From: an archaeon
GTDB lineage: Archaea; Nanobdellota; Nanobdellia; Pacearchaeales; GW2011-AR1
Length of the DNA stretch: 64,000 nt
Direction: 5' to 3'
Assembly: GCA_043821585.1 (NCBI GenBank)
Contig: JBDRCQ010000015.1
Coordinates: forward strand, 2,909 to 66,908
The notes beneath the pieces were generated by a model that was not told the origin of the DNA, did no database searches, and saw nothing but the letters and a program-made list of their open reading frames with translations. How positions within the stretch are numbered: the stretch's first letter is position 1; each line of letters begins with the position of its first letter. Positions 1 to 64,000 of this stretch are shown one piece after another. The position numbers and the translations under genes are program-made.

Positions 1-793
1 ATTTCATCGCCTTCTTTTAGTTCGCCGTCATAAATAATTGATTCTATGCAATCCATTGACTTTTCTTTTTTTATTTCTAAAATTACGCCTTTTGCTTCGT
101 TTGATATTTTTAGTCTTTCTTTTAGGAATTTTTGTGATAGTCCGCAGAGAGTTAAGAGAAGTTCTGGTATTCCTTCATGAGTTTTTGCAGAACAGGGGAC
201 GATTGCTATCTTCTTTGTGAAGTCTTTTACTTCATAGTACAGGTCTGAGTCGAAACCGTGTTCGTGTAGTGCGCCTTGGAAAGTTAAGAGGGCCTCTTGG
301 AAATCCTGGCTGGCCTGAATAGCTTGCGATTCTATTGATTCTTTTAAGGGTTTGTCTTTTTGGGTGCTCCAGCCGGAGACTGTGTCAATTTTATTGAATG
401 CAATTAAGAAGGGGGTTTTGTGGGCTTTTAGAATTTGTAGTACTTCTGCGGTTTGTGGTTTGATGCCTTCTTTTGCAGCCACTACCACAATCGCTAGATC
501 TGCCAGCGAGCCTCCACGCTTTCTTAGGTTTGTGAATGCTGCGTGGCCTGGCGTGTCGATAAATAAAAAGCCAGGGATTTCCAGCTTTACGCCATGCTTT
601 TCAATTAGGGGACAAGCGGAATTTATCTGGCTTAAGGGGAATTTTGTGAATGAAATCTTTTGGGTGATGCCTCCTGATTCTCCGCTTTGAACGCAGCTGC
701 CTCTAAAACAATCTAAAATAGAGGTTTTTCCATGATCTACGTGACCGGCAACTGTGACGATAGGTTGACGGATTTTTGTTTCACTGGTCATGG
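1..793 (-). CDS. infB: translation initiation factor aIF5B/IF2 (N-terminal part; C-terminus runs off window start)
   Basis: Reverse-complement translation from ATG at 791-793 gives MTSETKIRQPIVTVAGHVDHGKTSILD...FIDTPGHAAF...AFNKID: the G1/G3/G4 GTPase motifs of IF2/eIF5B. No stop codon before the window edge. The ORF track has no complete ORF here because it is truncated. Confidence 0.85.
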
Positions 794-839
794 GTAAAAT
801 AGTCCGAAGTGGGTTTTAAAGCTTTTCGCTATAACAAAG

Positions 840-847
840 TTTATTAA
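840..847 (+). promoter_or_regulatory. TATA-like box TTTATTAA about 29 nt upstream of the ATG at 869 (leaderless-type archaeal promoter)
   Basis: GTTTATTAAGGGTTATTTTTAGGGTG is repeated almost verbatim at 989-1016 ahead of the next gene. The spacing to the ATG is identical. Confidence 0.4.
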
Positions 848-868
848 GGGTTATTTTTAGGGTGCAAA

Positions 869-961
869 ATGGAAGAACATCATGAGGAAGAGACGCATGA
901 CGACAATGATATTTTGGAAGCGTTTGATGAAGGGTTTCTAGATGACGAAGAGGAAGAGTAG
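869..961 (+). CDS. hypothetical 30-aa highly acidic micropeptide (MEEHHEEETHDDNDILEAFDEGFLDDEEEE)
   Basis: A short ORF that starts exactly 29 nt after a TTTATTAA box. That box is duplicated in front of the downstream gene. There is no homology evidence. Confidence 0.3.
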   Translation: MEEHHEEETHDDNDILEAFDEGFLDDEEEE

Positions 962-990
962 ATCGGTAGTTGAACTTTCGTACGATAATC

Positions 991-998
991 TTTATTAA
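991..998 (+). promoter_or_regulatory. TATA-like box TTTATTAA 29 nt upstream of ATG 1020
   Basis: Second copy of the CTTTATTAAGGGTTGTTTTTTGGGTG motif. Confidence 0.4.
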
Positions 999-1019
999 GG
1001 GTTGTTTTTTGGGTGAGGC

Positions 1020-1667
1020 ATGAAGCTCGGATTGGGTGGCTTGAAAAGATTACTTCCCGGTGGGAAAGGAGATAACAAACGTACTTCTAGTAAAAGGCGA
1101 GTTGTTGGTGGAGATGGACCGCCTGTTGCTAGGGAAGGGGCTTATGTTGAGGCTATGGTTTCTGGAAATTATGAGGGTGGGCTGGTAAAGGTTAGATTTC
1201 TTGAAAGATATCGCGTGGTTATTGATACTGAAAGAGGGTATGTGCCTAAAAATATCCGAAGCCAGTTAGGCGTTCAGGGGAATCCATCTAGGATTGGAAT
1301 GGGGATAACTGGGCTCGATAGGGTGAGTGAGGCTTGGGCTGATCGGTATAAGGTGGGTAATGGTGGTATGCTTAAGATTCCTGTAAATGTTGTTCAAAGA
1401 TACATTGCCAATAAGATTGGTTTGAGTAGTCAGATTGTTACTTTGGGGGCTGGGCAGAGTGATGCCATCCTTGATGTTGGGGGTGGAAGTGATCAACGGG
1501 TGGAGGGGATAGATGCTATCGCTGCAGAGGTTTTGAGTAATGGGGGGGATGACAATGAGGGGACAACAGTTAGAAGTATTGGAGAAGGGATCTTTGATGA
1601 TTTAGATGTTGGTTCTGCAATGAAGGGCGATGCTGTAGATCCGAAGACTCTTAAGGCAGATGCTTAG
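1020..1667 (+). CDS. hypothetical protein (Gly-rich, 215 aa)
   Basis: Long ORF with a canonical promoter spacing. Composition is GC/Gly-rich relative to the flanks. No recognisable motif. Confidence 0.5.
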   Translation: MKLGLGGLKRLLPGGKGDNKRTSSKRRVVGGDGPPVAREGAYVEAMVSGNYEGGLVKVRFLERYRVVIDTERGYVPKNIRSQLGVQGNPSRIGMGITGLDRVSEAWADRYKVGNGGMLKIPVNVVQRYIANKIGLSSQIVTLGAGQSDAILDVGGGSDQRVEGIDAIAAEVLSNGGDDNEGTTVRSIGEGIFDDLDVGSAMKGDAVDPKTLKADA

Positions 1668-1696
1668 AATAATTAGTTTTTTAGAACAAAGTTAAA

Positions 1697-2059
1697 TTAC
1701 ATTGCTTCTTCTTCGATTGATTCTTTAGAAGTTGAGGGGGAGGATTCCTCTTTTCGCTCGGAAGGCGTCTTATCCCCTGTCAGTTTTGCTTGTGCTTGAG
1801 CGGACTCAAGATCTTTTTCATCAATTGAATTGATTGCGGCCTTGAAGGCATTGAAGTGCTCTGCAGGAATTCGTGTGCCTGCTTTTGTAAAACCAGTGTA
1901 CCTTTCGGATTTGACAAACTCGCGGATTGTCAGGCCGACTTTACCCCCAAAGTCATCGATTCTGATTACGATATCAGTGTCCGGATTTTTTGTAATCCGG
2001 TCTATGTCCTTTTCCATTTTTGGTGATAAGGAGAATTCTATATAAATGTTAGTGTTCAT
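1697..2059 (-). CDS. PC4/YdbC-like ssDNA-binding (transcriptional coactivator p15-like) domain protein
   Basis: DIVIRIDDFGGKVGLTIREFVKSERYTGFTKAGTRIPAEHFNAFKAAINSI matches the PC4 C-terminal fold pattern (KG..L.IREF......G.......W..L...I). The tail is acidic and Ser-rich. Confidence 0.45.
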   Translation of the reverse strand: MNTNIYIEFSLSPKMEKDIDRITKNPDTDIVIRIDDFGGKVGLTIREFVKSERYTGFTKAGTRIPAEHFNAFKAAINSIDEKDLESAQAQAKLTGDKTPSERKEESSPSTSKESIEEEAM

Positions 2060-2098
2060 TGATGAGTTATATCTTAAAACATGTTTTGGGTTAGGTTT

Positions 2099-2512
2099 TT
2101 ATTCTAGGTACTTCTCGAAACAGTATCTGCTTACTTGAGTGAATCCTCTATCCTTCCAGAATTTATGCGGATCTATTCTAGCTTGAGGATTTTCTCGTGC
2201 GTAAAGTGCTAAAGCTATAACGTTGCTTTCTCTAAAGGCATCCTCAACGGCCGTATAAACGGCGGTGCCTAGGCCATTATTGCGCGAATTTGGGTTTATC
2301 GAAAGATCGTCAATAAAACCCACTGGGCCCCTTAGGGAAAAAGTAGCTTGTGTTCTAAGTGCCATCGGGATAGGTTCGTCTCTCCTGAAAAGAACGGCGG
2401 GGAAATATTCTGACGTGCTCGTTATAACTAGATCTGCTGGGCCGTATACTTCTGATCGAACTATTTTCTCTAAGAATGCTAGCCGGATTCTTTCAATTTG
2501 GTGGAGGCTCAT
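2099..2512 (-). CDS. GNAT family N-acetyltransferase
   Basis: Acetyl-CoA binding motif NGLGTAVYTAVEDAF in a 137-aa protein. Confidence 0.65.
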   Translation of the reverse strand: MSLHQIERIRLAFLEKIVRSEVYGPADLVITSTSEYFPAVLFRRDEPIPMALRTQATFSLRGPVGFIDDLSINPNSRNNGLGTAVYTAVEDAFRESNVIALALYARENPQARIDPHKFWKDRGFTQVSRYCFEKYLE

Positions 2513-2556
2513 GGAGTCTTACTTGCCAGTGTATTTAAAAAACTGACGTTTCTTGT

Positions 2557-3519
2557 TTGCTCATGGTTTTGAAAATTGGTAGCTTGAAACTGAAGAATCA
2601 ATTAGTTTTGGCGCCGATGGTGGATGTGACTGATTTGCCTTATCGGCTTTTGTGTCGAAAGTGTGGTGCAGGGTTGGCTTATACTGAGATGGTTTATATT
2701 GATGCGGCGTTGCATGAGAATGCTAAGACTTTGAAGATGATGAAAACTTGTGAGGAAGACTCGCCTTTGGGTCTGCAGATTACAGGTGATCGGTTGGAGG
2801 AATTTGAGGAGTTTGTTTCTCGTGAAGATCTCTGGAAGGATTATGATCTGATTGATTTGAATTGTGGTTGTCCTTCTTTGCGTGTTGCTAGAAAGAGCGG
2901 AGCTGGTTCGTTTTTAATGAATGACTCTGAGAAGATCGCCTCTTTTGTGAGGGTTTTGAAGAAGACGGGGAAACCTGTTACAGTTAAGGTTCGATTGGGT
3001 TTTGGCAAGATTAATGTTTTGGAAGTTGCTAGAGCTATTGAAGATGTTGGAGCTGATGCAATTACTGTTCATGCGAGGTTGGCGACTGAGGGAGGACGGG
3101 ATCGCGCCCAATGGGAATGGATCTCTAAGGTTAAGGAGACTGTGAAAATCCCTGTGATTGGTAATGGGGACATTGTTGATGGGGCCTCTGCGAATGAAGT
3201 TTTGGAGAGGTGTGATGGAGCTATGATCGCTAGGGCTGCAATTGGGGACCCTTTGATTTTTAGTCGCGTGCAGAACTATTTAGATGGAAAAGTTGAAGGG
3301 GAGATTGATTTGACCAAGAATTTGGAACTGTTTAAGGAGTATTTGAAACTGCAGAGGGAGCATTATGGGGATGGAGTTGATTTTGGGAAGATCAAGTATG
3401 TGGGTGGGCGGTTTTTGAAGAAAATGAAGGGGGCTGCTCGTTTACGTGAGGAGTTTCATGCCTTGAAGAGGTTGAAGGATATTGAGGTGTTTGTTGAGAG
3501 ACTAAATAATTTTATATAA
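2557..3519 (+). CDS. dus: tRNA-dihydrouridine synthase (Dus family)
   Basis: LAPMVDVTDLPYRLLCR...DLNCGCP...KPVTVKVRLG are Dus TIM-barrel signatures. Confidence 0.8.
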   Translation: MLMVLKIGSLKLKNQLVLAPMVDVTDLPYRLLCRKCGAGLAYTEMVYIDAALHENAKTLKMMKTCEEDSPLGLQITGDRLEEFEEFVSREDLWKDYDLIDLNCGCPSLRVARKSGAGSFLMNDSEKIASFVRVLKKTGKPVTVKVRLGFGKINVLEVARAIEDVGADAITVHARLATEGGRDRAQWEWISKVKETVKIPVIGNGDIVDGASANEVLERCDGAMIARAAIGDPLIFSRVQNYLDGKVEGEIDLTKNLELFKEYLKLQREHYGDGVDFGKIKYVGGRFLKKMKGAARLREEFHALKRLKDIEVFVERLNNFI

Positions 3520-3539
3520 CCTGGAATTTTTGAAATGTA

Positions 3540-4931
3540 ATGGAATTGAAACTGTTTAACACTCTGACGCGGAAGAAAGATGTTTTCAAGCCGATAAAGA
3601 AGGGCGAGGTTGGAATGTATTCTTGTGGACCGACTGTTTATTGGTATCAGCACATAGGTAACTTGAGAGCTTATTTGTTTGCGGATACTTTGAAGAGGGT
3701 TTTGGAATATAATGGGCTGAAAGTTAAACATGTCGTGAATGTTACGGATGTTGGGCACCTGACCTCTGATGCGGACGAGGGTGATGATAAAATGGAGGCG
3801 GCGGCCAGGAAGGAGGGTAAGAAGGCGGAGGAGATTGCGGAGTTTTATTTTAAGGTTTTTAGGGAAGACATGAAAAAGTTGAACATTAAAGAGCCGAGTG
3901 TTTGGTGTAAGGCGACTGACCACATAAAAGAGCAAATTGGATTAGTTGAGAAGCTGGAAGAGAGGGGATTTACATATGAGACGTCTGACGGGATTTATTT
4001 TGATTCTTCAAAGTTCAAAGATTATGGGAAGTTGGCTAAACTTAGGATTGAAGGGTTGGAAGAAGGAAAGAGGATTTCCGCTGGGGAGAAAAGGAATAAG
4101 ACCGACTTCGCTTTGTGGAAATTTTCTGAGAAGCCTGGTTTGAGGCAACAAGAGTGGGAGTCGCCTTGGGGTGTTGGTTTTCCAGGGTGGCACATTGAAT
4201 GTTCTGCTATGAGCATGAAATACCTTGGAGAGAGTTTTGATATCCATACAGGAGGGGAAGATCATGTGCCGATTCATCATACTAATGAAATTGCGCAGAG
4301 CGAGTGTGCTACCGGAAAGAAGTTTGTGAATTATTGGATGCATAATGCGTTTTTGGTGAACCGGGCTGGAGAGAAGGTTTCGAAGTCTAAGGGGGGGTTG
4401 TTCACTGTTTCGGAGCTTGAGGAGAAAGGGTACGATCCGCTTGATTTTAGGTATTTATTTCTGTTGACACATTATCGGAAGCCTCTGAAGTTTTCTTTAG
4501 AAGGTCTTGATGCGGCGAAGACAGGTCATGGCAGATTGAAGAAGAAAGTCCTTGAATTGAAGGTGGAAAAGCATAAAGGGCAGGATAACTCTGGAGAGTA
4601 TGAGGATAGGTTTGTGGGTGCAGTGAATGATGATTTGAATACGCCTGCTGCCTTAGGAATTGTTTGGGAAATGTTGGATGATTTCAATTTTGATGCTAAA
4701 AAGAAACTGAATCTTTTGGAAAAGTTTGATTCTGTTCTTGGGTTGAATGTTGGGGGCATGAAGGAAGAGAAAATTGATGTTCCGAAAGAGGTTCAAGATT
4801 TAGTCGATGAGCGGGAAAAGTTGAGGAAAGCGAAGATGTGGGCAGAGTCTGACTTGTTTAGGGAAAGGATTTTGGAAAAGGGCTTTAGGGTGGCGGATGG
4901 TCCGGATGGGCCTAAATTAGAGAAGGCTTAG
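3540..4931 (+). CDS. cysS: cysteinyl-tRNA synthetase
   Basis: [20 protein letters not shown] (HIGH region), Zn-binding CSAM, and KVSKSKGG (KMSKS). Confidence 0.9.
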
Positions 4932-4965
4932 AAACTTTTAATAATGGTCTTTTTGTGGGGTTTTT

Positions 4966-5274
4966 ATGTTATTTTTTAACATTGAAGACAGAAAGAAGTA
5001 TTTGTACTTTAAGAGAAAGAAGTTCACTTTGAGTCTGTCTTTTGTGCCTTTAGCGGTTTATTTTTTTCTTCTTCCTATTGCTACATTGTTCATAAAAACA
5101 GATATTTTTGTGTTGGCAGGGATTTTGTTGATGTTTCTTGTTTATGTATTTGGGATGTGGATGGCTATTGAAGGGATTATAATGAATCGCAAGATTGGTT
5201 ATTATCGAAGGAAAGGTAAAAAAATTGAGTTTGAGTTTGGAAAAGGAATATCTGGAGTTAAGGTTTACAAATAA
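4966..5274 (+). CDS. hypothetical membrane protein (2 TM)
   Basis: Two hydrophobic helices. No homology evidence. Confidence 0.35.
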   Translation: MLFFNIEDRKKYLYFKRKKFTLSLSFVPLAVYFFLLPIATLFIKTDIFVLAGILLMFLVYVFGMWMAIEGIIMNRKIGYYRRKGKKIEFEFGKGISGVKVYK

Positions 5275-6153
5275 TTAATCAAATCTTCTTTTATACTTGC
5301 TATCTCTCTCTTCTTTGTGTGATTCTATTTTTTCTCCGCGTTTAATTCTTTCTAGCATCTTCTTTTTTTCTTCAAGTCTTTTTTCTGCGTCAGAGAGTCT
5401 GTTTCTTTTCTTGTACATGTCTATTTGTCTTTCAACATTTTCTATTTCGCTTTCTATTGAATCAAGGTCTTTGTCTCCGGAGTGGTCTTGCCTGTGGCGT
5501 TTATCTAAATTCACTGGTTCCATGCCATATCTTGGAGTGCTCTCATGATGACGAACTTTCATCATGACGAATATAACTATTGCACCTATTATTCCTACTA
5601 CGAAGATAGAACCTAAGACGTAGTAAATTATTTTCATTGTTTCTGGTTCTAAGCCAATGCCTTCGTCCGAAATAGCGTTTCCAGTAATATTGGTTTGGTT
5701 GTCCTCAGTTTCGTTGTCTATTGGGTCATCTGCTGGGGGATTATCTGTTTCGTCATCCGTAGGGTTGTCTGCTGGGGGATCGTTCGTTGGATCATCCTCC
5801 ATGTCAAGCGGGTTTACATAGCCATCGGGTATTAGGGCGGGTAGTTCGACTGTGCCTCCTGCGTTGTATGGACCAAGTTCTTCTCTATACTCCTGTATTC
5901 CTGTTAAAGCGTTTTTTACTATAACTAAAACCTCGAAAGGAGAGGTTGTTTTTTCGTATGAATATTCTACATGGCCGTAAACATCTGAAAGGAAGTGTTC
6001 GGGTGGAGAAATTTGGTATCCTAAATTTTCGGACCATGCGGATATGAAAACGTCGCGTCCGGGAAGGGTCGTTAGTTTGACGGTTGTTGCAGCGGCAGTT
6101 AATGGAATTAATAAGAGAAGGGCCACTACCGCGAATATTAATTTCGACCTCAT
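5275..6153 (-). CDS. hypothetical secreted/membrane protein with acidic DPxxD repeats and a coiled-coil C-terminus
   Basis: Likely start is MRSKLIFAVVALLLLIPLTAAA (signal/TM) at 6151-6153. The ORF track extends it to 6360 with no protein-like N-terminus. Contains PTNDPPADNPTDDETDNPPADDPIDNETEDN repeats, a TM helix and a C-terminal charged coil. Confidence 0.5.
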   Translation of the reverse strand: MRSKLIFAVVALLLLIPLTAAATTVKLTTLPGRDVFISAWSENLGYQISPPEHFLSDVYGHVEYSYEKTTSPFEVLVIVKNALTGIQEYREELGPYNAGGTVELPALIPDGYVNPLDMEDDPTNDPPADNPTDDETDNPPADDPIDNETEDNQTNITGNAISDEGIGLEPETMKIIYYVLGSIFVVGIIGAIVIFVMMKVRHHESTPRYGMEPVNLDKRHRQDHSGDKDLDSIESEIENVERQIDMYKKRNRLSDAEKRLEEKKKMLERIKRGEKIESHKEERDSKYKRRFD

Positions 6154-6414
6154 TCGTTTTTTTAGTATCTTGTGTTTATAAATATTTTGAGGGCAGAGTT
6201 TTTTTCTAGTTTTTGGAGAGTCCTTTGTTATTCTTCTAGAAGTACTGCTGCTGCAACCACTGTTGTCTTCTGCAGATTGGGTTGTGTCTGTTGTTTTCAA
6301 AATTTGTCCGCTTGCTTTGTAAACTTGTTCTCTTTCATCCCATGCTTTGTCGGGGGTCAAATTCTATGTCTAATTGAGGAAAACCTATTTAAACATTGTA
6401 ATCGGAAGCTATGA

Positions 6415-7281
6415 GTGTTATCTTTTAATGAAATATTTAATTTAGCAACCAAGGAATTGTCCTGGTTGAAGATACTTGTAGTGGTAGTTATCTTGATAAC
6501 TGTTTTTAACGTATTCTTGAGTTACTTAAAAAAATATCTATTGAGAAAAACAAGGTCTAAAAAACAAGTATCTAACGTGAAAATCTTCACAAGGATCCTT
6601 AGCGCCACCTTTGCAGTTTTGATAATAGTCTTGGCTTTTTTTAGTTACACAGGTTCATGGACAAGCCTTAGCCTTGTAGTTGGGCTTTTAACAGCAGCGC
6701 TGGGTTTTGCTCTGCAAAAACCGATTACGGGGATAGCTGCTTGGGTGATGGTTATCATAAAGAGACCATTTAATATCGGGGACAGGATAGTGATAGGAGA
6801 TGTAAGGGGAGAGGTGTATGATATTACTCTTACACATGTCTATATAGATGAAGTTGGAGGGCTGATAGAAAGCGACCTCCCGTCGGGTAGGAATATCATG
6901 GTCCCGAATCACCTTTTGTTTGAGCACAATATAATTAATTACACTCTTACAAATGATTATGTCCTGGGAGAAGTTGTGGTAGAAGTAACTTATGAAAGCA
7001 ATTTGGACAAAGCGATGCAGATAGTCAGCGAATGTACGCTTAACTATGTAAATGAATATGTTTCTGCTATGAAGAGAGAACCTAAAATAAGAATCAAAGC
7101 AGGAGCAAGCGGTGTTGTGATCAGGTCGCTTTTTTACGCTCCGATCAATGTCATAAATCAAGTAACTAGCAATATAACCAAGGAGATCCATGAAAGATTC
7201 TTCAAAGAAAAAGATGTTGAGTTTGCATATCCCCATACGGAGATAATCTTTAAGGACAAAAAGCTTTTTAAGAAATCTTAG
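6415..7281 (+). CDS. mechanosensitive ion channel (MscS family)
   Basis: TM helices, then GFALQKPITGIAAWVMVIIKRPFNIGDRIVIGDVRGEVYDITLTHVYI (MscS beta-domain signature). Confidence 0.8.
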   Translation: MLSFNEIFNLATKELSWLKILVVVVILITVFNVFLSYLKKYLLRKTRSKKQVSNVKIFTRILSATFAVLIIVLAFFSYTGSWTSLSLVVGLLTAALGFALQKPITGIAAWVMVIIKRPFNIGDRIVIGDVRGEVYDITLTHVYIDEVGGLIESDLPSGRNIMVPNHLLFEHNIINYTLTNDYVLGEVVVEVTYESNLDKAMQIVSECTLNYVNEYVSAMKREPKIRIKAGASGVVIRSLFYAPINVINQVTSNITKEIHERFFKEKDVEFAYPHTEIIFKDKKLFKKS

Positions 7282-7365
7282 GGAAACAGTTTGTCTCGTT
7301 GTTTGATTATCTTCTTATTCCAGCCCACAAACCTTTAAAATCTATTATTTCTCTCTATCTTTAGG

Positions 7366-7379
7366 CCGATGTTGGGCAA
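7366..7379 (+). repeat. duplicated tRNA 5' fragment (GCCGATGTTGGGCA), identical to the 5' end of the tRNA-like gene at 7464
   Basis: Exact 14-nt copy. Downstream sequence shares GAGCAAGT with the tRNA but lacks a T-arm. Confidence 0.5.
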
Positions 7380-7463
7380 AGTGAATTGCCATGCAATTCT
7401 CATTCGAACACGAGCAAGTCCGCATTCGAGTGGCGTCCACTGCCGGTTGATAAAAACGTACAT

Positions 7464-7545
7464 GCCGATGTTGGGCAGTGGTAGCCCGCTTGCTTGGAGA
7501 GCAAGTTTCTTCACCGATATGCAGGTTCGATTCCTGCCATCGGCG
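7464..7545 (+). tRNA. atypical tRNA-like gene. The anticodon loop reads GGA (Ser), but the D-arm is class I and the 15-nt variable region is unstructured.
   Basis: Acceptor GCCGATG/CATCGGC plus G73. D-arm GGGC-AGTGGTA-GCCC. Anticodon stem CTTGC/GCAAG with loop TTGGAGA. T-arm GCAGG-TTCGATT-CCTGC. Whether it is an intact tRNA cannot be judged by eye. Confidence 0.5.
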
Positions 7546-7624
7546 TTTAGAATCTCACCTGGAATACTCACTTCGTTCGCATACGACTCGCTTGTGGCTG
7601 TCGGATACTCACTTCGTTCGCATA

Positions 7625-7648
7625 CAGGTTCGATTCCTGCTATCGGCG
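7625..7648 (+). repeat. duplicated, slightly degenerate tRNA 3' fragment (CAGGTTCGATTCCTGCTATCGGCG)
   Basis: Copy of the T-arm and 3' acceptor of the upstream tRNA with 2 substitutions. It is preceded by two 21-bp direct repeats ATACTCACTTCGTTCGCATAC (7564-7584, 7604-7624). Confidence 0.5.
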
Positions 7649-7652
7649 TTTT

Positions 7653-8328
7653 TTATTCGGGCCGGGTTCTTAGCATTTTGTATGTTTGTTCATGCTGTGC
7701 TATTTTGGTTTCAAGATCCGCGATAATCTGCTGATGAATTGTCTCTGCGTCTTGTGTGCCATCGACAACCATTATTCTACTAGGTTCTTTTGCTGCTATT
7801 TCTAAGAATCCTTGTCTTACTGCTTGGTGGAATTCATAGTTTTTTCTTTCCATTCTGTCTGGCTCTCTTCCCACCCTCCCCATACCTATTTCTACCGGAA
7901 CATCCATAAAATAAGATCTGTTTGGGACAAGCTCTTCTGTCGCGAGACGCCCGCATTGTTCAACATATTCTGAAGAGACTCTTCCTGCTACCCCTTTAAG
8001 CTCTTGTCGCATCAACAAATCTATCTAGAAAGACGAGTCTGCCTTTAGCTAAGGCTGGTTTGATTACTTCATGTACTAACTGGGCCCTTGAACTCATGAA
8101 TAAGAAAACCTCAGTTAGGGGGGCCATTTCTTCTGCATCAAAGTGCAATAAAAGGTGCCTTATATGGTCTCCAATTTTTGTCCCACCTGGATCTCTTGCT
8201 CTTATCACTTCATAGCCTTTTTCTCTAAAATGCCTCTCTGCTAGATTTAGTTGAGTGCCTTTGCCGCTGCCATCAGGGCCGTCAAAATGCGCAAAAAACC
8301 CCTTATATTCACCTCTATCTTTAGCCAT
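7653..8328 (-). pseudogene. tmk: thymidylate kinase, frameshifted (two overlapping ORFs)
   Basis: ORF 8328-7996 holds the N-terminal half (DGPDGSGKGTQ P-loop, RDPGGT, DRFVDATRA). ORF 8018-7653 holds the C-terminal half in another frame (..KGVAGRVSSEYVEQ.., lid region). A single-base deletion in GCTTAAAGGGG would restore DATRAYKGVAG. Confidence 0.7.
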
Positions 8329-8444
8329 TAATTTGATTTAACTGATGAAGTTATAAAGAATTGCTGTTGTGGGAAATATGGTTTTGTTGAATATATGCTT
8401 TTTTTCATATACATCCTTATATAGAAAATATTTTTCATTTAGGT

Positions 8445-10226
8445 ATGTCTAAAGGGAGAGTGATGAAGAATTTTGATGCGGGGGAGGAAGAACTGCTTAG
8501 GGGGTTCTTGTTTACTAATCCTGGTGGGGATGATGGCTTTGTTTATCCGCAGGAGTTGGTTGTAACGGAAGAGCTAGCGCCTTTGATGTCTGCTTATTCT
8601 AGGTCACATGTTCCTTTTCAGGAAAGGGTTTTGACCTATCTTGATAGGCATAAAGATGAGCAGACCAGAGCCATGTTGCCTTTGATTCCGCAATTAATGG
8701 ACATAACCAGGAATCCTGATGGGACTTTGAGGTTGACGGCTAAGACTGCAATATTCAATAGGCAATGGCCTCAGAGACATGGGCATGATTCGATTAAGGA
8801 AGAGGTTCCTCTTGTTGGACACTCGGAGAGGATATCTGACATAACTGGCAAGAGGATTACGGGACATCCGTTAAATCATCCGCAGGTTAAGTCTACGAGG
8901 TATTTGCATTTTGGGAGGGGGGATAATGTGGAGGACGAAGATTTGAGGGCGTTGGATCAAGGAGGCAGATTTTTAGAGTATCAGGATTGGATGAATCAGA
9001 GATATGTTGATATGACTGGGAGGCTTAGAGATGTTGTTTTCGATCATTCGGATACGGCAAGGGTTGTGGAGTTTTTGAGGAGGCCTGAGAACGTTGAGGC
9101 AGAAGTTGAAGCACAGATGGATGAAATGAAGGCTGTTAGGGATGGTTATGAACCGAGTGAAGGGGATCGAGACAGGGCGAGGGAGAGGGTTTTGAAGGGT
9201 TTGGAAGATGAAGGGGTTAGGAAGGCGGTGGGAAATTTTGTTTTGGATTCTTCAAGAATTTATTTGACGGCGGCTACTAAAACTTCCTTGGGTTTTGTTG
9301 CAGATGCTAGGACTTTGGAGAGCATTCTTACAGGGATGATTTCTTCTCAACGTTCAGAAGATGTTAGGAGGGGTCGGGCCTTGTGGGAACAAGCTCAGAA
9401 AGTGGCGCCTGTTTTGTTGGGTGAGAAAAGTCATGTTAGAGTTGATGCATGGAGGCAAAAGAATGAAACAGAACTTAGAGAGTTTCTGCAGGAAAGATTT
9501 GCGGGAGTTGAACCTCTTGAAGGGAAGCCGAGGGTTAGGGTTTGGGATCCTACAACTTTTAAGATGTATGATGATCGATTTAATGCGGCGATGGTTGCTT
9601 TTCCTTATTTGGATCTTAGTGTGGGCCAGATTGCTGATGAGATTTCTGCGGGAGATGCTGTGGAAATTTTAGAAAGGGCTCATAAAAATAGAGGACAATA
9701 CGATTTGGTTCATCCGGCGATCGCACATGGAGGGCTAATGTCTGAGTTTGTTATGGGCTATCATGGTTATAGGGATTTGTTTAGACATAGGAGGGGTTCG
9801 AGATCGGTGCAACTTTTGACCACGCGATTGGGTTTTGAGGTTCCTAAAATCTTTGAGACGTTTGGGATGGGTGATGAAGTTAGGGCTGATATGGAAAAGG
9901 CTGCGGAGATTTATGAACTTGCTAGGGAGCAGGATCCACATGTTGCGGAGAAGGTTGTGCCTTTTGGAGCTTTATGTAGATCGTTGCATTCTTGGCAGCC
10001 TGATCAGATGGCTTATGTGGCAAGGCTGAGGACGAATGCGGCCAGAGGGAATATTAGTTATGTTAACGTTGCTAGGGACATGATTGGACAAGTTGCTGAC
10101 TTGATGCCTGAAACTGCAAGATACTTTAGGGCTGATACGCAGGAGTACCCGGCGCATTTGTGGAAGAGGGGATATGAGTGGTATGATTCTGAAAGAAGAG
10201 GTAGAGATGAGAGTAAAGATAGTTAA
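8445..10226 (+). CDS. large hypothetical protein with a divergent ThyX (Thy1)-like C-terminal domain
   Basis: The C-terminal ~200 aa reads AHGGLMSEFVMGYHGYRDLFRHRRGSRSVQ ... VVPFGALCRSLHSWQPDQMAYVARLRTNAARGNISYVNVARDMIGQVADLMPE. This parallels the ThyX segment GHFSVLEH..RHRxxS..., ..VLP...R......N.R.W.HFI.MR...A..EIR.LA. The N-terminal ~390 aa is unrecognised. The locus is GC-richer than its flanks. Confidence 0.5.
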   Translation: MSKGRVMKNFDAGEEELLRGFLFTNPGGDDGFVYPQELVVTEELAPLMSAYSRSHVPFQERVLTYLDRHKDEQTRAMLPLIPQLMDITRNPDGTLRLTAKTAIFNRQWPQRHGHDSIKEEVPLVGHSERISDITGKRITGHPLNHPQVKSTRYLHFGRGDNVEDEDLRALDQGGRFLEYQDWMNQRYVDMTGRLRDVVFDHSDTARVVEFLRRPENVEAEVEAQMDEMKAVRDGYEPSEGDRDRARERVLKGLEDEGVRKAVGNFVLDSSRIYLTAATKTSLGFVADARTLESILTGMISSQRSEDVRRGRALWEQAQKVAPVLLGEKSHVRVDAWRQKNETELREFLQERFAGVEPLEGKPRVRVWDPTTFKMYDDRFNAAMVAFPYLDLSVGQIADEISAGDAVEILERAHKNRGQYDLVHPAIAHGGLMSEFVMGYHGYRDLFRHRRGSRSVQLLTTRLGFEVPKIFETFGMGDEVRADMEKAAEIYELAREQDPHVAEKVVPFGALCRSLHSWQPDQMAYVARLRTNAARGNISYVNVARDMIGQVADLMPETARYFRADTQEYPAHLWKRGYEWYDSERRGRDESKDS

Positions 10227-10875
10227 GAGGATTCCATTTGAGGATTTGAGGAAAATGATAGCAGAGGTTCCTTTGATGAAACCTGCTGCTGACGGTTCTC
10301 AGATTCATCCTTATAGGAATGCAAAGATTGGTTTGAGGCAGTTTAGTGCAGACCATGTCAACCCCCCTACTTTTTATCTGATTAGGCGAAATCTAGAAAT
10401 TCAGAGAGCTTTAAGGAGTCATCTGATGGCCGATCATGGAATTGATCCGTTGCGTTTGAGTGGCGCTTTGGAGATAAGGAACGAGAATGGGGAAATCTGG
10501 ACATTGACTCCTCCGATAGTTGAGTTTACTCCGAGGCACGTATTTTATGTTCCGCAACCTGGAGAATTGGATCATGGTCAAAGGAGGACGAGGATTTATG
10601 TTCCTTTGATTTGTGATGGGGCGCATAGAGTTGGCGTGGCGAGAGAAGCTGGAGGAGATTTTATTGGAGTTTCCATTGAGGGAGCGGACGACGCTTATCC
10701 TTATTACGCACACCCTAACGGGTGGGGCGACGTTAAAATTGTGGACGAGGTTCCGGGAACTATGGACGAAAAGAAAATGTATCTTCTAGCAGATTCTTAT
10801 GCGCTGTATCGGGACTTTAGCAGGATCGGGTGTGGTAAACCGAGACATGTTGGGGAGGGTGATAAGGGTGGCTAA
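10174..10875 (+). CDS. ParB/Srx-like nuclease-domain protein (start may be ATG 10207)
   Basis: LICDGAHRVGVAREAGGDFIGV resembles the ParB/sulfiredoxin signature (DGxHRxxAA..xG). Overlaps the upstream gene's end and the downstream gene's start. Confidence 0.45.
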   Translation: MSGMILKEEVEMRVKIVKRIPFEDLRKMIAEVPLMKPAADGSQIHPYRNAKIGLRQFSADHVNPPTFYLIRRNLEIQRALRSHLMADHGIDPLRLSGALEIRNENGEIWTLTPPIVEFTPRHVFYVPQPGELDHGQRRTRIYVPLICDGAHRVGVAREAGGDFIGVSIEGADDAYPYYAHPNGWGDVKIVDEVPGTMDEKKMYLLADSYALYRDFSRIGCGKPRHVGEGDKGG

Positions 10876-11482
10876 GCTTATTCATTTGGTTGGGTCTTCT
10901 GGGACTGGCAAGGGGAGTGTTCATAAGTATCTTGTTGGATATTTGAGGGGACAAGGGGGGAGTGTTGTAGAATTGGTTGAGCCGCCGGAACCTTTTCACC
11001 AGTTCATTAAAAATTATCGTTTGAGGCCAGATAAGGATGCGCTTGTTGAAGCGGCGATGTTTGCGACTGCGAGATTGTGGCTTTATGAAACTCAGGTTAT
11101 GCCAAGACTTGAGGATCCTAATTTGGTTTTTTTGTCAGATAGGGGTTTGTTGGATTCTTTTGTCTATCAGGGAGTTCTTGGAGGTGTTGGTGTTGAAACT
11201 GTTCAAAGATTGAATCAGCATGTGCCTTTGCCTGATTTGGCTATCGGACTGATTGTTGATGGGGTAGAAGGGAATAGGAGGGTTTTGGAGAGGAGGGGGG
11301 CGACTGGTGAGGCGTTAAGTGCTAACGAAACTGCTGCGGGGATTGCTAGAGTTTCTAATGCTTATGCGGGAATAGGGTTCACTTTTCCGGACATGAATTA
11401 TCGGACAATTGATACAACTTCGATGACTCTTGATGAAGTGAAGGATGTTGCTCGGAGTTACGTTGATGAGGTGTTGGCATGA
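10847..11482 (+). CDS. thymidylate-kinase-like dNMP kinase (second, divergent Tmk paralog; start 10847 ATG or 10868 GTG)
   Basis: P-loop LVGSSGTGKGSV and FLSDRGLLDSFVYQG (the DRY..S..YQG motif of the Tmk family). Confidence 0.7.
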   Translation: MLGRVIRVAKLIHLVGSSGTGKGSVHKYLVGYLRGQGGSVVELVEPPEPFHQFIKNYRLRPDKDALVEAAMFATARLWLYETQVMPRLEDPNLVFLSDRGLLDSFVYQGVLGGVGVETVQRLNQHVPLPDLAIGLIVDGVEGNRRVLERRGATGEALSANETAAGIARVSNAYAGIGFTFPDMNYRTIDTTSMTLDEVKDVARSYVDEVLA

Positions 11483-12123
11483 GTGGGGGGCTTGTTGATG
11501 CTGTCGGTTTTGATCTTGATGGTACGCTTTATACATTAAATGACGGGATTAATGATAGGATAAGGCAGCATGCCTGTCAAACTGCTGCAGGTATTTTGTC
11601 TAGACCTTATGAATGGGTTAGGGCTGAATTTGAAAGGCATTTTGCTGAGACTGGAAGTGGAAGAATTTCTTTGGAACAAATGGGAATTGATAATGGCAGG
11701 GAAATTGTGCAGGTTGCGTTGGAGGAGGCAGATATTGGCCCTTTATTGAATAGAGATGGCGCTTTGGCGGGGATGCTTGGTAGGCTTGGGGAGAGATTTA
11801 ATCTTTATTTGATTACTAGCAGTCCAAGGGGGAGCGCGGAATCGAAGCTTGCACATTTAGGGGTTAATTTGGATGTTTTTGATCCTCGTATTTATGGAGA
11901 AAGCCCTTTGTCTAGAAGGGATGGGTCTGCTTTTAGACATGTAGCTACAACCTATGGCATTGCTCTGCCGAGGATGATGTTTGTGGGTGATCGAGAGAAA
12001 GTTGATATCTTTCCTGCGCAGAGTCTGGGGTTAAAGACTGCGATGGTTAATGGGATGTCGGAACGTGCAGATTATAACCTGGGAAGTATTTATGAGTTAG
12101 AGGGTGTTTTACTCGGGACGTGA
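11479..12123 (+). CDS. HAD-superfamily hydrolase/phosphatase
   Basis: GFDLDGTLY (motif I), LITSSP, GDREKVDI (motif IV). ATGA start overlap with the upstream kinase. Confidence 0.75.
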   Translation: MSGGLVDAVGFDLDGTLYTLNDGINDRIRQHACQTAAGILSRPYEWVRAEFERHFAETGSGRISLEQMGIDNGREIVQVALEEADIGPLLNRDGALAGMLGRLGERFNLYLITSSPRGSAESKLAHLGVNLDVFDPRIYGESPLSRRDGSAFRHVATTYGIALPRMMFVGDREKVDIFPAQSLGLKTAMVNGMSERADYNLGSIYELEGVLLGT

Positions 12124-12729
12124 TTTGACATAGTCTTTTATAAACGGCCAACTGATTTGTGTCCAGCTTTCTATGGTGTTTTCCGGATTGCTGAAGGTTT
12201 TTTCTATTTCGTCTACTAATAAGAATTCTCCGTGAGCCATGTCCTCTGCAGGCTTGATGTCTTCGGTTGTTTCTGCTAAGGCAACGACTCCGAAATGGAC
12301 CTTTCCAACTTCTTCTGAGTCGTCGTTTATGAAGCCAATGAATTTGGGTGAAGGATAATTTTCCATGATAACTTCTTCTTTCATTTCGCGCATCATTGCT
12401 GCAGCTATTGGGTCTTTTGTATGTTCTTCAGTGTCGCGGTCGATGTGTCCACCAACGCCGCCCGAGAATTTATTGTAGAGCCTGCCTTCGTTTCCAGTTT
12501 TTGCTCTTTTGTAGATGAATACTTTTTTTGTTTTTGGGTTAATTATCCAGACGTAGGGAATTATTTGTTGGAACTCTTTGTTGTTTTCTAATTCATCTGT
12601 TCTATCTTGGTATTCTAGTTTTTCTAAAATCGTGGGGATGAAGTCATTTTCTTTTATTGGGCAAAAGCCTTGAAATGTTTTGTCTTTGAATAGCTCCTCT
12701 CTTTTTACGCATAGGATGTCTCGTGACAT
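12109..12729 (-). CDS. Nudix hydrolase
   Basis: GGVGGHIDRDTEEHTKDPIAAAMMREMKEEV fits the Nudix box GX5EX7REUXEEXGU. The 3' end overlaps the HAD gene by 15 nt (convergent). Confidence 0.75.
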   Translation of the reverse strand: MSRDILCVKREELFKDKTFQGFCPIKENDFIPTILEKLEYQDRTDELENNKEFQQIIPYVWIINPKTKKVFIYKRAKTGNEGRLYNKFSGGVGGHIDRDTEEHTKDPIAAAMMREMKEEVIMENYPSPKFIGFINDDSEEVGKVHFGVVALAETTEDIKPAEDMAHGEFLLVDEIEKTFSNPENTIESWTQISWPFIKDYVKSRPE

Positions 12730-12763
12730 ATTTAGTTTTTGTAGGAGGATTATATAAAATTAA

Positions 12764-13087
12764 TTGTTCTTGAGGTATTCTTGTGGAAAAATATTTAAGG
12801 GTTTGGTTTTAGTTTGGGGCATGTGTGGGAAATATCTTCGAAGAGCGGCTCTTTTTTTTGTTTATTCAGCTATTTCTTTAAATGCAGGTAATTGTGCTTA
12901 TAGGTGCACTGATGATTATTTGCAGGCAACGGAGTTTGGCGAGGAGCGATCAATGGATAACGGTCTTTTTAGGGCTGTCGGGGCGGTTAATGGTCTTTTG
13001 GTTGGGACAGGAATTTGGGCTACTTGGCCACTTTATCGATTGATTAGAAAAGGAGAGTTAAAAGAAGATAGACAAAGGATTGATTAA
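12764..13087 (+). CDS. hypothetical protein
   Basis: ORF only, with a C-terminal hydrophobic segment. Weak support. Confidence 0.25.
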   Translation: MFLRYSCGKIFKGLVLVWGMCGKYLRRAALFFVYSAISLNAGNCAYRCTDDYLQATEFGEERSMDNGLFRAVGAVNGLLVGTGIWATWPLYRLIRKGELKEDRQRID

Positions 13088-13392
13088 TCCTTCATTTCGA
13101 TTTTGATTTGCACGCTTCGTGGGATTTGAAGTTTCATAATTGGGTGGAGAATTCGGTCTTCGGCGGGGATGTCGATGATTCGGCGGTGTACGCGCATTTC
13201 AAACCTGTCAAAGGTTGCTGTGCCTGCACCGCAAGGGGATTTTCGTGTAGCTACCTTCAGTTTTCGAGTAGGTAATGGGATTGGGCCTCGCATCACGACG
13301 CCGGCTCTTTGAGTAATTTCGCGGATCGATTCAATTACCTGATTGATCGGCGCGATTTCGATACTGTTCAATTTGATTCTAACCTTTGCCAT
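13084..13392 (-). CDS. rps10: 30S ribosomal protein S10 (uS10)
   Basis: MAKVRIKLNSIEIAPINQVIESIREITQRAGVVMRGPIPLPTRKLKVATRKSPCG is the uS10 signature. Confidence 0.9.
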   Translation of the reverse strand: MAKVRIKLNSIEIAPINQVIESIREITQRAGVVMRGPIPLPTRKLKVATRKSPCGAGTATFDRFEMRVHRRIIDIPAEDRILHPIMKLQIPRSVQIKIEMKD

Positions 13393-13455
13393 GCGGGGAC
13401 TAGAAAAAATTGGTTTTTAAAGTTATTGGCTATTGTTTTGATTTTATGAAATAAA

Positions 13456-13689
13456 CTAACTTTTGTATGTTTTGCTAAATCTGATTAAATGTAGCGCAAA
13501 TTGGGGATTCGGGTTCCCACTTTTGAAATCTTCCGCCCCTTGCCGGGCTTGATCCTGCGCATCATTAAATTCTTGCGAGGTGCTGCTCCACGTGATATTT
13601 ACAATTACCCATGCAATTGCTGCGATTAGAATTATTGTCCCGATGATTATTAAAATTATACCTAATGTGCTAAGGCCCCTTTTTTCCAT
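13456..13689 (-). CDS. type IV pilin-like protein with class III signal peptide
   Basis: MEKRGLSTLGIILIIIGTIILIAAIA: a KRG|LS prepilin-peptidase-type site followed by a hydrophobic stretch. The same motif occurs in the two pilins at 25089 and 25553. Confidence 0.5.
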   Translation of the reverse strand: MEKRGLSTLGIILIIIGTIILIAAIAWVIVNITWSSTSQEFNDAQDQARQGAEDFKSGNPNPQFALHLIRFSKTYKS

Positions 13690-13733
13690 TGGTTTAATTG
13701 GAAACTCTGGTTTATAAGTTTTTTCTAAAACTT

Positions 13734-13748
13734 GGCTCTGTTGAAAAA
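13734..13748 (+). repeat. solo copy of the MITE-like terminal repeat GGCTCTGTTGAAAAA
   Basis: Same 15-mer as the left end of the element at 13841. Confidence 0.4.
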
Positions 13749-13840
13749 GTCTTAAAATAAAAGTGACATGTTAATCATTGAGGTGAAAAACATGTCAAAA
13801 AAACAAAGCAAACTGCATAAAAAAATCTATCAGTTGTTGA

Positions 13841-13988
13841 GGCTCTGTTGAAAATCTCTTTATTGTGGGCTTACGATTCCCCCTCCTTCCACTATTCTGC
13901 TTTCAGCAAAAGACCTTTCTTGTTCCTCTAAACTTGCATCCGCCCCAATCTATTGGCAAGCCTCAGTTTTGATTTTTTCAATAGAGCC
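13841..13988. mobile_element. MITE-like element or small-RNA locus, copy 1 (terminal inverted repeats GGCTCTGTTGAAAA / TTTTCAATAGAGCC)
   Basis: Imperfect terminal inverted repeats flank ~120 bp. The internal GGGCTTACGATTCCCCCTCC is shared with copy 2 at 27645. Confidence 0.5.
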
Positions 13989-14033
13989 CTAAAATTTAGG
14001 TAATTTTAAATAAATCTCTTTTCTTAATTTAGA

Positions 14034-14420
14034 ATGTCTATTTTCAAAAAAAGGGGTAGTGAAGACGTTCTAGATTTAACGGATATGCAGCGGAGGGGGC
14101 TTTTGCAGAAGTCTGCCGAGATTGAAAGGCAGTTTGTCCAGAGGAAGGATTCTGCGGGGTATTTTGATTTTACAGGGGTTACTTCTGGCGCAGGTACTGG
14201 AGTAACTGCATGTTCAAATAATCCTAGCTCTGGGACAGGCAGTCAGTTTGATTTTTTAGATGCTTTGGCTTCAACTAGTGGAGCTTCTTCTAGTGGTTCT
14301 GCAAGCTCAGGGAGTTCAGGAGTTGACTCTTTGGAAATTCAGGGGTTGAAGAATAAGATTGATGATCTAGAGTACAAATTGCAGATTCTTGAGGATAAGA
14401 CTGCGAAGTTGAGTGGTTAA
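14034..14420 (+). CDS. hypothetical protein (Ser/Gly-rich linker, C-terminal coiled coil)
   Basis: ORF with low-complexity SSGSASSGSSG and a C-terminal heptad coil (LEIQGLKNKIDDLEYKLQILEDKTAKL). Confidence 0.45.
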   Translation: MSIFKKRGSEDVLDLTDMQRRGLLQKSAEIERQFVQRKDSAGYFDFTGVTSGAGTGVTACSNNPSSGTGSQFDFLDALASTSGASSSGSASSGSSGVDSLEIQGLKNKIDDLEYKLQILEDKTAKLSG

Positions 14421-14450
14421 TTTTATAAATCTCTAATTTGTTGGTTTTTT

Positions 14451-14744
14451 ATGACGATTTACAGAACGGTTGGACAGGTGTTTGCTGGTTTTGCTAAATA
14501 TACTCTGTTGGAAAGCATGGATGTCGAAGCTGCTAATCATACTGCGGCAGAAGCTGCTAGAAAAGATTTTGTGCCCATGAGTGATGCAGAGTATGCTGCG
14601 AAGTTGCGTGCTCCTGGTGTGGAAGCGGGCCTGTTGAGGAGTGTTGCGCAATTGCCACCGTTGCATGGAGTTCGGAAGGTTATTGTGGCAAGTGCTGGAA
14701 GTAGCAATTTTGTTAAAGTGGTAAATGGGTCAATTGGGCTTTAG
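14451..14744 (+). CDS. hypothetical protein
   Basis: ORF only. Ala-rich and GC-richer than neighbours. Confidence 0.3.
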   Translation: MTIYRTVGQVFAGFAKYTLLESMDVEAANHTAAEAARKDFVPMSDAEYAAKLRAPGVEAGLLRSVAQLPPLHGVRKVIVASAGSSNFVKVVNGSIGL

Positions 14745-16535
14745 TTAAATCTTGTCAAGCTTTTTTGCTAAGGCCTCTGTTTCATTCAGGAGGTCTTCGA
14801 CTTCTTTAAGGCCGGATTCCCAGAATTCTTTTTTGGTGATATCGATGCCTAGTTTTGCGAAGATGTCTTTTGGCGAGTCTGAAAGTCCGGCTGACAAGAA
14901 CTCTTTTACTTTTTCTATAAAACTATGATCTGCGCGGACTTTTCGCTGGAGGGCTTTCGAAATCAACTGGCCGGAGACATAAGAATAAACGTAGAAAATG
15001 TATCTGAAGTGTGGGACATAGATCCACCAGTTGTCTGCTTTTGATGTGTCCACAGAATCTCCGAGGTATGAAGAGAGGTGTTTTTTGAATAGTTCCCCAA
15101 CGCGTTCTTTTGAGAGATATCCTTTCTCTCTAAATTCTGAGTGGAGTTCGAGTTCGAAGTTATAGAATGAAGTTTGTCTGAAGATTGTTGAGATATCACT
15201 GTCTAATTTTTCCATTAAAATTGAGAGTTTTTTTTCTGGATCTGCTTTTCTGATTAATTCTTCTAGGACGAAGTCCTCCATGAATGTTGAGGCAACTTCC
15301 GCCGTTGATTTTGGCGTGCCTACGTTGAGAGCTTTTTGTGTTTTGTTCATTAACTCCGCGTTTATTCCGTGGCCGACTTCGTGGGCAAGAGTTGTGACAT
15401 TGTTTAAGTTGTCTGTGTGGTTGAGAAGGATGTAAATTGGTTGGGTTGGGAGGAGGTGAATACAGAACGCGCCATTTTGTTTTCCTTTTTTTGGGAAGAC
15501 ATCTATCTGGCCTTTTTCTAAAAATCTTAATAGAATTTCTGAAAACTCATTGTCTAGTTTTTCGAATGTTTTTTTTACTAATTCAACAGAGTCTTCAAAA
15601 GAGTAGTTGACTTCTTTGATTGTGTAAGGAACCGATCTTTCGTGATATTGCATTTTTTTTACTCCAAGGAGATCTGCTTTCAGCTTGTAGTACCTTTTTG
15701 CTATGTCAAACCTGGCGGTTATTGTTTTTATCAAAGTGTCTACTGCTTCGGTTGGTATGTCATCAGTTAGGTGTCTTGCGGAGTCCGCCCTTGGGAATTT
15801 TCTTAATTCATCGTTTGTTTTTTTGTTCGAGAGGATTGCGTTAATTTCTTGTTCTGCTACTTCGGCGTATTGGTCTAGTATTTCTGTGAACGCTTTGGCT
15901 GCGACGTCTCTTGTTTTCTTATCAGTGCTTTTCATAAGTTCTATTAGTTCTGAGAAGTTCTTGGTTTGCTTTTTGTTTTTTAAGGAAATCTCCTTTTCTT
16001 GTTTTGTTAGGAGGCCCTGGGTCATCCTTTCCCAAAAGTCATGAGAGGTTGTTTCTTTTAAAGAGAGTATTTTTTCTTCTTTTTCAGACAGAAGGTGTTT
16101 GCCTGCAGCGAACTGTGTTTCTAAAAAATGTTTGTATTCTTTTAGTTCTGGGCTAGAAATGAATTTTTTTTGTTCTTTTTCTGGAATTTTTGAGATATTG
16201 AGAGTGAAGAATTTTCTGTTGTTCTTTATTTGTTTTTCTAGTTCCTCTATTTTGTTGAGCTTGGCTTTTACTTCTGGGTTTGCTTGGTCCTGGTAAAATC
16301 TTAATGTGAAATAATAGCCTGGATCTCCGGAAAGTCCGTAGTCTTTTTCGACAGCTTCTAAGTCGTCAAGAACTTGTTTAAGGATTTTTGGGTCTTTTAG
16401 ATAGTCACTTCTGGTTTTCCATTTATCGGTAAACTTTTGATTTGCTTCTTTTGCCTTTTCAAGTTTTTTCCCTATTTCGGGGTCTCCGTCTGATTTTAAT
16501 AGGGGAGAAAGATCCCACTCTTTTTTGATGTTCAT
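14745..16535 (-). CDS. pepF: oligoendopeptidase F (peptidase M3 family)
   Basis: HEVGHGIN (HEXXH zinc site) within the M3B architecture. Likely start is MNIKKEWDLSPLL at 16533-16535. The track's 5' extension to 16838 has no protein-like features. Confidence 0.85.
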   Translation of the reverse strand: MNIKKEWDLSPLLKSDGDPEIGKKLEKAKEANQKFTDKWKTRSDYLKDPKILKQVLDDLEAVEKDYGLSGDPGYYFTLRFYQDQANPEVKAKLNKIEELEKQIKNNRKFFTLNISKIPEKEQKKFISSPELKEYKHFLETQFAAGKHLLSEKEEKILSLKETTSHDFWERMTQGLLTKQEKEISLKNKKQTKNFSELIELMKSTDKKTRDVAAKAFTEILDQYAEVAEQEINAILSNKKTNDELRKFPRADSARHLTDDIPTEAVDTLIKTITARFDIAKRYYKLKADLLGVKKMQYHERSVPYTIKEVNYSFEDSVELVKKTFEKLDNEFSEILLRFLEKGQIDVFPKKGKQNGAFCIHLLPTQPIYILLNHTDNLNNVTTLAHEVGHGINAELMNKTQKALNVGTPKSTAEVASTFMEDFVLEELIRKADPEKKLSILMEKLDSDISTIFRQTSFYNFELELHSEFREKGYLSKERVGELFKKHLSSYLGDSVDTSKADNWWIYVPHFRYIFYVYSYVSGQLISKALQRKVRADHSFIEKVKEFLSAGLSDSPKDIFAKLGIDITKKEFWESGLKEVEDLLNETEALAKKLDKI

Positions 16536-16748
16536 ATGCTTCGGAGAAACAGGGAGTTTATATTGTTTTCCTAAAAAAATAGCTGCAATGGTAAATGAGG
16601 CGCGAAGCGCCGATCCCGTCCGACATGGTGACTCGGGACAAGTGCGCTCGGTTATTATGTAACTGCCTTCCCTGGCTGATGGGGGATTAGATTGGAGAGG
16701 TTGTGAGTTAGAGGCAATTATCGAGTGATCGTTGAGAGATTGGATAAC

Positions 16749-16756
16749 TTTATTAA
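16749..16756 (+). promoter_or_regulatory. TATA-like box TTTATTAA 29 nt upstream of the antitoxin ATG (16778)
   Basis: Same motif and spacing as at 840 and 991. Confidence 0.4.
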
Positions 16757-16777
16757 CTGGAAATCTCTCGAAAATAT

Positions 16778-16975
16778 ATGGGGCAAAAACAAGCATCTCT
16801 GGATGAGATCTATGCAGTACTGTTGGAATTAAGGGCAAAAATGCAGAAGATGGACCAGTATCTTGAGGACTTGGAGTTTGCTCGGAGGACTGAAGAGGCG
16901 TGGCAAGAAATTGATGAAGGCAAAGGTGAAGAATATTCTTTAGAGGAGTTTCGTAAGAAGCTAAAAAATGGTTAA
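16778..16975 (+). CDS. type II antitoxin (RelB-like addiction-module component)
   Basis: 65-aa acidic protein. Its stop overlaps the start of the downstream RelE-like toxin. ..EIDEGKGEEYSLEEFRKKL is typical of these antitoxins. Confidence 0.6.
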   Translation: MGQKQASLDEIYAVLLELRAKMQKMDQYLEDLEFARRTEEAWQEIDEGKGEEYSLEEFRKKLKNG

Positions 16976-17213
16976 AGTAAGGACTTCTGAGAAATTTGAG
17001 AAGATTCTGGGCAAGCTGGATAAGGATCTGAGATTAAGGATAGATAAACAGATAGAGAAAATTGTTGGGAATCCTGAAATTGGGAAGCCGATGCGTAATG
17101 TTCGGAAAGGTACGCGTGAAGTTTATGTGGGTCATTTTAGGTTATCTTATGCTTTTGATAAAAGTGTAGAAACTGTTTTTCTATTGGATTTTTATCATAA
17201 GGATGAACAGTGA
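16968..17213 (+). CDS. relE: RelE/ParE family toxin
   Basis: IGKPMRNVRKGTREVYVGHFRLSYAF is the RelE core (GKPL.G...G..E.R.G.YRIIY). 81 aa. Confidence 0.75.
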   Translation: MVKVRTSEKFEKILGKLDKDLRLRIDKQIEKIVGNPEIGKPMRNVRKGTREVYVGHFRLSYAFDKSVETVFLLDFYHKDEQ

Positions 17214-17346
17214 AAGCGCCGTTAGGGGAGTGTATGAATTTGATTATTTTGAGGTTGTGATCTTGTGTGAAATCAGAATTTATTTTGACATGATCACATT
17301 GGCACTTTAGTGATGATATGATTGCTATTTGGGAGTTTTAACTAAC

Positions 17347-18801
<1,455 letters not shown>

Positions 18802-18866
18802 TTAATGATTTTGATGTTGTTATGGATCCCCTATAACCTTATAAAACTAAGGCTTCGTTCTTTTTT

Positions 18867-19301
18867 ATGGGGCAATTAATACACACAGCCTTTTTGTTCC
18901 CGGTTGTAGATGGTAGACTTTTTCTTGGTCGGAGGAACACCCCGCCCATGAAAGGTTATTGGGGACCGATTGGAGGGAAGAACGATTCACGGGAAAATGT
19001 CGCTTTAAGCCCATGGGATGCTCCCAAATTAATAGAAAAGATGGGGGGACATCAAGTTGTTTCTAGAGTTGATGAGTATCTAACTGAGTGTGGAAATGAG
19101 TGCATTCAGGGTACTGCGGTAAGGGAGTTTTGTGAAGAGGTATTTGCTGGTAGGAACTTTCCAGGCGATTTTGGGGAAGGAGATTTTTCTGATGTTTTGA
19201 GGGTTGGTTCTCTCGATGATTGTTTTGAGGCAGGTGGGCATGAAGTTGATACTGCTAATTATTTTTATATTGCGAGGTTGGGAGGAGAGACTTTAGTTTG
19301 A
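18867..19301 (+). CDS. hypothetical protein with a degenerate/interrupted Nudix-like motif
   Basis: GGKNDSRE ... AVREFCEEVFAG resembles a split Nudix box. Uncertain. Confidence 0.4.
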   Translation: MGQLIHTAFLFPVVDGRLFLGRRNTPPMKGYWGPIGGKNDSRENVALSPWDAPKLIEKMGGHQVVSRVDEYLTECGNECIQGTAVREFCEEVFAGRNFPGDFGEGDFSDVLRVGSLDDCFEAGGHEVDTANYFYIARLGGETLV

Positions 19302-19624
19302 ATCCTAGAGAGCTTGGAGGGTTTAAGCCGCTGAATGAATTGGATGCTGCAGCAGGGGACAAGATGTTTCCCTTGGCTAAAATTGCTTTGGCACATATGC
19401 ATTATTTAATTGAATTTGGGATTCCAGTGGAATTTGGTGAGAAGTATGGGTTCCTTCGGGAACAGATTGAACCTTTCTTACAAGAAGGTTTTATTGCAGA
19501 TGGTGAGGCGAGGTTTGGCGATATGTTTGGCGCGATGATTTATTATACTGAAAGATATTTCGGTAGGAGGCAAGAGGAGCCTCTTGTGAGGGAAGTTTTG
19601 GATAGGATTCGGGGCAAGGGTTAA
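19298..19624 (+). CDS. hypothetical protein
   Basis: ATGA overlap with the upstream ORF gives operon-like coupling. No motif. Confidence 0.4.
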   Translation: MNPRELGGFKPLNELDAAAGDKMFPLAKIALAHMHYLIEFGIPVEFGEKYGFLREQIEPFLQEGFIADGEARFGDMFGAMIYYTERYFGRRQEEPLVREVLDRIRGKG

Positions 19625-20571
19625 AGAAAAGGCAGAGTGTTAACTTCGTTTTCTTCCTGCAGCAAAACAACATCCAAATCAAATAATTCGTCTTTGAGAA
19701 GTTCTTTTAGCTTCTTTACTTCTTCCTTAAGTTCGTCTTCAGTTTTGTGGAAGAACTGGATTGTGCAGTTTGGGTTGAAAAGTGAAAGGACGAGGGCGTT
19801 GGCACGTTTTTCTTTTCGTGCGTGTTCTGTTATTTTGTCTTTTAATTCCTTAGAGAAGTTTTTTATGTTGAGGACGATCATGGAATAGTTGTAACCGAGC
19901 TTTTTCATTCTTATGCCTGTGCGCATGCCGAGGATTACTTTTTCTTTCTGGAGTTTTTTTATGATGTGCAGGACCATTTCTGCGGAGATGTTGACTTGTT
20001 TTGCGATGTCGGTGAGTTTGGCTCTGCCATCGTGCTGCAGGATTTTCATTATTTTTTTCTCGCTTTCAGAGAACTTTCGTTCTTTCAGACTTGTTGAGAG
20101 CAAGGGGAAAATTGGTTGTTCTTTTTCGTGGAAAATTTTTAGGGGGTGGAATTCTGCTATGTAGGGTTTTATTATCACGTAATCTGCAACAGGCTCGTTG
20201 ATTGTTTCGGAAAGGAAGTTGCTCATTTCTTCTTCGCTTTTGAATATGAGGTTTGTGAGGATGTCGTATTTGCCGAAGCATTCGCCCCAGGAAATGCAGT
20301 GTTTGCTTGCTTCGAGTTTTTTTGTGAATTTTTCTATTGAAGAGAATCGTTCGAGTTTTATGAAGGCGAGGGCGTAGACGTTATAGCCGAAAGCGCTGTA
20401 GTCAAACATCGTGAAGAATTTTTCGATGATTCCTTCTTTGAGAAATTTCTTTAGGGAATGTTCAACTTGGATTCTTGTTAGTTTTGTTGCCTTGGCTATT
20501 CTTGTAATTGGCTCGCGGTTGTGATGGTAGAGGTAGGCAAGGAGTTTTAGTTCTTTTTCTTTTAGTTCCAT
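19621..20571 (-). CDS. Lrp/AsnC family transcriptional regulator, tandem (two HTH + two RAM-like domains)
   Basis: Two repeats of HTH (REPITRIAKATKLTRIQVEHSLKKFLKEGIIEKF / GRAKLTDIAKQVNISAEMVLHIIKKLQKEKVILG), each followed by a ligand-binding-like domain. Confidence 0.8.
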   Translation of the reverse strand: MELKEKELKLLAYLYHHNREPITRIAKATKLTRIQVEHSLKKFLKEGIIEKFFTMFDYSAFGYNVYALAFIKLERFSSIEKFTKKLEASKHCISWGECFGKYDILTNLIFKSEEEMSNFLSETINEPVADYVIIKPYIAEFHPLKIFHEKEQPIFPLLSTSLKERKFSESEKKIMKILQHDGRAKLTDIAKQVNISAEMVLHIIKKLQKEKVILGMRTGIRMKKLGYNYSMIVLNIKNFSKELKDKITEHARKEKRANALVLSLFNPNCTIQFFHKTEDELKEEVKKLKELLKDELFDLDVVLLQEENEVNTLPFL

Positions 20572-20678
20572 CTTTTTATGAATTTTATTATATTAATAAG
20601 CCTTTTGGTTTGGATTGTTTGGGATTTTAATAAAAAATTAAAGAAAGTTATAAGTAATTTGGTATTTGTTACTAGTGT

Positions 20679-21602
20679 ATGACGAAAACATTTGTTGAGC
20701 AATTGGAAGCGAAATTTGAATCGCCTGAAACAGCAAGGCAAGCAAAGCCAACAACCTTAGCAGAGCATGTTTCAAACGAGTTAATGCAAAATGGCTTGCC
20801 GAGAATAGCGCCAGAATTGTTTGAATTAAAAAGAAAAGCAAGTGTAATGTTAGATGAAAAACAAAAAACAGATATTGGCATTTCTTTATTAGATAGGGGA
20901 TTAGAAGGAGGCGCCAAATGGATAAAAATTAATGGATACGATCAAGCTGTGCTTGATGCAGAAAAATTTAAGACAATAACCTTTTCTTGTCAAGGTAATG
21001 TACCTCGTTTCTTTTATGGCGTACATGATCAGAAAAATGTTGTCCATGGGAGATGTTTAGTTCCAGAAATTGATTTAATTGTTAAAAAGAGCCCAGAAAA
21101 CATTGTAAAATATTTTGGTGATCGACCAGAACACAAAAAGTTAGATTTAGGATGTGATCTAAGTTATAATCCAGGAAGAGTTAAAAAAGAAGACTGGGGA
21201 AATCTTAGTATTGTATCAAGCGCACATTGGGAAGCACCATATGCGTTAGATGCTAGCGCTGAAATTCCTCAAGTCCCAGAAGGATTCATTGAACTCGGGG
21301 ATGAAGCTATTGCAGAATATTATGCTGCCGTAAGAACAGCCCCACCAAAGTTAAGAAAAACAACAAAACTAATATCGCCAAGAATTGGAGTTTTGTGGGC
21401 TCCATCTGATAGCATCCTATATGCTACTGGAAAAATCCCCGAGCCCCAAAGAATTCCTCAATCAGAAGGCGACCCCGCTTTAATCTTAGACATTCCAGAC
21501 GGAGAAAGAAGCTATAAACACATCGTAGCTGTTTGGGATATCGGAGAAGAATTACCTTTCAGAAATTATCTTGCCGAATTTAGCAAAGGAAGATTGAAAT
21601 AA
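20679..21602 (+). CDS. hypothetical protein (307 aa)
   Basis: ORF divergent from the Lrp regulator. No motif recognised. Confidence 0.5.
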   Translation: MTKTFVEQLEAKFESPETARQAKPTTLAEHVSNELMQNGLPRIAPELFELKRKASVMLDEKQKTDIGISLLDRGLEGGAKWIKINGYDQAVLDAEKFKTITFSCQGNVPRFFYGVHDQKNVVHGRCLVPEIDLIVKKSPENIVKYFGDRPEHKKLDLGCDLSYNPGRVKKEDWGNLSIVSSAHWEAPYALDASAEIPQVPEGFIELGDEAIAEYYAAVRTAPPKLRKTTKLISPRIGVLWAPSDSILYATGKIPEPQRIPQSEGDPALILDIPDGERSYKHIVAVWDIGEELPFRNYLAEFSKGRLK

Positions 21603-21603
21603 A

Positions 21604-21894
21604 ATGACGAAGAAAGAAACCGAACCTAAAGATGTAGTAATTAGTTCTCAAACATTTAGAGACGCAGGCGGGGACCTGGAAAGACCTCGCTTGAAACTCG
21701 GAGGTTTTATACTTGGTGCGGGATCAAAAGGTGTTAGTTCTGACGATTCACTAAGGGATCAAGCACGAGCAAGGGACTATACTCACATTTACAATTTTCA
21801 TGAGGTAAACCGATCTGCGGGAATTATTGGCGGAGATGGTTATTATCCGATTGAAGGGGAAGAAGAAAATGACAAAAACAACAACAACGAGTGA
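21604..21894 (+). CDS. hypothetical protein (96 aa, acidic C-terminus)
   Basis: Starts 2 nt after the upstream stop. Confidence 0.4.
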   Translation: MTKKETEPKDVVISSQTFRDAGGDLERPRLKLGGFILGAGSKGVSSDDSLRDQARARDYTHIYNFHEVNRSAGIIGGDGYYPIEGEEENDKNNNNE

Positions 21895-22372
21895 TAAAAA
21901 ATCAGCGGCAGAATTATCAGTTAAAGCTATAATAATTTTGCAAAATTTAGGATGGTATTCTCCATGGAGGATGCACTATGAAACAAACAAACTTGACATT
22001 AGTTGTGAGGTGGGTGAAAAACCAAATTGGAAATCTGCCGTCGTGCAAGTTTATAGTAAACCAATTAGTCGTGCGGGTCAGTGGAAGAATAAAATGATAC
22101 TTAAGAGAGGCGTATACGTGCGTCCAGGGAGGGTTGTGCAAAGAGAAATAGATGTAGTTTATGATATGGCCCTTAATGGCGCACGAACCGAATACCATAA
22201 GAAGCTTGAAATTATAGCGGACGTGTATCGGCGAATAGATAAACTGAACGATGAACGTCATAAGAGATGGACGGGGGATAGAGATCTTGGAGAAGTCAGC
22301 CTAAATTCTAGGTGTGAACTAGGAAAAACTAATGATATCGTGAGACACAATTCCCCTGATTGGATCAGATAA
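21868..22372 (+). CDS. hypothetical protein (168 aa; track ORF begins at 21827 but ATG 21868 follows the upstream gene logic)
   Basis: Overlaps the upstream gene end by 27 nt. Basic protein. Confidence 0.45.
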
Positions 22373-22638
22373 TGGATAGAATATTCTTTAACCCAGACCC
22401 ACGCCAAATTCTCGAACGCAAGGAACTTCAAGATGGTTCTGAACTGCAATTGAGAACTTGGGTTAGCGACGTTATTCAGCCCGGAAGGCGAGGATATCAA
22501 CTTGCTTTGAATTATCGAAGTGGATTGATTGCACAACATCCGACAGATTGGGAGAATTATTCTGAAGCGCAGATTCGGAAGATGTATTCTTCCGTTGAAA
22601 GAGTTGAGGATTTTGAGAAGCTGAGATATGAGGGTTAA
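22360..22638 (+). CDS. hypothetical protein (92 aa)
   Basis: 13-nt overlap with the upstream gene. Confidence 0.4.
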   Translation: MDQIMDRIFFNPDPRQILERKELQDGSELQLRTWVSDVIQPGRRGYQLALNYRSGLIAQHPTDWENYSEAQIRKMYSSVERVEDFEKLRYEG

Positions 22639-22651
22639 TAGCTTTTTTGGC

Positions 22652-23200
22652 TTAGCCTCTCCAGAAAAACTTGTTGGCAATTTTTTTGTTAATAAAAATG
22701 CACTTGTTGACTTCATTGATTAGATTCTTCGACGCAAGTTCGTGGAATGAAACCATCTCAATTTCTTTATTTTTGTCCTTGACGTATTTGGCCAACTGGG
22801 AAAAATCGCCGTCTCCGGAAAATAAAATGGCTTTGTCATATCTGTTTTCCCAGGCATGATTGAGCATGTCCAGTGCCAAGTGGATGTCATCCCCCTTTAT
22901 CGTATAATATTCTTCATCTTCTTTCGTGAATCTTTTTTGCCTTTTGCATAGAATCACTTTGCATTCGGGAATTTTTCTTAATCTTGAGAGTAACTTTTGT
23001 TGTTCTCTGAATCTTCTGGGATTGATATCTTGTTTTAGGGAAGCATTGTAATAAAAAATATCTGTCAGCTCATCTTCGCTAACGATCGTCTTAATATATT
23101 TTTCAAAATCAAAGTGATAATCGGAATATTTTGAATTCAGGGATTTCATTCCATAAACAAAATTGGCGCCGTCGATATAAACAGAAATTCTTTTTGCCAT
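22652..23200 (-). CDS. NYN-domain (LabA/PIN-like) ribonuclease-like protein
   Basis: MAKRISVYIDGANFVYG ... DDIHLALDML ... AILFSGDGDF are the NYN catalytic acidic motifs. An alternative upstream ATG at 23242 would add 14 aa. Confidence 0.75.
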   Translation of the reverse strand: MAKRISVYIDGANFVYGMKSLNSKYSDYHFDFEKYIKTIVSEDELTDIFYYNASLKQDINPRRFREQQKLLSRLRKIPECKVILCKRQKRFTKEDEEYYTIKGDDIHLALDMLNHAWENRYDKAILFSGDGDFSQLAKYVKDKNKEIEMVSFHELASKNLINEVNKCIFINKKIANKFFWRG

Positions 23201-23393
23201 TTTGAAAGTGTCCGGTATTACCGAAGTAATAGCCGGGAACACGCTTGCGGGATGTCCGAAGACTTTAGGCGTTCCCTGACACCTTAGTTTACTGAGCTTC
23301 TGTAATTATTTAAGTCTTTCGCAGATGTTATTTTTTGGCCGAGCCGGTAAACGATTTCAAAATCCTTAAATAACTCCTTTTCCTGATTCTTCG

Positions 23394-25046
23394 ATGTTAG
23401 AAAAAGAAATGCAGGCTTATGCGTTGAAGAATGCTATTGATCATGGCAGTGCAGTTGTTGGGAAGGTTTTGCCTAAATTGTTCAATCATGGACTTGATAA
23501 GAAAGATATTGGGAAGGTTATGCCTGAATTGAATAAGATAATTGGCGAGGTGAATAAGATGTCTGCTTCTGAGAGGGAAAAGAAGTTTGAGGAGTTTAAG
23601 GAGTTTGTTAAGGAGAGGGATGTTAAAGAGAAGGATTTGCCCGAACTAGAGACTCATGGGAAAAAGGTCGTGGTGAGGTTTAAGCCGTCGCCTTCTGGAC
23701 CGCTTTCGATAGGGCATGCGTTTGTGCTGGGGTTGAATTACCTTCTTGCGAAGAAATACAATGGGGAATTGCTTTTGGGAATTGATGACACTAATGCTGA
23801 TAACATCGAGAAAGATGCGTATGAAATGATTCCGAAGGACGCGGATTGGTTGACGTCAAAAGGAGTGAACGGGGTGTATGTACAGTCAGATAATATGGAA
23901 ACGTATTATGCGTATGCAAATGAATTGTTTGAGAAGGGAGAGTTATATGTGTGTACCTGTGATCCTGAGAAATTTAAGGAACTGATTAACAAGAAAAAGG
24001 CGTGTCCGTGCCGTGAGCTTTCTGTTGAAGAACAGAAGGGACGATGGAACAAGATGTTTGATTCCTATAAAAAAGGCGAAGCAGTTGTACGGCTTAAGAC
24101 TGATATCAAGGACAAGAATCCTGCTATGAGAGACTTTCCTCTTTTCAGAATTAATGATACAAAACATGTAAGGCAGGGGACAAAGTATAGGGTGTGGCCG
24201 TTGATGAATTTTGCGGTGGCGATTGACGATTTAAAGACTGGCGTGACACATGTTCTGAGAGGGGCGGACCATGCGGACAACGCAAAAAGGCAGGCAAAGA
24301 TTCATGCGTTATTGGGAGTCAAGACTCCTGATACGCTGTTTTTTGGAAGGATTAATTTCTTAGGCATGCCTCTTTCTACGACTAAGATGAAAGAAGATAT
24401 TCGTGCGGGAAAGTATTCTGGCTGGGATGATATTAGGCTGCCGACTTTACTCGCTTTGAGGAGAAGGGGCTATACTGCAGAGTCTTTACTTAGGTATGCT
24501 TTTGACATTGGGGTCACGCTGCATGATAAGACCGTTTCAAAGGACGAGTTCTTTCAGGCTATTAACGCGCATAACAGGGTTTTGATCGATAGTGAAGTAA
24601 ATAGATATTTCTTTGTTGCCAATCCTAAGAAAATTAAAATTGAAGGTGTTGAAGGGGAGAGGGTTGTGGAAATTCCGTTGCATCCTTCGTTTCCTAAGAA
24701 GGGACGTAGGAAATTACATGTGAAAAGTTCGTTTTATCTTGCGGATGAGATTGAGAAAGGGAAAACTTATAGGCTGATGCATTTGTTTAATTTCAAAAAT
24801 GAAAAATTTGTTTCCAACGAAGTGGATGATAAATTGAAGGCGAAAATGGTTCATTGGCTTCCTGCCGATGATAAAAATGTTAGGGTGCGGGTTTTAATGG
24901 AGGATGGGAGTTGGGTTTTGGGGTTGGGGGAATCGGATTTGAAAAAGATTAAGAAAAACCAAGTTGTGCAGTTTGAGAGGTTTGGGTTTGCGATTCTCGA
25001 CGGTAAATCGAAAGACGAGATGTTGTTTTGGTTTTTGCATAAATGA
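23394..25046 (+). CDS. gltX: glutamyl-tRNA synthetase (archaeal type)
   Basis: RFKPSPSGPLSIGHA (HIGH-like region), class I catalytic domain, and a C-terminal anticodon-binding domain typical of the archaeal/eukaryal GluRS length (~550 aa). Confidence 0.85.
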   Translation: MLEKEMQAYALKNAIDHGSAVVGKVLPKLFNHGLDKKDIGKVMPELNKIIGEVNKMSASEREKKFEEFKEFVKERDVKEKDLPELETHGKKVVVRFKPSPSGPLSIGHAFVLGLNYLLAKKYNGELLLGIDDTNADNIEKDAYEMIPKDADWLTSKGVNGVYVQSDNMETYYAYANELFEKGELYVCTCDPEKFKELINKKKACPCRELSVEEQKGRWNKMFDSYKKGEAVVRLKTDIKDKNPAMRDFPLFRINDTKHVRQGTKYRVWPLMNFAVAIDDLKTGVTHVLRGADHADNAKRQAKIHALLGVKTPDTLFFGRINFLGMPLSTTKMKEDIRAGKYSGWDDIRLPTLLALRRRGYTAESLLRYAFDIGVTLHDKTVSKDEFFQAINAHNRVLIDSEVNRYFFVANPKKIKIEGVEGERVVEIPLHPSFPKKGRRKLHVKSSFYLADEIEKGKTYRLMHLFNFKNEKFVSNEVDDKLKAKMVHWLPADDKNVRVRVLMEDGSWVLGLGESDLKKIKKNQVVQFERFGFAILDGKSKDEMLFWFLHK

Positions 25047-25088
25047 AATATTCGAAACATTTATAAAGAAGTTGTTTTTAGATATGTA

Positions 25089-25538
25089 ATGAATAATAAA
25101 AAGGGGTTGAGCAATCTTGTTGCTACAGTTTTGATCGTTTTGTTGGCTTTAGCTGCTGTTGCGATAATTTGGGGATTCTTGAGACCTACTTTTGATGATG
25201 CTGCTACTACGACCGGTTTGAGGTCTGCATGTTTCTTAGTTGAGTTGGAAGCTACTGGTTGCTCTGTTGCTTCAAATGTTGCTACGGTTACATATAAGAC
25301 AATTTCTACTGATGATAAGTTTAGTGGAGTTGTTGCGGTTGTTGAAGATTCGGCTTCAGTTACTAATACTACAAGAGGTAGTGCTCCTGGTCCGCTTCAG
25401 TCTGTGAATGTGGATGTTGCTGTGCCGAATCCTCCTTATACTGCTCCTTTCGAGGCTAGAGTTGCTGCTGTCGTTTCCGATGGTGCTGGAAATGAGGAAG
25501 TGTGTGCTGAGTCAGCGAGCGTGGTTTGTGGGCCGTAA
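25089..25538 (+). CDS. type IV pilin-like protein (class III signal peptide)
   Basis: MNNKKGLSNLVATVLIVLLALAAVAI is an archaeal prepilin-type signal peptide. Confidence 0.6.
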   Translation: MNNKKGLSNLVATVLIVLLALAAVAIIWGFLRPTFDDAATTTGLRSACFLVELEATGCSVASNVATVTYKTISTDDKFSGVVAVVEDSASVTNTTRGSAPGPLQSVNVDVAVPNPPYTAPFEARVAAVVSDGAGNEEVCAESASVVCGP

Positions 25539-25552
25539 AGAGGTAAAGAGAA

Positions 25553-26146
25553 ATGATAAATAAAAGAGGACTAAGTAATCTTGTTGCAACGGTTTTGATC
25601 GTTTTGTTAGCTTTGGCTGCTGTTGCGATTGTTTGGGGATTCTTGAGGCCTATGTTTACTGATACTGGTACTGAAGTTAATTTGAGGTCGCAGTGCTTTA
25701 GCGTTGACGTTCAGCCGGTTATTTGTACTTATTCCAATAACTTGACTAATGGAAGTTATTTGGATGTGACTGCTCGTGCTCGAAATATGGCTGGCGATGC
25801 TGCTCAGGTGTCTGGCGTTATAGATAGAGTTGATGGCGCTACACAGGCGGAGAATACTCAGTCTGCGGGGACCCTTTTGGGCACTGTTACTTTTGACTTT
25901 GGAGTGCATGGTTCTGTTGATGTATCTGCGGATGCTCCAACCACTGAAGAAGAATATGCTTTGTTTGATGATTTTACTGTTGCGGGGATTGTTTCGGACG
26001 ATGCTGGAAACAGTGAGGCTTGCTCTGGTGAGACGATAGCTTGCACCTATCTTCCTAAGTGTAGTCCAAACTTGTGTGGCCTCTGTGCTGACTCCATTGA
26101 CTGTGGTTTGGCATCTTGTGCTTGGTCTGCAGGTGTTTGCTCTTAA
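25553..26146 (+). CDS. type IV pilin-like protein (class III signal peptide), Cys-rich C-terminus
   Basis: MINKRGLSNLVATVLIVLLALAAVAI is nearly identical to the neighbouring pilin's N-terminus. The C-terminus has CSPNLCGLCADSIDCGLASCAWSAGVC. Confidence 0.6.
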   Translation: MINKRGLSNLVATVLIVLLALAAVAIVWGFLRPMFTDTGTEVNLRSQCFSVDVQPVICTYSNNLTNGSYLDVTARARNMAGDAAQVSGVIDRVDGATQAENTQSAGTLLGTVTFDFGVHGSVDVSADAPTTEEEYALFDDFTVAGIVSDDAGNSEACSGETIACTYLPKCSPNLCGLCADSIDCGLASCAWSAGVCS

Positions 26147-26152
26147 TTTTTT

Positions 26153-26266
26153 AGTAATCTTTATTAACTTTGTTTTGCTGTTTTGGTTTAGTGACGTGAG
26201 TGTTGCTGTTTTGTAAAAAGAAGAAGCGAGGTGTGATGAAATAGAAGATGAGTGTTGACGTTAAGA
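26153..26266 (+). repeat. direct repeat copy 1: promoter region plus the first 6-8 codons (MSVDVK...) of the 514-aa gene, here truncated
   Basis: About 90% identical to 27825-27936. The embedded ATG at 26248 runs only 20 codons to a stop. Confidence 0.7.
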
Positions 26267-26367
26267 TATTTGTGACTAAGGGCTTGTTGAATCTTAATGA
26301 ACAAGATTAGTCCTTTTTGTGCAATGGCAATGAAAGGATTTATAAACTTTGTTTTTGTGGTTTAGGC

Positions 26368-27636
26368 ATGCTATCTGAAGAACAGATAAAGGGAATACTG
26401 CTGGAACAACGGAAAAATTTGCTTAGCAAGGCATTTGGTGTGGAGAGAGCTGTCTTGAAGGAGATTGAGTCAAAGATTAAACTCCCACACGTTGTTGTTC
26501 TAACTGGGCTTCGTAGGAGTGGAAAATCTACTCTCTTGAGGCAGTTGGTAAAAAGGCAATGTAATGATGAAGACTTTTATTATATTAATTTTGAAGATGA
26601 AAGACTATTTAATTTTCCTGCCGAAGAGTTTAATGTTCTTTATGAGTCTTTAGTTGGTTTGTTTGGGAAAAAGAAAACATTCTTTTTAGATGAGATTCAA
26701 AACGTAAGAAATTTTGAGACCTTCGTTAGGAGATTCTATGAAGAAGGATTTAAGTTTTTTATAACTGGTTCAAGCGCTACATTGTTGAGCAAAGAACTTG
26801 GGACGAAACTTACCGGAAGACATGTGGATATTGTTGTAAAGCCTTTTTCTTTTTTAGAATTCTTGTCATTGCAAGGATTTGACATGAAAAAAGATGCTGC
26901 ATACATAACCGAGTCCAGGGTAGAAATTAAAAAATACTTTGATAAATATTTGGTGATGGGGGGAATGCCTGAATATCTGGTTTATGATGATCGTGAGCTA
27001 TTAACAAGGGTTTATGAAGATACTGTTTTGAAAGATATTGCGGTAAGGCATAACGTGGACAATGTTTTGGTCTTAAGAAATTTGTATTCTTTTTTAATTT
27101 CTAATTTTGCTAATAAGTTTAGTTATAACTCTTTGAAACAAGTTACAGATATTCGAAGCGTTAATACTGTCAAAAAATTTATACAGTATCTTGAAGACAC
27201 TTATTTTATTAGGGTTGTTTCAAAGTTTGATCACTCTTTGAAGAAGCAGTTAGTTAATGATAAGAAAGTTTACGTTGTCGATAATGGGTTTGTCGGGGCG
27301 TTGTCTAAGAAGCTAACGAAAGACAATGGATGGTTATTAGAAAATTTAGTGTTTAATTCTTTAAACCGAGAAGAAAGTGTTTTTTACTACTCCAATAAGT
27401 GCGAATGCGATTTTATAACGGTTAAAGGTAAAACTGCGACTAAAGCAATTCAGGTTTGTTATGACCTGAACGAAAGCAATAGAAATAGGGAAATTTTAGG
27501 ATTGCAGGAAGCGATGGAGGCGCTTAATTTATCGGAGGGGCTTCTTTTGACTAACTCGCTGGAAGAGGAAATTAAACTGGGAAGAAAGAAGATACGAGTC
27601 TTGCCTGTTTGGAAGTGGCTCTTTACAGAAAATTAG
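26368..27636 (+). CDS. AAA+ ATPase (AAA_14 + DUF4143-type)
   Basis: VVLTGLRRSGKSTLL (Walker A), FFLDEIQ (Walker B). The C-terminal DUF4143-like region contains ...CECDFI. The track start 26317 is less likely than ATG 26368 (MLSEEQIKG). Confidence 0.75.
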   Translation: MLSEEQIKGILLEQRKNLLSKAFGVERAVLKEIESKIKLPHVVVLTGLRRSGKSTLLRQLVKRQCNDEDFYYINFEDERLFNFPAEEFNVLYESLVGLFGKKKTFFLDEIQNVRNFETFVRRFYEEGFKFFITGSSATLLSKELGTKLTGRHVDIVVKPFSFLEFLSLQGFDMKKDAAYITESRVEIKKYFDKYLVMGGMPEYLVYDDRELLTRVYEDTVLKDIAVRHNVDNVLVLRNLYSFLISNFANKFSYNSLKQVTDIRSVNTVKKFIQYLEDTYFIRVVSKFDHSLKKQLVNDKKVYVVDNGFVGALSKKLTKDNGWLLENLVFNSLNREESVFYYSNKCECDFITVKGKTATKAIQVCYDLNESNRNREILGLQEAMEALNLSEGLLLTNSLEEEIKLGRKKIRVLPVWKWLFTEN

Positions 27637-27644
27637 GTTTCAGG

Positions 27645-27816
27645 TTCTGTTGACGGGCTTACGACTCCCTCCTATGTCCCACTTTTAGCTGGAATCTCCC
27701 CCCGTTCCAATTATTTAGATAAACCTGAACGCGCCGCAATTGGTTGCGGCGGCGTCTTGGAATATCAACTCGCTTCGCTCGTTATGCGGCGCGTTTTCTG
27801 ACTTTTTCAACAGAGC
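27645..27816. mobile_element. MITE-like element or small-RNA locus, copy 2 (TTCTGTTGAC...TTTTTCAACAGAGC terminal inverted repeats)
   Basis: Shares terminal repeats and the internal GGGCTTACGACTCCCTCC with copy 1. Contains a perfect GC hairpin GCGCCGCAATTGGTTGCGGCGGCG. Confidence 0.5.
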
Positions 27817-27824
27817 AGAGGCCT

Positions 27825-27936
27825 TAGTAATCTTTATTAACTTTGTTTTGCTGTTTAGGTTTAGTGACGTGAGTGTTGCTGTTTTGTGAAAAAGAAGCGA
27901 GGTGTAATGAAGTAGAAAATGAGTGTTGATGTTAAG
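27825..27936 (+). repeat. direct repeat copy 2 (intact promoter and 5' end of the 514-aa gene)
   Basis: See copy 1. Confidence 0.7.
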
Positions 27937-29463
27937 AACCTGATTGCTGCGATAAGCCCTGATGTGTATTGTGATCCTAGCGTTAGGAATGATGTTAAGA
28001 AACTTGTGAAGAAAGAGGGATATATTGTTGCTGCGGGGAAGGCGAAGCTTGTTGAGTCGGTGTATGCAGATGTTTATCACTTGATGTTAACGAAGGGTGC
28101 GTTGAGTAAGGCTGGATTGAAAGCTCCTGTTGAGCAGCACACGTTGGTTTATGATGCTTTTGCCCAGAGTTTGGAGCCTGTTTATTTCTGGATTCTGGAT
28201 TTTGCTGAGAGCCTTTACGGCGGAGGGGTTGATAAATTAACAGACAACTTTGTTTCTTCGGCAGGGAGCGGCTTTTTTGCGGAGATGCAAGGCCGTGCGA
28301 CTCGAATGCAAGAAGAAGCTATGAAGATGATGCAAACGGCAGGAGTGTTGACTAAATCGGTGATTCAGATTATTTATGATCTTAAGGAATTTAAGTTAAG
28401 GTTGAGGCAGTATGAAGACTATCGCAAGCCTAAGAATCCTGGGATGAAGAATGCGGCGTTGCTTTCATTGAAACAGATTTGGATGGATAATGTTGACATA
28501 AAAAGAGGAAATGGAAGCATTAACGGGCTAGCTCAGAGTTTGGATTTTGTTACGATCAGGGACGCTTTCATGGTTGTAAACTCGTTAGAGAGCTTGAAGA
28601 AGCTGGATTTAAATGATAGAGTAAAAAGAATACTTGAACAGAGGGTTTCGGAGTTCTTTAGGTGGATTGATGAGTCCGAGAGAGAGCTAAATAAACGGTA
28701 CAACATTGAAAAGACTTATCTGAGGAGCCAGGTTAACTCTTTGAAGATTTACTCTAGGTGGGCTAAACCCTATTTTAAGGCCGCTAGACAATTGGAGCAA
28801 AACGCTACGTCTGATGCGAGCGTTGTTAATGCGTTTAATACATCTGTTTTCGAATTGGTTTTGTTGGTAAAGGGGAAGTATGATCCTGCAAAGGATGTCG
28901 CCAATGGGGAGCTGCCAAAGGTTGCTGCATCGGGGAAATTTAGGAAGCAGGTTCCCATTGGGTTGATTGAGTTTAAGTTTAGAAGTATTCCTGATAGGAC
29001 TGACCAAAAAGGGGGCTATTCTTTTAGGGGAAAGGTTAATGTTAAATTTACAGGTCTTGCATTGAATGAAGATGAGCTAAAAACCTTAAAGAAAAAAGTT
29101 GAGGAAGACGACTTTGGGGAGGTTTTTAAGATGGTCGAGGGTGCAACTACCGAAAGCCTTGGTGCTTTGATGGAAGATATAAATGAGTTTTTGGATGATG
29201 CTAGTGAGATCAGGTGGGAAGAAAAGAAAAGTCAGACGAAGGCTAGCGATGATGTGAATCCATTCTCTGCGTTGTTTGACTTTGCTAAAAAGGAAGAGGG
29301 GGGCAAGGATTATGCTGAGGGGCAGATACCTAAAGATAATTTTTGGGAGGCCATCCTTAGATCTCAGGCTATTTTGGATGCGAGATTGAAGTGCAGAAAG
29401 CTTTACGATACTTACAAGAAGGCCCATGGCATGCTTGCATTCCCGCCGACTGTGAAATTATAA
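27919..29463 (+). CDS. hypothetical protein (514 aa), ORFan
   Basis: Long ORF with no recognisable motifs. Both its ends are involved in duplications. Confidence 0.55.
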   Translation: MSVDVKNLIAAISPDVYCDPSVRNDVKKLVKKEGYIVAAGKAKLVESVYADVYHLMLTKGALSKAGLKAPVEQHTLVYDAFAQSLEPVYFWILDFAESLYGGGVDKLTDNFVSSAGSGFFAEMQGRATRMQEEAMKMMQTAGVLTKSVIQIIYDLKEFKLRLRQYEDYRKPKNPGMKNAALLSLKQIWMDNVDIKRGNGSINGLAQSLDFVTIRDAFMVVNSLESLKKLDLNDRVKRILEQRVSEFFRWIDESERELNKRYNIEKTYLRSQVNSLKIYSRWAKPYFKAARQLEQNATSDASVVNAFNTSVFELVLLVKGKYDPAKDVANGELPKVAASGKFRKQVPIGLIEFKFRSIPDRTDQKGGYSFRGKVNVKFTGLALNEDELKTLKKKVEEDDFGEVFKMVEGATTESLGALMEDINEFLDDASEIRWEEKKSQTKASDDVNPFSALFDFAKKEEGGKDYAEGQIPKDNFWEAILRSQAILDARLKCRKLYDTYKKAHGMLAFPPTVKL

Positions 29464-29480
29464 TTTTTCTGAATTTGGCC
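29428..29480 (+). repeat. direct repeat a (last ~12 codons + stop + 20 nt of the 514-aa gene)
   Basis: GTGAAATTATAATTTTTCTGAATTTGGCC is exactly repeated at 29670-29698. The upstream 20 nt are repeated with substitutions. Confidence 0.6.
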
Positions 29481-29649
29481 TTTTCATTAGGTATAGGGGG
29501 ATGGTTTATAGCACGCTGCGCTGTAAGAAACCTTATCAGTTTCTTACCAACTTCCTTTTGCAATACTGCTCAGGGCTGGTTCTTCGCTCATCTGCGCTGC
29601 GAACCTGCTCGCTTTTGGCTGTGCGGTTTCTCGCTAGGATTTGCGAAGA

Positions 29650-29698
29650 TGCCTGCATTTCTTCCTGCGGTGAAATTATAATTTTTCTGAATTTGGCC
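29650..29698 (+). repeat. direct repeat b (degenerate copy of the gene 3' end)
   Basis: Flanks a ~170-bp insert (29481-29649) together with repeat a. Confidence 0.6.
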
Positions 29699-29746
29699 AT
29701 TACAGGGCCTCTAGTGAAGGTTTAAATATTTGTTTAACATCTGTTT

Positions 29747-30262
29747 TTGGTGGGAAAGATTGTTAAGATTAAAGAGTTGAAGTCGAAGGTTAAGGTTCTT
29801 GGGGAGGTTAAGAAGTCTGAAGGGGATAAGGAAATAGAGAGGTTAACTAAGGGGGAGATTCCTGTTGATGATGCATTCGCAGTTGGTGCTTCGTCTCCCT
29901 TTAGGCTAGATCAGGGACCGCAGAGGGCTGTTGGCAGGGCTGTTCCCAGGCCATCTGTACAGGAAAGGCCGGGTGTTCCAAGAAGAGAGATGACTGGAAG
30001 CGAATTGTATGGTGCTGGAAAGACGATGGGTGGTGCTGCTGGGAAAGCAAGTTATAAGCCTGTTGAGACTATTGGAACTGCGCACTTAAGGACTGTTGGG
30101 GTGGGGAAGGATTTTGCGATGGGAGGTTCTGGGGGAGGAGCTTACGCTGATGCTAATAGGATTGAATCTGGTTTGAGGGATGCTACTTCAGAGAAAAACT
30201 ATTCGACGCAAGTTGAAGCTGGTGCAGGAAAGAAGAGTAAGAAATATGCATGGGATGTTTAA
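29747..30262 (+). CDS. hypothetical protein (Gly/Ala-rich, likely disordered)
   Basis: ORF only. Confidence 0.4.
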   Translation: MVGKIVKIKELKSKVKVLGEVKKSEGDKEIERLTKGEIPVDDAFAVGASSPFRLDQGPQRAVGRAVPRPSVQERPGVPRREMTGSELYGAGKTMGGAAGKASYKPVETIGTAHLRTVGVGKDFAMGGSGGGAYADANRIESGLRDATSEKNYSTQVEAGAGKKSKKYAWDV

Positions 30263-30300
30263 ATGAGGGTTTTAAATAAAATTTATTATTTGTTTAACTC

Positions 30301-30765
30301 ATGAAATGGAAAATTCCCCCAAAGATTAAAGTTCATGAGGCATTAGGCTGCATCGGTGATGGAAGGATTGAAGTGAATGGTAATGAAGCAAGGGTTTTTT
30401 CTTCGAGCAAGGGAAAGTTTTATTCTGTGAAGTATGATGGAAAAAATGCAATTATGTGCAATGATAATGGTTCATATTGGGTTGGTTATTTAGGATATCC
30501 TGCGATTGCATTTTTGATGTTGAAAGGTAAGATTCACTACAATGCAAAACTTGTGGAGGCGTTTAAGGATATTGCTTGGAAAGATGTGAACGTTAAATTC
30601 AAAAACGATTATGAAAAGACCGAATCTTATGTTTTGGATCTGATAAGAAAGAATGGATTTAATTTATCCGAGATTAACTCGGAGATAGATTCTATTTATG
30701 AACAGATTAAGATGTTGGAGATGGATCTTTTTGGGGAAAAAGTTAAACCTCCGTTGGGATATTGA
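30301..30765 (+). CDS. hypothetical protein (154 aa)
   Basis: ORF only. Confidence 0.45.
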   Translation: MKWKIPPKIKVHEALGCIGDGRIEVNGNEARVFSSSKGKFYSVKYDGKNAIMCNDNGSYWVGYLGYPAIAFLMLKGKIHYNAKLVEAFKDIAWKDVNVKFKNDYEKTESYVLDLIRKNGFNLSEINSEIDSIYEQIKMLEMDLFGEKVKPPLGY

Positions 30766-30806
30766 GCTTTAGTAAGGTTTTTAATTTGGTTTTTCCTTAG
30801 TATTCT

Positions 30807-32735
30807 ATGGAAAAAGATGTGAGTTATTCGGAGAATTTTTATGCGGGTGCCGATTATGGCCTAGATGCTAATTATGCTCAGGGATTTTCTTCAGGAGTTT
30901 CCTCATACAGGTATCCTGTTTCTAGTTTTGGTGTGACAACAGATCCCCGAACGGCTAATCAGCTCAAGGCAGTTTCTGATAAGTTAAATACGGGCGCTAA
31001 GAGCATTGAAGTTACAGGAGTTACTGCAGCGACGTGGGAAACTGTTCCTGAGCCTCATCTTGTGGAGATTTATCGTTTGAAGAAGTTGACAGGGTCAGAT
31101 TTAACGTTTCATGGGCCTGTGGTTGAACCGACAGGAGTTAGCAAACAGGGGTGGAATGAATCTCACAGAGAGCAGGCGGAAAGGCAGATGTGGCAAGCCC
31201 TTGAGAGATCTCACAAAATGGATCCCAAGGGAAATATGCTCGTGACTTTTCACTCGAGTAATGGGCTGCCTGATCCGGAGACGAAGGTCATGGAAGAATT
31301 TGTAAATCCCGTTACGGGTAAGAAAGAGAAGAAGGAAGTGATCAAAGAGTTTTGGGTTGTTACTAATGATGGAAGGTTTGAGTCGATGCAGTTGACGCCG
31401 AATATGCTGTTAGAGAAAGATGGGAAGATCGGAAATTTGGACGAGCAAAGAGATACGCTTCAAGCTGCTATCGAGAAGCAAAATAAGGATACTTGGTTTA
31501 ATCAGTTGCAGGGTTGTAGTTTTCATGCATACCAAGGAAGAGATATAGTTGGAAGGGTTTTGAGGGGTGAGAAGATGGATAAGGGCATTAAGGAAAGTAC
31601 CGACGAGAAACAGTGGATGGAACTTTATAAGGGTTATTTGAAGGGAAGAGATGTTAAGGCGGCATTGGACAAGGTTGGTGCGCCATATAAACAGCTTGTT
31701 GAAGGTCAACTGCAGGAATTAGCTCATGGAGACATTTATTTGAGGGATTCTTATCAGGCATTTCAGAGGTTGTATAACCAAGCTTACACTGCGGCTGAGA
31801 AGAGCGGTAAACAAGGCGCAGAGGATCTTGCTAAGTTGAAGCAGTTTAAGAAGGAGATTTCAGAGGTCGTGCCCCACATGGAGGAGCCGGATAAGTTGGA
31901 TGTTTTGGCCGACACAATCGTGAAGGGCGTGAATCTTTTGAGATCTATTGAGGCGCCTCAGAATGTTAGGCCGTTGAGGGATTTTGGAGTCGAAAAGTCT
32001 GCTGAGACTTTTGCTAATATCGCTTATAATTCTTATGACAAATTTAAGAATACTGCTCCGATTGTGAGCATTGAAAATCCTCCAGCAGGGAGCGGATTGT
32101 CTAGGGCGCAGGATTTGAGAGATATCGTTGATGAGGCAAGAAATAAATTGAAAGGAAAGCTTATGAAGGAGAAGAAACTTTCAGAAAGCGATGCTAAGAG
32201 GCAGGCTGAAAAATTGATTGGAGCGACATGGGATGTTGGACATATTAACATGTTGAGGAAGTACGGTTATGGCTCTAAGGAGCTTAAAAAGGAGACTGCG
32301 ATTATTGGTGGAGATATTAACAAGATTCATTTGTCAGATAATTTTGGGATGGAGCATACGGAGCTGCCGATGGGCATGGGCAATGTGCCGACGAAAGAAA
32401 TGTTTCAGGCGATGAGGGAAAAGCTTGGAGACGAAAAGATGAAAAACATGAAGAAAATTATTGAGACAGGTAACTGGTTTGGTCCGCAGGCTTTCGGGAA
32501 CGCTACGCCTTTTGGCGAGTCATTGAAATCATTTGGAAGTCCAGTTTATGCCATGAAGATGTCTCCTTACTGGAACCAGACATATGGTGCTTCAGGGGGC
32601 TACTTTATTGGGCAGGGGCAAACATTGCCTGAACAACACTTTTCGATGTATGGGGCAGGGTTCAGTGGCATGCCTGTAGAGTTGGGTGGGCAAATGTCCG
32701 GACGTTCGCGAGTGGGCGGAACTCCTATGGAGTAA
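30807..32735 (+). CDS. hypothetical protein with a C-terminal xylose-isomerase-like TIM-barrel (AP-endonuclease-2 family) signature
   Basis: ATWDVGHINMLRKYGY ... IHLSDNFGMEHTELPMGMGNVP resembles the metal-binding motifs of the sugar-phosphate isomerase / EndoIV fold. The N-terminal 400 aa is unassigned. Confidence 0.5.
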   Translation: MEKDVSYSENFYAGADYGLDANYAQGFSSGVSSYRYPVSSFGVTTDPRTANQLKAVSDKLNTGAKSIEVTGVTAATWETVPEPHLVEIYRLKKLTGSDLTFHGPVVEPTGVSKQGWNESHREQAERQMWQALERSHKMDPKGNMLVTFHSSNGLPDPETKVMEEFVNPVTGKKEKKEVIKEFWVVTNDGRFESMQLTPNMLLEKDGKIGNLDEQRDTLQAAIEKQNKDTWFNQLQGCSFHAYQGRDIVGRVLRGEKMDKGIKESTDEKQWMELYKGYLKGRDVKAALDKVGAPYKQLVEGQLQELAHGDIYLRDSYQAFQRLYNQAYTAAEKSGKQGAEDLAKLKQFKKEISEVVPHMEEPDKLDVLADTIVKGVNLLRSIEAPQNVRPLRDFGVEKSAETFANIAYNSYDKFKNTAPIVSIENPPAGSGLSRAQDLRDIVDEARNKLKGKLMKEKKLSESDAKRQAEKLIGATWDVGHINMLRKYGYGSKELKKETAIIGGDINKIHLSDNFGMEHTELPMGMGNVPTKEMFQAMREKLGDEKMKNMKKIIETGNWFGPQAFGNATPFGESLKSFGSPVYAMKMSPYWNQTYGASGGYFIGQGQTLPEQHFSMYGAGFSGMPVELGGQMSGRSRVGGTPME

Positions 32736-32794
32736 TTCCCTTAGGAGAACATTTAAAAATAACTTCTACTTATTTTTAGTAGTAAAAAGAGAAG

Positions 32795-33739
32795 ATGGCT
32801 AAGAAGAAGAGTGTGAAAAGGAAGGGTTCTGTTAAGTTGGTTAGGGGAGTTCAGAATGTTAATGAGACAAATGTTAAGAAACCTGTTGTGAAAGCCAAGA
32901 AAGGTGTTGTTAAGGGAAAACCTAAGCAATTGAAGGAGTTGCCTGAGAGGAAACTGACTACTGAGAAGGAGATCGCGATGGACTTCGCGATTAAGGCACA
33001 TAAGAGGTTTGACCGAGTTGTTAAAGCTTCGATTTTGTTCGGATCACAAGTTAAAAATGCTGAAGCAGCCCCAGGTTCAGACATTGATATAATTTTGATT
33101 GTTGATGATGCGGCTATTGCATGGGATATTGAACTTGTTGCATGGTACCGGGAAGAACTATCTAAGTTGATTGCTAACCAAAAGTATGGGGCAGATTTGC
33201 ACATAAATACTGTGAAGTTGACGACTTGGTGGGAGGACCTTTTGCAGGGAGATCCTGTTGTGATTAATGTTTTGAGATATGGGGAGGCTTTGATAGATGA
33301 CGGTTTCTTTAATCCTATGAAAGCTTTGTTGTTAAATGGCAAGGTCAGATCTACTCCAGAGGCAGTGAATGCTGCGTTGCAAAGAGCACCAGGGCATTTG
33401 GCAAGAAGCAGGTTTTCTGAGATGGGCGCTATAGAAGGAGTTTATTGGGCGATGGTTGATTCTGCTCAAGCTGCATTGATGACTGCAGGGAAGATGCCTC
33501 CAAGTCCAGAGCATATCCCTGAAATGTTGAAGGATGTTTTTGTTGATGCAGGCATGTTGAAGGAAGGTTATATTAAGACGCTTGGAGAGCTTTATTTGTT
33601 GCATAAGTCTATTGCACATGGTCAGATTGGCAATATTGATGGTAGGGAAATTGATCAGTGGCAAGATACTGCGGAGAAGTTTTTGGGCGAGATGACAAGG
33701 ATTATTCAGACGTTGTTGGAAGCTCGAGAGCAGAAGTAA
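32795..33739 (+). CDS. nucleotidyltransferase (Pol-beta superfamily, MNT-like) fused to a HEPN-like helical domain, with a Lys-rich N-terminus
   Basis: ILFGSQVKNAEAAPGSDIDIILIVDD is the minimal NTase motif GS..x..SDID. The C-terminal alpha-helical region is typical of the HEPN partner. Confidence 0.6.
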   Translation: MAKKKSVKRKGSVKLVRGVQNVNETNVKKPVVKAKKGVVKGKPKQLKELPERKLTTEKEIAMDFAIKAHKRFDRVVKASILFGSQVKNAEAAPGSDIDIILIVDDAAIAWDIELVAWYREELSKLIANQKYGADLHINTVKLTTWWEDLLQGDPVVINVLRYGEALIDDGFFNPMKALLLNGKVRSTPEAVNAALQRAPGHLARSRFSEMGAIEGVYWAMVDSAQAALMTAGKMPPSPEHIPEMLKDVFVDAGMLKEGYIKTLGELYLLHKSIAHGQIGNIDGREIDQWQDTAEKFLGEMTRIIQTLLEAREQK

Positions 33740-33742
33740 GCC

Positions 33743-35389
33743 TTATTCTTTGTTAAGCCCTTCAAGTGATATCTCTAGGTAAGCTGTAGGCATTTTTATT
33801 CCCCAGGCCCTGAGGGTTTCAGGGTGGAGTTCACCTATTTGGCCGATTGTTTTGTTGTTTATCTTAATTGTGGCAGTTCTCCCTTCGATTAGTTGAGGAT
33901 GGTCAGATTCCTCTAAAGAGTATGTGATGTCGAGAGTCTTGGTTAATCGGTCGAGGATTTGCTTTATTTTTGTGAAGTTGGAAGGCGCTAAGATTATTGA
34001 GATGTTTTCTTTTTCGATAATTCCTGTTTCAGTCTTGTTTCTCTTATCTAATAAGAATACTGTGCCTATCTCAAATAACTCTTGGGGATACTCGTTGTCC
34101 TTGTTTTCTGAGAGGATTCTTAATGAGGGGATTAGGAGGTTTGGACGTAGATATTTGTATTCTGTTTTAGAGCCTTCTAGTTCTATTTTTTTGTCGTCTT
34201 GTAGTTTGAGCATTTCTGCTTCTTGTTTCTTAATGAGGTGATAGGTTGAAATTTCCATTAGGCCTAACCCTGCCAGTATTTCTGAGACTTCGGATTTTAA
34301 TCTTGATTTAATAGACTCTTCTCCTGTTGTTGAAATGTTTGGTACGTCTGGGATAATCTTGCCATACCCGTAAGCGATTGCAATGTCCTCGATTATGTCT
34401 ACTTCATGTAGGATATCTGTTCTCCAGGGCGCAACTTCAACAGTTTTGTTTTTATAATCATAACCCATTTTAGGTATCAATTTTTCTAAATCCTTCTCTT
34501 TTAGGTCAAGGCCAAGTAGATTGTTTGTGTGTTCTATGGAGAGTTTCATCTTTTCTGTTGAAAGAGCGGGAGTGATTATCTTCTTACCGCCGCCCAGGTC
34601 CAGTGTCATTTGATAGATTTTGCCACCCATTTCAGCGAGGGTTGTGACAATTATGTTTAGGGTTTTTTGCAGGGTTTCTAAATGGGATCCAGAACATTCG
34701 ATGAAGACTTCCTTTGTGTCGAGCGTCACCTTTCCAGTGTCGTGGCTGTTGATTATAGGGGGCATTGAAAGGATCTTGTTTTTAGCGTCGATAAATATCG
34801 GAAATTTGTTTTTGCCTTCTAAGAGATGTGCGTAATCTCTTCCTGCAGGGTGTTTGGACAGTATTTGGTTCCCGTCCATTTCTCGCGTTTCTTCAAGTGG
34901 GATGAATTTTATTTTTTCTGGAGGGCGGGCCTCGTATCTGATTGGAAGAGAAATTTTTTCTAAGGGATAAACTCCAATTGCAAGTTTTTTTCTATTTCTC
35001 CCTAAGGTGAAGTGCAGTTTTTCCTGTAGCTCAATTATTTCTTTTATTTTCTCATCTGTTAATTTAAGATTTTTTACAATTGCGCATGCAGTGAAAGGTC
35101 GAACTTCTTTAACAGAGGGGTCTATTTTTACATGGTGATCTTTTTCTGGTTTTTGGACCTTATACTTTTTGATTCCTTTCGATAGACCTAAGAATGCTCT
35201 GAAACTTCTGACATAACCATGCATTGAGATGAGGTCTGGGCGGTTTGGGAAGATTTCTACTTCTATCTCGTCGGAAGTGATTCTTTCTAGAGGCGTTCCG
35301 AATAAAGAGATTTTTTGTTCAACTTCAGAGTTTACCTTTTTGCCTAATGCTTTTTCGAATTCTTTGCGGTTGAATGTTACGTTTGTCAT
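33743..35389 (-). CDS. pheT: phenylalanyl-tRNA synthetase beta subunit (archaeal type)
   Basis: Archaeal PheT N-terminus MTNVTFNRKEFEKALGKK...FPNRPDLISMHG and B3/4 plus catalytic-like domains. 548 aa. Confidence 0.9.
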   Translation of the reverse strand: MTNVTFNRKEFEKALGKKVNSEVEQKISLFGTPLERITSDEIEVEIFPNRPDLISMHGYVRSFRAFLGLSKGIKKYKVQKPEKDHHVKIDPSVKEVRPFTACAIVKNLKLTDEKIKEIIELQEKLHFTLGRNRKKLAIGVYPLEKISLPIRYEARPPEKIKFIPLEETREMDGNQILSKHPAGRDYAHLLEGKNKFPIFIDAKNKILSMPPIINSHDTGKVTLDTKEVFIECSGSHLETLQKTLNIIVTTLAEMGGKIYQMTLDLGGGKKIITPALSTEKMKLSIEHTNNLLGLDLKEKDLEKLIPKMGYDYKNKTVEVAPWRTDILHEVDIIEDIAIAYGYGKIIPDVPNISTTGEESIKSRLKSEVSEILAGLGLMEISTYHLIKKQEAEMLKLQDDKKIELEGSKTEYKYLRPNLLIPSLRILSENKDNEYPQELFEIGTVFLLDKRNKTETGIIEKENISIILAPSNFTKIKQILDRLTKTLDITYSLEESDHPQLIEGRTATIKINNKTIGQIGELHPETLRAWGIKMPTAYLEISLEGLNKE

Positions 35390-35832
35390 TTTGTCCTTAT
35401 TTCTTCAGCGATTTTATTTAATTCTTCGATCGATTTTTCTGGGCCAACTAAGGTTGTGATATATCCTGGATACTCTTCAAAATATTGTCCTTTTGAGAGC
35501 TCTCCGAACTTTTCTGTGTTGACGTTATGCATAGGGTATAATTTTGTGTGAATATGGTTGACACCTTGGCCTTCAAAAACCATTGCCACCCTTTTTACTT
35601 TTAATCCTTTTTCTAGTATCTTGGCTACTTTTTTGGAAGTATTTAGCAACTCGCTGTAGGCCCCTTCTGGTAGGTTGAATACATACGAATCATAATGGCT
35701 TTTTGTTATAACTAATGTCATGCCCTTGGCGTTTGGACAGTTGTCTAAGAATGCAATAAATTTGTCATCCTCGTAAACTATTGCAGATTCTAACTCTTTT
35801 TTTGCTATTTTACAAAATATGCATTCTGTCAT
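35386..35832 (-). CDS. HIT-family hydrolase
   Basis: CIFCKIAK N-terminal motif and GVNHIHTKLYP (histidine triad). 4-nt overlaps with both pheS and pheT. Confidence 0.7.
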   Translation of the reverse strand: MTECIFCKIAKKELESAIVYEDDKFIAFLDNCPNAKGMTLVITKSHYDSYVFNLPEGAYSELLNTSKKVAKILEKGLKVKRVAMVFEGQGVNHIHTKLYPMHNVNTEKFGELSKGQYFEEYPGYITTLVGPEKSIEELNKIAEEIRTK

Positions 35833-37340
35833 CTCAGAATCACCTTCTTGTTTCTTAGATCTTTAAGGTCATTTTCGTATATCTGTCTGAAATCTTTTAT
35901 GTCGTGGATCATCATCATCAACCTGTCGAATCCAGGGCCCCAGGCTAGTACTGGAATTGGCTCGCCTAGTAAAGGCGTTGTGACTTCTGGGCGGAAGATT
36001 CCTGCTGCTAAGACTTCGATCCATTCTTTTTTCCCTTCGTGCCAGACCGCGCCTTCTACGGAAGGTTCGGTGTATGGAAAGTATGCTGGTTGGATTCTTA
36101 TCTTGGTGAAGCCCATCTTTTTAGCGAATTCTTTAAGATAACCGAGAAGATGGCTGAAATTTGCGTTTTTGTCTATGACAATTCCTTCTGTTTGATTGAA
36201 TTCGAATCCGTGGGACCAGTCTATTGTTTCGTTTCTGAAACATTTTCCTATTGAAAAGAACTTTGCTGGGAGGTCTTTGTTAATGTCCAAAGATGCAAGA
36301 GTTTTTGCTGAGAGGCAGGTTGTGTGCGTGCGAAGGACGACTCTTTTTGCGTCTTCTTCTGACCAGTTATATTGCCATCCTTTGCTTCCAGGTGTGCCTT
36401 GTTCGTGGGCTTGTTTGACTTTGTCTACAATCTTTTTTTCGGGAAGTTTTCCCCTTACATCTTTTATGTAGAATGTATCTTGAAGTTCCCTAACTGGATG
36501 GTCTTGAGCTGTGAAGAGTGCGTCGAAGTTCCAGAAGGATGTTTGTGTTAATGTTCCAGACATTTCTTTGAAACCGAGATCAAGCCAGATTCTTTTACCT
36601 TTTTCTATCGCTTTACTTACAAAATGCTTTTTTCCACCGTATAAAATTGGGACTTCTGATTTTATGTCATATTGTCTAAATTTCTTTCCCCTCTTCCAAT
36701 TTTTAACCAATTCAGGAGTTACTTCTTCTATTAGGTCTGTTGTTATGCTCTTGCCAGCAAGTTGTTTTCCTAAATCTGTGAGAGAGAATTCGGTTTTTGT
36801 TTTTTCTTCTATTTCAATTATATCTTTTCTTTTCTTTAGGTTTTGAAGTGCGAATTGTTGTTCGGGTTGTAGGGACGATTCTTCTAATGGCAGGGATTCT
36901 ATTAGGAGTTCTTCAAAACTTCTTTTTGTTAGGTCTTCTTTTGATGCAGTGAGGAAGATTTTTCCGTTCTTCAATTCAATCATTGCCTTGCCCTTTAATA
37001 CGCCCAGTGAGACTTTGAATTCGTTGTCTGATAGTTTTGACGATTTCTTTGCTTCTTCTAGGGGGATCGGTTTCTTATTTTCTAAGAGAAGCAAAAGAGC
37101 CCTTTCAGGCAGGTGGTTTTTCTTGTAGTAAATTCCGTTTGTTCCGAGGGTTATCACTTTTGTCTTTTTTGTGGAGAGATCCAATACTTTTTTTGTTTCA
37201 AGGAACTTTAGCGCTCTAAGCACTGAGGTGTTGTCTAATCCAGATTTTTCCCGGATTTCTCTGACTGAAAGGTTAAGGTGGGGGATTACTTTCCTTTCTA
37301 GCGGGGATAACTTATCAATTACTTTTTGAATGGATTCCAT
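35829..37340 (-). CDS. pheS: phenylalanyl-tRNA synthetase alpha subunit (archaeal type, N-terminal winged-helix domains)
   Basis: Class II motifs: FRNETIDWSHGFEFNQTEG, FDALFTAQDHPVRELQDTFY, GPGFDRLMMM. Confidence 0.9.
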   Translation of the reverse strand: MESIQKVIDKLSPLERKVIPHLNLSVREIREKSGLDNTSVLRALKFLETKKVLDLSTKKTKVITLGTNGIYYKKNHLPERALLLLLENKKPIPLEEAKKSSKLSDNEFKVSLGVLKGKAMIELKNGKIFLTASKEDLTKRSFEELLIESLPLEESSLQPEQQFALQNLKKRKDIIEIEEKTKTEFSLTDLGKQLAGKSITTDLIEEVTPELVKNWKRGKKFRQYDIKSEVPILYGGKKHFVSKAIEKGKRIWLDLGFKEMSGTLTQTSFWNFDALFTAQDHPVRELQDTFYIKDVRGKLPEKKIVDKVKQAHEQGTPGSKGWQYNWSEEDAKRVVLRTHTTCLSAKTLASLDINKDLPAKFFSIGKCFRNETIDWSHGFEFNQTEGIVIDKNANFSHLLGYLKEFAKKMGFTKIRIQPAYFPYTEPSVEGAVWHEGKKEWIEVLAAGIFRPEVTTPLLGEPIPVLAWGPGFDRLMMMIHDIKDFRQIYENDLKDLRNKKVILR

Positions 37341-37362
37341 ACTATGTTTAGGGGAAAAGGGG

Positions 37363-37800
37363 TTAAAAAGTTGTTGCTTCCTTGGCCTGGGAAGTCGAGG
37401 CCCCTAAGGAAATAAGGAGTTCGAAAGTGTCTTTTTTGTCTTTTTGGTTGACTAGGGCCATATGGCATTTGGCTCTTCTACAGGCTTCTACGTTTCGGAT
37501 TATTCTCGCCATTTCAATTGCTTTTTTCTTACGGGGGAGTTTTCTTAATTTATTAAGGTCGATTCCGATTGCAATGCTGTTCTTGGCCGCTATTTTTGCT
37601 AGGACATGATTTAGGCCAGAGTCGAGCTTTCTTAGCTTATCTTTGCCTTCAGTGTTATGAATGTCTAAGAGAATTTGGAACTTTCCGTATTCGAGTATTT
37701 TACGGTTGAATTCTAGGTCTTGTGCTTGGAGGATTATGGGGCGCTTCGCTGTCCGAATTTGGTTTTTTGCTTGCTGGATGTTCTTTGTAGAGATTATCAT
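37363..37800 (-). CDS. rnp3: RNase P protein subunit Rpp30-like, minimal 145-aa form
   Basis: LNHVLAKIAAKNSIAIGIDLNKL and ...FELLISLGASTSQAKEA parallel the Rpp30 C-terminal half ([23 protein letters not shown] ... ISLGVVIGMEIPQAKAS). The N-terminal half of canonical Rpp30 is absent. Confidence 0.5.
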   Translation of the reverse strand: MIISTKNIQQAKNQIRTAKRPIILQAQDLEFNRKILEYGKFQILLDIHNTEGKDKLRKLDSGLNHVLAKIAAKNSIAIGIDLNKLRKLPRKKKAIEMARIIRNVEACRRAKCHMALVNQKDKKDTFELLISLGASTSQAKEATTF

Positions 37801-37801
37801 T

Positions 37802-38491
37802 TTAACCTTTGATTAACGTCCCCTTAAAGTTTTTTCCCTTGAGGACTTTTGCAATATTGTTTAGTTCTGGGCCGAGTAGGTAAGTGGGTATCTTGTGCTT
37901 GAGGATTATCTTTGCTGCTTGTTGATCTAAAACAAAGTTTTGACCGTGTTTAAATTTTATTTTTGAGGCTTTTGCGTGGAAATCTTTCCAGGAGATTTCC
38001 GGGATGAGTTTGGCATCTTTGTGCTTTGTTGGATCTTTGTTGAAGAGGCCCGCTACATTTGTCAAGTTTATGAATCTTGCTTTTAGGTAATTTGCTAATT
38101 GGGCTGCCGTGCTGTCTGAAGTTGAGTTCGGGGCAAATCTTAATGCGCCGCAGATTACAAGGTCGTTTTTTGTTAGATTATTTTTGACTTGTTTCATGCT
38201 TTTAGGAAGTGCATCGTTTGCTTCTTTTCCAAACATCTGCATTATGAACTGTGCGTTTGTCCTTGTTGCGCGAATCCCTGCGTTTGCTAGCTCTTTTTCT
38301 GAACGATGTTCTGCTTTAAGGGCTGAGATGTATTTTCTTGCTATGACTCCACCGCCGCAGACGACTACGAATTTATGTGTGCTGTAGTGTTTTCTCAGGG
38401 TTTTTATGAATTTTATTAAAAATGGGGTGTTCATCTTATCTGGGACAATTAAAGACCCGCCCAAGGAGATCACAACTACTTCTTTTTTCAT
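37802..38491 (-). CDS. pyrH: uridylate (UMP) kinase
   Basis: VVISLGGSLI, VVVCGGG, amino-acid-kinase fold, archaeal length (229 aa). Confidence 0.8.
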   Translation of the reverse strand: MKKEVVVISLGGSLIVPDKMNTPFLIKFIKTLRKHYSTHKFVVVCGGGVIARKYISALKAEHRSEKELANAGIRATRTNAQFIMQMFGKEANDALPKSMKQVKNNLTKNDLVICGALRFAPNSTSDSTAAQLANYLKARFINLTNVAGLFNKDPTKHKDAKLIPEISWKDFHAKASKIKFKHGQNFVLDQQAAKIILKHKIPTYLLGPELNNIAKVLKGKNFKGTLIKG

Positions 38492-38587
38492 ATAAGGGAC
38501 TAAGCGGGGAAGTTTATTAATTTATTTACTTGCCTGGCTTGTTGTAATTTTATAATAGTTCTATTTAGAAAAATTTAAAAAAGGGGC

Positions 38588-39301
38588 TTGTTAGCTGGAA
38601 TTGTGGAAATAAACCATTACGAAGATGGCTCTCAGAATCCAAGTAGGCAGGATGAATTTTTGAGAGTTGTGGATATTCTTGAGCAAATTAGGGGGGCGGA
38701 TGGTGCTATTGTGGGAAAACTGGAAGGCCGGGTGAGTGAAGATTTAAAGGAAAGACTAAGGGACACTTATAAGCGGGCGGGCATGGACGTTAAGGATAGC
38801 CAGATTGATGCGGCTATTGAGCAACATAATTCGGGGAAGTGGGATTTTGAGCCGCCAGAGGGAGGAACAACTGTGGCAAGGTTGTATGTAAATCGGGGAA
38901 GGGTTTTCTGGAGGAGGATTGTCCCGGCTATTGCACTGGCAGGTGCTGCTTGGTTAGGTTGGACGGGTGTAAAGGCAGGCGTCAGAAATCATCATGAGGC
39001 TCAGGAAGCAACAGTAGAACAGGCGGTTGAGCAAGCCTATGAAGAGCGAGCGGAATTAGAACACTCTGTTGAGAGGATTCTATCTTCTCCGTTTGCTCTT
39101 GAGCTGCCTGAATCAGAATCAAGAAAATTGAACTTTGTTGTGGAGTCTGCCCAGGGACAGTTTGACGCAACAGACAATTTCTTTACAGAGTTTTGCCCAG
39201 AGGGCAAGGCGGATATTTTTGTTACAGCTGAGAATTATGCAGATGTGCGAGGCAGGCTTGAAAATACAGTGCAAATAATTTCTGGTGGGAAGGAGATTTA
39301 G
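38588..39301 (+). CDS. hypothetical protein with one central TM helix
   Basis: ORF. TM segment VPAIALAGAAWLGWTGV. First gene of a GC-richer four-gene block. Confidence 0.5.
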   Translation: MLAGIVEINHYEDGSQNPSRQDEFLRVVDILEQIRGADGAIVGKLEGRVSEDLKERLRDTYKRAGMDVKDSQIDAAIEQHNSGKWDFEPPEGGTTVARLYVNRGRVFWRRIVPAIALAGAAWLGWTGVKAGVRNHHEAQEATVEQAVEQAYEERAELEHSVERILSSPFALELPESESRKLNFVVESAQGQFDATDNFFTEFCPEGKADIFVTAENYADVRGRLENTVQIISGGKEI

Positions 39302-39318
39302 AGGGGGCAAGGAAACTT

Positions 39319-40155
39319 TTGAAAGATCATGAACAATATGGTGTTGTTGGCACTAGTCTAGACAACTTAATATCCCAGATCAGGCGCATGGAAGCTCCAG
39401 ATATTTTGAGAATGCGAGCGGAGATAGTTTATCAGGATGGAAGGGACAGTATTGAAAATAGGCAGCTTGATTCTGCACAAGCATCTAATAATCGATTGAT
39501 GGGGGCTGTTCAGGATTGCTCCGATTTTACAGACATTTCAGGAAGGGTTGACAAGGTATATGGTGTTGTTAAACAGATTGCTGCAGGAAAAGTAGAAAAA
39601 GGAAAAGTTGATGCATTGTACAGAGAGGTCATTGCTGCAGTTTCAACAGGGGAAGTTGAAAGACTGCGAGGTTCATTCTCTAGATTGGAAAATTATGGTG
39701 CCTTGCTGGGTCAAGAATTTAAGATGGTATTTCGTCAGGCACGCCATGAGGGCCAGATGAAAAATGGGGTTGATCGGTACTTTACTGGAGAGAGCGGCAA
39801 GAGGGAGAGCGGAGTTTATATGTTTTCAAGCGCATTTGGACAGAGTGATCAACCATTACGTGTAGACATATACAATGAGGAGACTCAAAGGACCGATGTT
39901 GTTGAAGTGTGGGGCGAAAAAGTTGGAACCAGCACGCGAGATCCCCTGCTGCAAAGGCTGCTTAATGATAAGAAAGACAATGGCCATATTGATAATAGCA
40001 GTCTTAGCGAGGATGAAATGGCTCGTGGGGTCCGTAATGTTGGAGATAACAGGGCCTTTGGGGAAAAGAAAAGGGGATATGAGAGTTTTATTATGTACTT
40101 GACTGATGATCGTGGGCAACCATTTGAAAGGACTGGACAAATTACACAATGGTGA
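39319..40155 (+). CDS. hypothetical protein (278 aa)
   Basis: ORF, same block. Confidence 0.5.
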   Translation: MKDHEQYGVVGTSLDNLISQIRRMEAPDILRMRAEIVYQDGRDSIENRQLDSAQASNNRLMGAVQDCSDFTDISGRVDKVYGVVKQIAAGKVEKGKVDALYREVIAAVSTGEVERLRGSFSRLENYGALLGQEFKMVFRQARHEGQMKNGVDRYFTGESGKRESGVYMFSSAFGQSDQPLRVDIYNEETQRTDVVEVWGEKVGTSTRDPLLQRLLNDKKDNGHIDNSSLSEDEMARGVRNVGDNRAFGEKKRGYESFIMYLTDDRGQPFERTGQITQW

Positions 40156-41546
40156 GTGGAAGCAGTGCCTTGAGCACATTAAGGGGAAAGATAGATGAAG
40201 TGGAAAGAGATCATGGTTTTGCTAGAAGATCTGTAGAAGAGGCTGAGCAGAAGTTGGAACAACTGAGGCGGCAACGAAATGATTCCTATGTAGAGCTCGC
40301 GCAGATTTACTTGCCCGAACTTGATGCACAAGCTGTCCAAAGCACATTGGAGGGGTTGCGTGATACTGCTCAGAGGGCTTTTGAAGCTAAACAGGACAGA
40401 ATGGGGGAGCTTGATAGGTTGATGCAAGAGAGTGCTGTTCGAAGAGATGAACTTGAGGGGAGACTTAATGAAATCGGTGGAAAGATTAAATCTCTTGCGA
40501 AAACTCGGGATGAAACTCAGGCAATAGTTGCCCAGGATCTTGGGGATAACCAGAGGTATCAACAATTAATTAAAACTGCAGATGGTGCAAAGGAACGCTT
40601 TGCGAGAAATAGGGCTCGAGCAGAGGTTTTTGAAAAAGATATTCGGGGAAAGATTAGAGAATATGAGGGCAATGAACTTTTCATGTATCTTGTTGGTAGA
40701 AGATTTGGCACGGAGGAGGCTAAGGGTAATTGGTTTACGCGTGCACTTGATTTGTTGGTAGCTCAACAGGTTAAATTTGGGAAGAATAAAGAGAACTATG
40801 ATTTCCTAGTAGCTATACCCGATAGGATCCAGGTAGAAATTAAGCGGCAAGAACAGGCTTTGGGAAATGCCACTGCTGAAATGGCCAGAATTGAGGAGGA
40901 TGCATCAGTTAGACATGGACTACCCCCAATTCTTGAGCAAGGTGCTTTGGCTTTAGAAACTCGAAATAATTTTCTTGAGGAGATTGATGCTAGCGAGAAC
41001 GCACGTGAAAAATATGAGGGAGCGAGAAGAGCGCTCGATACAACGCGTGGTGAATTTTACCAGGGCGTTGTTGGAGAGATTGCTTCTTATTTAGAGGGCC
41101 AGAGTATTGAAGAACTTCGGAAACGTGCTTTGGAAACGCCTGATCCGAGGGATGATCATATTGTGGAAAGGATTGATGGCCTCATTAGAACTATCTCTGC
41201 AGAAGAAGGAGACTTACCTGCTAAGAGAGAACAAGAACAAGAACTTTCAAGAAAACTGTGTGACTTGCGGGGAATCAAACAGAGGTTTGTAAATAAAGAT
41301 TATGAATCAGGTAGGTCGTATTTTGACGATGGCCTTGACTTTGATAGTTTACTATTAGGTTTTATGGCTGGAAGATTTTCTGCAACTAGCATTAATGGTT
41401 CGATTGATAATAGTCAGCATTTTAGGCCTAGGCCTTCTTATTCAAGTTCATCTAGTTCTTCTTCTTCTAGTATTTCTAGTAGTAGTTTCTCTAGTGGTAG
41501 CAGCGGTTTTGGAGGAGGTAGTTTCTCTAGTGGCAGCGGATTTTAG
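40149..41546 (+). CDS. hypothetical coiled-coil protein with poly-Ser/Gly C-terminal tail
   Basis: Extensive heptad-like charged helices. Tail SYSSSSSSSSSSISSSSFSSGSSGFGGGSFSSGSGF. 7-nt overlap with the upstream gene. Confidence 0.5.
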   Translation: MVSGSSALSTLRGKIDEVERDHGFARRSVEEAEQKLEQLRRQRNDSYVELAQIYLPELDAQAVQSTLEGLRDTAQRAFEAKQDRMGELDRLMQESAVRRDELEGRLNEIGGKIKSLAKTRDETQAIVAQDLGDNQRYQQLIKTADGAKERFARNRARAEVFEKDIRGKIREYEGNELFMYLVGRRFGTEEAKGNWFTRALDLLVAQQVKFGKNKENYDFLVAIPDRIQVEIKRQEQALGNATAEMARIEEDASVRHGLPPILEQGALALETRNNFLEEIDASENAREKYEGARRALDTTRGEFYQGVVGEIASYLEGQSIEELRKRALETPDPRDDHIVERIDGLIRTISAEEGDLPAKREQEQELSRKLCDLRGIKQRFVNKDYESGRSYFDDGLDFDSLLLGFMAGRFSATSINGSIDNSQHFRPRPSYSSSSSSSSSSISSSSFSSGSSGFGGGSFSSGSGF

Positions 41547-41610
41547 AATTTTCATTGGGCGAAGTGGTGAAAGGAAGCATGGTCTTGGGAATAGTAATTG
41601 TTTATAACTC

Positions 41611-42195
41611 TTGCATGTATTGAATTTCATGGCGAGAAGCAAGCCTCCAATGTTTACTGCATCTTTTCTTGCAGAGGAACTTGCAAGATACTGGGTTCAT
41701 GGTCAGCAGGCACCGTTAAAGGGATTCACTATTGCTCAGCTTCGTCCTGGTGAAGGGGTCGCGCCTTCTATAGACTTAGATCGGTCAAATGGGAGGGTTT
41801 TTGTTCATAGGGGGGAGGGTGATCAGATAATCTATTTTACGGATGTGGGCATCTCACAATACGTTTATGTTCATAATTTAGGGTTAAGGGTTAGGGACAC
41901 TAGGCGATTGGAAGATGCGTTGGTTCAGAGAATTGATGGGCTGTCTGGAGACCGGAGAGATAAATATCTTGCACAGTTTGATAAACCTATTGTGATTTCT
42001 GATACGGTGGAGTTTAAAGGATCTAATCACAATGGCTTGTCTGTAATGGCCCAGGTCTTTTCAGTGCCAAGGGGGCCACATCATAAGATTTCTAGCCGTC
42101 TTTTTGAGTATGGTTATAATGTTCTTGCCTTGCCTGCTTTTTGTGTCTTAAGTGGGAGGCCGCTTCCTGAGGCTGATGAGTGGAATGTGTTCTGA
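41611..42195 (+). CDS. hypothetical protein (194 aa)
   Basis: ORF, same block. Confidence 0.5.
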   Translation: MHVLNFMARSKPPMFTASFLAEELARYWVHGQQAPLKGFTIAQLRPGEGVAPSIDLDRSNGRVFVHRGEGDQIIYFTDVGISQYVYVHNLGLRVRDTRRLEDALVQRIDGLSGDRRDKYLAQFDKPIVISDTVEFKGSNHNGLSVMAQVFSVPRGPHHKISSRLFEYGYNVLALPAFCVLSGRPLPEADEWNVF

Positions 42196-42771
42196 TCATT
42201 TGAAAATTTCACCGTTTTCTTGGGACCACCAATGGACGTCTAAGATGTCTGCTTCAATGTTTAGCCTTTGAGCGTGCGCCAAGAAAATTTGTTCTACTTC
42301 TAAATAATGTCGCTGGTTTTTAATTTTTGGTTCTGGAATTAGGTTTAGTTCATGGAGGTTTTTTAGAATGTGCCTATCTAGGATTGCAATTTTGTTGTTA
42401 GAAATTCCGATGTTTCTCATAAAGTGGGATGCTTCTTTAAGTCCGTAGCCGTTGACTTGTTTTGCTATTTTGTTGCGTAACTTGAGGATATCTTTTTGTG
42501 ATAAAAGCGGTTTGATAACCTTCCAAGTTTCTTCTGCTTGTAAAATTCTCTTGGCTTTTGTGTGGTGAAAGCGTGTTTTGGTTGATAAGATTTCTGTTAT
42601 CTTTTTTTGTGTTGGGCTTTTTAATTTGGAAATTTCTTCTACTGCCTGCCAACATCTTTGTGCGTTAGATTGGGGCGTTAGAAGGCAGAATTGGAATTCT
42701 TTGAATTTTTGTTTTTCGTTTAATGATTTAAACTCTTCTAAACGTTTTCTTATCTGGTCCCTTTTATCCAT
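42196..42771 (-). CDS. ogg: N-glycosylase/DNA lyase (HhH-GPD superfamily, Ogg-like)
   Basis: VNGYGLKEASHFMRNIG (helix-hairpin-helix Gly/Pro loop), then the catalytic D in ILDRHI. Confidence 0.7.
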   Translation of the reverse strand: MDKRDQIRKRLEEFKSLNEKQKFKEFQFCLLTPQSNAQRCWQAVEEISKLKSPTQKKITEILSTKTRFHHTKAKRILQAEETWKVIKPLLSQKDILKLRNKIAKQVNGYGLKEASHFMRNIGISNNKIAILDRHILKNLHELNLIPEPKIKNQRHYLEVEQIFLAHAQRLNIEADILDVHWWSQENGEIFK

Positions 42772-42794
42772 AAGATTTTTTATTTTGAGAGGTA

Positions 42795-43487
42795 TTAAAA
42801 TCTTTGGAAGGGGTTGCGTTTTTGGATTACAAATCTGGTGCCTACGAAATCAGATACAACTGCCGTGACTACTAAGTCTTGGATTGCTGCGCGGAATACG
42901 CCGCTTGTTAGTGGGATACGGGTTTGATCAGAAACATTGTGCATTACCGCATTTATTTCTTCGTTCGTTAGGGTTACTGCGGAGGTTTGAACTGAGCCGC
43001 TGCGGTTTACAAGCAAATTCTTGTAAGGTCCTGGGCATTCTACACTAAACACCGAGGGGTCTATTAAGATTCCTGCGAGTTTTCCAAGATTTATTGTTTC
43101 TGGCTTTTGTCCAGGTCTAAGACTAGTTGGTTGGTAAGGTTGTTGCGGCAGAGGGAATGGACTATGTCTTGGAATAGGGATTCTTCCAGGAGAAGGGTGC
43201 ATTCTTGGTTCGACTACTCCGAAGTTCCTTCTGAATTGGTGTATCTCGTGTGGTTGTGGGGGTGGCAGTCCTGAGGTTTTTGGGAACAAATTCTCTCTTG
43301 AAAAATCTCTCATGGGCATTGCCCTGACTTTCTTTAGTTCTTCAGTCATGTCCGCAAGCTTGTCTTTTTGGAAACTCTCTTGAAGTTCCTTGTCTTTTTT
43401 CGGATCGTATGCGTTTATGACTAAGCTTCTAACAAAAGCTTCCAAGAAGTGTTCTCTCAATATTTGCCTTTGTTCTTTTTCTGGCAT
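42795..43487 (-). CDS. hypothetical protein (Pro-rich middle region)
   Basis: ORF only. Confidence 0.45.
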   Translation of the reverse strand: MPEKEQRQILREHFLEAFVRSLVINAYDPKKDKELQESFQKDKLADMTEELKKVRAMPMRDFSRENLFPKTSGLPPPQPHEIHQFRRNFGVVEPRMHPSPGRIPIPRHSPFPLPQQPYQPTSLRPGQKPETINLGKLAGILIDPSVFSVECPGPYKNLLVNRSGSVQTSAVTLTNEEINAVMHNVSDQTRIPLTSGVFRAAIQDLVVTAVVSDFVGTRFVIQKRNPFQRF

Positions 43488-43488
43488 T

Positions 43489-44064
43489 TTAGAAACGAGG
43501 TAGCGGCCTGTTGCGTGTTGTCATTGAAGGCGTGAATTGTTGCTCTTCAGGTTTTTTCTTTTCAGGAGCCGTTTTACTCGGAGTAGAATATATTCTTTCC
43601 CTCATTCTTTCTTCCATTAGAGTTAGACCTTTTGCAAGAGTTTTGTTTTGATCTAAGAGTTTGTCTATTTTTTCTAAGAACTCTTTATCTTTGGTGTATT
43701 GGTCATTCTCTGGAACGTTTTTAGCAAAGTTTCTTGCAGTCACTTCGAATAATGCTAGCAAGTGAGAGATCTCTTTAGCGAGGTGGGAGAATTTTTCGGA
43801 AAGATCTGTTTGTACCTTTTGCAGCTCCACGAGGTTTTTTAAGATTGCGTGTTCTATCTCTCTGTCTGCATGGGTTGTTTTGATGACTGTTCTCGGGTGG
43901 GCAATTGTTCTTACTGTGGCAACTTTTCTTTTTTTACGTTTTTTACGAGTTGTTTTCTTTTTTGCTTTTAGCTCAAGGACTATTGTGTCTTTGTCATCAC
44001 TTTTCTCCCTAGAACTAGTTGCTTTCTTCCTCTTTTTTGGCATGTTAGGTTTAGGCGGGGGCAA
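43489..44064 (-). CDS. hypothetical Lys-rich coiled-coil protein
   Basis: ORF. N-terminus KKRKKATSS...KKKTTRKKRKKRK. Confidence 0.45.
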   Translation of the reverse strand: MPPPKPNMPKKRKKATSSREKSDDKDTIVLELKAKKKTTRKKRKKRKVATVRTIAHPRTVIKTTHADREIEHAILKNLVELQKVQTDLSEKFSHLAKEISHLLALFEVTARNFAKNVPENDQYTKDKEFLEKIDKLLDQNKTLAKGLTLMEERMRERIYSTPSKTAPEKKKPEEQQFTPSMTTRNRPLPRF

Positions 44065-44103
44065 TTTATAAATGTTTTTAAGTTTGAGAAGTTTCCTTTT
44101 TGC

Positions 44104-44487
44104 ATGAAAGTTCTGTCTTTGAAACAGCCGTTTGCGGAATTGATCTTGCAGGGTCGAAAAACTATGGACCTTAGGAAATGGAATACTCTGTTTCGGGGAG
44201 AATTTTTAATACATGCTTCGAAAGTTTCCGATAGCGTTTCAATGAGAAAATTTGGTTTCACAGATTTACCGACGGGGCGTATTGTAGGGCAAGCTTGCTT
44301 GAGAAATGTTGTTAAATACGTATCGGACGAAGATTTAGGGCGGGATAAAAGTAGACATTTAGCTTCGTCTGATTGGGGGCGATATGGCTTTGTCTTAAGC
44401 GACGTTCAAAGAGTGGAAGAAGTTGAAGTTAATGGGGCGTTGCGTTTTTGGGAATATCTGGGAGTGGTAAAGCTTAAAACTGGTTAG
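44104..44487 (+). CDS. ASCH-domain protein
   Basis: MKVLSLKQPFAELILQGRKTMDLRKW is the N-terminal ASCH signature. Confidence 0.7.
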   Translation: MKVLSLKQPFAELILQGRKTMDLRKWNTLFRGEFLIHASKVSDSVSMRKFGFTDLPTGRIVGQACLRNVVKYVSDEDLGRDKSRHLASSDWGRYGFVLSDVQRVEEVEVNGALRFWEYLGVVKLKTG

Positions 44488-44503
44488 ATATTTGAGAATG
44501 TGT

Positions 44504-44574
44504 GGGTGCGTAGTATAATGGTAGAATATCTGCCTCCAGAGCAGAGGACGGGGGTTCGATTCCCTCCGCGCCCA
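44504..44574 (+). tRNA. tRNA-Trp (anticodon CCA)
   Basis: Acceptor GGGTGCG/CGCGCCC (G-U at 4-69) plus A73. Anticodon arm TCTGC-CTCCAGA-GCAGA. T-arm GGGGG-TTCGATT-CCCTC. D-stem is weak (GTAT/GAAT). Confidence 0.65.
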
Positions 44575-44582
44575 TTCATTAC

Positions 44583-44660
44583 ATTGGAAGTTTTTTAAAC
44601 TTTAAGTTATGTAAATAATCATATACTCCCAGGATTGACTTTGTGCAACCCTGGGTTTTT
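44583..44660 (+). repeat. ~78-bp conserved element, copy A (GGAAGTTTTTTAAACTT...CATATAC.CCCAGGATTG...TGCAA.CCTGGG)
   Basis: About 75% identical to 45232-45310. Contains the hairpin CCCAGG-N13-CCTGGG. Starts 9 nt after tRNA-Trp. Confidence 0.55.
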
Positions 44661-44808
44661 ATATCTAAAATTTTATTAAGTTATAATTGCTTCATTCTTG
44701 ATTAGGTTTCTAATTGAGCTTTTTCTTTAATGGTCTTTGTGCCCATATCTGAAGATGGTAAATAATCAGATGGTTTTCTATAAAATTAGATTTCTATAAA
44801 CTTAATAG

Positions 44809-45114
44809 TCATACAAGTTCTTCTACAAACTCTTCTTTTTTAGATAAGTTCGCTCTGTATACTCTAGGGAAACCATTTCCTCTACTAAATTTCACTCTTT
44901 GAACAAAACCCCTTTCAACGTAAGGTTCAAGAAAACTATGTATTTCACTTTCATGCCCTCTTGTTCGAGGTTCAGGATTATCGTAGTTCCAAACAATTTC
45001 AGATGGATTAAAATATCTTTCCGGATCATCTATAGTTTCAGTTAGTTTCACTAAGGATGTGAGCATTTTTCTTTGAATTTCATTTGTTTCTTGAGTTATC
45101 TTCATAGAAACCAC
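44809..45114 (-). CDS. hypothetical protein (101 aa)
   Basis: ORF only. Confidence 0.35.
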   Translation of the reverse strand: MVSMKITQETNEIQRKMLTSLVKLTETIDDPERYFNPSEIVWNYDNPEPRTRGHESEIHSFLEPYVERGFVQRVKFSRGNGFPRVYRANLSKKEEFVEELV

Positions 45115-45231
45115 ACTAATTAACTCTATAAAAACCTATAGATAGTAAAAAACTAAGTGATCACTTCTCCTATCACTAGTTCTCTAACGAACTTTTTCCT
45201 GTAATGGTTTTCACTAAAAACTAGATAACGG

Positions 45232-45310
45232 AAGTTTTTTAAACTTCAAACCATGTGGACAAGCATATACCCCCCAGGATTGCACTGCAAGCCTGGGCTT
45301 ATTTTTTCAT
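45232..45310 (+). repeat. ~78-bp conserved element, copy B, forming the 5' leader of the NYN paralog
   Basis: See copy A. Ends at the ATG (45309) of the NYN gene. Confidence 0.55.
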
Positions 45311-45857
45311 GATTGACAAAGAAAGAGTTGCGGTTTTTATTGACGGAAGCAATCATTACCATGTTGTAAAAAGTCTAATAAAAAGTTCCAAGAAAATGAT
45401 GGAATTTAATTTTCAAAAATTTGTTGCAAGTCTTATAAAAGATAGAACGTTCGTAAGAACATATTATTATACTGCTCCTTTAGACTGGAAAAAAAATCCA
45501 AAGACTTATGCAAAACAACAGCAATTTTTTGAGAAGCTCGAATCTTTACCAGATTTTAAACTTGTATTATGCAGAATGCAAAAAGTGAAAATTGACGGAA
45601 AGACAATTTATCAGGTTAAGGAAGATGATATTCATCTTGCCGTTGACATGGTCAAGCTAGCCTATAATAACGCTTACGACACGGCAGTTTTGGTGTCTTC
45701 CGATGGTGACTTTGTTCCAGCGATTTTGGCTGCAAAAGAGATAGGGAAGAGGATTGAAAATATTGGGTTCGAAACAAAGTTTTCATATCATCTGAAGCAG
45801 GTGTGTGACAGATTCAGGAGATTGAAGAGGGAAGAAGTTGAAACGTTCTTCGATTAA
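45309..45857 (+). CDS. NYN-domain (LabA/PIN-like) protein, paralog 2
   Basis: MIDKERVAVFIDGSNHYH...DDIHLAVDMV...AVLVSSDGDF is collinear with the NYN protein at 22652-23200. The track ORF starts at a GTG (45255) inside the conserved leader, which is less likely. Confidence 0.7.
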   Translation: MIDKERVAVFIDGSNHYHVVKSLIKSSKKMMEFNFQKFVASLIKDRTFVRTYYYTAPLDWKKNPKTYAKQQQFFEKLESLPDFKLVLCRMQKVKIDGKTIYQVKEDDIHLAVDMVKLAYNNAYDTAVLVSSDGDFVPAILAAKEIGKRIENIGFETKFSYHLKQVCDRFRRLKREEVETFFD

Positions 45858-46116
45858 TTTTCTAACAAACCTTTTTCTATAATTGTCTCCGCGTCCACTT
45901 CAGGAATCAAACGGAATTAAATCCCAATGCCACGTCTAAGCTTATCAATCAACTAGAACAAGTTTCTAATTACTTACTGCTCTCTCTTCTGGATTGTGTA
46001 GGCGCACTTACTGCACTTCCACTTTTCGAAAACATCCTCTTTGTAAGAGAAAGGTAATAGAACTCCCTCCCCGCACTCTGGACATTTTGGAAAAATTCCC
46101 ATGTCTTTGCTTTCCA

Positions 46117-46292
46117 TAACTGTTTGTGGGAAGAAGGGCTTTTAAGTTTTGCGGATTTGATCTGAGGTGAAATTGGACGCTTCGCGTCTTGTTATATCAT
46201 TCGCTATGCTCGCGAATTATCGTACCACCACCCCCGAAGGACCGAGGGACGAGAGGGTTTGGTAAACCTCAATCTCCTGCTTTTTCAACAGA
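46117..46292. mobile_element. degenerate third copy of the MITE-like element
   Basis: Left end AACTGTTTGTGGG (compare TTCTGTTGACGGG) and right end TTTTTCAACAGAACTCTG. Internal CGCTTCGC..GTTAT...CGCG resembles copy 2. Confidence 0.3.
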
Positions 46293-46334
46293 ACTCTGCT
46301 TGTGGAAAAGTTTTAAAAGCGAGTTTGGTGCGAA

Positions 46335-47096
46335 TTGTTTATGGTACTGATAGACATTCACCTTGAAGGGATCAAGAAAGAACGTTTCTTTGATAATGAT
46401 CCGACGAAGTTACTTAGAGAGATATTGACTAGAAATGTGCCTGTTGTGCTTTCTTTACCGCCGTGGATGGAAAATTATTGGATGGAGTCTGAGAAGGGAC
46501 CTGAGACTATTGAGCTGGCGCGAGAGGTTGTTAAAAGGCCTGGAAGTTTCCTTGGACAGCAAGGGAATATGCATCGGTGTAGTTATCCGCATGGGTTAGT
46601 TGATCCCTGGCATGAGAATTACTGTCTTTGGGGCCCTAGAAAGAGTGCTAAGGAACAGAGGAATTTTATGACTGAGGGGAGGGATAGATTGAGTGAGTTT
46701 ATGGATGTCGAGCCGAAAGTGTATTGTCCGCCTAATCATTTGTGGGATAATACTACATTGCATGTGGCAGATGAAATGGGCTATACTCATGTAACTGATA
46801 AGGCGATGATTCCGTTGGCACCGTATCGATTCGGGGGTTTGATTGTTGTTCCTGAAGGGGATATGCGGAAAGGAGATTTTATGAATGCTGCAGCTTATAT
46901 TCATTATGATGAATTGGATAGCCATAGGGAATTTTATAGGCAGGCGATGCAGGGTTCTATATCGCTTGCAGACATTACTCCGGAAAGAGTTTCTCAAAAG
47001 TTGATTGACAGGAATCGGAGAATGAAACATATGCATAAGATTGCAAGAGATCTTGTTAGGATGCCCCAGACTGCTTGGAGAACCTTAAGGAGTTAG
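46335..47096 (+). CDS. hypothetical protein (253 aa)
   Basis: ORF. Several conserved-looking His/Cys/Trp positions but no assignable family. Confidence 0.5.
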   Translation: MFMVLIDIHLEGIKKERFFDNDPTKLLREILTRNVPVVLSLPPWMENYWMESEKGPETIELAREVVKRPGSFLGQQGNMHRCSYPHGLVDPWHENYCLWGPRKSAKEQRNFMTEGRDRLSEFMDVEPKVYCPPNHLWDNTTLHVADEMGYTHVTDKAMIPLAPYRFGGLIVVPEGDMRKGDFMNAAAYIHYDELDSHREFYRQAMQGSISLADITPERVSQKLIDRNRRMKHMHKIARDLVRMPQTAWRTLRS

Positions 47097-47118
47097 TTTT
47101 TTAAATCAATTTTTCTAA

Positions 47119-47643
47119 GTGGTTGTCATGACAGATAAAAAACCTGCGGAGAATAAAAATCCTGATGCGTCTAAAATTGTTGTAAGGAGTTCTAAGGTTC
47201 ATGGCAACGGGGTCTTCGCGGCTCGTGACATTGCGAAAGGCGAGAAAGTAATTGAGTATGTTGGACGGATTGTTACCAAGGATGAGGCTGACAAGATAGC
47301 GGATGAGCAACTTGAGAAATCTAATGGGCACAAGGATTGTGGGGGCGTTTATATTTTTGAGTTAAATAAGAAGTATGACCTTGACGGGAATGTCGAGTGG
47401 AATCCTGCTCGTTATATTAATCATTCTTGTGATCCTAATTGTGAAACGGAAGGGGACGATGAGCACATTTGGATTGAGGCTATGAGGGATATCAAGAAAA
47501 GGGAGGAGTTGAGCTATGATTACTGTTACGATCTTGATAACTGGGACGAGCATCCTTGTAAGTGTGGAGCTTCAAACTGTGTTGGTTATATTGTTAACGA
47601 GAAGCTGCGTGGGAAGTTGGAAGAGTTGAAGAAGAAGCGTTAA
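47119..47643 (+). CDS. SET-domain protein-lysine methyltransferase
   Basis: RYINHSCDPNCE (NHSCxPN), ELSYDY (ELxxDY), post-SET CKCGASNC. Confidence 0.8.
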   Translation: MVVMTDKKPAENKNPDASKIVVRSSKVHGNGVFAARDIAKGEKVIEYVGRIVTKDEADKIADEQLEKSNGHKDCGGVYIFELNKKYDLDGNVEWNPARYINHSCDPNCETEGDDEHIWIEAMRDIKKREELSYDYCYDLDNWDEHPCKCGASNCVGYIVNEKLRGKLEELKKKR

Positions 47644-47861
47644 TATCGGTCAAAAGCGCTTGATCTTATGATTTCAGCTTTTCTTTTTTGTTCTGCTTGT
47701 TTTGCTAGATAGACGGGGCATTTGCGATGTTCAAAGGTGTAACATGTCCTTCTTGCTTCATCTTCTTCAGCTTGGTCGCTTAGCCATGCTGCTTCGGGGC
47801 CGCATTTCGCCGTGTAGGGACATTCGCCTATTCCTAGTGCGCCTAAGATTCGAAGTAACAT
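47640..47861 (-). CDS. hypothetical small Cys-containing protein
   Basis: ORF only. 4-nt overlap with the SET gene 3' end on the opposite strand. Confidence 0.3.
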   Translation of the reverse strand: MLLRILGALGIGECPYTAKCGPEAAWLSDQAEEDEARRTCYTFEHRKCPVYLAKQAEQKRKAEIIRSSAFDRY

Positions 47862-47882
47862 AGTAAATCATCTCGGAAGGAA

Positions 47883-48061
47883 TTAATAAATATTACTGTT
47901 AGCCGGACTCTGTCCGGAATTACCTTTCTGGTTGATTTTACGAATCCCCCATTTTTCGACTGTCGTTGAATCCCGCCCTTAACCCGCCTTCCCTCCCCAC
48001 ATCTAGATAGGTAAAATCAACAAATTTCGGACAGAGCCTGTTAGCCGCAAATATTTATTAA
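47883..48061. repeat. ~180-bp nested inverted-repeat element (long imperfect hairpin; MITE-like or structured RNA)
   Basis: Outer inverted repeat TTAATAAATATT/AATATTTATTAA, middle GGACTCTGTCCG/CGGACAGAGCC, inner GGTTGATTTTAC/GTAAAATCAAC. Direct CTGTTAGCC in both arms. Confidence 0.5.
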
Positions 48062-48073
48062 CTCTTTTTTTAT

Positions 48074-48373
48074 TTGGAATTTATGAATCTTAGACTTCAA
48101 GATCAGCAAAACAGGCTGGCAGATGAAGGTGCTTCCCCTGAAGTGGTCTGGGGAGCAGATGACTTTGAGGCGTTGAGAGCATCCTTTCCAGACATTGTTC
48201 TTTTAGAAGACAGGCCGAATTATAGGTCTTGGGGTTTGGATGGCGGGTTAGAAATAGCATATCGGTGTGGACCCTGTCAGAGGATCATCGTTGGTACTCC
48301 TAAGGCGGGCAGGGAGGACGAGAATGTTTATTGTCATCGGTGTGGCGCAAATCTTACCGACAATCAGCTGTGA
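48074..48373 (+). CDS. hypothetical zinc-ribbon protein
   Basis: CGPC...CHRCG four-Cys pattern. Confidence 0.4.
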   Translation: MEFMNLRLQDQQNRLADEGASPEVVWGADDFEALRASFPDIVLLEDRPNYRSWGLDGGLEIAYRCGPCQRIIVGTPKAGREDENVYCHRCGANLTDNQL

Positions 48374-48379
48374 TTTAAA

Positions 48380-49054
48380 TCATAATTTTTTTAGAACATT
48401 AATCTCGTCGAAGCTCACGCTAGAGCCTTTGAATTTTGTGGCGAAGAGTCCTGCTTCTAAGGCTTTTGGGTCTTTGAGTTTTAGGACGCCTTTTTTGTAT
48501 GCCACATAAACTAACTCTGTTGAACGGATGAACCTAAAATTCCTGAATTGGGTAAAATTGTTTTTTTCTAATGTGACGTTGAAGTGAAGGCGTTTTGACA
48601 TTAGCTTTTGAAGGTTTTCTGGTTTTTCGGAGAGGATGCGGGTTGTTCTTTCGTCTACTCCGATGATGTTTTCGATTCCTTTTTCAGTTAGTTGTTTGCT
48701 TAGTGCGAGACAGGACATTTCTGCATCGCTTACAATCCTTATGAATTTTCCTCTGGCTTCGACGGTGTTGTTTGCTATGTCCATAAGGGCTTTTGTCTCT
48801 AATTTTACTGATTCGTTTGAGATTGAGAATGCTTCGGGCATTTCTAGAGTTCCTGATGAGATAAGCTCCTTGATTCTTAATGCGCCTAGTTCAAATCTTG
48901 GGACACCAGCAGGTCTGTCGACTGTTTCGTATTTTACGTCAGAAGTTATTGCAAGTCTGACTCCTGTCAGTTTTTTTAATTCTGGTAAGATATAGAGTAA
49001 ACCGTTCATGCTAAGATTGATTAGTGTGCCTGAATCTAGTACGAGGATTTTCAT
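48380..49054 (-). CDS. hypothetical protein (224 aa)
   Basis: ORF. Last gene of a five-gene minus-strand operon with 4-nt overlaps. Confidence 0.5.
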   Translation of the reverse strand: MKILVLDSGTLINLSMNGLLYILPELKKLTGVRLAITSDVKYETVDRPAGVPRFELGALRIKELISSGTLEMPEAFSISNESVKLETKALMDIANNTVEARGKFIRIVSDAEMSCLALSKQLTEKGIENIIGVDERTTRILSEKPENLQKLMSKRLHFNVTLEKNNFTQFRNFRFIRSTELVYVAYKKGVLKLKDPKALEAGLFATKFKGSSVSFDEINVLKKL

Positions 49055-49551
49055 TTTGTTTTCCCCCAGACCAGGACGTCGATGAACTTGCCGTTTTTTT
49101 TGTAGTGTTTCTTTAGTCGGCCCTCAAGCTTGTAGTTGTTTTTCTTCATTGCTTTTCCTGACGCAGGGTTGTCTGAGTCGTTGTCTCCCCAGACTTTGTA
49201 ACATTTCAATTCCTTGAATGCAAATTTAGTTGCCTCCTTGACAGCTTTTGTCGCAATTCCTTTGCCCCAATGTTCTTTTCCTACGAAGTAGCCGATTTCG
49301 TATCTGCCCTTGTCTTTGCTAGGATTTTCTAAGAATACTTGGCCTACTGCTTTGTTGTTCGATAGGATTGTGAACGAGTAAGTTTTTTTCTTTTTCCATT
49401 CTTCTAGGCCTTTTGAGATGTCTTTCTTGATTCTACTTAACAGGCAAGGATGGGGATAGCCTGCTAGTTCTTTTGTTACTCCCTTGCTATTGATCTGTTC
49501 GTGGATTGCTCCTGCGTCAGATATGCGTGTTTTACGGATTGTTATTTTCAT
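49051..49551 (-). CDS. GNAT N-acetyltransferase (RimJ/RimL-like)
   Basis: HWGKGIATKAVKEATKFAF acetyl-CoA motif. Confidence 0.75.
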   Translation of the reverse strand: MKITIRKTRISDAGAIHEQINSKGVTKELAGYPHPCLLSRIKKDISKGLEEWKKKKTYSFTILSNNKAVGQVFLENPSKDKGRYEIGYFVGKEHWGKGIATKAVKEATKFAFKELKCYKVWGDNDSDNPASGKAMKKNNYKLEGRLKKHYKKNGKFIDVLVWGKTK

Positions 49552-50006
49552 ATGTCTACCTCCAATGTCTTGCTATATTCTTCAAAGCCCATTGATTTGT
49601 AAGCATTAATGGCGGGTTCGTTTTGAGCAGATGCGATGACTTTTGCTTTGTGGGCGTCCTTTACTTTTGCCCAATCAATAAATTCTTTTATCAATTGTTT
49701 TCCAACGCCTTTCCTTCGGTGTTCTTTTAATATTAACATGTTTTCTAGTTTTGCTATCTGCTTGATCTTCCTGTAGTCTGCTGCTGTGGTGATTGCGCCG
49801 ATAAGGTATCCCATAATTTCTCCTTCATCTTCTGCGATAAGCGTTATGGAATCTTTTCCGGTAATGCTTTTTTTGTAATAGTCCTCGTTTTTGGAGGGCC
49901 AACCAATATCTAATGTTTTATCAAACTTGAAGTCATGATGAAATAGTTCTTGATTTAGTTTTTTAATTTCTTTTAAGTCTTCAATTGTGGCTTTGCGGAT
50001 TTTCAT
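49548..50006 (-). CDS. GNAT N-acetyltransferase
   Basis: EHRRKGVGKQLIKEFIDWAK. Confidence 0.75.
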   Translation of the reverse strand: MKIRKATIEDLKEIKKLNQELFHHDFKFDKTLDIGWPSKNEDYYKKSITGKDSITLIAEDEGEIMGYLIGAITTAADYRKIKQIAKLENMLILKEHRRKGVGKQLIKEFIDWAKVKDAHKAKVIASAQNEPAINAYKSMGFEEYSKTLEVDI

Positions 50007-50653
50007 TTTTTCTTCTCCATAAACAGATAATTCACAACGTGGTTCTTGCTGCCTCTGAAAGTTTCGGTCACTTTGCTTTCGATTATTTTGAAATAGGGTT
50101 CGAAAATATCTTTAATTTCATCCAATGATGAGAAGTATAACTTTACTCCAGTGGGGCCTTTAGAATCTTCTGGCACTACTCTAACCTTTGGGCCAGGTCC
50201 GGTAATTTTTGGATCTTGATCGTTGAAACAAACTGAAAGTATCTTTCCGTTATTGTTTGTTATCTTATTTAGGTTTTCTACGTACTTCTTCCTTTCTGAG
50301 GGAGCTATCTGGTGTAAGAGAGTCCATTCAAATATGAAATCAAATTTTTCATTTAGGTTATCTAAGTCTAGGGCATCCAAGGTCTTGAACTCTATGTTTG
50401 CGTTTGCTTTTTTGGCATTTTCTTTTGCAATGTTTATTGCGTTTTCTGAGATGTCTATTCCAGTTACATCGAAACCTTTTGAGGCTAAGTAAATTGAGTA
50501 AAGGCCTTCTCCACAACCAACGTCAAGAACCTTGCAGGGTTTAATTTTTCCAGTTTCGATTAAATCCATCAGTTCTTTTGGAGGTTCTGTTTCTGTCCAT
50601 GGCGTTTCCTTGGACTCTCCGTATGCTTTTTCGAAGGCTTGTTTTTGCGTCAT
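50003..50653 (-). CDS. class I SAM-dependent methyltransferase
   Basis: VLDVGCGEGLYSIYLA (motif I GxGxG), DISENAI. Confidence 0.75.
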   Translation of the reverse strand: MTQKQAFEKAYGESKETPWTETEPPKELMDLIETGKIKPCKVLDVGCGEGLYSIYLASKGFDVTGIDISENAINIAKENAKKANANIEFKTLDALDLDNLNEKFDFIFEWTLLHQIAPSERKKYVENLNKITNNNGKILSVCFNDQDPKITGPGPKVRVVPEDSKGPTGVKLYFSSLDEIKDIFEPYFKIIESKVTETFRGSKNHVVNYLFMEKKK

Positions 50654-51168
50654 TTCTTTCCTCCAACTCTAATTGGTTTTAAGTTGTACTTATCGAATAG
50701 GACTTTAGTTCCTTTGTTCATGTCCGCGTTGAGGGCTGTGATTCCGATGATCTTTCCTTTTTGTTTTTCTATTAATTTGATTGCTGATTTCATTTGTGCG
50801 CCTGTTTCGATCCATTCATCAACAATCAGTATTTTTTCTCCTCTTTTAATTGAGTTTTTCCTTATTTCAAAACTTTTTTCTTTTTTTGTGTAGTCCTTGA
50901 ATGAGTTGCTTAATTTGTTCTTGCCAGGTATCTTTCCTTTCTTTCTTATTAATACAAGACTTTTGTTTAGTTTGTAGGCTATAGCTGAGCCGAGGATAAA
51001 TCCTAGCGCGTCTAAACAGGCGATCTTGTCGGTTCTCTCTTTTCTGAAGGGTTTTATTAAATCAATTATCAAATTGTGAAATACCTTAGAGTTTTCGAAG
51101 AGAGGAGATACGTCGCATCTTTCGCCTTTATTATGAATTAGGAAGGGCTTGTAATATTGGAACTTCAT
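50650..51168 (-). CDS. type I phosphoribosyltransferase (adenine-PRTase-like)
   Basis: ILIVDEWIETGAQM is the PRPP-binding motif. ~170 aa. Confidence 0.65.
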   Translation of the reverse strand: MKFQYYKPFLIHNKGERCDVSPLFENSKVFHNLIIDLIKPFRKERTDKIACLDALGFILGSAIAYKLNKSLVLIRKKGKIPGKNKLSNSFKDYTKKEKSFEIRKNSIKRGEKILIVDEWIETGAQMKSAIKLIEKQKGKIIGITALNADMNKGTKVLFDKYNLKPIRVGGKK

Positions 51169-51737
51169 GAAAAGAACTCCATGGCCATCTTAGCTCGTTG
51201 TTTGACATTTATTGTTTGATTTTGTTTGACGTCTGCGAAGGATCTTGAGCCGATGTAGTCTGAAAGCTCCCATTGGGAAATGCCCAGGAGGTTAGCTGTT
51301 TGTTCTAATGAAATTCCGTGTTCGTAGATCTTTGAACCTTTGTTTATAGATGCTTTTTTTAGGACGTCTTGGATGTAGGGTTTTAGAGTTATTGAATTGG
51401 ATGAGATGATTTGTCTCGCTTTGTTTATGTGCCTTCCGTAGGCGTCAGGGTTTTCGTCTTCTAGGGCTTTTATGGCCAAGTCGAGAGTTGCGTTGAATTT
51501 TTTTACGAATTTGTCCCAATCTTTTATCTTTTTGTAGTCTTCTCTTTCTACAAGTTTGCTAAGGGTGTAGATTATTACCGCGATAGTTATGCTTGAGGAA
51601 TCTTGTTGTGAGGATGCAGTATTTACTGTTCGGTTAGAAAGGGCCTTGAGCTGAGAAACGTTCTTGTTTAAGAGCGCTTGTTTGGCCTGTTCTAGCACAT
51701 AGGCCTGATGGCTTATTTCCTCTTTTGGTAAATGCAT
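51165..51737 (-). CDS. hypothetical protein with C-terminal helix-turn-helix
   Basis: ISLEQTANLLGISQWELSDYIG is HTH-like. Confidence 0.45.
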   Translation of the reverse strand: MHLPKEEISHQAYVLEQAKQALLNKNVSQLKALSNRTVNTASSQQDSSSITIAVIIYTLSKLVEREDYKKIKDWDKFVKKFNATLDLAIKALEDENPDAYGRHINKARQIISSNSITLKPYIQDVLKKASINKGSKIYEHGISLEQTANLLGISQWELSDYIGSRSFADVKQNQTINVKQRAKMAMEFFS

Positions 51738-51853
51738 TATTTAACGAGGTGGGAGAGTTATATAAATTTATGTTTGGGTTTTGACGTCAATTAATCTTCT
51801 AACCAAATTTCTTAATAGGGAACATTTAAATAACGAGGTTATTCTCGGGATTA

Positions 51854-52351
51854 ATGGACAGTCAGAGAAAACTAGATCAAGGGCATTGCTCTGTTGAACC
51901 TAATGAGGGGGCTGTGGCGAGCAATAGCTCGGGGGATGTTGCTGGGGGATTTATTGGTTCTAGTTTGACTTATCTTGTTCTTTCTGGAGGGGTATCGCCG
52001 TTTGTTGCTTCTGCTGGCAGTCTGATAGCTGGAGGGTTGTTGGGGGGGTTGATTGGGAACAGAGGAAGAAGAGTTTATGGGGCAGTACGTACAGGCACTG
52101 TGGCACTTGCAGCAAATGTTTTACTCTCATTGGGGTCCCATATAGGTTATCATGAGGCTCAAGTGAATACTGTGCTTTTAACTGATGCACTAGATCGCGG
52201 GAAAAGGGCGGTAGTTGCTATTCAGAATGATGGAGATGAACATTATCTTCTAGAGACGAGACCCTCTGGTGGTTTTTTTTCTGCGTTTGGTGGCGAACAC
52301 GATGAAGAATTAAGAAGACTGGTTTATCATCAAGAAGATCGTGAACCCTAA
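51854..52351 (+). CDS. hypothetical Gly-rich (glycine-zipper) membrane protein
   Basis: GGLLGGLIGN and similar GxxxG runs. Confidence 0.4.
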   Translation: MDSQRKLDQGHCSVEPNEGAVASNSSGDVAGGFIGSSLTYLVLSGGVSPFVASAGSLIAGGLLGGLIGNRGRRVYGAVRTGTVALAANVLLSLGSHIGYHEAQVNTVLLTDALDRGKRAVVAIQNDGDEHYLLETRPSGGFFSAFGGEHDEELRRLVYHQEDREP

Positions 52352-52400
52352 ACAATTAAACTGATTTTAGGAAATATAAATTTGGTTGGGCTTGAAGGAT

Positions 52401-53672
52401 TTATTGTTTTTCTTGGAAGTATTCAGTCGTGCCTTTGACTTCGATTGTGTCTTTGAGTCGTTGGAGGGCATGTACATATGCAGCAGTCCTATAATCTACT
52501 TTTTTGTCTTCTTTTATGGCTGAGACTGCGCTAAATGCTTCTTTCATAATCTCCTCTAGTTTTTGGTGGACTTCTGCGAGTTTCCAGTAGTGCCCGGATC
52601 GTCCCTGGAGCCATTCGAAGTAGCTAACAGTTACGCCGCCCGCGTTGACTAAGATATCTGGCAGAATGTTTATTCCTCTGGCGAATAGAATCTCGTCAGC
52701 ATCAGGGGTTGTTGGGCCGTTTGCTAGTTCGAAAATGTGTTTTGCTTTTATATCATTTGCGTTTTCTTTTGTTATCTGGTTTTCTAGTGCAGCTAATAAG
52801 AGTATGTCCACGTCGAGTTCGAGGATTTCTTTGTTTGTTATTTTTACGTGGGTTGCATCTAATTCTTCCAGGATTTTCTTCTCTTTTTTGTTTTTCATCA
52901 ATTCTCCTGGATTAAGTTTTCCTTCTTTTGCGAGGATGCCCGTTTTAGAATCGCTTACTGCTTTTATGTGGAATCCTGCTTCGTTGAGTAATCTTGCGAT
53001 ATGGAAACCTGCGTTTCCGAATCCTTGGATTGCTACAGTTGTTTTAGAAGGAGTTAGGTTTTTTTCTTTGGAGTATTCTTCAAGAATGTAAAACGCTCCG
53101 CGGGCTGTTGCGTCGTCTCTGCCTAAACTTCCTCCTAGGCTAACTGGTTTTCCTGTGATAAAAGATGGATGGAGCTTGCGGGCTATTTTGTTATACTCAT
53201 CGGACATCCAGCCCATAATCATTTCATTCGTATAGACGTCTGGTGCAGGGATGTCGATGTCAGGGCCGATGAATTCGTATAATGCTCGGACGTAGCCTCT
53301 GCTTAGTCTTTCTACTTCTGTTTTTGATAGTTTTGAAGGATCCACTTTTATCCCGCCTTTTGCACCACCGAATGGAATTCCCGCGACTGCGCATTTGAAT
53401 GTCATCCAAAAGGCAAGGGCTTTAACTTCGTCAAGGTCTGCGTCTGGGTGGAATCGAATTCCTCCTTTTCCAGGTCCGCGGAGGTCGCTGTGTTGCACTC
53501 TATAGCCTTGGAAGATTTCAAGTGAGCCATCGTCTTTTCTCAGGGGGATACTGACTTGGATTATCTGCTTTGGGTTCTCGAGAATTTTTTTTACGTCTTC
53601 GCTTAGTGAGGTGTGTTCGCTTGCTTTTTCTAATTGCTTTTTCGCGTTTTCGAAAACAGATTCTTTTGTCAT
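52401..53672 (-). CDS. gdhA: glutamate dehydrogenase
   Basis: GPGKGGIRFHP, IPFGGAKGGIKVDP (Glu/Leu/Phe/Val DH signature), Rossmann GFGNAG. Confidence 0.9.
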   Translation of the reverse strand: MTKESVFENAKKQLEKASEHTSLSEDVKKILENPKQIIQVSIPLRKDDGSLEIFQGYRVQHSDLRGPGKGGIRFHPDADLDEVKALAFWMTFKCAVAGIPFGGAKGGIKVDPSKLSKTEVERLSRGYVRALYEFIGPDIDIPAPDVYTNEMIMGWMSDEYNKIARKLHPSFITGKPVSLGGSLGRDDATARGAFYILEEYSKEKNLTPSKTTVAIQGFGNAGFHIARLLNEAGFHIKAVSDSKTGILAKEGKLNPGELMKNKKEKKILEELDATHVKITNKEILELDVDILLLAALENQITKENANDIKAKHIFELANGPTTPDADEILFARGINILPDILVNAGGVTVSYFEWLQGRSGHYWKLAEVHQKLEEIMKEAFSAVSAIKEDKKVDYRTAAYVHALQRLKDTIEVKGTTEYFQEKQ

Positions 53673-53839
53673 TTTGTTAACTAGCGTGAACGGTTTTTAA
53701 GGATTTTGTTAACAGGGGTTGCGGTTAGGAAGCCTGCTCTCTGCAGAGTTCGCGAATGCTGAGCAGTTACGTTGACACTGTTTTGTTAACAATGTGAAAT
53801 TACCGAAGGTTTTAAATAACAGTTGTTTGTTTATTCTCT

Positions 53840-55330
53840 ATGGGATGTAGATGGCTGTTTCTTTTGGGAGGCGTTTTTCTTATTTGTGTCGTCTTTGGTG
53901 GTTTTGTGAGTGCTTATACTCTGACTGATAATGTCGGCGTTGATGAAATTGTCTGCCAAAGTTATGAAGATTCTATGGATATCCGAAGTGTTGATTTTGA
54001 ATACGTTGGAGACCATATGGATGTAGTGATAACTGTTAAGGGCGATGGATCTGGAGAAATTCCGTTGCCAGGGTCTTCTCATTTTGCTTACACTGTTCGA
54101 TTTTCGCAAACTGAACAAGCCAGAATAAATCTGCGGACTTCTGGGAGTGTCGATTGTTTTAATGACTGCCAATCTCCGTCAGTGAGTGGAAATACCTTAA
54201 GGTTTAATTGGAACCAAGCCCCACCGAGTTCCTCAAGAACTGTGAGTGGTAGTGTTGTTTATTGGGGGGGAGATGGAGTTTGTAGAACAGGGGACACGGT
54301 TAGTGGGACTTTGCCTGCTGAAGGTTCTTCTCCTCCGGAGTGCGGAGATGGGAACGTTGACGATGGAGAGGGATGTGATGGAAGTAATCTAAATGGAGAG
54401 ACTTGCCAAACTCAGGGTTTTGACTCTGGGAGTTTAAGTTGTGATTCTAGTTGTAATATTATTACGAGTGGTTGTAGCAACGAAGGAGGGGGTTCGAGCG
54501 AGGAGATGAATGCAGTGAGTTTGTATTTGACTCCGGCGTCTAGTGCTCCAGCAGTTATTGGACAGCCTTATGGAGTTGATGTGATTGTTAAATCTGAGGG
54601 GCAAGATCCTTTTGTGATGGTTAATTTAATACTCCTCTGGGATCCTACAAAGGCTACCCTGAATACAGAGATTGATCTTAGCAATGCAGACTATACAGAC
54701 TGGATGATATCTGAGTTTATTCCAGGTTTTCCTATTAATGATAACTTAGTGGATGGTGATGCAGAGTTTAATTTATTGGCTGGTTATCCTGGTGCTCCAG
54801 TTGCAACTTCCGAAGGAATTAATGTTGGAAGATTTTGGTTGACTCCTTTGACTAGCGATTTTAACTTTAATGTTAAGAAAAGTTATACTGCTCGTGAGGG
54901 TGGTGCGGATTATTACACTACTGCAGTTTATGATGATGAGTACGGCGGGTGGGATATTTTGCCTTACTATGATATTCACGGCGGTGTTGGTGAATTATTT
55001 ATGCCTGATTTGACTCAGCCTTATTGTGGAAATGGGATTGTTGATGAAGGGGAAGAGTGTGATGGTTATGATGGGATAGGGTATTGCGTGGATCTTGGAT
55101 ACTCTGGGGGAATTTATGGCTGCACTACTGATTGTATTGTTGATGTTACTGGATGTGATGGGGCAGAACCTAGCGGATTATGTGGAAATGGCGTTGTTGA
55201 TGAGGGTGAGGCCTGTGATGGAACAGACTTGAGGGGAATGACTTGTGAATTTGTAGGTGGCGGAGATGCGGAAGGAGTTTTGGGCTGTTTAGCAGATTGT
55301 TCTAATTTTGACGTTAGTGGGTGTTATTAA
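53840..55330 (+). CDS. secreted/membrane-anchored protein with three Cys-rich CGNGxVDxGEECDG repeats
   Basis: N-terminal hydrophobic signal/anchor. Repeats ECGDGNVDDGEGCDG, YCGNGIVDEGEECDG, LCGNGVVDEGEACDG resemble the Myxococcus-type cysteine-rich repeat. Confidence 0.65.
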   Translation: MGCRWLFLLGGVFLICVVFGGFVSAYTLTDNVGVDEIVCQSYEDSMDIRSVDFEYVGDHMDVVITVKGDGSGEIPLPGSSHFAYTVRFSQTEQARINLRTSGSVDCFNDCQSPSVSGNTLRFNWNQAPPSSSRTVSGSVVYWGGDGVCRTGDTVSGTLPAEGSSPPECGDGNVDDGEGCDGSNLNGETCQTQGFDSGSLSCDSSCNIITSGCSNEGGGSSEEMNAVSLYLTPASSAPAVIGQPYGVDVIVKSEGQDPFVMVNLILLWDPTKATLNTEIDLSNADYTDWMISEFIPGFPINDNLVDGDAEFNLLAGYPGAPVATSEGINVGRFWLTPLTSDFNFNVKKSYTAREGGADYYTTAVYDDEYGGWDILPYYDIHGGVGELFMPDLTQPYCGNGIVDEGEECDGYDGIGYCVDLGYSGGIYGCTTDCIVDVTGCDGAEPSGLCGNGVVDEGEACDGTDLRGMTCEFVGGGDAEGVLGCLADCSNFDVSGCY

Positions 55331-55441
55331 TTTTTCTGGGTGTGCTGGAAAAATGTACTTTTTGGTGTTGTTTTGTTTAAGAATATCATCGGCTGGGTTG
55401 AAATTAAGAAAACAGTTTAAATAGGCGGTTTGCTTTAATGT

Positions 55442-55837
55442 TTGATGAATTTAATGAGTACAATTCTTTTGGGAGTGCTTGTGATCTTAGTTTTGTTTGT
55501 TGGAGCCTCGTTTTTTGGTAGTTTATTCGAATCGGTAGATAATGGGGGCAAAAATGAAACCTCTTCTTTCGGGGAGTGTTTGACTGAGACAGGCGTAGAA
55601 GTTTACGCTGTTCCAGACTGCGCGCGTTGTGCTGAACAGATTAGGCTGTTTGGAGAAAGTTGGGAGGATTTGAATGTGGTCGAGTGCGATGCAGGGATCT
55701 ATTCAGCCCATAGGGGTATTTGTGAAATGTCTGAGAATTCAGGACAATACATTTGGGTTTTTGGTTCTGGCAAGGTTGTTCCTGGCGTGTTGACTTCTAA
55801 AAGGTTAAGTGAAGAGAGCGGTTGTGAGTTGAACTAA
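55442..55837 (+). CDS. membrane-anchored thioredoxin/glutaredoxin-like protein (CxxC)
   Basis: N-terminal TM, then VYAVPDCARCAEQIRLF, a thioredoxin-fold active-site motif. Confidence 0.6.
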   Translation: MMNLMSTILLGVLVILVLFVGASFFGSLFESVDNGGKNETSSFGECLTETGVEVYAVPDCARCAEQIRLFGESWEDLNVVECDAGIYSAHRGICEMSENSGQYIWVFGSGKVVPGVLTSKRLSEESGCELN

Positions 55838-55877
55838 TTTTAGGAAATAATATTCTTTTGATGCAAGGTGGATACAT

Positions 55878-58739
55878 TCAGTAAACATATTCCCTACAAA
55901 ACTCGCAGTTCTTCTCTATTGGGCAAGACTTGAATCCTTTTGCGTAGGCTTCTTTTATTTTATTTCCTGTTTCTATGAGTTCGGCTTCGACTTCGTGGAG
56001 GTTAAATGCAAGGCGATTTGATTGGGCGTTTATTACATCGCCGTTTTCTTTGATAGTGTATTCTAACAACTGAGGGCTCTGAAAGACGTCAAGCGTGAGT
56101 TTCTTTACTTTTCCAAGAGGCCTTGCAGCGAGTGCATAATATCCAAGCTGCCAGTTTCTTTTTTTACCTGAAGGGACTGTTTTGCCTGTTTTGTAATCGA
56201 TTATCTCTAAGCCATCTTGGAAGTGGTCGATGCGGTCCGCGACACCCATAAATTTCAGGCCAGAGATTTCTGTGAAAAGTTTCTTTTCGGTTAAAGAATC
56301 TGGGGAGTATTTATTTTTGTTTCTGTCGTAAAAAACTTTGATTAATGGCAGGGCTTCTTCCAGTTCGACTGATTCCCATTCTTCTTTATTTTTTAGGTCT
56401 TTTGCTAGGTTGATAAATGCCTCGAGTGTTGTGAATTTTGATTTGACTCCTTTTTCTAGAATTATGTGGATGAAGGAGCCCATTTTTATTGCGTCCCAGG
56501 AGGTTGTTATCTTCTCGGGCATGTTGTAGACGTATTTATATTCAAACTTTTTTTGGCAGTCTTCGAATAAGTTTAGTGCGGATGGGGAAAGGGTTCTTTC
56601 TGAAGAGACTTTGATTTCTCTTGGCAAGGTTGTTGAGATATTAGGTTCTATTGTTATTGCTTTTTCTTCTAGGTCTTGAGAGAATTCAATATCTGGATTT
56701 TCTTTATAATTTATTTCTTCAAAGAATCTAGAAGGGGCTGATTTTTTGCTCGCGTATTCTTGTGCGAAAGTTATTATTAATTCTGATTTTGATCTTGTGA
56801 AGGAAACGTAACATAATCTTCTTTCTTCGAAGAGCAAGTGTTTGCGTTCGTAATCTTCGAGGTCTATTGATTGGTCTTGGAAGAGCTCGTTCGGGAGGAG
56901 TTTGTTTTTCGTGATGCGTTCTAAAGGGAATCTTTTTTGAGCGAGGTTTGTCAAAATTATTGTTTCGAATTCGAGGCCCTTTGTCGAATGGGATGTCATG
57001 AGGCGGACACCTTTGTCTTCGATTCTTGCTGTTTCGAGCGTGATGTTAAGTGTGTTGAGGATTTCAAGATGATTTATGAAATCTGTTAACTTGCCTGCAT
57101 GAGTTTCAGCATACTTTTTTGCAAATTCTTGAAATTTGTTTATGTTTAGTAATGCTTCTTTGTCTACTTTCGTGAAGTCTTCTGAGGTGAAGCCGCAAAC
57201 GTTGCATGCTTTTGTGATTATCTCTTCTAGAGAGTTGCCGTTTTCAGGGATTAATGATTTTATTCTTGAGAAAATCGTTTTTAGTTTGATTTCTCCTAGT
57301 TCTGAGAGATTTAGATTTTGTAAGGTTGTGAAGATCTTGACGTTGTAGTTTTCTGAATCGCGGTTTTCCTTAAGAAACGTGGTTATTTTTATGAAGTCTT
57401 CTTTTAGAAATTCTTCTTCGTGAACTGAATCCCACCAGGAATTCCAACCTTTGTTGTTTTTGTCTATAAGATTTGAGACAATGGAGAGATATGAAACTAT
57501 CTTCTTTATGGAATTTTGTTTCAGTAGGGATTCTTGGCCAACTGAGTGGAAGGGGACTTGTGAATCGCTTAGGGCTTTTTTTATCATAGCAAGTTGCTGA
57601 TGGGTTCTTGCCATTACGCAGATTTCTTCTAGCGTTTCTTTGTTTGCTATTTTTTCCTTTATTATTTCTACAACCTTACGTGCTTCCTCTTTGCTGTTTT
57701 TTGTTTCTATTATTCTTATGTTTTTACCTTCTTTTTTGTGGGCGTTTTGAACTTCAAAGCAGTCTTCTTCTGAGGCATAGTTGTTTTTGATTAGTGTGTG
57801 GGCAATTCTTAGAATTTTATTTGGTGAACGGTAAGACTTTTCTAGGCTGAATATGTCTTGAGGGGCGACGTTAAATGTTTTTTTGAACCAGTCAATATTT
57901 GCTTCGTATGCTCCTCTGAAACGGTAGATAGATTGGTTCATGTCTCCGACTACGGTGATGTTCCTTTTTGGAGAGATTAACTTCAGGAGTTCTAATTGGA
58001 TTCTGTTTGTGTCTTGAAATTCGTCTACGATTATGTACTCAAACTTTCCTGAGATGCTAGGGTTTTTCTTAAGTAATTCAACTGCTTTGTTGTTTAGGTC
58101 CGAGTAATCTAGAGCGTTCTTTTGTTCTTTTATTTTTTCATAGGCTTCAAAGATTGAAATGAATCTTGACAGGTCTATTAGTTCCCTTATGCGGATTGCT
58201 TCGTCAGCTATCTTTTTCTTTTTTACTTTATCTTTTTCGATGAGTAGTTCTGTTTGGATTGTTTCAAGATCGTCTTTTAGGTTTTGAATTGGTTTGTTAT
58301 GGGTTTTTTCTTTTAGGTGATTTTGCAGTTTTTGAATTGTTACTCCGAGATCTTTTGCTTTTCCGATGGTGTCGATGTAGCGATGACAGTTCATTGGTGG
58401 GACTCTAAGGTTTGTGTGGAGAAGGATTTTGGAGTCGTCTGGGGTGAGGGTTTGAAAGTTTTGTTTTTCCTTGGGGAGATGCTCTTTCAGCAAATAGGCT
58501 GAGAATGAATGGAATGTTTTTACTGTCGGTTCTTGTTCTACGTCTGGGAGTGCGGCTCTAATGCGGGAGGCGAGGTTGTTTGCGGCTTCGTTTGAAAAGG
58601 TTATACAGGCGATTTTTTCTGGTTTGTAGATCTTGCCTTGGATTAGGTGTTTTACTTTTTCCACCATTAATCTGGTTTTGCCGGTGCCTGCTCCAGCTAG
58701 TACGATGCAAGGGCCTGTTGTTTTTTTGAGGACGTCCAT
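55878..58739 (-). CDS. UvrD/PcrA-family helicase fused to a C-terminal PD-(D/E)xK (RecB/Cas4-like) nuclease domain
   Basis: CIVLAGAGTGKTRLM (Walker A), DEFQDTN (Walker B/II), helicase motifs through ...TSHSTKGLEFE. The C-terminal reads DRIDHFQDGLEIIDYKTGK plus the Cys cluster CEFCREY. Confidence 0.8.
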   Translation of the reverse strand: MDVLKKTTGPCIVLAGAGTGKTRLMVEKVKHLIQGKIYKPEKIACITFSNEAANNLASRIRAALPDVEQEPTVKTFHSFSAYLLKEHLPKEKQNFQTLTPDDSKILLHTNLRVPPMNCHRYIDTIGKAKDLGVTIQKLQNHLKEKTHNKPIQNLKDDLETIQTELLIEKDKVKKKKIADEAIRIRELIDLSRFISIFEAYEKIKEQKNALDYSDLNNKAVELLKKNPSISGKFEYIIVDEFQDTNRIQLELLKLISPKRNITVVGDMNQSIYRFRGAYEANIDWFKKTFNVAPQDIFSLEKSYRSPNKILRIAHTLIKNNYASEEDCFEVQNAHKKEGKNIRIIETKNSKEEARKVVEIIKEKIANKETLEEICVMARTHQQLAMIKKALSDSQVPFHSVGQESLLKQNSIKKIVSYLSIVSNLIDKNNKGWNSWWDSVHEEEFLKEDFIKITTFLKENRDSENYNVKIFTTLQNLNLSELGEIKLKTIFSRIKSLIPENGNSLEEIITKACNVCGFTSEDFTKVDKEALLNINKFQEFAKKYAETHAGKLTDFINHLEILNTLNITLETARIEDKGVRLMTSHSTKGLEFETIILTNLAQKRFPLERITKNKLLPNELFQDQSIDLEDYERKHLLFEERRLCYVSFTRSKSELIITFAQEYASKKSAPSRFFEEINYKENPDIEFSQDLEEKAITIEPNISTTLPREIKVSSERTLSPSALNLFEDCQKKFEYKYVYNMPEKITTSWDAIKMGSFIHIILEKGVKSKFTTLEAFINLAKDLKNKEEWESVELEEALPLIKVFYDRNKNKYSPDSLTEKKLFTEISGLKFMGVADRIDHFQDGLEIIDYKTGKTVPSGKKRNWQLGYYALAARPLGKVKKLTLDVFQSPQLLEYTIKENGDVINAQSNRLAFNLHEVEAELIETGNKIKEAYAKGFKSCPIEKNCEFCREYVY

Positions 58740-58779
58740 TTAGATAATATTAAATACCTGATCTATCTCTTTTTAGTGT

Positions 58780-60775
<1,996 letters not shown>

Positions 60776-60858
60776 CTATAAAGGCGCGGGGGGTTTATAA
60801 TGATTTATGTGGTCTTATTCTTCTTAACGTTTAAATAACTTCTTCGCTGGGAAATTGT

Positions 60859-61881
60859 ATGAAAAGAGTTGTTGTTATCGGGGGCGGTTTTGCCGGAAGT
60901 TTGGTTGCTAAGAAGTTAGAGCGAGAGTTTGATTTAACCTTGATTGATACGAAAGATTATTTTGAGTTCACACCAGGGGTTTTGAGATTTTTAGTTGAGC
61001 CTGAGCGTGCGCAAAAAATTCAAGTTTTGCATTCTCAATATCTGAAAATGGCAAAAATTGTTGTTGGAGAAGTTAAGAAAGTCGATGAAAGGAAAGTCTA
61101 TGTGGAGAAGAAAGAACTGCTTTATGATTATCTTGTCATTTGTTCAGGGAGTCGGTATGAATTGCCTTTTAAGGAACAGGGTGTTGTTGTCGCCTCCAGA
61201 GGAAAGAGTTTGATTGACAGTTGTGATCGGCTGAAGAATGCGAAAAGGGTTGTGTTGGTTGGGGGAGGGTTAGTTGGTGTTGAACTGGCTGGCGAAATTG
61301 TTGGTATGTATGGGGGAAAAAAGAAAATTACAATTATTCATTCTGGCGAACAGTTAATTGAACGAAATGGTAAAAGGGCTGTTGTGTATGTTGAACGTTA
61401 TTTGAAAGGGAAGGGTGTTGAGGTCGTTTATGGTAAAAGGGTTCAAAATGTGAAAAATGGATTTTGTTTGACTGATAAAGGGACAAAATTTAAGGCAGAC
61501 ATGGTGTTTTTGTGTACTGGGATAACACCGAATTTTGAGTTTTTGCCTTGTGAGTGGCTTGATGGAAAAGGGGTCGGAGTGAATGAGTTCTTGCAGGTTC
61601 GTGGTAGGGAGGGTATTTTTGCGGCAGGAGATGTAACTTCTGTTGTTGAAGAAAAGACTGCACAGAACGCTGAGAAGCAAGCAGAAGTTGTTGTTCGGAA
61701 CATTTGCGCTTTAGATGCTGGTAATCATTTGGAGAGATATATAAATAAGAGAAGGCCGATTTTGATTTCATTGGGAGAGGGCCAGGGGGTTTTGGACTCT
61801 TCAGGGTTGGTTTTGACAGGCAGGATTCCTGCTGTAATGAAGTTGTTTGTGGAATGGAACGAGATGCGGAAGAAGAGATAG
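60859..61881 (+). CDS. FAD-dependent pyridine nucleotide-disulfide oxidoreductase (NDH-2-like)
   Basis: VVVIGGGFAGSLVAKKL (FAD GxGxxG), VLVGGGLVGVELAGEI (NAD), AAGDV. Confidence 0.75.
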   Translation: MKRVVVIGGGFAGSLVAKKLEREFDLTLIDTKDYFEFTPGVLRFLVEPERAQKIQVLHSQYLKMAKIVVGEVKKVDERKVYVEKKELLYDYLVICSGSRYELPFKEQGVVVASRGKSLIDSCDRLKNAKRVVLVGGGLVGVELAGEIVGMYGGKKKITIIHSGEQLIERNGKRAVVYVERYLKGKGVEVVYGKRVQNVKNGFCLTDKGTKFKADMVFLCTGITPNFEFLPCEWLDGKGVGVNEFLQVRGREGIFAAGDVTSVVEEKTAQNAEKQAEVVVRNICALDAGNHLERYINKRRPILISLGEGQGVLDSSGLVLTGRIPAVMKLFVEWNEMRKKR

Positions 61882-61943
61882 TGTTATTTCTTTAAAGTGG
61901 TAAGAAACAAAATGTTTAAATATCGGTTTTCTGAGAAGGGTTT

Positions 61944-63401
61944 ATGGCTAGAGATAGAAAACTTGAGGCAGTGGATTCCGCAGCCAGCAAGCTAATTGCA
62001 AAGGCAAGGGAAGTTGCGACTCCGTTAGATGGCCGTTTTGCAAGGCAGGTAGAAGATCTTGAAGGACAAATTGGCGGGGTTTATGCAGCCTATGCAGATA
62101 AATTGGCTCATCAGCAAGAACGTGGTGCAGCAGATATAGCCCATGGTATTGCGGCTAGCAGATGGTCTTATTTTTCAGATTATTTCCCGGAAGAACCTGG
62201 AGAGGTTAAGGCTTCTTTTGGCGGCGGAAATGACGGAGTCAGGATTACATTGAAGTATAGTGGTGTGCCAAACGGAAGTATTTGGTCACGCATTAGTAGA
62301 AATGGTGGGAAAAAAGTGACGCTTAATGCTGAAATGCAGTATTATGGTGAGACTAGAATGCTTGCTCCTTTAGAAATTGATATTCCAAGTGATGGTAAGA
62401 GGAGAGAAGGAGATGATTTTGAGATGAAGGTTGCTACTTATCTTCATGATGTTGCTATTAATGCTGTAACAGAGCTTGTTTCTAGGACGAAGGCAGAACC
62501 TAAGCAATTGCTTGATCGGGTGGGAGATTTTGCCTGGTTTGAGGCAGATCTTGTTTTGGGAGCTTCTAACATGCTTCGCACTACTGCTGTGGCCAGGGAG
62601 TTTCTTGTTTTACAAGGCAAGGATGCTTTGGGTGAGGCTATTAGGGCGGGGAATGCTACTTATGAGGAGGGTGCTGCAGCTGCAAGGGCTGAACTCGAGA
62701 AGGGAGTTTCAGAACTTAAGAGATGTGCTGCAACGTTGGAAAAAGATTTAAGTGTTAAGCTTGCTGCAGTTGATGGAGATCTTAACGCGCACCAGGCTGC
62801 AGTCGTGGCAGGTTTAGATGCGGCTAAGGCTGAAATTTTAGAGAGATTGGGAACTTATGAAACTGAAAGACGGCAGGGGTTGGATGTGGAGCTTTTGACT
62901 GCTGTCAGGGCAGAGCAAAGCAGGCTTGAAAAGGAGGTTGGTAGGCAGAAGAGCGAGCTGCAAACCTTGAATGCTGCGATTGCGGCTAGGCGGGGTGAGC
63001 CGAATGCAGTTGGAGTTTATCTTCTTGGGGAGATGGATAGGTTCTTTCCGGATTATAACCCTGAAAGGACAGAGTATGATGTAACTCCTGAGAAGAGAGC
63101 TGAACAAGTAGGAGTTCTTTCTAAGGCTCTTGGGGATAATAGCGCTTTGCTTAATGAGAAAGATGCTGTTCAAGTTTTGGCAGTGTTGACTAGGAACGTT
63201 CAGGGCTCTGGGCATGCTGGAATGCATAATGCTATTGATATGAGGTCTTTAGTTGATGAAGTAAAATGGGTAGCTTCAAGGCTAGGTCATGAGCATGTAG
63301 GAGATGTCGTTGATAGGATTAATTCTACCGGAAAGAATGGTCGAAGAAAGATCGCTTTCGGTGAAATGCAAAAGGTTGTTAGGGCAGTGGTTGGCAAGTA
63401 A
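61944..63401 (+). CDS. hypothetical protein (485 aa; Ala/Glu/Arg-rich, partly coiled coil), ORFan
   Basis: ORF. GC-richer than neighbours. Confidence 0.5.
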   Translation: MARDRKLEAVDSAASKLIAKAREVATPLDGRFARQVEDLEGQIGGVYAAYADKLAHQQERGAADIAHGIAASRWSYFSDYFPEEPGEVKASFGGGNDGVRITLKYSGVPNGSIWSRISRNGGKKVTLNAEMQYYGETRMLAPLEIDIPSDGKRREGDDFEMKVATYLHDVAINAVTELVSRTKAEPKQLLDRVGDFAWFEADLVLGASNMLRTTAVAREFLVLQGKDALGEAIRAGNATYEEGAAAARAELEKGVSELKRCAATLEKDLSVKLAAVDGDLNAHQAAVVAGLDAAKAEILERLGTYETERRQGLDVELLTAVRAEQSRLEKEVGRQKSELQTLNAAIAARRGEPNAVGVYLLGEMDRFFPDYNPERTEYDVTPEKRAEQVGVLSKALGDNSALLNEKDAVQVLAVLTRNVQGSGHAGMHNAIDMRSLVDEVKWVASRLGHEHVGDVVDRINSTGKNGRRKIAFGEMQKVVRAVVGK

Positions 63402-63403
63402 TT

Positions 63404-63829
63404 TTAATCTAAGCACCTTAGCTTTTCAGCGAACAGTTCTTCTAACTCTCCTTGGCCCATACTATTTCTTTCTGGAACCTCTAAGCAAACAATTTCTCCG
63501 GCGTAGCCTGTTGCGTGACGTATTTGTGCCTCCATTCTATGTTCCATTGTAAAAATCTGGTCTGCCCCGAGGATCGTTGTATGTATGGTTCCTACTCGAT
63601 CTACATATCTCTGAAAATTTATATCTAGTTCCATTTGATAGGGGCGGCCGTGCGTTCCGGCCATGTGGGCTGCTTCCATTTTTTCAATATCTAGGAGGCT
63701 CACGAGGCCGTGAATCCCAAGGTGGCCGATTTTTGGGTGTTTCCCTTGAAGGGCATACTTATGTTTTAGAGCATGGGCTGCGGCAGTGCTTCTATGAGTA
63801 CCATGTGTATCAACAAATAAGTAGAACAT
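63404..63829 (-). CDS. hypothetical His-rich protein (possible metal-dependent hydrolase)
   Basis: FVDTHGTHR..HALKHK..GHLGIHG suggests metal ligands. Unassigned. Confidence 0.4.
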   Translation of the reverse strand: MFYLFVDTHGTHRSTAAAHALKHKYALQGKHPKIGHLGIHGLVSLLDIEKMEAAHMAGTHGRPYQMELDINFQRYVDRVGTIHTTILGADQIFTMEHRMEAQIRHATGYAGEIVCLEVPERNSMGQGELEELFAEKLRCLD

Positions 63830-64000
63830 TGGATTAATTTTTGGAGGGGAGGGTTTTTAAGGCTATTGGATTAGTTTTTTGTCGTGTATATGCCAAGAAT
63901 AAATTTTATAAGTGTTAACTTTTTTTAAGAATTATGCTAGGGACATATGAACAAGGGATTATGCTGCTTAGGGATAGAATTATTGCTGAGCGTTATGTTA

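Follow-up and report, generated by a model that had tools for sequence, protein, structure and literature searches.

Why should a complete tRNA gene lie between separate copies of its own two ends? This question is raised by a tRNA-Ser(GGA) gene in a 64-kb stretch of DNA from an archaeon of the Pacearchaeales, the whole of which is called the window here. Its two parts concern the gene itself and the sequences that have come to flank it.

7464 to 7545, forward strand: complete tRNA-Ser(GGA) gene (ARAGORN, Rfam 60.9 bits, fold, covariation).
7506 to 7520, forward strand: variable region of this tRNA, TTTCTTCACCGATAT, with one stem pair broken (T7510 x C7515).

The tRNA-like gene with a Ser(GGA) anticodon proposed in the initial annotation at 7464-7545 was borne out by both predictors. 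ARAGORN called tRNA-Ser(GGA) at 7463-7546, and the Rfam model RF00005 matched 7464-7545, the variable region being 12 nt longer than in the model. The serine anticodon GGA is present and the discriminator G73 (G7545) follows the acceptor stem, while the minimum-free-energy fold is the cloverleaf (z = -3.42), which is also backed by covariation over 31 sequences. ARAGORN additionally reported an intron-containing tRNA-Pro at 55068-55632, a false positive that sits in a protein-coding region.

The D arm and variable region had been considered anomalous for a tRNA-Ser, which proved wrong for this lineage. A 4-bp D stem together with a 15-nt variable region is the rule in the relatives (30/30 distinct Pace- and Woesearchaeota sequences), and the 7-nt D loop is common to all the relatives examined. 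The relatives' variable region forms a 3-bp stem with a tetraloop (pattern N-T-N-C-C-(tetraloop)-G-G-N-T-N-N), with covariation at 45:54; at 15 nt it is far shorter than textbook class II arms, yet it is the lineage norm. Judged from the sequences compared, the seemingly odd cloverleaf is the normal form for the lineage. The further proposal, that no arm can form in the variable stretch, held for a single pair: two of the three lineage-typical pairs are kept, and pair 47:52, which is C-G in 29 sequences and U-G in one, is unpaired in the window alone (1/31). Compared with the L084 type of variable region, TTTCCTCACGGATAT, the window carries two substitutions, one on each side of this pair.

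A degenerating gene had also been suggested, and the inner tRNA might be a decaying pseudogene with the functional tRNA-Ser(GGA) elsewhere in the genome. This would fit the only broken variable-stem pair among the 31 sequences, substituted on both sides, as well as the frameshifted neighbouring tmk gene and the lack of an own promoter at the usual distance. However, the sign of decay is weak, as the 23 other pairs of the 24 cloverleaf pairs tested and all conserved tertiary bases are intact, the tRNA is identical to that of relative L029 outside the variable arm, a putative ancestral promoter lies just 99 nt upstream in the same orientation, and the 64-kb window contains no second tRNA-Ser. 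We regard a pseudogene as improbable and the inner gene as probably a functional tRNA-Ser(GGA) gene.

The copies of its ends and the repeats beside them are as follows.

7365 to 7378, forward strand: 5' fragment (F5), GCCGATGTTGGGCA, an exact copy of tRNA positions 1-14 by sequence comparison.
7432 to 7444, forward strand: antisense D-arm copy (11/13 to 7474-7486).
7564 to 7584, forward strand: first of two identical 21-nt direct repeats, ATACTCACTTCGTTCGCATAC.
7585 to 7604, forward strand: possible older, decayed copy of the T arm and acceptor 3' strand, GACTCGCTTGTGGCTGTCGG (blastn, 13/20 to 7626-7646).
7605 to 7625, forward strand: second 21-nt direct repeat, ATACTCACTTCGTTCGCATAC, overlapping the start of F3 by 4 nt.
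7622 to 7651, forward strand: 3' fragment (F3), 28/30 identical to 7519-7548.

F5 comprises the acceptor 5' strand, positions 8-9, the D-stem 5' strand and A14. It is the exact 14-nt copy that the initial annotation had described at 7366, 98 nt upstream, with the start corrected to 7365 and the start-to-start spacing to 99 nt. F3 comprises the last 3 nt of the variable region, the whole T arm, the acceptor 3' strand, G73 and TTT, and lies 103 nt from its original; the two substitutions noted earlier were confirmed, whereas the copy, previously placed at 7625, extends from 7622 to 7651, with one mismatch in a 24-nt core at 7625-7648. Both substitutions, as read from the sequence, weaken pairing: the first T-stem base changes from G to A, giving A.C, and the first base of the 3' acceptor strand from C to T, giving G.U. 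Such changes fit an unselected relic. The junctions are sharp, with identity of 14/14 for F5 and 28/30 for F3 and random sequence beyond.

The two identical 21-mers between the gene and the 3' copy were likewise confirmed. The first heads a 41-nt unit (7564-7604) that is in tandem with 7605-7646, and the remainder of this unit, 7585-7604, may tentatively be read as a decayed T-arm and acceptor copy, at a rough binomial significance of ~1e-3. Short matches to the 21-mer and the spacers in L019, L058, L062 and L071 turned out to be unrelated or coding sequence.

Chance is not expected to yield any of the end copies or the 21-mers. At up to two mismatches, GCCGATGTTGGGCA recurs elsewhere in the window at only one site (3744, two mismatches), and three matches were reached in 0/100 shuffles; shuffle controls for F3 gave 0 matches, which places the flanking matches above chance expectation. 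An assembly artefact is also unlikely, since the repeats are only 14-30 nt long and internal to a contig listed at 275 kb in the protein database, and the architecture recurs in independent assemblies.

Could the outer pieces be the true ends of an interrupted gene? DPANN archaea are known for unusual tRNA introns, and if the gene ran from 7365 to 7648 and the splicing endonuclease removed the copies and spacers, excision of 99 nt and 103 nt would leave a tRNA differing from the inner one at two positions. The extra sequence lies at D-loop and T-arm positions, as in non-canonical bulge-helix-bulge (BHB) introns and in split or permuted tRNA genes. Unlike in those genes, there is no BHB motif, the gene is contiguous, and the extra pieces are redundant rather than the sole copy of an exon. 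The inner cloverleaf is complete and needs no splicing to reach its Rfam score, and the spliced product would carry a weaker T stem and acceptor stem. Across all registers that remove one repeat unit, a scan for the BHB geometry (3-nt bulge / 4-bp helix / 3-nt bulge) found none in the window that combined H = 4 with helices of 2 bp or more on either side; among L007, L036, L090, L102 and L103 no register was held in common, and L102 alone gave two isolated hits. The non-canonical intron put forward in the initial annotation is thus largely refuted already, and its probability is close to negligible.

The two fragments are accompanied by the following features.

7334 to 7340, forward strand: TATA-like element TTTAAAA, 31 nt upstream of F5.
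7379 to 7463, forward strand: spacer 1 (85 nt), which probably belongs to a transcribed 5' leader of 99 nt.
7546 to 7621, forward strand: spacer 2 (76 nt), which probably belongs to the 3' trailer.
7649 to 7654, forward strand: T6 run, overlapping the stop codon (7653-7655) of the convergent tmk gene.

In 27/33 tRNA-Ser(GGA) genes of the relatives, a TATA-like heptamer lies at -31 to -34 from tRNA position 1. The TTTAAAA of the window lies at -31 from 7365, and no TATA-like box is found at that distance from 7464; by position and conservation, TTTAAAA is a putative promoter. The sequence upstream of F5 aligns by eye with that upstream of the scar-free, otherwise identical L029 gene. On the other side, the T6 run follows F3, and the complete tRNA is followed by TTT alone; in most insert-free relatives the tRNA runs straight into a T-rich stretch, and the T6 run is probably the ancestral terminator. 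Because promoter and terminator flank the fragments and not the complete tRNA, F5 and F3 appear to mark the ancestral ends of the gene, between which about 85 and 76 nt were inserted.

The inserted spacers themselves have few recognisable features. Neither the 85-nt nor the 76-nt insert contains an ORF, terminal inverted repeats are absent from both, and at relaxed Rfam thresholds the tRNA is the sole match at the locus, the spacers matching no family. The structure of spacer 1 is unremarkable (z = -0.82) and spacer 2 is less structured than its shuffles (z = +1.83). In the predicted fold of 7365-7648, F5 and F3 pair with each other. Global alignment of spacer 1 with the tRNA, sense or antisense, was no better than with shuffles, and the similarity of spacer 2 to the tRNA was not significant. 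The idea that the spacers are decayed tRNA copies is not supported by alignment, and the collinear fragments picked out by eye, GAGCAAGT and TGCCGGTTGAT, are distrusted. Bases 19-46 of spacer 1 match, at 23/28, an L015 sequence that adjoins a tRNA-Ser 3' fragment.

The gene order around the locus has also changed.

7653 to 8328, reverse strand: tmk, thymidylate kinase, split into overlapping ORFs (7653-8018 and 7996-8328) that match the two halves of Pfam PF02223; convergent with the tRNA.

In L029, L036 and L082, tmk is directly upstream of tRNA-Ser(GGA) and codirectional with it, and its opposite orientation here indicates that the tRNA cassette is inverted in the window. Synteny with the closest relatives ends at ~6.1 kb; with the two closest by CysRS, L001 and L002 (80-81%), it is lost before the locus, and MscS homologues of 62-66% identity have no tRNA-Ser next to them. 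Rearrangement has thus occurred at this locus. The MscS-tRNA-tmk order is absent from the close relatives, and no occupied/empty pair was found for this exact locus; L029 and others have the same tRNA behind a similar promoter and free of scars, but in other gene neighbourhoods. In L082 a toxin-antitoxin/Schlafen island directly follows the tRNA.

Scars of the same type are common in related genomes, although about half of the relatives lack such flanks. Duplications of the tRNA 3' end, 12-27 nt long (14-27 nt if the internally deleted L111 copy is set aside) and starting in or beside the T loop, flank inserts of 45-100 nt in L007, L036, L090, L102, L103, L111 and L015. Fragments of the 5' end, again 14 nt long, lie upstream of tRNA-Phe in L048 and L066, with the promoter ahead of the fragment, and 3' pieces of other tRNA-Ser genes adjoin tRNA-Ser(GGA) in L088, L095, L099 and L106, among others. 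A possible 5.9-kb element in L087 was discarded, as it rested on a chance 11-mer within a coding region.

The relatives also carry a consistent antisense copy of the T loop and 3' T stem, 2-5 nt after the tRNA. At a threshold of at least 9/12, such a copy lies downstream of 11/71 tRNAs, compared with 0/71 in the upstream control, and it reaches 12/12 at some tRNA-Ser(GGA) genes. In the window the corresponding element on the 3' side is weak (8 nt, offset 13), and the antisense D-arm copy at 7432-7444 parallels the relatives' antisense copies of the adjoining tRNA end. Several inserts form one module family (L007, L102, L103, L111 and L089), with conserved hairpins, compensatory changes, tandem copies, both orientations and positions at either tRNA end. 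The hairpins are shared among the L007, L102 and L103 inserts; the L007-type module has z = -3.35 with compensatory changes; two identical modules stand in tandem in L103; and the core of the module is found in both orientations (L111) and inside a 5' leader (L089). In ~1 Mb searched, the L007-type module was found solely beside tRNA-Ser(GGA).

We consider it most plausible, with a confidence somewhat below even, that the end copies are relics of att-type recombination at both ends of the tRNA gene. In a Pacearchaeota-like DPANN archaeon, a single working tRNA-Ser(GGA) gene would have received two short insertions that displaced its original ends outward, each bringing or creating a fresh copy of the displaced end, as integrating elements do when they recombine site-specifically inside a tRNA gene. 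Most of both elements would later have been lost, leaving ~85 nt and ~76 nt, and the remnant order would be promoter, F5 (broken at the D loop), insert, intact gene, insert, F3 and T-run terminator. Transcription would probably yield a precursor of ~290 nt, from 7365 to ~7654, from which RNase P and RNase Z would release the inner tRNA, the orphan pieces and spacers presumably being functionless themselves. The integrase-type recombinase, the later loss of the elements, the extent of the transcript and its processing are steps that we infer.

Att-type recombination is favoured because the duplications span from a tRNA loop to a tRNA end (positions 1-14 on one side, the variable/T boundary to +3 on the other), the ancestral promoter and terminator lie outside the fragments, the junctions are sharp and the pattern recurs in relatives. 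[quoted passage not shown] The 5' half is used by pTN3-like integrases, 3'-end targets being known in archaea too, and att sites may extend to the D loop (PMC8371274). Integrases can also drive inversions (PMC8371274). In the attL and attR sites of SSV-, pNOB8-, pT26-2- and pTN3-type elements, the direct repeat is the tRNA end, from a dyad-symmetric arm to the end of the gene, and the att duplications of archaeal tyrosine integrases rebuild an intact tRNA (PMC8371274); the window resembles them in both respects. Unlike attL and attR, its repeats are ~80 nt apart with neither cargo nor integrase between them, the duplications are nested around a single gene at its two ends, and the relatives carry an antisense arm copy that is not known from att sites.

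Two other loci offer partial parallels. The tRNA-Thr locus of Caldiarchaeum subterraneum likewise has a complete gene preceded, 1.8 kb upstream, by an orphan 5' fragment (Sugahara et al. 2012, PMC3293823), and orphan tRNA fragments beside a replaced tRNA gene were there attributed to a mobile element (PMC3293823). It differs in that a 1.8-kb recombinase-encoding element is still in place and the gene versions differ by introns (PMC3293823), whereas the window insert is 85 nt and involves no intron. Tycheposon islands of Prochlorococcus have a full-length tRNA followed by partial copies from successive or older integrations, and scattered partial tRNAs have been interpreted as traces of older integration, but in these bacterial islands the copies are separated by kilobase-scale elements and all fragments are from the 3' end (10.1101/2020.12.28.424599).

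The enzyme and the element were sought directly. Within the 64 kb of the window, the ORFs of at least 230 aa, six of which had no Pfam match, included no recognisable integrase, transposase or Cas1 (smaller ORFs were partly scanned), and no recombinase, transposase or Cas1 was recognised in the ORFs checked near the scarred loci L007, L036 and L082. In IMG/VR viral contigs the tRNA halves, the whole-tRNA pattern and an attP-like site were absent, and a scan for T-arm palindromes returned two unrelated palindromes only. Among the explanations offered in the initial annotation, att-site scars are best supported in kind, with neither element, integrase nor occupied/empty pair at the locus.

Several observations count against att-type recombination. 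Inserts of ~80 nt require two independent, near-complete element losses, and the searches found no element, integrase or viral attP. The antisense T-arm copy of the relatives is not predicted by the classical att model, and the L007, L102 and L103 inserts resemble complete small modules rather than random deletion remnants. L066 fits duplication plus deletion better.

L066 bears on an account without any mobile element, in which tandem duplication of the tRNA together with the spacer downstream of it produced three units that were then trimmed by internal deletions, the first copy losing position 15 to its end and the last copy losing positions 1-45. In L066 one hairpin-containing sequence stands after both the 5' fragment and the complete tRNA, and another TATA-like box lies ahead of the complete gene. 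The window shows a weak collinear similarity between spacers 1 and 2 (p ~0.04-0.09 across the comparisons; global score 42 vs 32.6 +/- 4.8, p ~0.04; best stretch, by eye, about 20-22 of 30), 7564-7646 is itself a 41-nt tandem pair, and the L103 modules are in tandem. However, the spacer similarity is marginal, and a test for a tandem tRNA array found that the units cannot be aligned over their whole length. Deletion edges would have to coincide exactly with the 14/15 boundary in the window, in L048 and in L066, three genes that are unrelated, and exactly with the tRNA ends as well; the fragments show perfect identity and random sequence beyond, with no gradient of decay, and the antisense copies are left unexplained. 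On balance we regard tandem duplication as unlikely.

The 14-nt length of the 5' duplications in these same three genes is also what a small, non-autonomous, transposon-like module would leave on inserting at tRNA ends through a staggered cut of ~13-15 nt, for which casposase/Cas1 is the yardstick; the window spacers would then be decayed members. Across the tRNA 3' end, target duplications of 13 nt in L103 and 14 nt in L036 agree with such a cut, provided that one takes as terminal inverted repeats the antisense copy and, within the 3' copy, the T-stem part. The tandem array of L103 and the module core in both orientations (L111) and in a 5' leader (L089) point the same way. Casposons, which depend on the T-loop region, generate 15-bp duplications that overlap the 3' end of a tRNA, and mini-casposons have been mobilised in vitro (PMC5137440). 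Points of resemblance between casposons and the scars of the window and its relatives are a duplication over a tRNA end that measures 14-15 nt at some sites, the importance of the adjacent T-loop region, tandem arrays and elements that are integrable as ends only. Unlike casposons, which are kilobases long, the window has no terminal inverted repeats in its spacers, its 3' duplication is 30 nt rather than 14 (12-27 nt in relatives), and no Cas1 or transposase was detected in its ORFs of at least 230 aa or at the loci checked. Moreover, the putative inverted repeats of L036 and L111 bear host-private T-arm variants and so look locally derived, and the restriction of the module to tRNA-Ser(GGA) in the ~1 Mb searched also counts against such a module. 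On balance a transposon-like module seems quite unlikely.

The flanks might instead be a functional, structured leader and trailer: by pairing with the tRNA or with one another in the precursor, the tRNA-derived pieces, sense and antisense, would govern how it folds, is processed or persists. The downstream enrichment of antisense T-arm copies, the good fold and compensatory changes of the L007-type module, and the predicted F5-F3 pairing are consistent with this, as is the fact that the three differences between 3' copy and tRNA (window, L036 and L090) all still allow pairing with the 5' strand. However, compensatory changes are equally expected of palindromic DNA sites, the window spacers are unstructured, belong to no Rfam family and are unconserved at other loci, and the window antisense element is weak. 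The flanks also appear dispensable, as about half of the relatives lack them. A role of this kind is very unlikely.

The module family suggests a broader interpretation, which we rate as unlikely: tRNA genes of Pace- and Woesearchaeota would be the specific target of undescribed insertion modules of ~45-100 nt that enter between promoter or terminator and mature tRNA, rebuild the displaced end and add an antisense arm copy, the window flanks being a decayed second family. The small modules could be modules of the precursor RNA, or else non-autonomous elements served by a casposase- or integrase-like enzyme that cuts with a stagger of 13-15 nt. If they are mobile, few known elements that target tRNA genes would be smaller, and models that derive tRNA introns, split tRNAs or repeat arrays from integrations would gain a natural intermediate.

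In summary, the form of tRNA-Ser common to the relatives examined (4-bp D stem, 7-nt D loop and 3-bp variable stem) bears on recognition by seryl-tRNA synthetase in a large DPANN lineage. The scars lengthen the tRNA precursor by ~200 nt and coincide with local inversions. Collectively, these observations present tRNA genes in these reduced genomes as recombination hot spots at both ends, with miniature scars that gene-based annotation misses.

Reading positions 7000-8000 of the window alongside the output of a repeat finder confirmed every element listed in the initial annotation, which had described a complete tRNA gene nested between copies of its own ends.

Features of the tRNA-Ser(GGA) locus in the window
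7463-7546: tRNA-Ser(GGA), called by ARAGORN
7464-7545: tRNA model match (Rfam, 60.9 bits), variable region with a 12-nt insertion
7365-7378: 5' fragment, exact copy of the first 14 nt of the tRNA, GCCGATGTTGGGCA; start-to-start spacing 99 nt
7622-7651: 3' fragment, copy of the last 27 nt of the tRNA plus TTT; identity 28/30, spacing 103 nt
7564-7584 and 7605-7625: direct repeat ATACTCACTTCGTTCGCATAC (repeat finder)
7432-7444: antisense copy of the D-arm region, 11/13, beyond the original list

The 14-nt copy is present, but its true start is one base to the left of the position first assigned. The repeats never arose in dinucleotide-preserving shuffles of the window. The 21-mers are the heads of a 41-nt tandem pair, whose second halves, GACTCGCTTGTGGCTGTCGG and AGGTTCGATTCCTGCTATCGG, match at 13 of 20 positions. 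Both substitutions in the 3' fragment weaken a tRNA pair: one puts an A opposite C at the first T-stem position, and the other puts a T opposite G where the acceptor 3' strand starts.

The class I D arm and the missing extra arm had been regarded as an anomaly of this gene. The nearest relatives of the CysRS encoded at 3540-4931 are Candidatus Pacearchaeota, Woesearchaeota and Nanoarchaeota MAGs (best identity 80-81%), which places the window among the DPANN archaea. Our comparison set comprised several of these CysRS-relative loci and 38 metagenome contigs selected with a degenerate D-arm/anticodon pattern. In these relatives tRNA-Ser(GGA) has the same build, with a D stem of 4 bp, a D loop of AGTGGTA or AATGGTA and a 15-nt variable region of the form N-T-N-C-C-(tetraloop)-G-G-N-T-N-N. 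Across 31 distinct sequences, 98.4% of cells in the cloverleaf (counting its variable stem of 3 bp) were paired and double changes occurred at 13 pairs, values that none of the shuffle and slid controls approached. Outside the variable arm, the window tRNA is identical to that of the relative L029; within it, two substitutions relative to the L084 type affect the two sides of a single pair (T7510, C7515), which is broken in the window only (1 of the 31 sequences). Because relatives share the build and the remaining stems are intact, as are the conserved tertiary positions, the described features are characteristic of the lineage, apart from a mild local defect, and are not an anomaly of this gene. 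The window tRNA alone folds as a cloverleaf (z = -3.42). The possibility that the inner gene is a pseudogene appears very unlikely.

Of 33 relatives, 27 have a TATA-like heptamer (TTTAAAA, TTTATAA, CTTATAA or similar) that begins 31-34 nt before tRNA position 1. In the window TTTAAAA (7334-7340) precedes the 5' fragment by exactly 31 nt, and the sequence from box to fragment resembles, by eye, that from box to tRNA in L029; the complete tRNA has no TATA-like box at the 31-34-nt distance. TTTAG comes directly after the complete tRNA, and TTTTTTATT after the 3' fragment. Since the positions of the box and the T run fit the fragments and not the complete tRNA, the fragments represent the ancestral gene ends, and 7379-7463 (spacer 1, 85 nt) and 7546-7621 (spacer 2, 76 nt) are later additions inside the gene. 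Judging from these signals, a transcript may run from about 7365 to about 7654, from which RNase P and RNase Z would then free the inner tRNA. A functional leader and trailer is highly improbable; the spacers were not unusually structured (z = -0.82 and +1.83), and an Rfam search relaxed to E <= 10 assigned them to no family.

Decayed tRNA copies were also rejected as a source of the spacers, whose global alignments to the tRNA, sense or antisense, scored within the shuffle distribution; the junctions are sharp, with identities of 14/14 and 28/30 inside the fragments and random identity beyond them. A non-canonical intron had been proposed as well. Scanning every register that deletes one repeat unit, we found no 3-nt bulge/4-bp helix/3-nt bulge with flanking helices in the window and no bulge-helix-bulge register common to the pre-tRNAs of L007, L036, L090, L102 and L103, and introns are barely credible.

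The nested-scar arrangement is not unique to the window, and tRNA debris was observed at roughly half of ~33 distinct tRNA-Ser(GGA) loci. A second copy of the gene's own 3' end (12-27 nt, starting within the T loop or immediately ahead of it) is present in L007, L036, L090/L092, L102, L103 and L111, where it comes after a 45-100-nt insert and is followed by a T-rich terminator. L103 carries two identical insert-plus-copy units in tandem, and the tRNA-Ser(CGA) of L015 has two such 3'-end copies. In L088/L118, L095, L099 and L106 the complete tRNA-Ser(GGA) is followed directly by a 3' piece from another tRNA-Ser gene (acceptor strand GGTCCGGGCG or GGTCTGGGCG, for example), and sequence reading revealed foreign pieces also in L007, L083, L084/L096 and L097. 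L029, L036 and L084 have an intact tRNA-Ser(CGA) that is located 2.7-5.7 kb downstream and oriented the same way.

tRNA fragments in relatives
L088 13641-13667: foreign tRNA-Ser 3' part
L099 274-300: foreign tRNA-Ser 3' part
L106 3276-3312: foreign tRNA-Ser 3' part
L095 3335-3349: foreign tRNA-Ser 3' part
L048 about 251-264: 14-nt 5' fragment (tRNA-Phe positions 2-15), 61 nt upstream of tRNA-Phe at 312-383
L066 about 942-955: 14-nt 5' fragment (tRNA-Phe positions 1-14), 86 nt upstream of tRNA-Phe at 1028-1099

As in the window, a TATA-like box precedes the 5' fragments of L048 and L066. The break at D-loop position 14/15 recurs in three unrelated genes and the other repeat boundary coincides with the tRNA end, which argues for a site-specific process and not random duplication. 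Tandem duplication with deletions is unlikely. In L066 the sequence after the fragment equals that after the tRNA and repeats the hairpin found there. Isolated tRNA-Ser 5' or 3' pieces also occur far from called tRNAs (L021 9098-9129, minus strand; L014 4652-4667, minus strand; L065 416-432); these could be split or intron-bearing genes that ARAGORN failed to call, or more debris.

Many relatives' loci carry an antisense copy of the T loop and 3' T-stem strand 2-5 nt past the tRNA (12/12 in L007 and L103, 11/12 in L082, 10/12 in L087). Copies scoring at least 9/12 within 60 nt downstream were found for 11 of 71 tRNAs (L007, L103, L082, L087, L102, L111, L105, L043, L122, L072 and L073), compared with 0 of 71 in the upstream control, and the copy tracks private T-arm variants (L036, L111). 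The window has two faint counterparts, CCTGGAAT, an antisense T-arm copy 13 nt past the tRNA, and the antisense D-arm copy in spacer 1. Homologous inserts that share a three-way fold with 4-6 compensatory pair changes occur in L007, L102 and L103 and constitute a module of ~65-80 nt that runs from the antisense T-arm copy through a long hairpin and a second hairpin to the tRNA 3'-end copy. The module matched no Rfam family, and its covariance model found matches only beside tRNA-Ser(GGA) in ~1 Mb of sequence searched.

Module occurrences
L007 9716-9794, minus strand
L103 206-280 and 286-360, minus strand, tandem
L102 524-603, plus strand
L090 1083-1148, plus strand
L111 1015-1067, plus strand, inverted, orientation opposite to its tRNA
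L089 2122-2189, minus strand, weak match in the 5' leader, abutting tRNA position 1

A small insertion module acting through staggered cuts would have an analogue in casposons, a comparison based on the 13-15-nt duplications and on the T-loop requirement described for casposons (PMC5137440). We consider it decidedly unlikely. The spacers of the window fit no module family that could be defined, except that spacer 1 agrees at 23/28 positions with an L015 sequence directly after a tRNA-Ser 3' fragment.

Synteny with the two closest relatives spans about 1.8-6.1 kb and ends there. In L029, L036 and L082 a thymidylate kinase gene (tmk) lies directly upstream of tRNA-Ser(GGA) in the same direction, whereas the window tmk (7653-8328, minus strand) still adjoins the tRNA but is convergent, so that the tRNA cassette has been flipped in place compared with these three relatives. 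The window tmk consists of two overlapping ORFs (7653-8018 and 7996-8328), a split that reflects either a frameshift or a sequencing error, and its stop codon overlaps the T run behind the 3' fragment. A NUDIX gene whose homologue is the upstream neighbour of the tRNA in L088 lies 4.5 kb off and inverted in the window, and in L082 a ParE toxin-antitoxin pair and a Schlafen/AlbA_2 gene stand right behind the tRNA. The cluster at 8445-12729 (GC 0.44-0.46, against about 0.40 in its surroundings) encodes a 593-aa ThyX-like protein (weak Pfam match), a ParB-CE domain protein, a tmk-like kinase (10799-11482, the second tmk-like gene of the window), a HAD hydrolase and a NUDIX hydrolase. The cluster, part of which has homologues upstream of the L007 tRNA-Ser(GGA), may represent a nucleotide or DNA-modification island.

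Pfam searches covering all ORFs of 230 aa or longer across the 64-kb window, together with all locus neighbours, recognised no integrase, transposase or Cas1; the matches were to housekeeping genes, and six larger ORFs lacked any Pfam match. Viral contigs yielded nothing relevant for both tRNA halves, the whole-tRNA pattern or the T-arm palindrome. Two neighbouring ORFs at 38588-40155 encode DUF6384 halves (profile positions 7-142 and 139-287), either a split gene or a frameshift. GC skew is strongly positive throughout 1-64000 (0.06-0.37 in every 2-kb bin), independent of gene orientation. A tRNA-Pro(GGG) with a 464-nt intron (55068-55632), called by ARAGORN with intron search, is a false positive, since the region codes for a cysteine-rich repeat protein and has no Rfam tRNA.

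The best-supported account of the window locus, plausible yet short of probable, is site-specific att-type recombination, one of the explanations offered in the initial annotation. Recombination would have struck both ends of the tRNA gene, each event leaving behind a duplicated tRNA end, with nearly all of the inserted DNA subsequently lost. Such a history resembles established archaeal integrase behaviour: pTN3-like integrases target the 5' half of tRNA genes, att sites can reach the D loop, and integrases also drive inversions (PMC8371274). Studies of Caldiarchaeum (PMC3293823) and of bacterial islands (10.1101/2020.12.28.424599) have ascribed orphan tRNA fragments to events of this type. 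Our confidence is limited because no recombinase, element or attP was found, because two near-total losses are needed, because the antisense copies and conserved small modules of relatives are not predicted, and because L066 fits duplication plus deletion better.

tRNA-end duplications through recombination at tRNA genes are of an already known kind; the variant here, in which miniature scars are nested around a single gene at both of its ends, had no description in the literature searched. The variant is recurrent in this DPANN lineage, where an antisense arm copy often accompanies it and a conserved hairpin module sometimes does. The window locus alone is a modest curiosity, and the lineage-wide pattern merits a systematic survey.

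Follow-up and report, generated by a model that had tools for sequence, protein, structure and literature searches.

Among archaea, the SM elements of Sulfolobus are examples of MITEs (miniature inverted-repeat transposable elements). The Correia or NEMIS elements of Neisseria are small, bounded by terminal inverted repeats (TIRs) and able to form long hairpins; they lie beside genes and can affect promoters. The Ty3 retrotransposon integrates at RNA polymerase III promoters via TFIIIB, which consists of TBP and Brf1. Duplications of 9 bp are made by DDE families of insertion sequences such as IS4, IS256 and ISLre2, which are candidate mobilisers for the elements described here, as is an ISL3-like family. 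MITEs have already been reported in DPANN genomes (PMC11602168), and insertion sequences of the ISL3 family together with their MITEs carry the TIR GGCTCTTCG... and 8-bp direct repeats (PMC11448079, PMC6305408). New in the present work are one more MITE family, of a known kind, and a statistically strong positional rule relative to archaeal promoters.

Results

Host genome and promoter architecture

The window, by which we mean the whole 64-kb stretch of DNA that was analysed, comes from a DPANN archaeon, a Pacearchaeota/Nanoarchaeota-like MAG with a compact genome. The best matches of its S10 protein (13084-13392, - strand) are named Pacearchaeota or Nanoarchaeota, and the 514-aa protein encoded by the gene at 27919 is 100% identical to hypothetical protein ABH864_04895 [archaeon]. 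Promoters in the window are very regular. We trained a TATA weight matrix on 35 window promoters of genes with an upstream gap that do not adjoin an element, and the best TATA 8-mer is TTTAAATA, CTTAAAAA or TTTATTAA. In 13 of the 35 its last base precedes the start codon by exactly 21 nt, a distance that points to mostly leaderless mRNAs. Several listed ORF starts (e.g. 48074, 46335, 26317) are probably too long by a few codons.

Anatomy of the repeat family

The original prediction had described a repeat family with inverted termini and an internal conserved block, and these motifs do recur far above chance. With up to two mismatches, the terminus GGCTCTGTTGAAAA occurs five times (13734+, 13841+, 13975-, 27804-, 46282-) against 0.99 expected, a count that 0 of 100 shuffles reach. 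The block GGGCTTACGAYTCCC is present at 13867 and at 27655, each time just inside the left terminus, where 0.1 occurrences are expected, and the core TCAAYAGARC is found eight times (0.74 expected). Copies 1 and 2 (E1 and E2 in Table 1) align through the further internal blocks CTTTYAGC, GTTCC, TAAACYTG and CGCCSCAAT. Across the family, termini of about 14 bp read GRCTCTGT...ACAGAGYC and include GGCTCTGTTGAAAA and GRCTCTGTCCGGAA; the interior is C-rich with one conserved block, TTACGAWTCCC, and a second inverted repeat is subterminal. Full-length copies measure about 130-255 bp and are non-coding. All four window copies are in + orientation. Each of the window's 2-kb bins has a GC skew above zero, between +0.06 and +0.38, and E1, E2 and E4 are C-rich on that same strand (skew -0.12 to -0.33).

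Table 1. Copies of the repeat family in the window, with their target-site duplications (TSDs), the TATA boxes that face them and the reconstructed empty sites
Feature	Position	Strand	Sequence	Remarks
Composite copy	13734..13988	+	termini GGCTCTGTTGA / TCAATAGAGCC, 1 mismatch	255 bp; outer left TIR, 93-bp extra segment and core copy E1; 9-bp repeat at flanks; among the two hits of the unbiased TIR and TSD scan
Left TSD of composite copy	13725..13733		CTAAAACTT	directly adjoins the terminus; 8/9 identical to 13989-13997
Right TSD of composite copy	13989..13997		CTAAAATTT	
Outer left TIR of composite copy	13734..13747	+	GGCTCTGTTGAAAA	the 'solo terminus' of the original prediction
Extra 93-bp segment	13748..13840	+		between the two left TIRs of the composite copy
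Core copy E1	13841..13988	+		148 bp; left TIR 13841-13854, conserved block 13867-13886, right TIR 13975-13988
Copy E2	27643..27817	+	left TIR GGTTCTGTTGAC	175 bp; block 27655-27669, right TIR 27804-27817
Copy E3	46129..46295	+		167 bp; 3' end well conserved, 5' TIR lost
Copy E4	47906..48038	+	TIR GACTCTGTCCGGAA / TTTCGGACAGAGCC	133 bp; second subfamily
Left TSD of E4	47897..47905		TGTTAGCCG	identical to 48039-48047, 9/9
Right TSD of E4	48039..48047		TGTTAGCCG	
TATA box of 77-aa gene 13456-13689	13711..13718	-	CTTATAAA	15 bp from element end; 21 nt before ATG; weight-matrix score 9.9
TATA box of gene 14034	14005..14012	+	TTTAAATA	16 bp from element end; 21 nt before ATG; weight-matrix score 10.6
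TATA box of 514-aa gene 27919	27833..27840	+	TTTATTAA	15 bp from E2 end
TATA box of gene at 46335/46341	46311..46318	+	TTTTAAAA	15 bp from E3 end
TATA box of gene 47640-47861	47883..47890	-	TTTATTAA	15 bp from E4 left end; 21 nt before ATG
TATA box of gene with ATG 48083	48054..48061	+	TTTATTAA	15 bp from E4 right end; 21 nt before ATG
Reconstructed empty site, E4			TTAATAAA - TATTAC - TGTTAGCCG - CAAATA - TTTATTAA	left TATA, spacer, 9 bp, spacer, right TATA
Reconstructed empty site, composite copy			TTTATAAG - TTTTTT - CTAAAACTT - AGGTAAT - TTTAAATA	left TATA, spacer, 9 bp, spacer, right TATA

The two arms of the TIR match at 13 of 14 positions in E1 and at 12 of 14 in E4, which has in addition an 11-bp subterminal second inverted repeat (GTTGATTTTAC / GTAAAATCAAC). 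The match extends over 13 bp in an element from the related locus L025 described below and is partial in E2, and E3 keeps a TIR at its 3' end only. The inverted termini said to be shared by copies 1 and 2 hold for the 3' side, but the 5' terminus of copy 2 resembles that of copy 1 only in part. E2 also carries a GC-rich palindrome at 27730-27793 (CGCGCCGCAATTGGTTGCGGCGGCG ... TGCGGCGCG) that is absent from E1 and E4 and is possibly a nested small insertion.

What had been taken for a solo terminus at 13734 is instead the outer left end of a larger unit with the layout TIR, extra segment, TIR, core, TIR, whose flanks agree at 8/9 positions. The 23-nt stretch 13735-13757 shows 91% complementarity to 27794-27816. 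The extra segment contains a TATA-like TTAAAATA, a hairpin with a perfect 9-bp stem (TGACATGTT...AACATGTCA), a strong GAGGTG ribosome-binding motif and an ORF of 19-27 codons whose stop codon lies inside the next TIR. The segment is perhaps the captured 5' fragment of a gene.

The degenerate third copy proposed earlier is recovered as E3, with a good 3' end of which about 34 nt can be aligned to copy 1, and without a 5' inverted repeat. Its borders are set by an 8/9 direct repeat, CTGTTTGTG (46120-46128) and CTGCTTGTG (46296-46304). A longer flanking repeat of about 26 bp around E3 is not significant alone (153/2000 shuffles). To the left, the - strand ORF 45974-46117 encodes a 47-aa zinc-ribbon protein (CPEC...CSKC) and is probably unannotated. 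Its TATA box, 21 nt before the ATG, is the - strand CTTAAAAG within the left end of E3. The left end of E3 therefore now supplies the promoter of this ORF or has been overwritten by it.

A fourth copy, E4, is absent from the list in the original prediction. It shares terminal CTCTGT/ACAGAG with E1, and its block TTACGAATCCCCC at 47938-47950 stands at the same offset as TTACGATTCCCCC of E1 and matches it in 12 of 13 positions. The copies are highly divergent from one another, and nhmmer profiles of one subfamily miss the other; with these profiles, neither the window nor about 150 kb of related loci yielded additional copies. Strict exact-pattern scans of genome, metagenome and viral contig collections, which do not include the source genome, gave no further members, and their matches were chance hits in high-GC bacterial or viral coding DNA. 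We also judged as chance the 17-18 nt that two other loci, L014 and L004, share with the elements. A second motif, CTCGCTTCGCTCG-like and given in the original prediction as CGCTTCGC, finds no support from BLAST; a family built on it would have joined E2, E3, the tRNA-Ser region and 29487-29648, and it was rejected. A coding function was rejected as well: ORFs inside the copies reach just 20-35 codons, none is conserved between copies, and the small ORFs of E1 and E2 end alike but read the conserved block in different frames.

Target-site duplications and filled and empty sites

Terminal repeats and target-site duplications had been left to be defined by alignment of the copies; the duplication is 9 bp and the TIR about 14 bp. 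The flanking 9-mers match at 9/9 positions for E4 and for the L025 element, at 8/9 for the composite copy and for E3, and at 5/9 for E2 (TAGGTTTCA / GAGGCCTTA). We searched the 64 kb in an unbiased manner for 11-nt inverted repeats (at most one mismatch) with arms 40-300 bp apart that adjoin an 8-11-nt direct repeat (at most one mismatch). Only the composite copy and E4 were returned, while the same scan of 20 locally shuffled windows gave a mean of 0.05 hits.

Two family members were found in the closest relatives, of which the nearest shares 97% identity in S10 and 84% amino acid identity in the 514-aa protein (L025). The loci L023 and L024 carry a short 62-bp version between S10 and a divergent gene. 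L025 has a 131-bp element of the E4 type (subfamily 2) upstream of the orthologue of the 514-aa gene, with termini GGCGTTGTCCGGAA / CTCCGGACAACGTC and a perfect 9-bp duplication, AACTTACTA. At the promoter of the 514-aa gene, the window thus carries a subfamily-1 copy and L025 one of subfamily 2. In the more distant L026, L027 and L028, at 70-75% identity, this promoter (TA-GAAATC-TTTATTAAG) is empty, and its TATA box is conserved across the orthologous promoters.

Duplications together with filled and empty orthologous sites are the signature of transposition. The MITE reading put forward in the original prediction gains from this: TIRs, small size, the lack of a credible ORF, 9-bp duplications, several copies and a filled/empty polymorphism all agree with it. 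We conclude that the repeats are probably a family of non-autonomous DNA transposons (MITEs) in a DPANN archaeon, divided into two subfamilies. Counted against this reading are the 5/9 flank match of E2, the lost 5' TIR of E3 and the high divergence of the copies, which is unlike a recently amplified MITE burst. Transposase and integrase domains are absent from 40 window ORFs scanned with Pfam (all of at least 190 aa and nine shorter ones), and we infer that the mobilising transposase is encoded elsewhere and binds the element ends.

Folding of the elements

The same copies could in principle be small structured RNA genes or cis-acting RNA elements whose paired ends form an RNA helix. This is unlikely in our view, even though several observations speak for it. 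Folds of the + strand are better than those of shuffled sequences, with z = -3.5 for E1, -3.2 for E2, -5.1 for E4 and -6.9 for the L025 element. The terminal helix is kept across subfamilies, with two of its eight pairs changed on both sides; by inspection of the sequence, three of the four terminal mismatches would be G-U on the + strand. The copies all have one orientation relative to the downstream gene, and E4 and the L025 element both form an outer and a second stem as well as a small internal hairpin. This hairpin is at the same position in the two but differs in sequence, which could reflect selection on structure. However, a consensus fold of four copies retains only eight terminal pairs, and inverted repeats yield such pairs anyway. 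For the - strand of E1, the fold is not better than those of shuffled sequences (z = -1.55). No Rfam family matches the elements even at E = 10 (Rfam 15, three loci: nothing at gathering thresholds and only chance matches of 10-15 bits at E <= 10). Direct repeats of 9 bp and empty orthologous sites are traits of inserted DNA and not of a resident RNA gene, and the spacing of the flanking TATA boxes fits the adjacent leaderless genes and not the element. The two readings are moreover compatible, as MITEs can be transcribed.

Spacing between element ends and TATA boxes

With the weight matrix we scored 45 nt outward of every terminus, and distances were counted from the element ends implied by the 9-bp duplication. 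At the nine gene-facing termini the best TATA box lies at 15, 16, 15, 15, 15, 15, 15, 15 and 18 bp, with scores of 6.5-11.4. The termini without a facing gene, which are the internal TIR at E1 and the left ends of E2 and of the L025 element, have no TATA box above a score of 3. In seven of the nine cases, an ATG follows the end of the TATA box by 21-22 nt, as at other leaderless genes here, so these are real promoters of the flanking leaderless genes. The distance of 15 bp is the sum of the 9-bp duplication and a 6-bp spacer of the size of a BRE. Two copies, E4 and the composite copy, each occupy the exact middle of a bidirectional promoter. When strong TATA boxes were searched generically for any nearby 12-nt inverted repeat, about 17 hits came up at every offset, which is background.

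The spacing rule is drawn from just six independent insertion events in two genomes and two subfamilies. In all six, the distance is 15-16 bp on at least one side, for which p is ~1e-6 if offsets are uniform over ~40 permitted positions. Such spacing does not follow from selection for intact core promoters alone. As the sequence on either side is re-created by the duplication, both BRE/TATA pairs would survive a cut at about 19 positions of a 21-bp spacer between two TATA boxes, and in L025 more than 100 nt of pseudo-leader upstream are open to insertion.

A fixed distance of this kind could also arise if the termini were transcription-factor sites, a UAS or an operator, held in place upstream of BRE/TATA, with the elements being non-mobile regulatory spacer DNA. 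The 15-16 bp between terminus and TATA box at eight of the nine gene-facing termini fit such sites, and archaeal activators such as Ptr2, TFB-RF1 and GvpE bind at that position upstream of TATA. The promoter-side terminus TTTTTCAAYAGAGC is also the best conserved part of E1, E2 and E3. We nevertheless consider this explanation very unlikely. The terminal bases vary by subfamily at equal distance (CAGAGCC vs CAACGTC in L025), the 9-bp repeats between terminus and BRE are in direct and not in mirror orientation, and the orthologous promoters of L026-L028 work without any such terminus. Factor binding also leaves the internal block and the paired second terminus unexplained.

The AAA+ ATPase insert and other duplications

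Copy E2 had been suggested to travel with the AAA+ ATPase gene beside it. This finds no support: in L025, a family member occupies the same promoter and the ATPase is absent. E2 is at the standard 15 bp from the downstream TATA box, so its position is explained by the promoter and not by the ATPase. The gene itself belongs to an insert of 1,557 bp, which holds the AAA_14/DUF4143 ATPase gene and E2 and is bracketed by 116-bp direct repeats (26151-26266 and 27824-27937, 90-97% identical). The repeated sequence comprises promoter, leader and initial 19 nt of the 514-aa gene. The insert looks like a Campbell-type integration of a circle carrying homologous DNA. L025 contains a degenerate copy of the pseudo-5' fragment of the 514-aa gene.

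It is highly improbable that 26280-27817 is a larger composite transposon with the ATPase, of which the small copies would be deletion derivatives or which would supply an ATPase-nuclease to mobilise them. A TIR-like GGGCTTGTTGAATC at 26280 (26280-26293) does resemble the left terminus of L023, GGGCTTTGTTGAAG; together with the right TIR of E2 it bounds the 1,557-bp segment within 6-14 nt, and the composite copy has the same layout of TIR, cargo, TIR, core and TIR. The region 26277-26302, however, aligns about equally with the promoter region right of E2 (AGGGCTT-GTTGAATCTT vs AGGCCTTAGTAATCTT), which makes the identity of GGGCTTGTTGAATC as a TIR ambiguous, although that alignment is itself weak (221/2000 shuffles score at least as high). 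The outer unit is without a 9-bp duplication, with 3-4 of 9 bases matching, no DDE-type domain was detected in the ATPase, and the promoter filled without an ATPase in L025 speaks against this reading too.

Several further duplications lie in the window. Direct repeats of at least 45 bp, 80% identical, at 44586-~44650 and 45230-~45295 copy the promoter of the NYN-domain gene (45255) together with its 5' coding end. They enclose an insert of 644 bp carrying a 101-aa gene (44809-45114, - strand), immediately after tRNA-Trp, and are a second case of the pattern formed by the 116-bp repeats. At the other end of the 514-aa gene, its last codons, its stop codon and downstream sequence are duplicated by 56-bp direct repeats (29431-29486 and 29649-29704, 84% identical) around a GC-rich non-coding insert of 162 nt. 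The 3' end of tRNA-Ser(GGA) (7519-7548) is repeated 103 nt downstream (7622-7651, 93% identical), with a degenerate copy at 7585-7604; both downstream copies are preceded by ATACTCACTTCGTTCGCATAC, and the repeats are possibly the att-site remnant of an integrated element. Two adjacent pilin/archaellin-like genes with class III signal peptides are 83% identical at their 5' ends (25088-25208 and 25552-25672) and are therefore tandem paralogues. L026-L028 also have this pair ahead of the 514-aa gene.

Discussion

For the MITE family, the following course of insertion can be proposed. A transposase from elsewhere would bind both element ends and integrate the element through a 9-bp staggered cut, which would leave the 9-bp target-site duplication. 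Insertion would be non-random, in that the duplicated 9 bp would stop 6 bp short of the TATA box, where the BRE has its upstream edge. This would put the end of the element 15-16 bp from TATA and leave the core promoters intact. In compact bidirectional promoters the element would land in the exact centre.

From six events, we favour targeted insertion at the upstream edge of BRE/TATA over later selection. As to how the target might be found, we tentatively suggest that the machinery recognises the TBP/TFB-DNA complex or its bend and cuts precisely 6 bp upstream of TATA, which is possible though short of probable. If promoters are indeed read in this way, archaea would have a counterpart of Ty3 integration directed by TFIIIB, and a mobile element could persist in a very compact genome without inactivating genes. 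If the spacing reflects target choice, it would explain the survival of mobile DNA amid intergenic spacers of 50-100 bp and would, to our knowledge, be the first indication of promoter-complex-guided transposition in archaea. In annotation, the elements can serve as markers of promoters, and the divergent promoters that they separate are set 130-250 bp apart.

Other classes of small repeats with cognate enzymes fit poorly. Integron attC sites, casposons and retron ncRNAs were rejected on repeat orientation, duplication length and the lack of a cognate enzyme: attC sites have RYYYAAC at the 5' and GTTRRRY at the 3' end, whereas the order is reversed here (GTTGAAAA at 5', TTTTCAAC at 3'), no integrase is found among the scanned ORFs, and attC recombination gives no 9-bp duplication.

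The elements resemble prokaryotic MITEs, including those of archaea and DPANN, in their size of 100-300 bp, their non-coding nature, TIRs and short target-site duplication, as well as in intergenic location, several copies per genome and presence or absence between relatives (PMC11602168). In contrast to typical MITE bursts, the present copies are far more divergent and keep a fixed 15-16 bp to TATA, and no transposase of a parent insertion sequence was found among the 40 window ORFs scanned. With ISL3, the subfamily-1 termini share the first six bases GGCTCT, and similarity ends after these 6 nt. The duplication is 9 bp here and 8 bp in ISL3, subfamily-2 ends are GACTCT / GGCGTT, and an ISL3 transposase is absent from the 40 window ORFs scanned. 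We therefore do not assign the elements to the ISL3-derived MITEs, which would have GGCTCTT and 8-bp repeats. Correia/NEMIS elements are bacterial, have a promoter and IHF sites of their own and create TA duplications, whereas the elements described here duplicate 9 bp and lie upstream of an archaeal BRE/TATA. Ty3 differs as a eukaryotic LTR retrotransposon with its own integrase, whereas the mechanism proposed here is inferred from six insertion sites. The likeness to Ty3 lies in a fixed, base-pair-precise distance from a promoter bound by TBP and a TFIIB-family protein, and in leaving that promoter intact.

Follow-up and report, generated by a model that had tools for sequence, protein, structure and literature searches.

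PspA/IM30/Vipp1 is a soluble helical protein encoded beside a membrane partner with a small transmembrane segment (PspB/PspC), and TelA/KlaB (PF05816) is a helical protein of ~380-400 aa that comes with an XpaC-type membrane partner and is found on large plasmids and in some phages. The closest known counterparts of the locus studied here are pairs of adjacent genes encoding a DUF6384 family protein (Pfam PF19911) and a long coiled-coil protein, which are present in Serratia plymuthica, Limnobaculum, a P. aeruginosa IncP megaplasmid (NZ_CP017294, WP_193480722.1 and WP_132705736.1), a plasmid of Bradyrhizobium, and two jumbo phages, Dolichospermum phage Dfl-JY45 and Yersinia phage phiR1-37 (g190-g192, in which g191/g192 is the pair). 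Transcript levels of the three phiR1-37 genes rank with the highest of the phage at every stage, from the early stage on, and their products are not marked as virion proteins (PMC4848604 Table S2). Searches of Pfam, NCBIfam, PADLOC, and PHROGs gave no enzymatic or otherwise known domain for the cassette families, and no paper in the searchable literature mentions the DUF6384 family.

The window, a stretch of archaeal DNA of 64,000 nucleotides, contains four co-oriented ORFs on the plus strand, called at 237, 278, 465, and 194 aa: ORF1 (38588..39301, frame 2; MFH1802764.1), ORF2 (39319..40155, frame 1; MFH1802765.1), ORF3 (40149..41546), and ORF4, whose true start is the ATG at 41629 (41629..42195, 188 aa). 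An earlier note on this DNA had given the same coordinates and lengths, which we confirm, and had described the genes as a four-gene operon of ORFans without any recognizable domain, which does not hold. The locus shares with the known DUF6384 pairs the two protein families, their adjacency, the position of the transmembrane (TM) helix, and the C-termini, but the DUF6384 gene is frameshifted into two ORFs and a third partner found elsewhere, p390, is missing within 64 kb. We consider it likely that the locus consists of an inserted, frameshifted DUF6384/coiled-coil cassette, encoding a structural membrane-anchored assembly, and of the native gene ORF4.

A DUF6384 gene broken by a frameshift and its coiled-coil partner

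Both ORF1 and ORF2 exceed the PF19911 gathering threshold of 25 bits in a Pfam search, with 49.6 bits over profile positions 7-142 and 46.6 bits over positions 139-287, respectively, and both are already annotated by NCBI as 'DUF6384 family protein', with the start of ORF1 placed at GTG 38603. In a tblastn comparison with an intact homologue of 488 aa, residues 11-246 aligned on ORF1 and residues 230-488 on ORF2; the alignment changes frame at 39289-39319, and the homology of the C-terminal half starts at 39289, before the called start of ORF2. DUF6384 is an unbroken single ORF in all other loci examined, and when the two halves are rejoined, AF2 predicts a helix (217-267) that spans the junction, within a region (residues 130-375) modelled with a pLDDT of 97-98. 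Based on this complementary profile coverage, the frame switch, the single ORF elsewhere, and the continuous helix, ORF1 and ORF2 are the halves of one DUF6384 gene broken by a single-base frameshift, and the polypeptide that covers the whole PF19911 profile is split here between frames 2 and 1. The gap between the two ORFs, previously given as 18 nt, measures 17 nt, and their frames differ.

Three-frame translation and homologue alignment delimit 39262..39298 on the plus strand as the only stretch where a one-base change rejoins the two frames, the likeliest site being 39284-39295 (GGTGGGAAGGAG). One added base anywhere in this stretch yields a full-length ORF that is homologous throughout, and apart from the frameshift the gene is clean, with no other stops and with the family-invariant residues kept. 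The helical bundle is divided between the two fragments: its first half, together with a cytoplasmic helical region and the TM helix, belongs to the N-terminal fragment, and its second half, together with a beta-rich C-terminal domain, to the C-terminal fragment, which ends in GQITQW, the I-T-x-W end conserved in the family. The single central TM helix proposed earlier for ORF1 was recovered as a hydrophobic helix at aa 111-128 (nt 38918-38971), in agreement with the family position near residue 105; it is flanked by five K/R residues upstream and one downstream, and its Kyte-Doolittle value of 1.31 is weak compared with the family median of 1.87. This copy is Arg-rich and rather divergent: its identity to every homologue is 30-36%, its total PF19911 score is 96 bits versus 157-204 for intact long-form homologues, and a near-invariant Glu of the family (YLIVEA) is replaced (YMFSSA).

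Indels can occur in MAG consensus sequences, and the frameshift could be such an assembly or consensus artefact, in which case the living organism would make a single DUF6384 protein of ~522 aa from an intact and functional two-gene cassette. The restoration of the reading frame by a single base and the retention of the invariant positions, in DUF6384 and in ORF3 alike, are consistent with this explanation. On the other hand, the stretch 39262..39298 lacks both runs of more than 3 nt and slippery heptamers of the X XXY YYZ type, and the lengths of the flanking genes match those of their orthologues in a syntenic Nanoarchaeota relative (L024), seven of the eight within 6 aa and the eighth at 191 versus 170 aa, suggesting a clean assembly. 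The divergence of the copy, the replaced Glu, and the missing p390 also argue against an intact cassette, and we regard an artefact as possible without favouring it.

If the frameshift is real, this DUF6384 copy is probably inactive or decaying, since its C-terminal half has no TM helix and cannot reach its normal compartment. A true gene fission, in which ORF2 re-initiates at TTG 39319 and the two chains reassemble into a functional protein, appears very unlikely. A purine-rich, Shine-Dalgarno-like GAGGGGG does lie 10-16 nt upstream of this TTG, both halves are otherwise intact, and an entry of 244 aa from Budviciaceae suggests fragments in other genomes; yet the break falls inside a confidently predicted continuous helix of the bundle, none of the other loci is split, and the C-terminal piece carries neither a TM helix nor a signal sequence, although the family topology predicts that it lies outside.

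ORF3 overlaps the DUF6384 gene by 7 nt, as the earlier note had it: the sequence ATGGTGA (40149-40155) places the ORF3 start over the DUF6384 stop, and the same start/stop overlap is found in the DPANN relatives L015 and L017. The DUF6384 and coiled-coil genes are adjacent in 20 of 20 other loci examined; ORF3 is the conserved, translationally coupled partner of DUF6384. Far from being ORFans, the cassette genes belong to populated families, with 34 homologues of ORF3 (E 2e-82 to 5e-15, covering 81-99% of the query except for the weakest match, at 52%) and 55 matches to the DUF6384 profile. Residues F178, Y180, L323, T330, D335, and G408 are invariant in the partner family, ORF3 included (alignment A1). 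The 465-aa product is predicted to be soluble and helical throughout (AF2 model, mean pLDDT 83), and the monomer model, with eleven helices of 8-77 residues separated by short breaks and small conserved non-coiled regions, hints at bundles of helices folded back on themselves instead of a single unbroken rod. ORF3 ends in SYSSSSSSSSSSISSSSFSSGSSGFGGGSFSSGSGF, as had been read before, within a disordered Ser/Gly tail (aa 430-465, nt 41436-41543) that terminates in ...GGGSFSSGSGF and in which the Ser codons are mixed. A Ser/Gly tail with an aromatic end is kept in archaeal, bacterial, plasmid, and phage copies.

Probable insertion site, ORF4, and base composition

The syntenic relative (L024/L025) has eight flanking genes in common with the window, 46-75% identical, but not the 3-kb segment; in it, the ORF4 homologue directly follows the UMP-kinase (UMPK) gene, filling the same UMPK/Ogg slot. 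The single UMPK/ORF4 spacer of L024 is 110 nt long, and its alignment to the window splits around the additional segment: a left remnant, GTTTATTAATTTATTTACT (38512..38530), matches positions 19-37 of the L024 spacer, and a right remnant (41568..41628, plus strand), which carries the conserved block AATTGTTTATAACTCT, aligns to positions 49-107. The segment in between (38531..41567, plus strand, ~3.04 kb, with approximate boundaries) holds the cassette. Because the ORF4 homologue directly follows UMPK in the relative, this comparison marks the ~3-kb cassette as a putative insertion into the UMPK/ORF4 spacer, a presence/absence polymorphism at a conserved syntenic site, and ORF4 as an unrelated native gene outside the cassette. 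Taken by itself, the indel is explained as well by loss of the segment from the relative as by its gain in this genome. The borders of 38531..41567 showed neither direct nor inverted repeats, and the region from 38.5 to 42.2 kb contains no integrase or transposase ORF.

ORF4 appears to have its own promoter, as a conserved TATA-like box (41601-41607) is located in the right remnant, 25 nt before its ATG. The gene is lineage-specific, with about 20 homologues among 1.8 billion representatives, and no homologue of it was found in any of the cassette loci. The proposed four-gene operon is therefore reduced to one frameshifted gene, its partner, and a native gene with a separate TATA-like promoter. 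Inspection of the insert revealed a further TATA-like box, TTTTATAATA (38548..38557, plus strand), ~30-45 nt 5' of the possible cassette starts, which is a putative cassette promoter.

The earlier note had based a possible horizontal acquisition on G/C-richer composition. ORFs 1-3 do look acquired, but by the synteny break with the close relative and not by composition. The genes have a GC content of 0.43-0.47 versus a window mean of 0.415 +/- 0.038 (+0.4 to +1.4 SD), and this small excess is confined to first codon positions (GC1 0.55-0.60), where it derives from a preference for Arg over Lys and from Ala, Gly, and Glu. GC3 (0.32-0.41 versus 0.389 +/- 0.056 for the window) and synonymous-codon z-scores (-0.07 to -0.74) are typical, so that with the window as reference third positions and codon usage are indistinguishable from the average, an outcome that the earlier note itself had named as speaking against its compositional argument; homologues, on the other hand, are abundant and syntenic rather than absent or dispersed. 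Some 17 of the 61 genes, among them the native ORF4, have an R/(R+K) of at least 0.55, and the Arg-rich signature is thus no marker of a related set. The ORFs at 1020-1667 and 61944-63401, which had been linked to the locus by their composition, have no homology to the cassette and no counterpart in cassette loci.

Distribution of the cassette

Besides the plasmid and phage copies, the loci include DPANN archaea, Longimicrobiales, Desulfobacterales, Serratia, and Limnobaculum, the bacterial ones being spread over several phyla. The gene order of the pair is constant across the closest known examples, except in Serratia. Each DPANN genome has the cassette at a different genomic location, and no neighbour family beyond the cassette recurs across the loci examined. 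DUF6384 and its partner form a self-contained, widespread mobile cassette that is uncharacterized.

In about half of the loci (L001, L003, L011, L012, L013, L017, L019, L020, and L021), the pair is accompanied by p390, a helical protein of ~385-399 aa that is annotated in RefSeq as, for example, 'merozoite surface protein 3b' or 'cell surface protein'. A tblastn search of the 64-kb window, which is part of a 275-kb contig, with two p390 proteins gave nothing below E 1, and the full triad of p390, DUF6384, and coiled-coil protein is not present in the window.

This sporadic cross-domain spread, on mobile elements and at differing DPANN locations, is what an anti-phage defence, superinfection-exclusion, or entry-exclusion system would explain, namely presence in phages and megaplasmids together with a patchy chromosomal presence. 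The membrane anchor of one component and the high expression of the phiR1-37 genes from the early stage on would also fit. We nevertheless consider such a role unlikely, given that no PADLOC model matches, that the neighbours are housekeeping genes and not defence islands, none of them recurrent, and that no nuclease, NTPase, or other effector domain is present.

A possible membrane-anchored assembly and other helical systems

Our preferred reading of the cassette is a membrane-anchored assembly with a structural rather than an enzymatic role, in line with the earlier suggestion that the membrane anchor and the long helical protein form a functional unit, which our data support. DUF6384 would be bitopic, with an N-terminus of ~100 aa in the cytoplasm and the helical bundle and beta domain outside. 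The cytoplasmic coiled-coil partner, plus p390 where present, would dock on the DUF6384 N-terminus, and the flexible Ser/Gly tail with its terminal aromatic residue may act as a tether or docking peptide. This topology is proposed on the grounds that K+R residues upstream of the TM helix outnumber those downstream in 24 DUF6384 sequences versus 3, and that neither the partner nor p390 contains a hydrophobic segment (maximum hydropathy 1.1-1.2).

An N-in/C-out orientation would place most of the conserved mass of DUF6384 and its partners on opposite sides of the membrane, an awkward arrangement for a tight complex. The assembly model draws on architecture only, and no structural homologue links the cassette to a function.

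A membrane-remodelling or stress module of the PspA/Vipp1/ESCRT-III or TelA kind, as proposed in the earlier note, has the same layout of a helical soluble protein and a membrane anchor, and membrane association by likeness to the Psp arrangement is plausible. TelA proteins are comparable in size to the ~390-aa helical p390, and Ter/TelA modules have a megaplasmid and phage distribution resembling that of the cassette. Profile comparisons of the DUF6384 helical region also gave sub-threshold matches to Vipp1/PspA chains (E 0.2-1), but these do not rise above noise and stand among other coiled coils such as keratin, GCN4, and fusion glycoproteins. PF04012, PF03357, and PF05816 did not match ORF1-4, p390, or the DUF6384 or coiled-coil homologues at E<=1, and six p390 proteins did not match PF05816 (TelA) even at E<=10; for TelA, this comparison of p390, ORF3, and DUF6384 is by HMM only, and p390 is not in the window. 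Alignment to E. coli PspA with hhalign gave probabilities of 1.2% (A1), 0.3% (A4), and 0.8% (A5), and no PspA, Vipp1, or ESCRT-III chain is in the Foldseek PDB top 50 for either model, where only generic coiled coils with TM<0.25 appear. Without sequence, profile, or fold similarity to PspA/IM30/Vipp1, the cassette proteins are also twice as long, and they differ in the extra beta domain, the Ser/Gly tail, and the operon content. We therefore judge this proposal to be quite improbable.

A tripartite pore-forming or membrane-attacking complex like those of the ClyA superfamily (SmhABC, AhlABC, XaxAB), used by DPANN episymbionts or phages on host membranes, would account for the co-operonic arrangement, in Serratia and on plasmids, of three helical proteins 380-490 aa long. 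DPANN cells rely on host contact, and weak matches to SmhA (E 0.39) and XaxB (Foldseek E 0.049, TM 0.13-0.17) were obtained; neither is significant. We rejected these toxins as a match because the three cassette families are not paralogous (inter-family hhalign probability 0.4-3.9%), unlike known tripartite toxins, and because a hydrophobic head segment is lacking in the soluble components. The cassette also occurs in the free-living Longimicrobiales and Desulfobacterales, and a pore complex seems exceedingly unlikely.

Intermediate-filament-like proteins (crescentin, FilP) resemble the partner in having a low-complexity tail, rich in Gly, Ser, and Phe, on a helical rod, and weak keratin profile matches were seen; keratin tails are likewise of a Gly/Ser type. 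Unlike them, the partner is obligatorily paired with a TM protein, and its model hints at bundles rather than a rod; no evidence of filament formation by the partner was found.

The long antiparallel helices of ORF3 recall the arms of SMC/Rad50/MukB, which also gave the best Foldseek PDB matches (Rad50 at E 7e-4 and the MukB elbow), but with TM-scores of at most 0.24. An SMC identity was discarded, as ATPase head and hinge domains are lacking and the NCBIfam SMC_prok_A match, restricted to the coiled coil, reaches 16.7 bits versus a cut-off of 729.4. The name 'chromosome segregation ATPase', given by JGI to several homologues, is a coiled-coil artefact.

The split DUF6384 gene and its partner

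The window copy is a new, broken member of an already catalogued family pair, held in a small insertion beside a native, lineage-specific gene, and the instance itself is ordinary. An earlier note had described an operon of four ORFans without a recognisable domain, and this apparent orphan operon resolves here into a broken gene with its partner, plus a native neighbour. The co-orientation and coordinates of the four ORFs were confirmed, namely ORF1 (38588-39301, 237 aa), ORF2 (39319-40155, 278 aa), ORF3 (40149-41546, 465 aa, with a Ser/Gly tail), and ORF4 (41611-42195, 194 aa as listed), as were the 7-nt overlap between ORF2 and ORF3 (ATGGTGA) and a hydrophobic helix central in ORF1 (aa 111-128). 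The gap between ORF1 and ORF2, which lie in different frames, is 17 nt and not 18 nt, and the actual start of ORF4 is the ATG at 41629, giving a protein of 188 aa.

Both ORF1 and ORF2 pass the Pfam threshold for PF19911 (DUF6384), covering complementary profile positions (7-142 and 139-287, respectively), and their NCBI entries, MFH1802764.1 and MFH1802765.1, are already named "DUF6384 family protein". A tblastn search with an intact 488-aa homologue placed its residues 11-246 in frame 2 up to 39319 and its residues 230-488 in frame 1 from 39289, and in a multiple alignment the two ORFs abut inside a single helical region. Because a single-sequence search for ORF2 homologues matched only ORF2 itself, too few 5-mers being shared, a profile search was used instead. 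DUF6384 is encoded by a single ORF in all 20 other loci examined. The AF2 model of the rejoined 522-aa protein had a mean pLDDT of 84, rising to 97-98 over residues 130-375, with a continuous helix (residues 217-267) that crosses the junction and a beta-rich domain at residues 378-522.

A single reading frame is restored only if one base is changed within 39262-39298, with GGTGGGAAGGAG (39284-39295) as the most plausible site. Programmed -1 frameshifting was rejected, since this interval contains no slippery heptamer; nor does any run in it exceed 3 nt. We lean moderately towards a real mutation. In its favour, no homopolymer in the interval exceeds 3 nt, and the flanking genes agree in length with their orthologues to within 6 aa in seven cases out of eight, the eighth encoding 191 vs 170 aa. 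The copy is also divergent, with a total of 96 bits to PF19911 vs 157-204 for intact long forms; a near-invariant Glu is replaced, and p390, our name for a third partner family of about 390 aa, is absent. The competing explanation, an artefact or a very recent event, draws on the lack of a second lesion over 1.5 kb and on the retention of the invariant residues. A general frameshift problem in the assembly was dismissed, as the flanking genes are about as long as their orthologues and the run of ORFs at 8445-12123 consists of distinct genes. This run comprises four overlapping, co-oriented, Arg-rich genes on the + strand, encoding a 593-aa protein with a weak ThyX match (PF02511), a ParB-CE domain protein (PF24392), a thymidylate kinase, and a HAD hydrolase, which together look like a thymidine/nucleotide-modification cassette of the kind known from phage DNA hypermodification.

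Conservation of the gene set across archaea, bacteria, plasmids, and phages

ORF3 is no orphan either. It has 34 homologues, 29 of which, from metagenomes and DPANN MAGs, matched at E values of 2e-82 to 7e-63 with 30-35% identity, and the remainder include Limnobaculum proteins. A search for further copies was made with a 16-sequence alignment, of which only the low-complexity tail was usable as a pattern; it led to nine loci, and additional coiled-coil copies turned up in Longimicrobiales, Desulfobacterales, and a MAG labelled Methanosarcinales. The synteny that the earlier note proposed to look for was found, as the DUF6384 gene directly adjoins the coiled-coil gene in every locus. The latter usually lies 2-20 nt downstream, and the 7-nt overlap of the window recurs in two other loci.

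An all-against-all comparison of neighbouring proteins from 19 sources (18 loci and the window region) yielded only three recurrent families, the coiled-coil protein, DUF6384, and p390. The p390 proteins are 383-399 aa long, share 40-51% identity among the archaeal, bacterial, and phage copies compared, and have no match in Pfam, NCBIfam, or the PDB. The p390 gene stands next to the pair in nine loci and is missing from the 64-kb window. Outside Serratia the order is p390, DUF6384, coiled-coil gene, or p390 is transcribed divergently; in Serratia plymuthica (L013, 4328-8392) it is permuted to p390, coiled-coil gene, DUF6384, which indicates that the conserved unit is the set of genes and not a fixed transcript layout.

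Every coiled-coil partner has a C-terminal Ser/Gly tail whose last residue is aromatic or Leu, and every DUF6384 protein terminates in I-T-x-W. The tail of ORF3 is encoded by mixed Ser codons, suggesting that its protein sequence is what is maintained and speaking against a slippage repeat. In the DUF6384 alignments A3 and A4, two size classes are seen, a long one of about 460-520 aa in DPANN, Budviciaceae, Serratia, and phages, and a short one of about 300-315 aa in Longimicrobiales, Desulfobacterales, and Bradyrhizobium, which lacks most of the helical bundle between the transmembrane helix and the beta domain.

The set of all three genes is carried by a conjugative Pseudomonas aeruginosa megaplasmid (NZ_CP017294.1; L019, 7007-10919), by a Bradyrhizobium plasmid (L020, 7001-10548), and by the jumbo Yersinia phage phiR1-37, where it corresponds to g190-g192 (L021, 4953-8784); the jumbo Dolichospermum phage Dfl-JY45 has the pair without p390 (L022, 4035-6766). 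A search of BFVD gave one real match, phiR1-37 g191, and pattern scans of IMG/VR for p390 and the coiled-coil protein gave no relatives. In Table S2 of the phiR1-37 RNA-seq study (PMC4848604), mean read values for g190-g192 are 14,000-42,000 at the early, middle, and late stages, those of most of the genes compared with them are 10-5,000, and none of the three is marked as a virion protein. By the values compared, g190-g192 are among the most strongly expressed non-virion genes of the phage. The main texts of the literature searched contain nothing on DUF6384, PF19911, or g190-g192.

A conserved module of two or three genes is thereby defined for which databases offer only a DUF or misleading names. 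The JGI name "chromosome segregation ATPase" for the coiled-coil partner and the RefSeq names "merozoite surface protein 3b" and "cell surface protein" for p390 look like mis-annotations arising from low-complexity or coiled-coil sequence. The module spans the boundaries between archaea, bacteria, phages, and plasmids and is kept in very small genomes; together with its high expression in a jumbo phage, as tabulated, this makes functional studies of it a reasonable aim, with Serratia, the P. aeruginosa megaplasmids, and phiR1-37 as tractable hosts.

Predicted architecture and possible roles

Searches of Pfam, NCBIfam, PADLOC, and PHROGs were silent or at noise level for the cassette components, returning nothing enzymatic or characterised, and PDB sequence-profile searches with the three families and ORF4 gave nothing or coiled-coil noise. 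With Foldseek against the PDB, the ORF3 model produced only generic helical matches (Rad50, MukB, chemoreceptors, Tc toxins), none with a TM-score above 0.24, and the DUF6384 model had no match below E 0.017. The PspA/TelA-like membrane module suggested by the earlier note found no backing on its PspA side, as hhalign of each family profile against Escherichia coli PspA gave probabilities of 0.3-1.2% and the structural matches were generic. Paralogy among DUF6384, the coiled-coil protein, and p390 was rejected by comparing the families.

DUF6384 has one transmembrane helix at about residue 105, and the K+R content is higher upstream of it in 24 sequences vs 3; this strongly positive flank predicts a bitopic protein with the N-terminus inside and the C-terminus outside. 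No hydrophobic segment occurs in the coiled-coil protein or p390. In our working model, the cassette would form a stoichiometric, membrane-anchored structural assembly in which DUF6384 would use its cytoplasmic N-terminus to recruit the soluble helical partners and would extend its helical stalk and beta domain outside the cell; the Ser/Gly tail, with the aromatic residue at its end, may serve as a flexible docking element. If the frameshift is real, this model predicts that no membrane-targeting segment remains on the C-terminal half and that the window copy is inactive. A role in defence or exclusion, in stress protection, or as a toxin-like system is a less probable alternative.

We give an even chance to the broader proposal that the pair, with or without p390, is a self-contained, membrane-associated system, undescribed in the main texts searched and lacking detectable kinship to characterised machinery, which is exchanged among DPANN archaea, at least four bacterial phyla, megaplasmids, and jumbo phages, is among the most expressed non-virion genes of phiR1-37 in the table cited, and in the window was recently inserted and is possibly decaying.

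Probable insertion next to ORF4 and composition of the window

The nearest relatives of the source MAG are DPANN lineages (Woese-, Pace-, and Nanoarchaeota), and the genes around the four ORFs are archaeal housekeeping genes, among them PheRS alpha and beta, a UMP kinase of the amino-acid-kinase fold, and Ogg. For ORF4, a set of 1.8 billion representative proteins yielded only about 20 homologues, none of them in cassette loci, and the nearest named one is in a Nanoarchaeota MAG. This relative is collinear with the window over PheRS-beta, PheRS-alpha, RNase P p30, UMP kinase, the ORF4 homologue, Ogg, and two more genes, with 65-75% identity for the seven flanking proteins and 46% for ORF4. There, a single 110-nt spacer, and nothing else, separates the kinase gene from the ORF4 homologue. 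The left part of this spacer aligns to window positions 38512-38530 and its right part to 41568-41625, where an identical AATTGTTTATAACTCT block holds a TATA-like box that lies 25 nt upstream of the ATG of ORF4.

The collinear order and the spacer alignment mark ORF4 as native, and its promoter-like sequence suggests that it is probably a separate transcription unit, so the four-gene operon dissolves. The intervening segment of about 3.04 kb (roughly 38531-41567) contains only the DUF6384 gene and its partner, with a TATA-like box of its own at 38548-38557. The split alignment implies that this segment was either gained here or precisely lost from the relative, and gain is favoured since the genomic context of the cassette differs in each DPANN genome. 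Transposon-like borders were rejected, as neither terminal repeats nor mobility genes flank the segment. The window provides a base-level example of how a cassette comes to sit in a housekeeping spacer when the host is a DPANN archaeon with a reduced genome. For ORF1-3, the horizontal acquisition proposed in the earlier note looks right on the evidence of the synteny break; composition lends it no support.

The four genes have a GC content of 0.43-0.47 vs a gene mean of 0.415 ± 0.038 in the window, and this excess is seen at first codon positions alone (GC1 0.55-0.60), arising from Arg in place of Lys (R/(R+K) 0.65-0.73) plus Ala, Gly, and Glu. The enrichment in GC, Ala, Arg, and Glu reported before amounts to a modest GC1 shift; GC3 (0.32-0.41 vs 0.389 ± 0.056) and synonymous codon usage (leave-one-out z scores of -0.26, -0.07, -0.55, and -0.74) are typical. 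Because about 17 of the 61 window genes, native ORF4 among them, share the Arg-rich signature, composition fails to set the four genes apart. Nor does it tie them to the ORFs at 1020-1667 and 61944-63401, once grouped with them as a related set, which show no homology to them. Overall, the earlier observation is partly right, and its interpretation is mostly not supported.

Across the window, R/(R+K) looks bimodal, with housekeeping genes at 0.10-0.40 and about 17 of 61 genes at 0.55 or above (for example, 2099-2512, 8445-12123, 18867-19301, 25553-26146, 46335-47096, 51854-52351, 53840-55330, and 61944-63829); both groups are normal in their use of synonymous codons. Unusual composition without a Pfam match was also noted for two adjacent Ala-rich ORFs (25089-26146), and Pfam matches are likewise lacking for a 496-aa protein with 14% Gly and 1% Lys (53840-55330) and a 165-aa protein with 15% Gly (51854-52351). 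Nearly all 1-kb bins of positions 1-64000 have a positive GC skew on the + strand (cumulative 14.9), and the skew stays at about 0-0.18 even across minus-strand genes, which suggests a strong replication-strand skew on top of purine-rich coding strands, and that the whole window would lie on one replichore.

Follow-up and report, generated by a model that had tools for sequence, protein, structure and literature searches.

A predicted promoter-driven hairpin RNA travels with a LabA-like NYN ribonuclease gene in DPANN archaea

Two copies of a compact element lie in the 64-kb stretch of low-GC DPANN DNA analysed here (hereafter the window), and each of them appears, from its sequence, to be a complete archaeal transcription unit for a hairpin RNA of ~40 nt. 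One copy follows a tRNA-Trp gene and the other directly precedes a gene for a LabA-like NYN ribonuclease (NYN2). Comparison with other DPANN genomes points to a promoter-driven small structured RNA that is genetically coupled to NYN2, and we interpret it as a small RNA gene in its own right, linked to the nuclease and neither merely an mRNA leader nor an att site. It belongs to a family of stand-alone small RNA genes unmatched in Rfam or in the literature searched. Our preferred explanation, to which we give a probability of roughly 55%, is that the adjacent NYN ribonuclease has as its cognate partner this ~40-nt RNA, which is made from its own archaeal promoter; we infer both the partnership and the contact from gene linkage.

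Two copies of an RNA unit in the window

The initial annotation of this DNA described an element of ~78 bp that occurs twice, and both copies are present at positions 2–3 nt away from those first given (Table 1). Copy A and copy B are 74–77% identical over ~75 nt and share a 17-nt exact repeat, GGAAGTTTTTTAAACTT, which has exactly two occurrences in the window. The CCCAGG/CCTGGG stem pointed out earlier is found in both copies, where it folds more stably than shuffled sequences do (z about −2.5 to −2.8). When the 64-kb window was searched with a covariance model built from orthologous elements, copies A and B were the only sites (copy B 56.4 bits, E 4e-11; copy A 42.7 bits, E 7e-8), and the next match on the plus strand had E > 1. 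The placement of the copies also agrees with the first description: copy A starts 10 nt past the end of the tRNA-Trp gene, and copy B, which had been described as reaching the start codon of NYN2, stops 1 nt short of the ATG at 45309. As had been noticed, the mechanical list of open reading frames places the start of NYN2 at an in-frame GTG inside copy B (45255); alignment of orthologues and the deposited 182-aa protein put the true start at 45309.

Table 1 Features of the window discussed in the text, numbered from the first letter of the whole stretch
Feature	Position	Strand	Basis or remark
NYN paralog 1, 182 aa	22652..23200	-	PF01936 80.9 bits; 349 homologues
Conserved pseudoknotted leader RNA of paralog 1 (different family or extended form)	23212..23285	-	10 orthologous leaders
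BRE/TATA of the paralog-1 leader	about 23305-23321	-
tRNA-Trp (CCA)	44503..44575	+	ARAGORN; Rfam tRNA 61.8 bits; tRNA-Trp-then-RNA order also in syntenic relative L003
Copy A	44586-44660
17-nt exact repeat, first occurrence	44586-44602
Copy A predicted promoter, BRE (GGAAG) and TATA box (TTTTTTAAA)	44586..44599	+	17-nt exact repeat; consensus of 69 copies
Copy A predicted hairpin RNA	44621..44660	+	Covariance model, fold; gene-less 3' side
Copy A tail, AUAUACU	44621-44627	+
Copy A stem, CCCAGG with CCUGGG; inner UUG/CAA	44628-44633 with 44650-44655	+
Copy A U5 run	44656-44660	+
Relic of NYN's own leaderless promoter, TTTTATTAA at 44671-44679	44671..44703	+	Collinear with L003 to its NYN start codon
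ATT at the place of the orthologous ATG	44701-44703	+	L003 collinearity
Between-copy segment	44703..45229		Without counterpart in syntenic relative L003; BLASTN and three-way alignment
Small near-orphan gene in the between-copy segment	44809..45105	-	98 aa from ATG; 101 aa from GTG 45114
Copy B	45230-45308
17-nt exact repeat, second occurrence	45230-45246
Copy B predicted promoter	45230..45243	+	BRE/TATA 17-mer identical to that of copy A
Copy B predicted hairpin RNA, here also mRNA leader	45265..45307	+	Covariance model, fold; abuts NYN start
Copy B tail, AUAUACCC; stem; inner UUGC-ACU-GCAA; CUUAUUUUUU to 45307	stem 45273-45278 with 45292-45297	+
NYN paralog 2 (NYN2), 182-aa LabA-like NYN ribonuclease, the gene with which the RNA travels	45309..45857	+	PF01936 98.3 bits

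The upstream regions of most NYN2 loci share one layout, in which a BRE/TATA element is followed by a spacer of ~21 nt and then by (Y)AUAUAC-CC-CCAGG-A-UUGC-loop-GCAA-N-CCUGG-G-UUUU. The RNA predicted from this layout has an 8-nt single-stranded tail (AUAUAYYC), a hairpin of 6 bp, a 1x1 mismatch and a further 3–4 bp, a variable apex, and a U-run, and its predicted transcription start is the A of AUAUAC, 21 nt past the promoter. We evaluated the promoter in 69 distinct copies recovered by scanning for the RNA pattern, which carried no promoter constraint. These copies have AAA at −34 to −32 (A in 51–61 copies), TTTAWAA at −29 to −23 (T at −29 and −28 in 51 and 63 copies, A at −24 in 60), and a pyrimidine at −1 in 65 copies, next to an A at +1 that was fixed by the search pattern; the three positions 3' of the stem are mostly T. 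This is the textbook arrangement of an archaeal promoter, with a BRE near −33, a TATA box centred near −26 and Y(−1)/R(+1), and it places the transcription start at the A of AUAU. Both window copies fit it, and the promoter, start site, and U-run keep a fixed spacing in the 69 independent copies. A scan for bacterial sigma-70 promoters and intrinsic terminators was uninformative, as the host is an archaeon.

Variation within the unit is concentrated at the apex, where loops of 3 to 8 nt and long extensions occur; the tail and the basal stem are fixed. A variable apex on a fixed tail and basal stem would be typical of a protein-binding hairpin, and conservation of the tail could be due in part to initiation and not to binding. 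The U-runs are frequently only 3–4 nt long, which is weak for archaeal termination, and many transcripts may run on into the NYN gene, even at loci where a second TATA box lies in between.

Covariation indicates that the hairpin is maintained as RNA. In an alignment of 62 sequences of the unit, 98.4% of cells are paired and compensatory changes occur in six of the nine pairs; there are 63 doubly changed cells compared to 12.5 in shuffled alignments, none of 500 shuffles reaches 63, and shifting the 3' partners by one to three columns makes the signal collapse. We also scanned metagenome contigs for the RNA only, using a pattern that fixed the tail, the inner stem, and the UUCG loop and left the outer stem free, and recovered 106 matches where fewer than one was expected by chance. 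The four unconstrained stem pairs in the 69 copies comprise 253 Watson-Crick, 22 G·U, and 1 A·C combinations in 18 stem variants, and this 22 to 1 preference for G·U over A·C indicates that the helix is selected in the RNA of the given strand and not in duplex DNA. The compensatory changes, the tolerance of G·U and the avoidance of A·C are all those of a structured RNA. It had been proposed at the outset that homologous loci be checked for covariation, with the possibility in mind that they lack conserved structure and that the two copies align only over their A/T-rich promoter part; the orthologous loci instead keep a hairpin that itself covaries. Searches of the window regions and of 16 diverse loci against Rfam 15, at the gathering threshold and with E up to 10, returned only tRNAs. 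The 40-nt units contain no C/D box (C RUGAUGA, D CUGA) or H/ACA box and have no snoRNA-type match in Rfam.

A syntenic relative, the Nanoarchaeota MAG L003, helps to place the two copies. It has the order tRNA-Trp, one RNA copy, TATA box, NYN, and the window aligns to it twice: positions 44461–44702 at 83% identity up to the ATG of L003, where the window has ATT, and positions 45230–45912 at 70% identity to the same RNA and NYN gene. With 88% identity to L003's only copy, copy A is the positional orthologue, now orphaned. Copy B has the same 17-nt promoter core as copy A but the family-consensus loop, as in loci L002 and L206. No remnant of an NYN gene was detected after copy A by tblastx or tblastn. 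The suggestion that the region 44583–45310 might be missing from relatives holds for its inner part, given that 44703–45229 has no counterpart in L003, and this segment has no similarity among about 200 fetched loci. The 98-aa protein encoded there has no match in Pfam, NCBIfam, or PADLOC, finds only itself among 5.8 billion clustered proteins, and has two remote homologues among 1.84 billion representative proteins. We considered the segment as a mobile element and rejected this, as it matches none of the fetched loci, carries no integrase or transposase, and holds only the near-orphan reading frame.

The NYN2 protein and its linkage to the RNA

Both genes that had been called NYN in the initial annotation belong to this family, with matches to PF01936 above the cut-off of 24.2 bits (Table 1), and their products are 35% identical to each other. 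NYN2 has 760 homologues at 65–79% identity in DPANN archaea, and its relatives are labelled Pacearchaeota, Woesearchaeota, and Nanoarchaeota. The AlphaFold model (pLDDT 89.9) has its best structural matches in 2QIP (Foldseek E 1.4e-11, TM 0.72–0.80) and in the NYN domain of MARF1. Across 31 orthologues the acidic motifs IDGxN, EDD, and SxDGD are invariant or nearly so, with D12 nearly invariant and D106, D107, D113, D132, and D134 invariant. By Pfam score, PIN-like fold, and these acidic, metal-binding residues, NYN2 belongs with the LabA-like NYN proteins (COG1432; PDB 2QIP; MARF1 NYN; PADLOC HEC-09; Bacteroides fragilis NYN). In PADLOC, NYN2 matches HEC-09 best (E 5.5e-20), a candidate defence gene whose test showed no protection against phage, and the CRISPR-associated NYN of B. 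fragilis is an Mn2+-dependent ssRNA nuclease. A 2017 survey of the PIN superfamily gave the function of the LabA-like group as unknown (PMC5499597). The literature that we searched describes no dedicated partner RNA for any LabA-like NYN protein, and searches on DPANN and NYN, on NYN and small RNA, and on type III toxin-antitoxin systems and NYN found nothing relevant. LabA-like NYN proteins have thousands of members in all domains of life. A specific 40-nt RNA for one archaeal clade, together with a pseudoknotted RNA for its paralog, offers a first experimental handle on this family.

We read the flanks of 80 species-representative DPANN loci encoding NYN2 orthologues and found that the RNA unit adjoins the NYN2 gene in 74 of them (about 90%). 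In 49 of the 80 loci the RNA lies upstream with 27–99 nt between stem end and ATG, in 12 the hairpin abuts the ATG (7–22 nt) as copy B does, and in 10–13 the RNA sits directly past the NYN stop codon on the opposite strand; no RNA was found in 6. The order of RNA, U-run, and nuclease gene on one strand thus holds in 61 of the 80. Among the 49 loci with the upstream layout, 35 were examined for a second TATA box (TTTATTAA) at −29 to −22 of the NYN ATG and 31 have one, which implies that the NYN mRNA is leaderless and separate from the RNA. The convergent loci come mostly from Aenigmatarchaeota, Micrarchaeota, and unclassified archaea, and their RNAs have their own BRE/TATA at the same spacing and an AAUAUGYUCCCC tail; in many of them the apical stem is longer. 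No other conserved neighbour or operon partner is common to more than 12 of the 80 loci.

The RNA-only scan approached the same linkage from the other side. Among the 80 loci listed from its 106 matches, 56 have an NYN gene immediately downstream, about 6 are cut by contig ends, and 4–5 have a truncated NYN gene (for instance MEGVAIFIDG-stop) beside an intact RNA (L100/L104, L114, L136/L094, and L158). About 13 further RNAs are orphans whose promoter and fold are intact. These orphans, together with the 6 NYN loci that have no RNA, indicate that the pairing is not obligatory in cis. Nearly all loci have a single unit; only L023 and L046 have two units head to tail, and the second lacks a promoter, which implies excision from a longer transcript. 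Overall, an RNA gene that accompanies the NYN gene in any orientation suggests a functional partnership and not a leader sequence. The initial annotation was thus right to tie the element to the NYN gene, as it adjoins NYN2 and keeps its covarying hairpin in orthologous loci. Its description as a plain cis-acting 5' leader could not be sustained: a second TATA box often separates the hairpin from the gene, the convergent and orphan copies lie elsewhere, and the RNA is not always inside an NYN 5' UTR.

Two further surveys concern the surroundings of the unit. Two patterns for the RNA motif gave no match in the viral contigs of IMG/VR, and the NYN2 relatives found in viruses were only 7 distant ones at 25–45% identity, which gives no hint that viruses carry copies or decoys. 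Genes for tRNAs of various identities are over-represented just upstream of the RNA: in 8 of the 80 metagenomic loci a same-strand tRNA gene ends 40–118 nt before the RNA start, and such clustering is also seen in the window and in L003, L049, L093, and L206. We rejected tRNA-Trp as a general partner, since only L003 shares it with the window.

A pseudoknotted leader RNA at NYN paralog 1

Conserved structured RNAs were found for both NYN genes of the window, as the initial annotation had proposed. The leader of paralog 1 is kept in 10 orthologues, has its own BRE/TATA, and ends 10–14 nt before the ATG, which all 10 leaders abut. The sequences first quoted for it are present at 23212–23285, and the terminal UUCG hairpin is conserved and covaries, but the long stem that had been drawn between GGGAACGC and GCGTGTTCCC has to be abandoned, as it shows no compensatory change in the 10 orthologues and pairs no better than in shuffles. 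A pseudoknotted fold takes its place. It has 22 pairs, of which 99.1% of cells are paired, with compensatory changes in 6 pairs, 2 of them in the pseudoknot, where the CAGGGA loop of a 6-bp hairpin pairs with a downstream AUCCCG and the contact exists in three covarying versions (GGGA/UCCC, GGUA/UACC, and GGUG/CACC). A GUC-UUCG-GAC hairpin is a further element beside the terminal UUCG hairpin.

The leader has no match in Rfam, and it is not detected by the covariance model of the NYN2 RNA at E up to 10, so that the resemblance of its 3' hairpin (UUCCC, stem, and UUCG) to the NYN2 RNA is not demonstrated homology. With it, two well-supported structured RNA families are added to the DPANN archaea, whose non-coding RNAs are almost unexplored. 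The conserved RNA of paralog 1 is distinct from that of NYN2, which suggests that each nuclease has a cognate RNA to itself. A broader generalisation, which we put forward tentatively, is that DPANN archaea have a two-part module, unrecognised until now, in which a PIN-like NYN ribonuclease is bound by a single-hairpin RNA dedicated to it, with a cognate RNA for each paralog, and that the pseudoknot domain of paralog 1 might sense a signal.

Candidate functions of the RNA

If the RNA is the cognate partner of NYN2, the nuclease would probably recognise the invariant tail and basal stem. RNA and NYN mRNA would be separate transcripts in most species, whereas in the window copy B and the NYN mRNA would be one transcript, with copy B as the leader. 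The U6 run of copy B would then yield mostly the short RNA and some read-through mRNA, and a similar partition may apply at paralog-1 loci. Copy A would be a stand-alone copy at the ancestral position that supplies the RNA in trans. The bound RNA might restrain the nuclease, direct it, or be its substrate, and these are alternatives. Given a real partnership, an RNA that restrains the enzyme would make this the first type III-like RNA-antitoxin system with a PIN-like nuclease and also the first in archaea; an RNA that directs it would make this a small ribonucleoprotein RNase of a new kind.

If the nuclease bound or cut the hairpin beside the AUG, this could in addition feed back to limit NYN synthesis. 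Autoregulatory RNA operators of this kind are the operator of the phage MS2 coat protein, the 5' UTR bound by archaeal L7Ae in its own mRNA, and the stem-loop of the Regnase-1 mRNA. Copy B and the paralog-1 leader resemble them in having hairpins a few nucleotides from the start codon of a gene whose product binds or cleaves RNA, and autoregulation by the nuclease is possible for both. It cannot be the whole function, as the hairpin is mostly a separate transcription unit, unlike in these operators, and sometimes lies on the other strand, so that cis regulation cannot be its general role. The RNA also recalls the repeat hairpins processed by Cas6, in that a short hairpin with a conserved basal stem has a conserved 8-nt single-stranded flank and the 2-unit arrays would need to be cut apart, but there are no spacers, arrays, or cas genes and the tail lies 5' of the hairpin within the unit.

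A specific version of the partner-RNA explanation is that NYN2 is a growth-arresting RNase of a toxin-antitoxin or defence system, neutralised by binding of excess hairpin RNA, with the U-run setting the ratio of RNA to protein as in ToxIN. As in the type III systems ToxIN, CptIN, and TenpIN, a structured RNA gene directly precedes an endoribonuclease gene on the same strand in 61 of the 80 loci, though not in the convergent ones, and the two are separated by a U-run that resembles a terminator but is often only 3–4 nt long; there are also occasional tandem units, orphan RNAs, and decayed nuclease genes beside intact RNAs. A variable gene neighbourhood, upstream tRNA genes in the metagenomic loci noted above, the two paralogous nuclease-RNA pairs within 64 kb, and HEC-09 as the best PADLOC match also fit such a system. 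Against it, nearly all loci have one hairpin and no tandem-repeat array, compared to the 2–6 pseudoknotted repeats of type III systems, and the protein has an NYN/PIN-like fold and not the Kid/MazF-like fold of ToxN, nor does it belong with ToxN/AbiQ, CptN, or TenpN. Type III systems are not known to have a convergent layout, HEC-09 did not protect against phage, and the motif is absent from the IMG/VR viral contigs. The present system is also archaeal, and its strong conservation across DPANN lineages, often in synteny, looks like vertical inheritance under strong constraint. We therefore regard this version as unlikely.

The RNA could otherwise serve a housekeeping role, either as a stable cofactor or as a pre-tRNA-like minihelix that mimics a substrate of a tRNA- or rRNA-processing NYN enzyme. 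Its 5' leader, ~11 stacked base-pair layers, and U-rich trailer are minihelix-like, and its shape presumably resembles the minihelix substrates of RNase P-type enzymes. Both partners are highly conserved and widespread in small DPANN genomes, and the clustering with tRNA genes would suit such a role. A part in tRNA and rRNA processing has also been predicted for NYN domains from gene neighbourhoods (PMC5499597). However, no complementarity to any target was identified, the RNA survives in several lineages where NYN is truncated, the stem opens with C-G and not with the G-C usual for acceptor stems, and the NYN clade is not that of PRORP or HARP. On balance we consider a housekeeping role quite improbable.

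It is very improbable that the hairpin acts purely in cis, as a leader, attenuator, or operator of the NYN mRNA. The layout of copy B and of the 12 loci like it leaves no room for a second promoter, and the paralog-1 leaders are placed likewise in all 10 cases, but the separate NYN TATA box of upstream-layout loci speaks against this, and the convergent copies and the orphans, including copy A with its retained promoter and fold, contradict it as the sole function.

Two other readings, direct repeats of an integration site beside tRNA-Trp, as proposed in the initial annotation, and a DNA-level palindrome (an operator or a tRNA terminator), draw on the closeness of copy A to the tRNA and the absence of the between-copy DNA from L003, and are scarcely credible. 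The tRNA lies outside the repeat, and the insert encodes one near-orphan protein but no integrase. Single copies occur at more than 150 other loci, and more than 100 other genomes have one copy with no tRNA close by. A conserved promoter precedes the hairpin, and the G·U bias of the stem reflects selection on one RNA strand.

The preferred explanation, a separate RNA gene that partners NYN2, also accounts for a recurrent annotation error, in which gene callers extend the NYN reading frame back through the RNA gene. Many database entries for NYN2-type proteins are 190–230 aa long for this reason.

Genomic setting of the hairpin RNA

Same-strand tRNA genes end 40-180 nt 5' of the start of the hairpin RNA (the ~40-nt unit associated with NYN paralog 2, NYN2) in the window, in the syntenic Nanoarchaeota locus L003 and in ten other fetched loci (L049, L093, L125, L126, L135, L140, L145, L150, L160, and L206), and these tRNAs are of mixed identity (Asn, Gly, Leu, Asp, Arg, Trp, and Phe). 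Within the metagenomic set, an upstream same-strand tRNA at a distance of 40-118 nt was found in 8 of 80 loci, compared to approximately 0.2 expected by a rough estimate. Such proximity could stem from a grouping of genes for stable RNAs, from a function related to tRNA, or from insertion beside tRNAs.

The hairpin RNA also occurs in additional and tandem units (see table). In both head-to-tail arrays the second unit comes after the U-run of the first and has no promoter. In L077 a distance of 2.2 kb separates the NYN-linked copy from a second copy upstream of it, which has no adjoining NYN gene. In several loci (L100/L104, L114, L136/L094, and L158) the NYN gene has been cut to 10-56 codons immediately 3' of an intact RNA gene. 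The truncated gene in L114 is followed by an ORF beginning MVKTVAVYYRTSKDF, which by eye resembles a serine recombinase and is a candidate for one.

Between the two window copies, A and B, lies a gene whose 98-aa product has just two homologues in a set of 1.84 billion representative proteins, one 55% and the other 36% identical to it; a domain search with this protein gave no hit. A relic promoter 3' of copy A (TATA at 44671-44679) is predicted to direct transcription antisense to this gene.

Table. Coordinates of RNA units and of the gene between the window copies.
Feature	Sequence	Position	Strand	Remark
Second conserved structured RNA, ~74 nt, distinct from the NYN2 RNA	Window	23212-23285	-	Upstream of NYN paralog 1
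98-aa protein gene	Window	44809-45105	-	Between copies A and B
Two-unit head-to-tail hairpin-RNA array	L023	2386-2470		
Two-unit head-to-tail hairpin-RNA array	L046	2365-2480		
Additional upstream RNA variant	L016	2325-2365		Stem differs (GCUCACCA/UGGUGAGC), then ACCCA
Second hairpin-RNA copy	L077	228-270	-	Pacearchaeota genome

Leader RNA of NYN paralog 1

The RNA upstream of NYN paralog 1 (NYN1) contains two UUCG hairpins and a pseudoknot backed by covariation, with the loop/partner pairs GGGA/UCCC, GGUA/UACC, and GGUG/CACC; it had no match in Rfam. Its 3' hairpin, with UUCCC just before it, looks like the NYN2 RNA; the covariance model draws no link between the two.

Annotation, binning and strand composition

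Many deposited NYN1 and NYN2 orthologues (P0010-P0015, P0106, P0122-P0132, P0240, and others) are annotated at 190-231 aa rather than about 182, because gene callers push the ORF 5'-ward across the RNA gene; the GTG at 45255 in the window represents the same extension. The contig of L074 (CAZWRD010000160.1) carries a DPANN-type NYN gene and a convergent hairpin RNA yet is labelled 'uncultured Bacteroides sp.', and is probably mis-binned.

GC skew of the forward strand is strongly positive in all 2-kb bins of the window (+0.06 to +0.37 across 1-64000), far exceeding usual replication skews, and it persists where the minus strand carries genes, such as at 42-44 kb.
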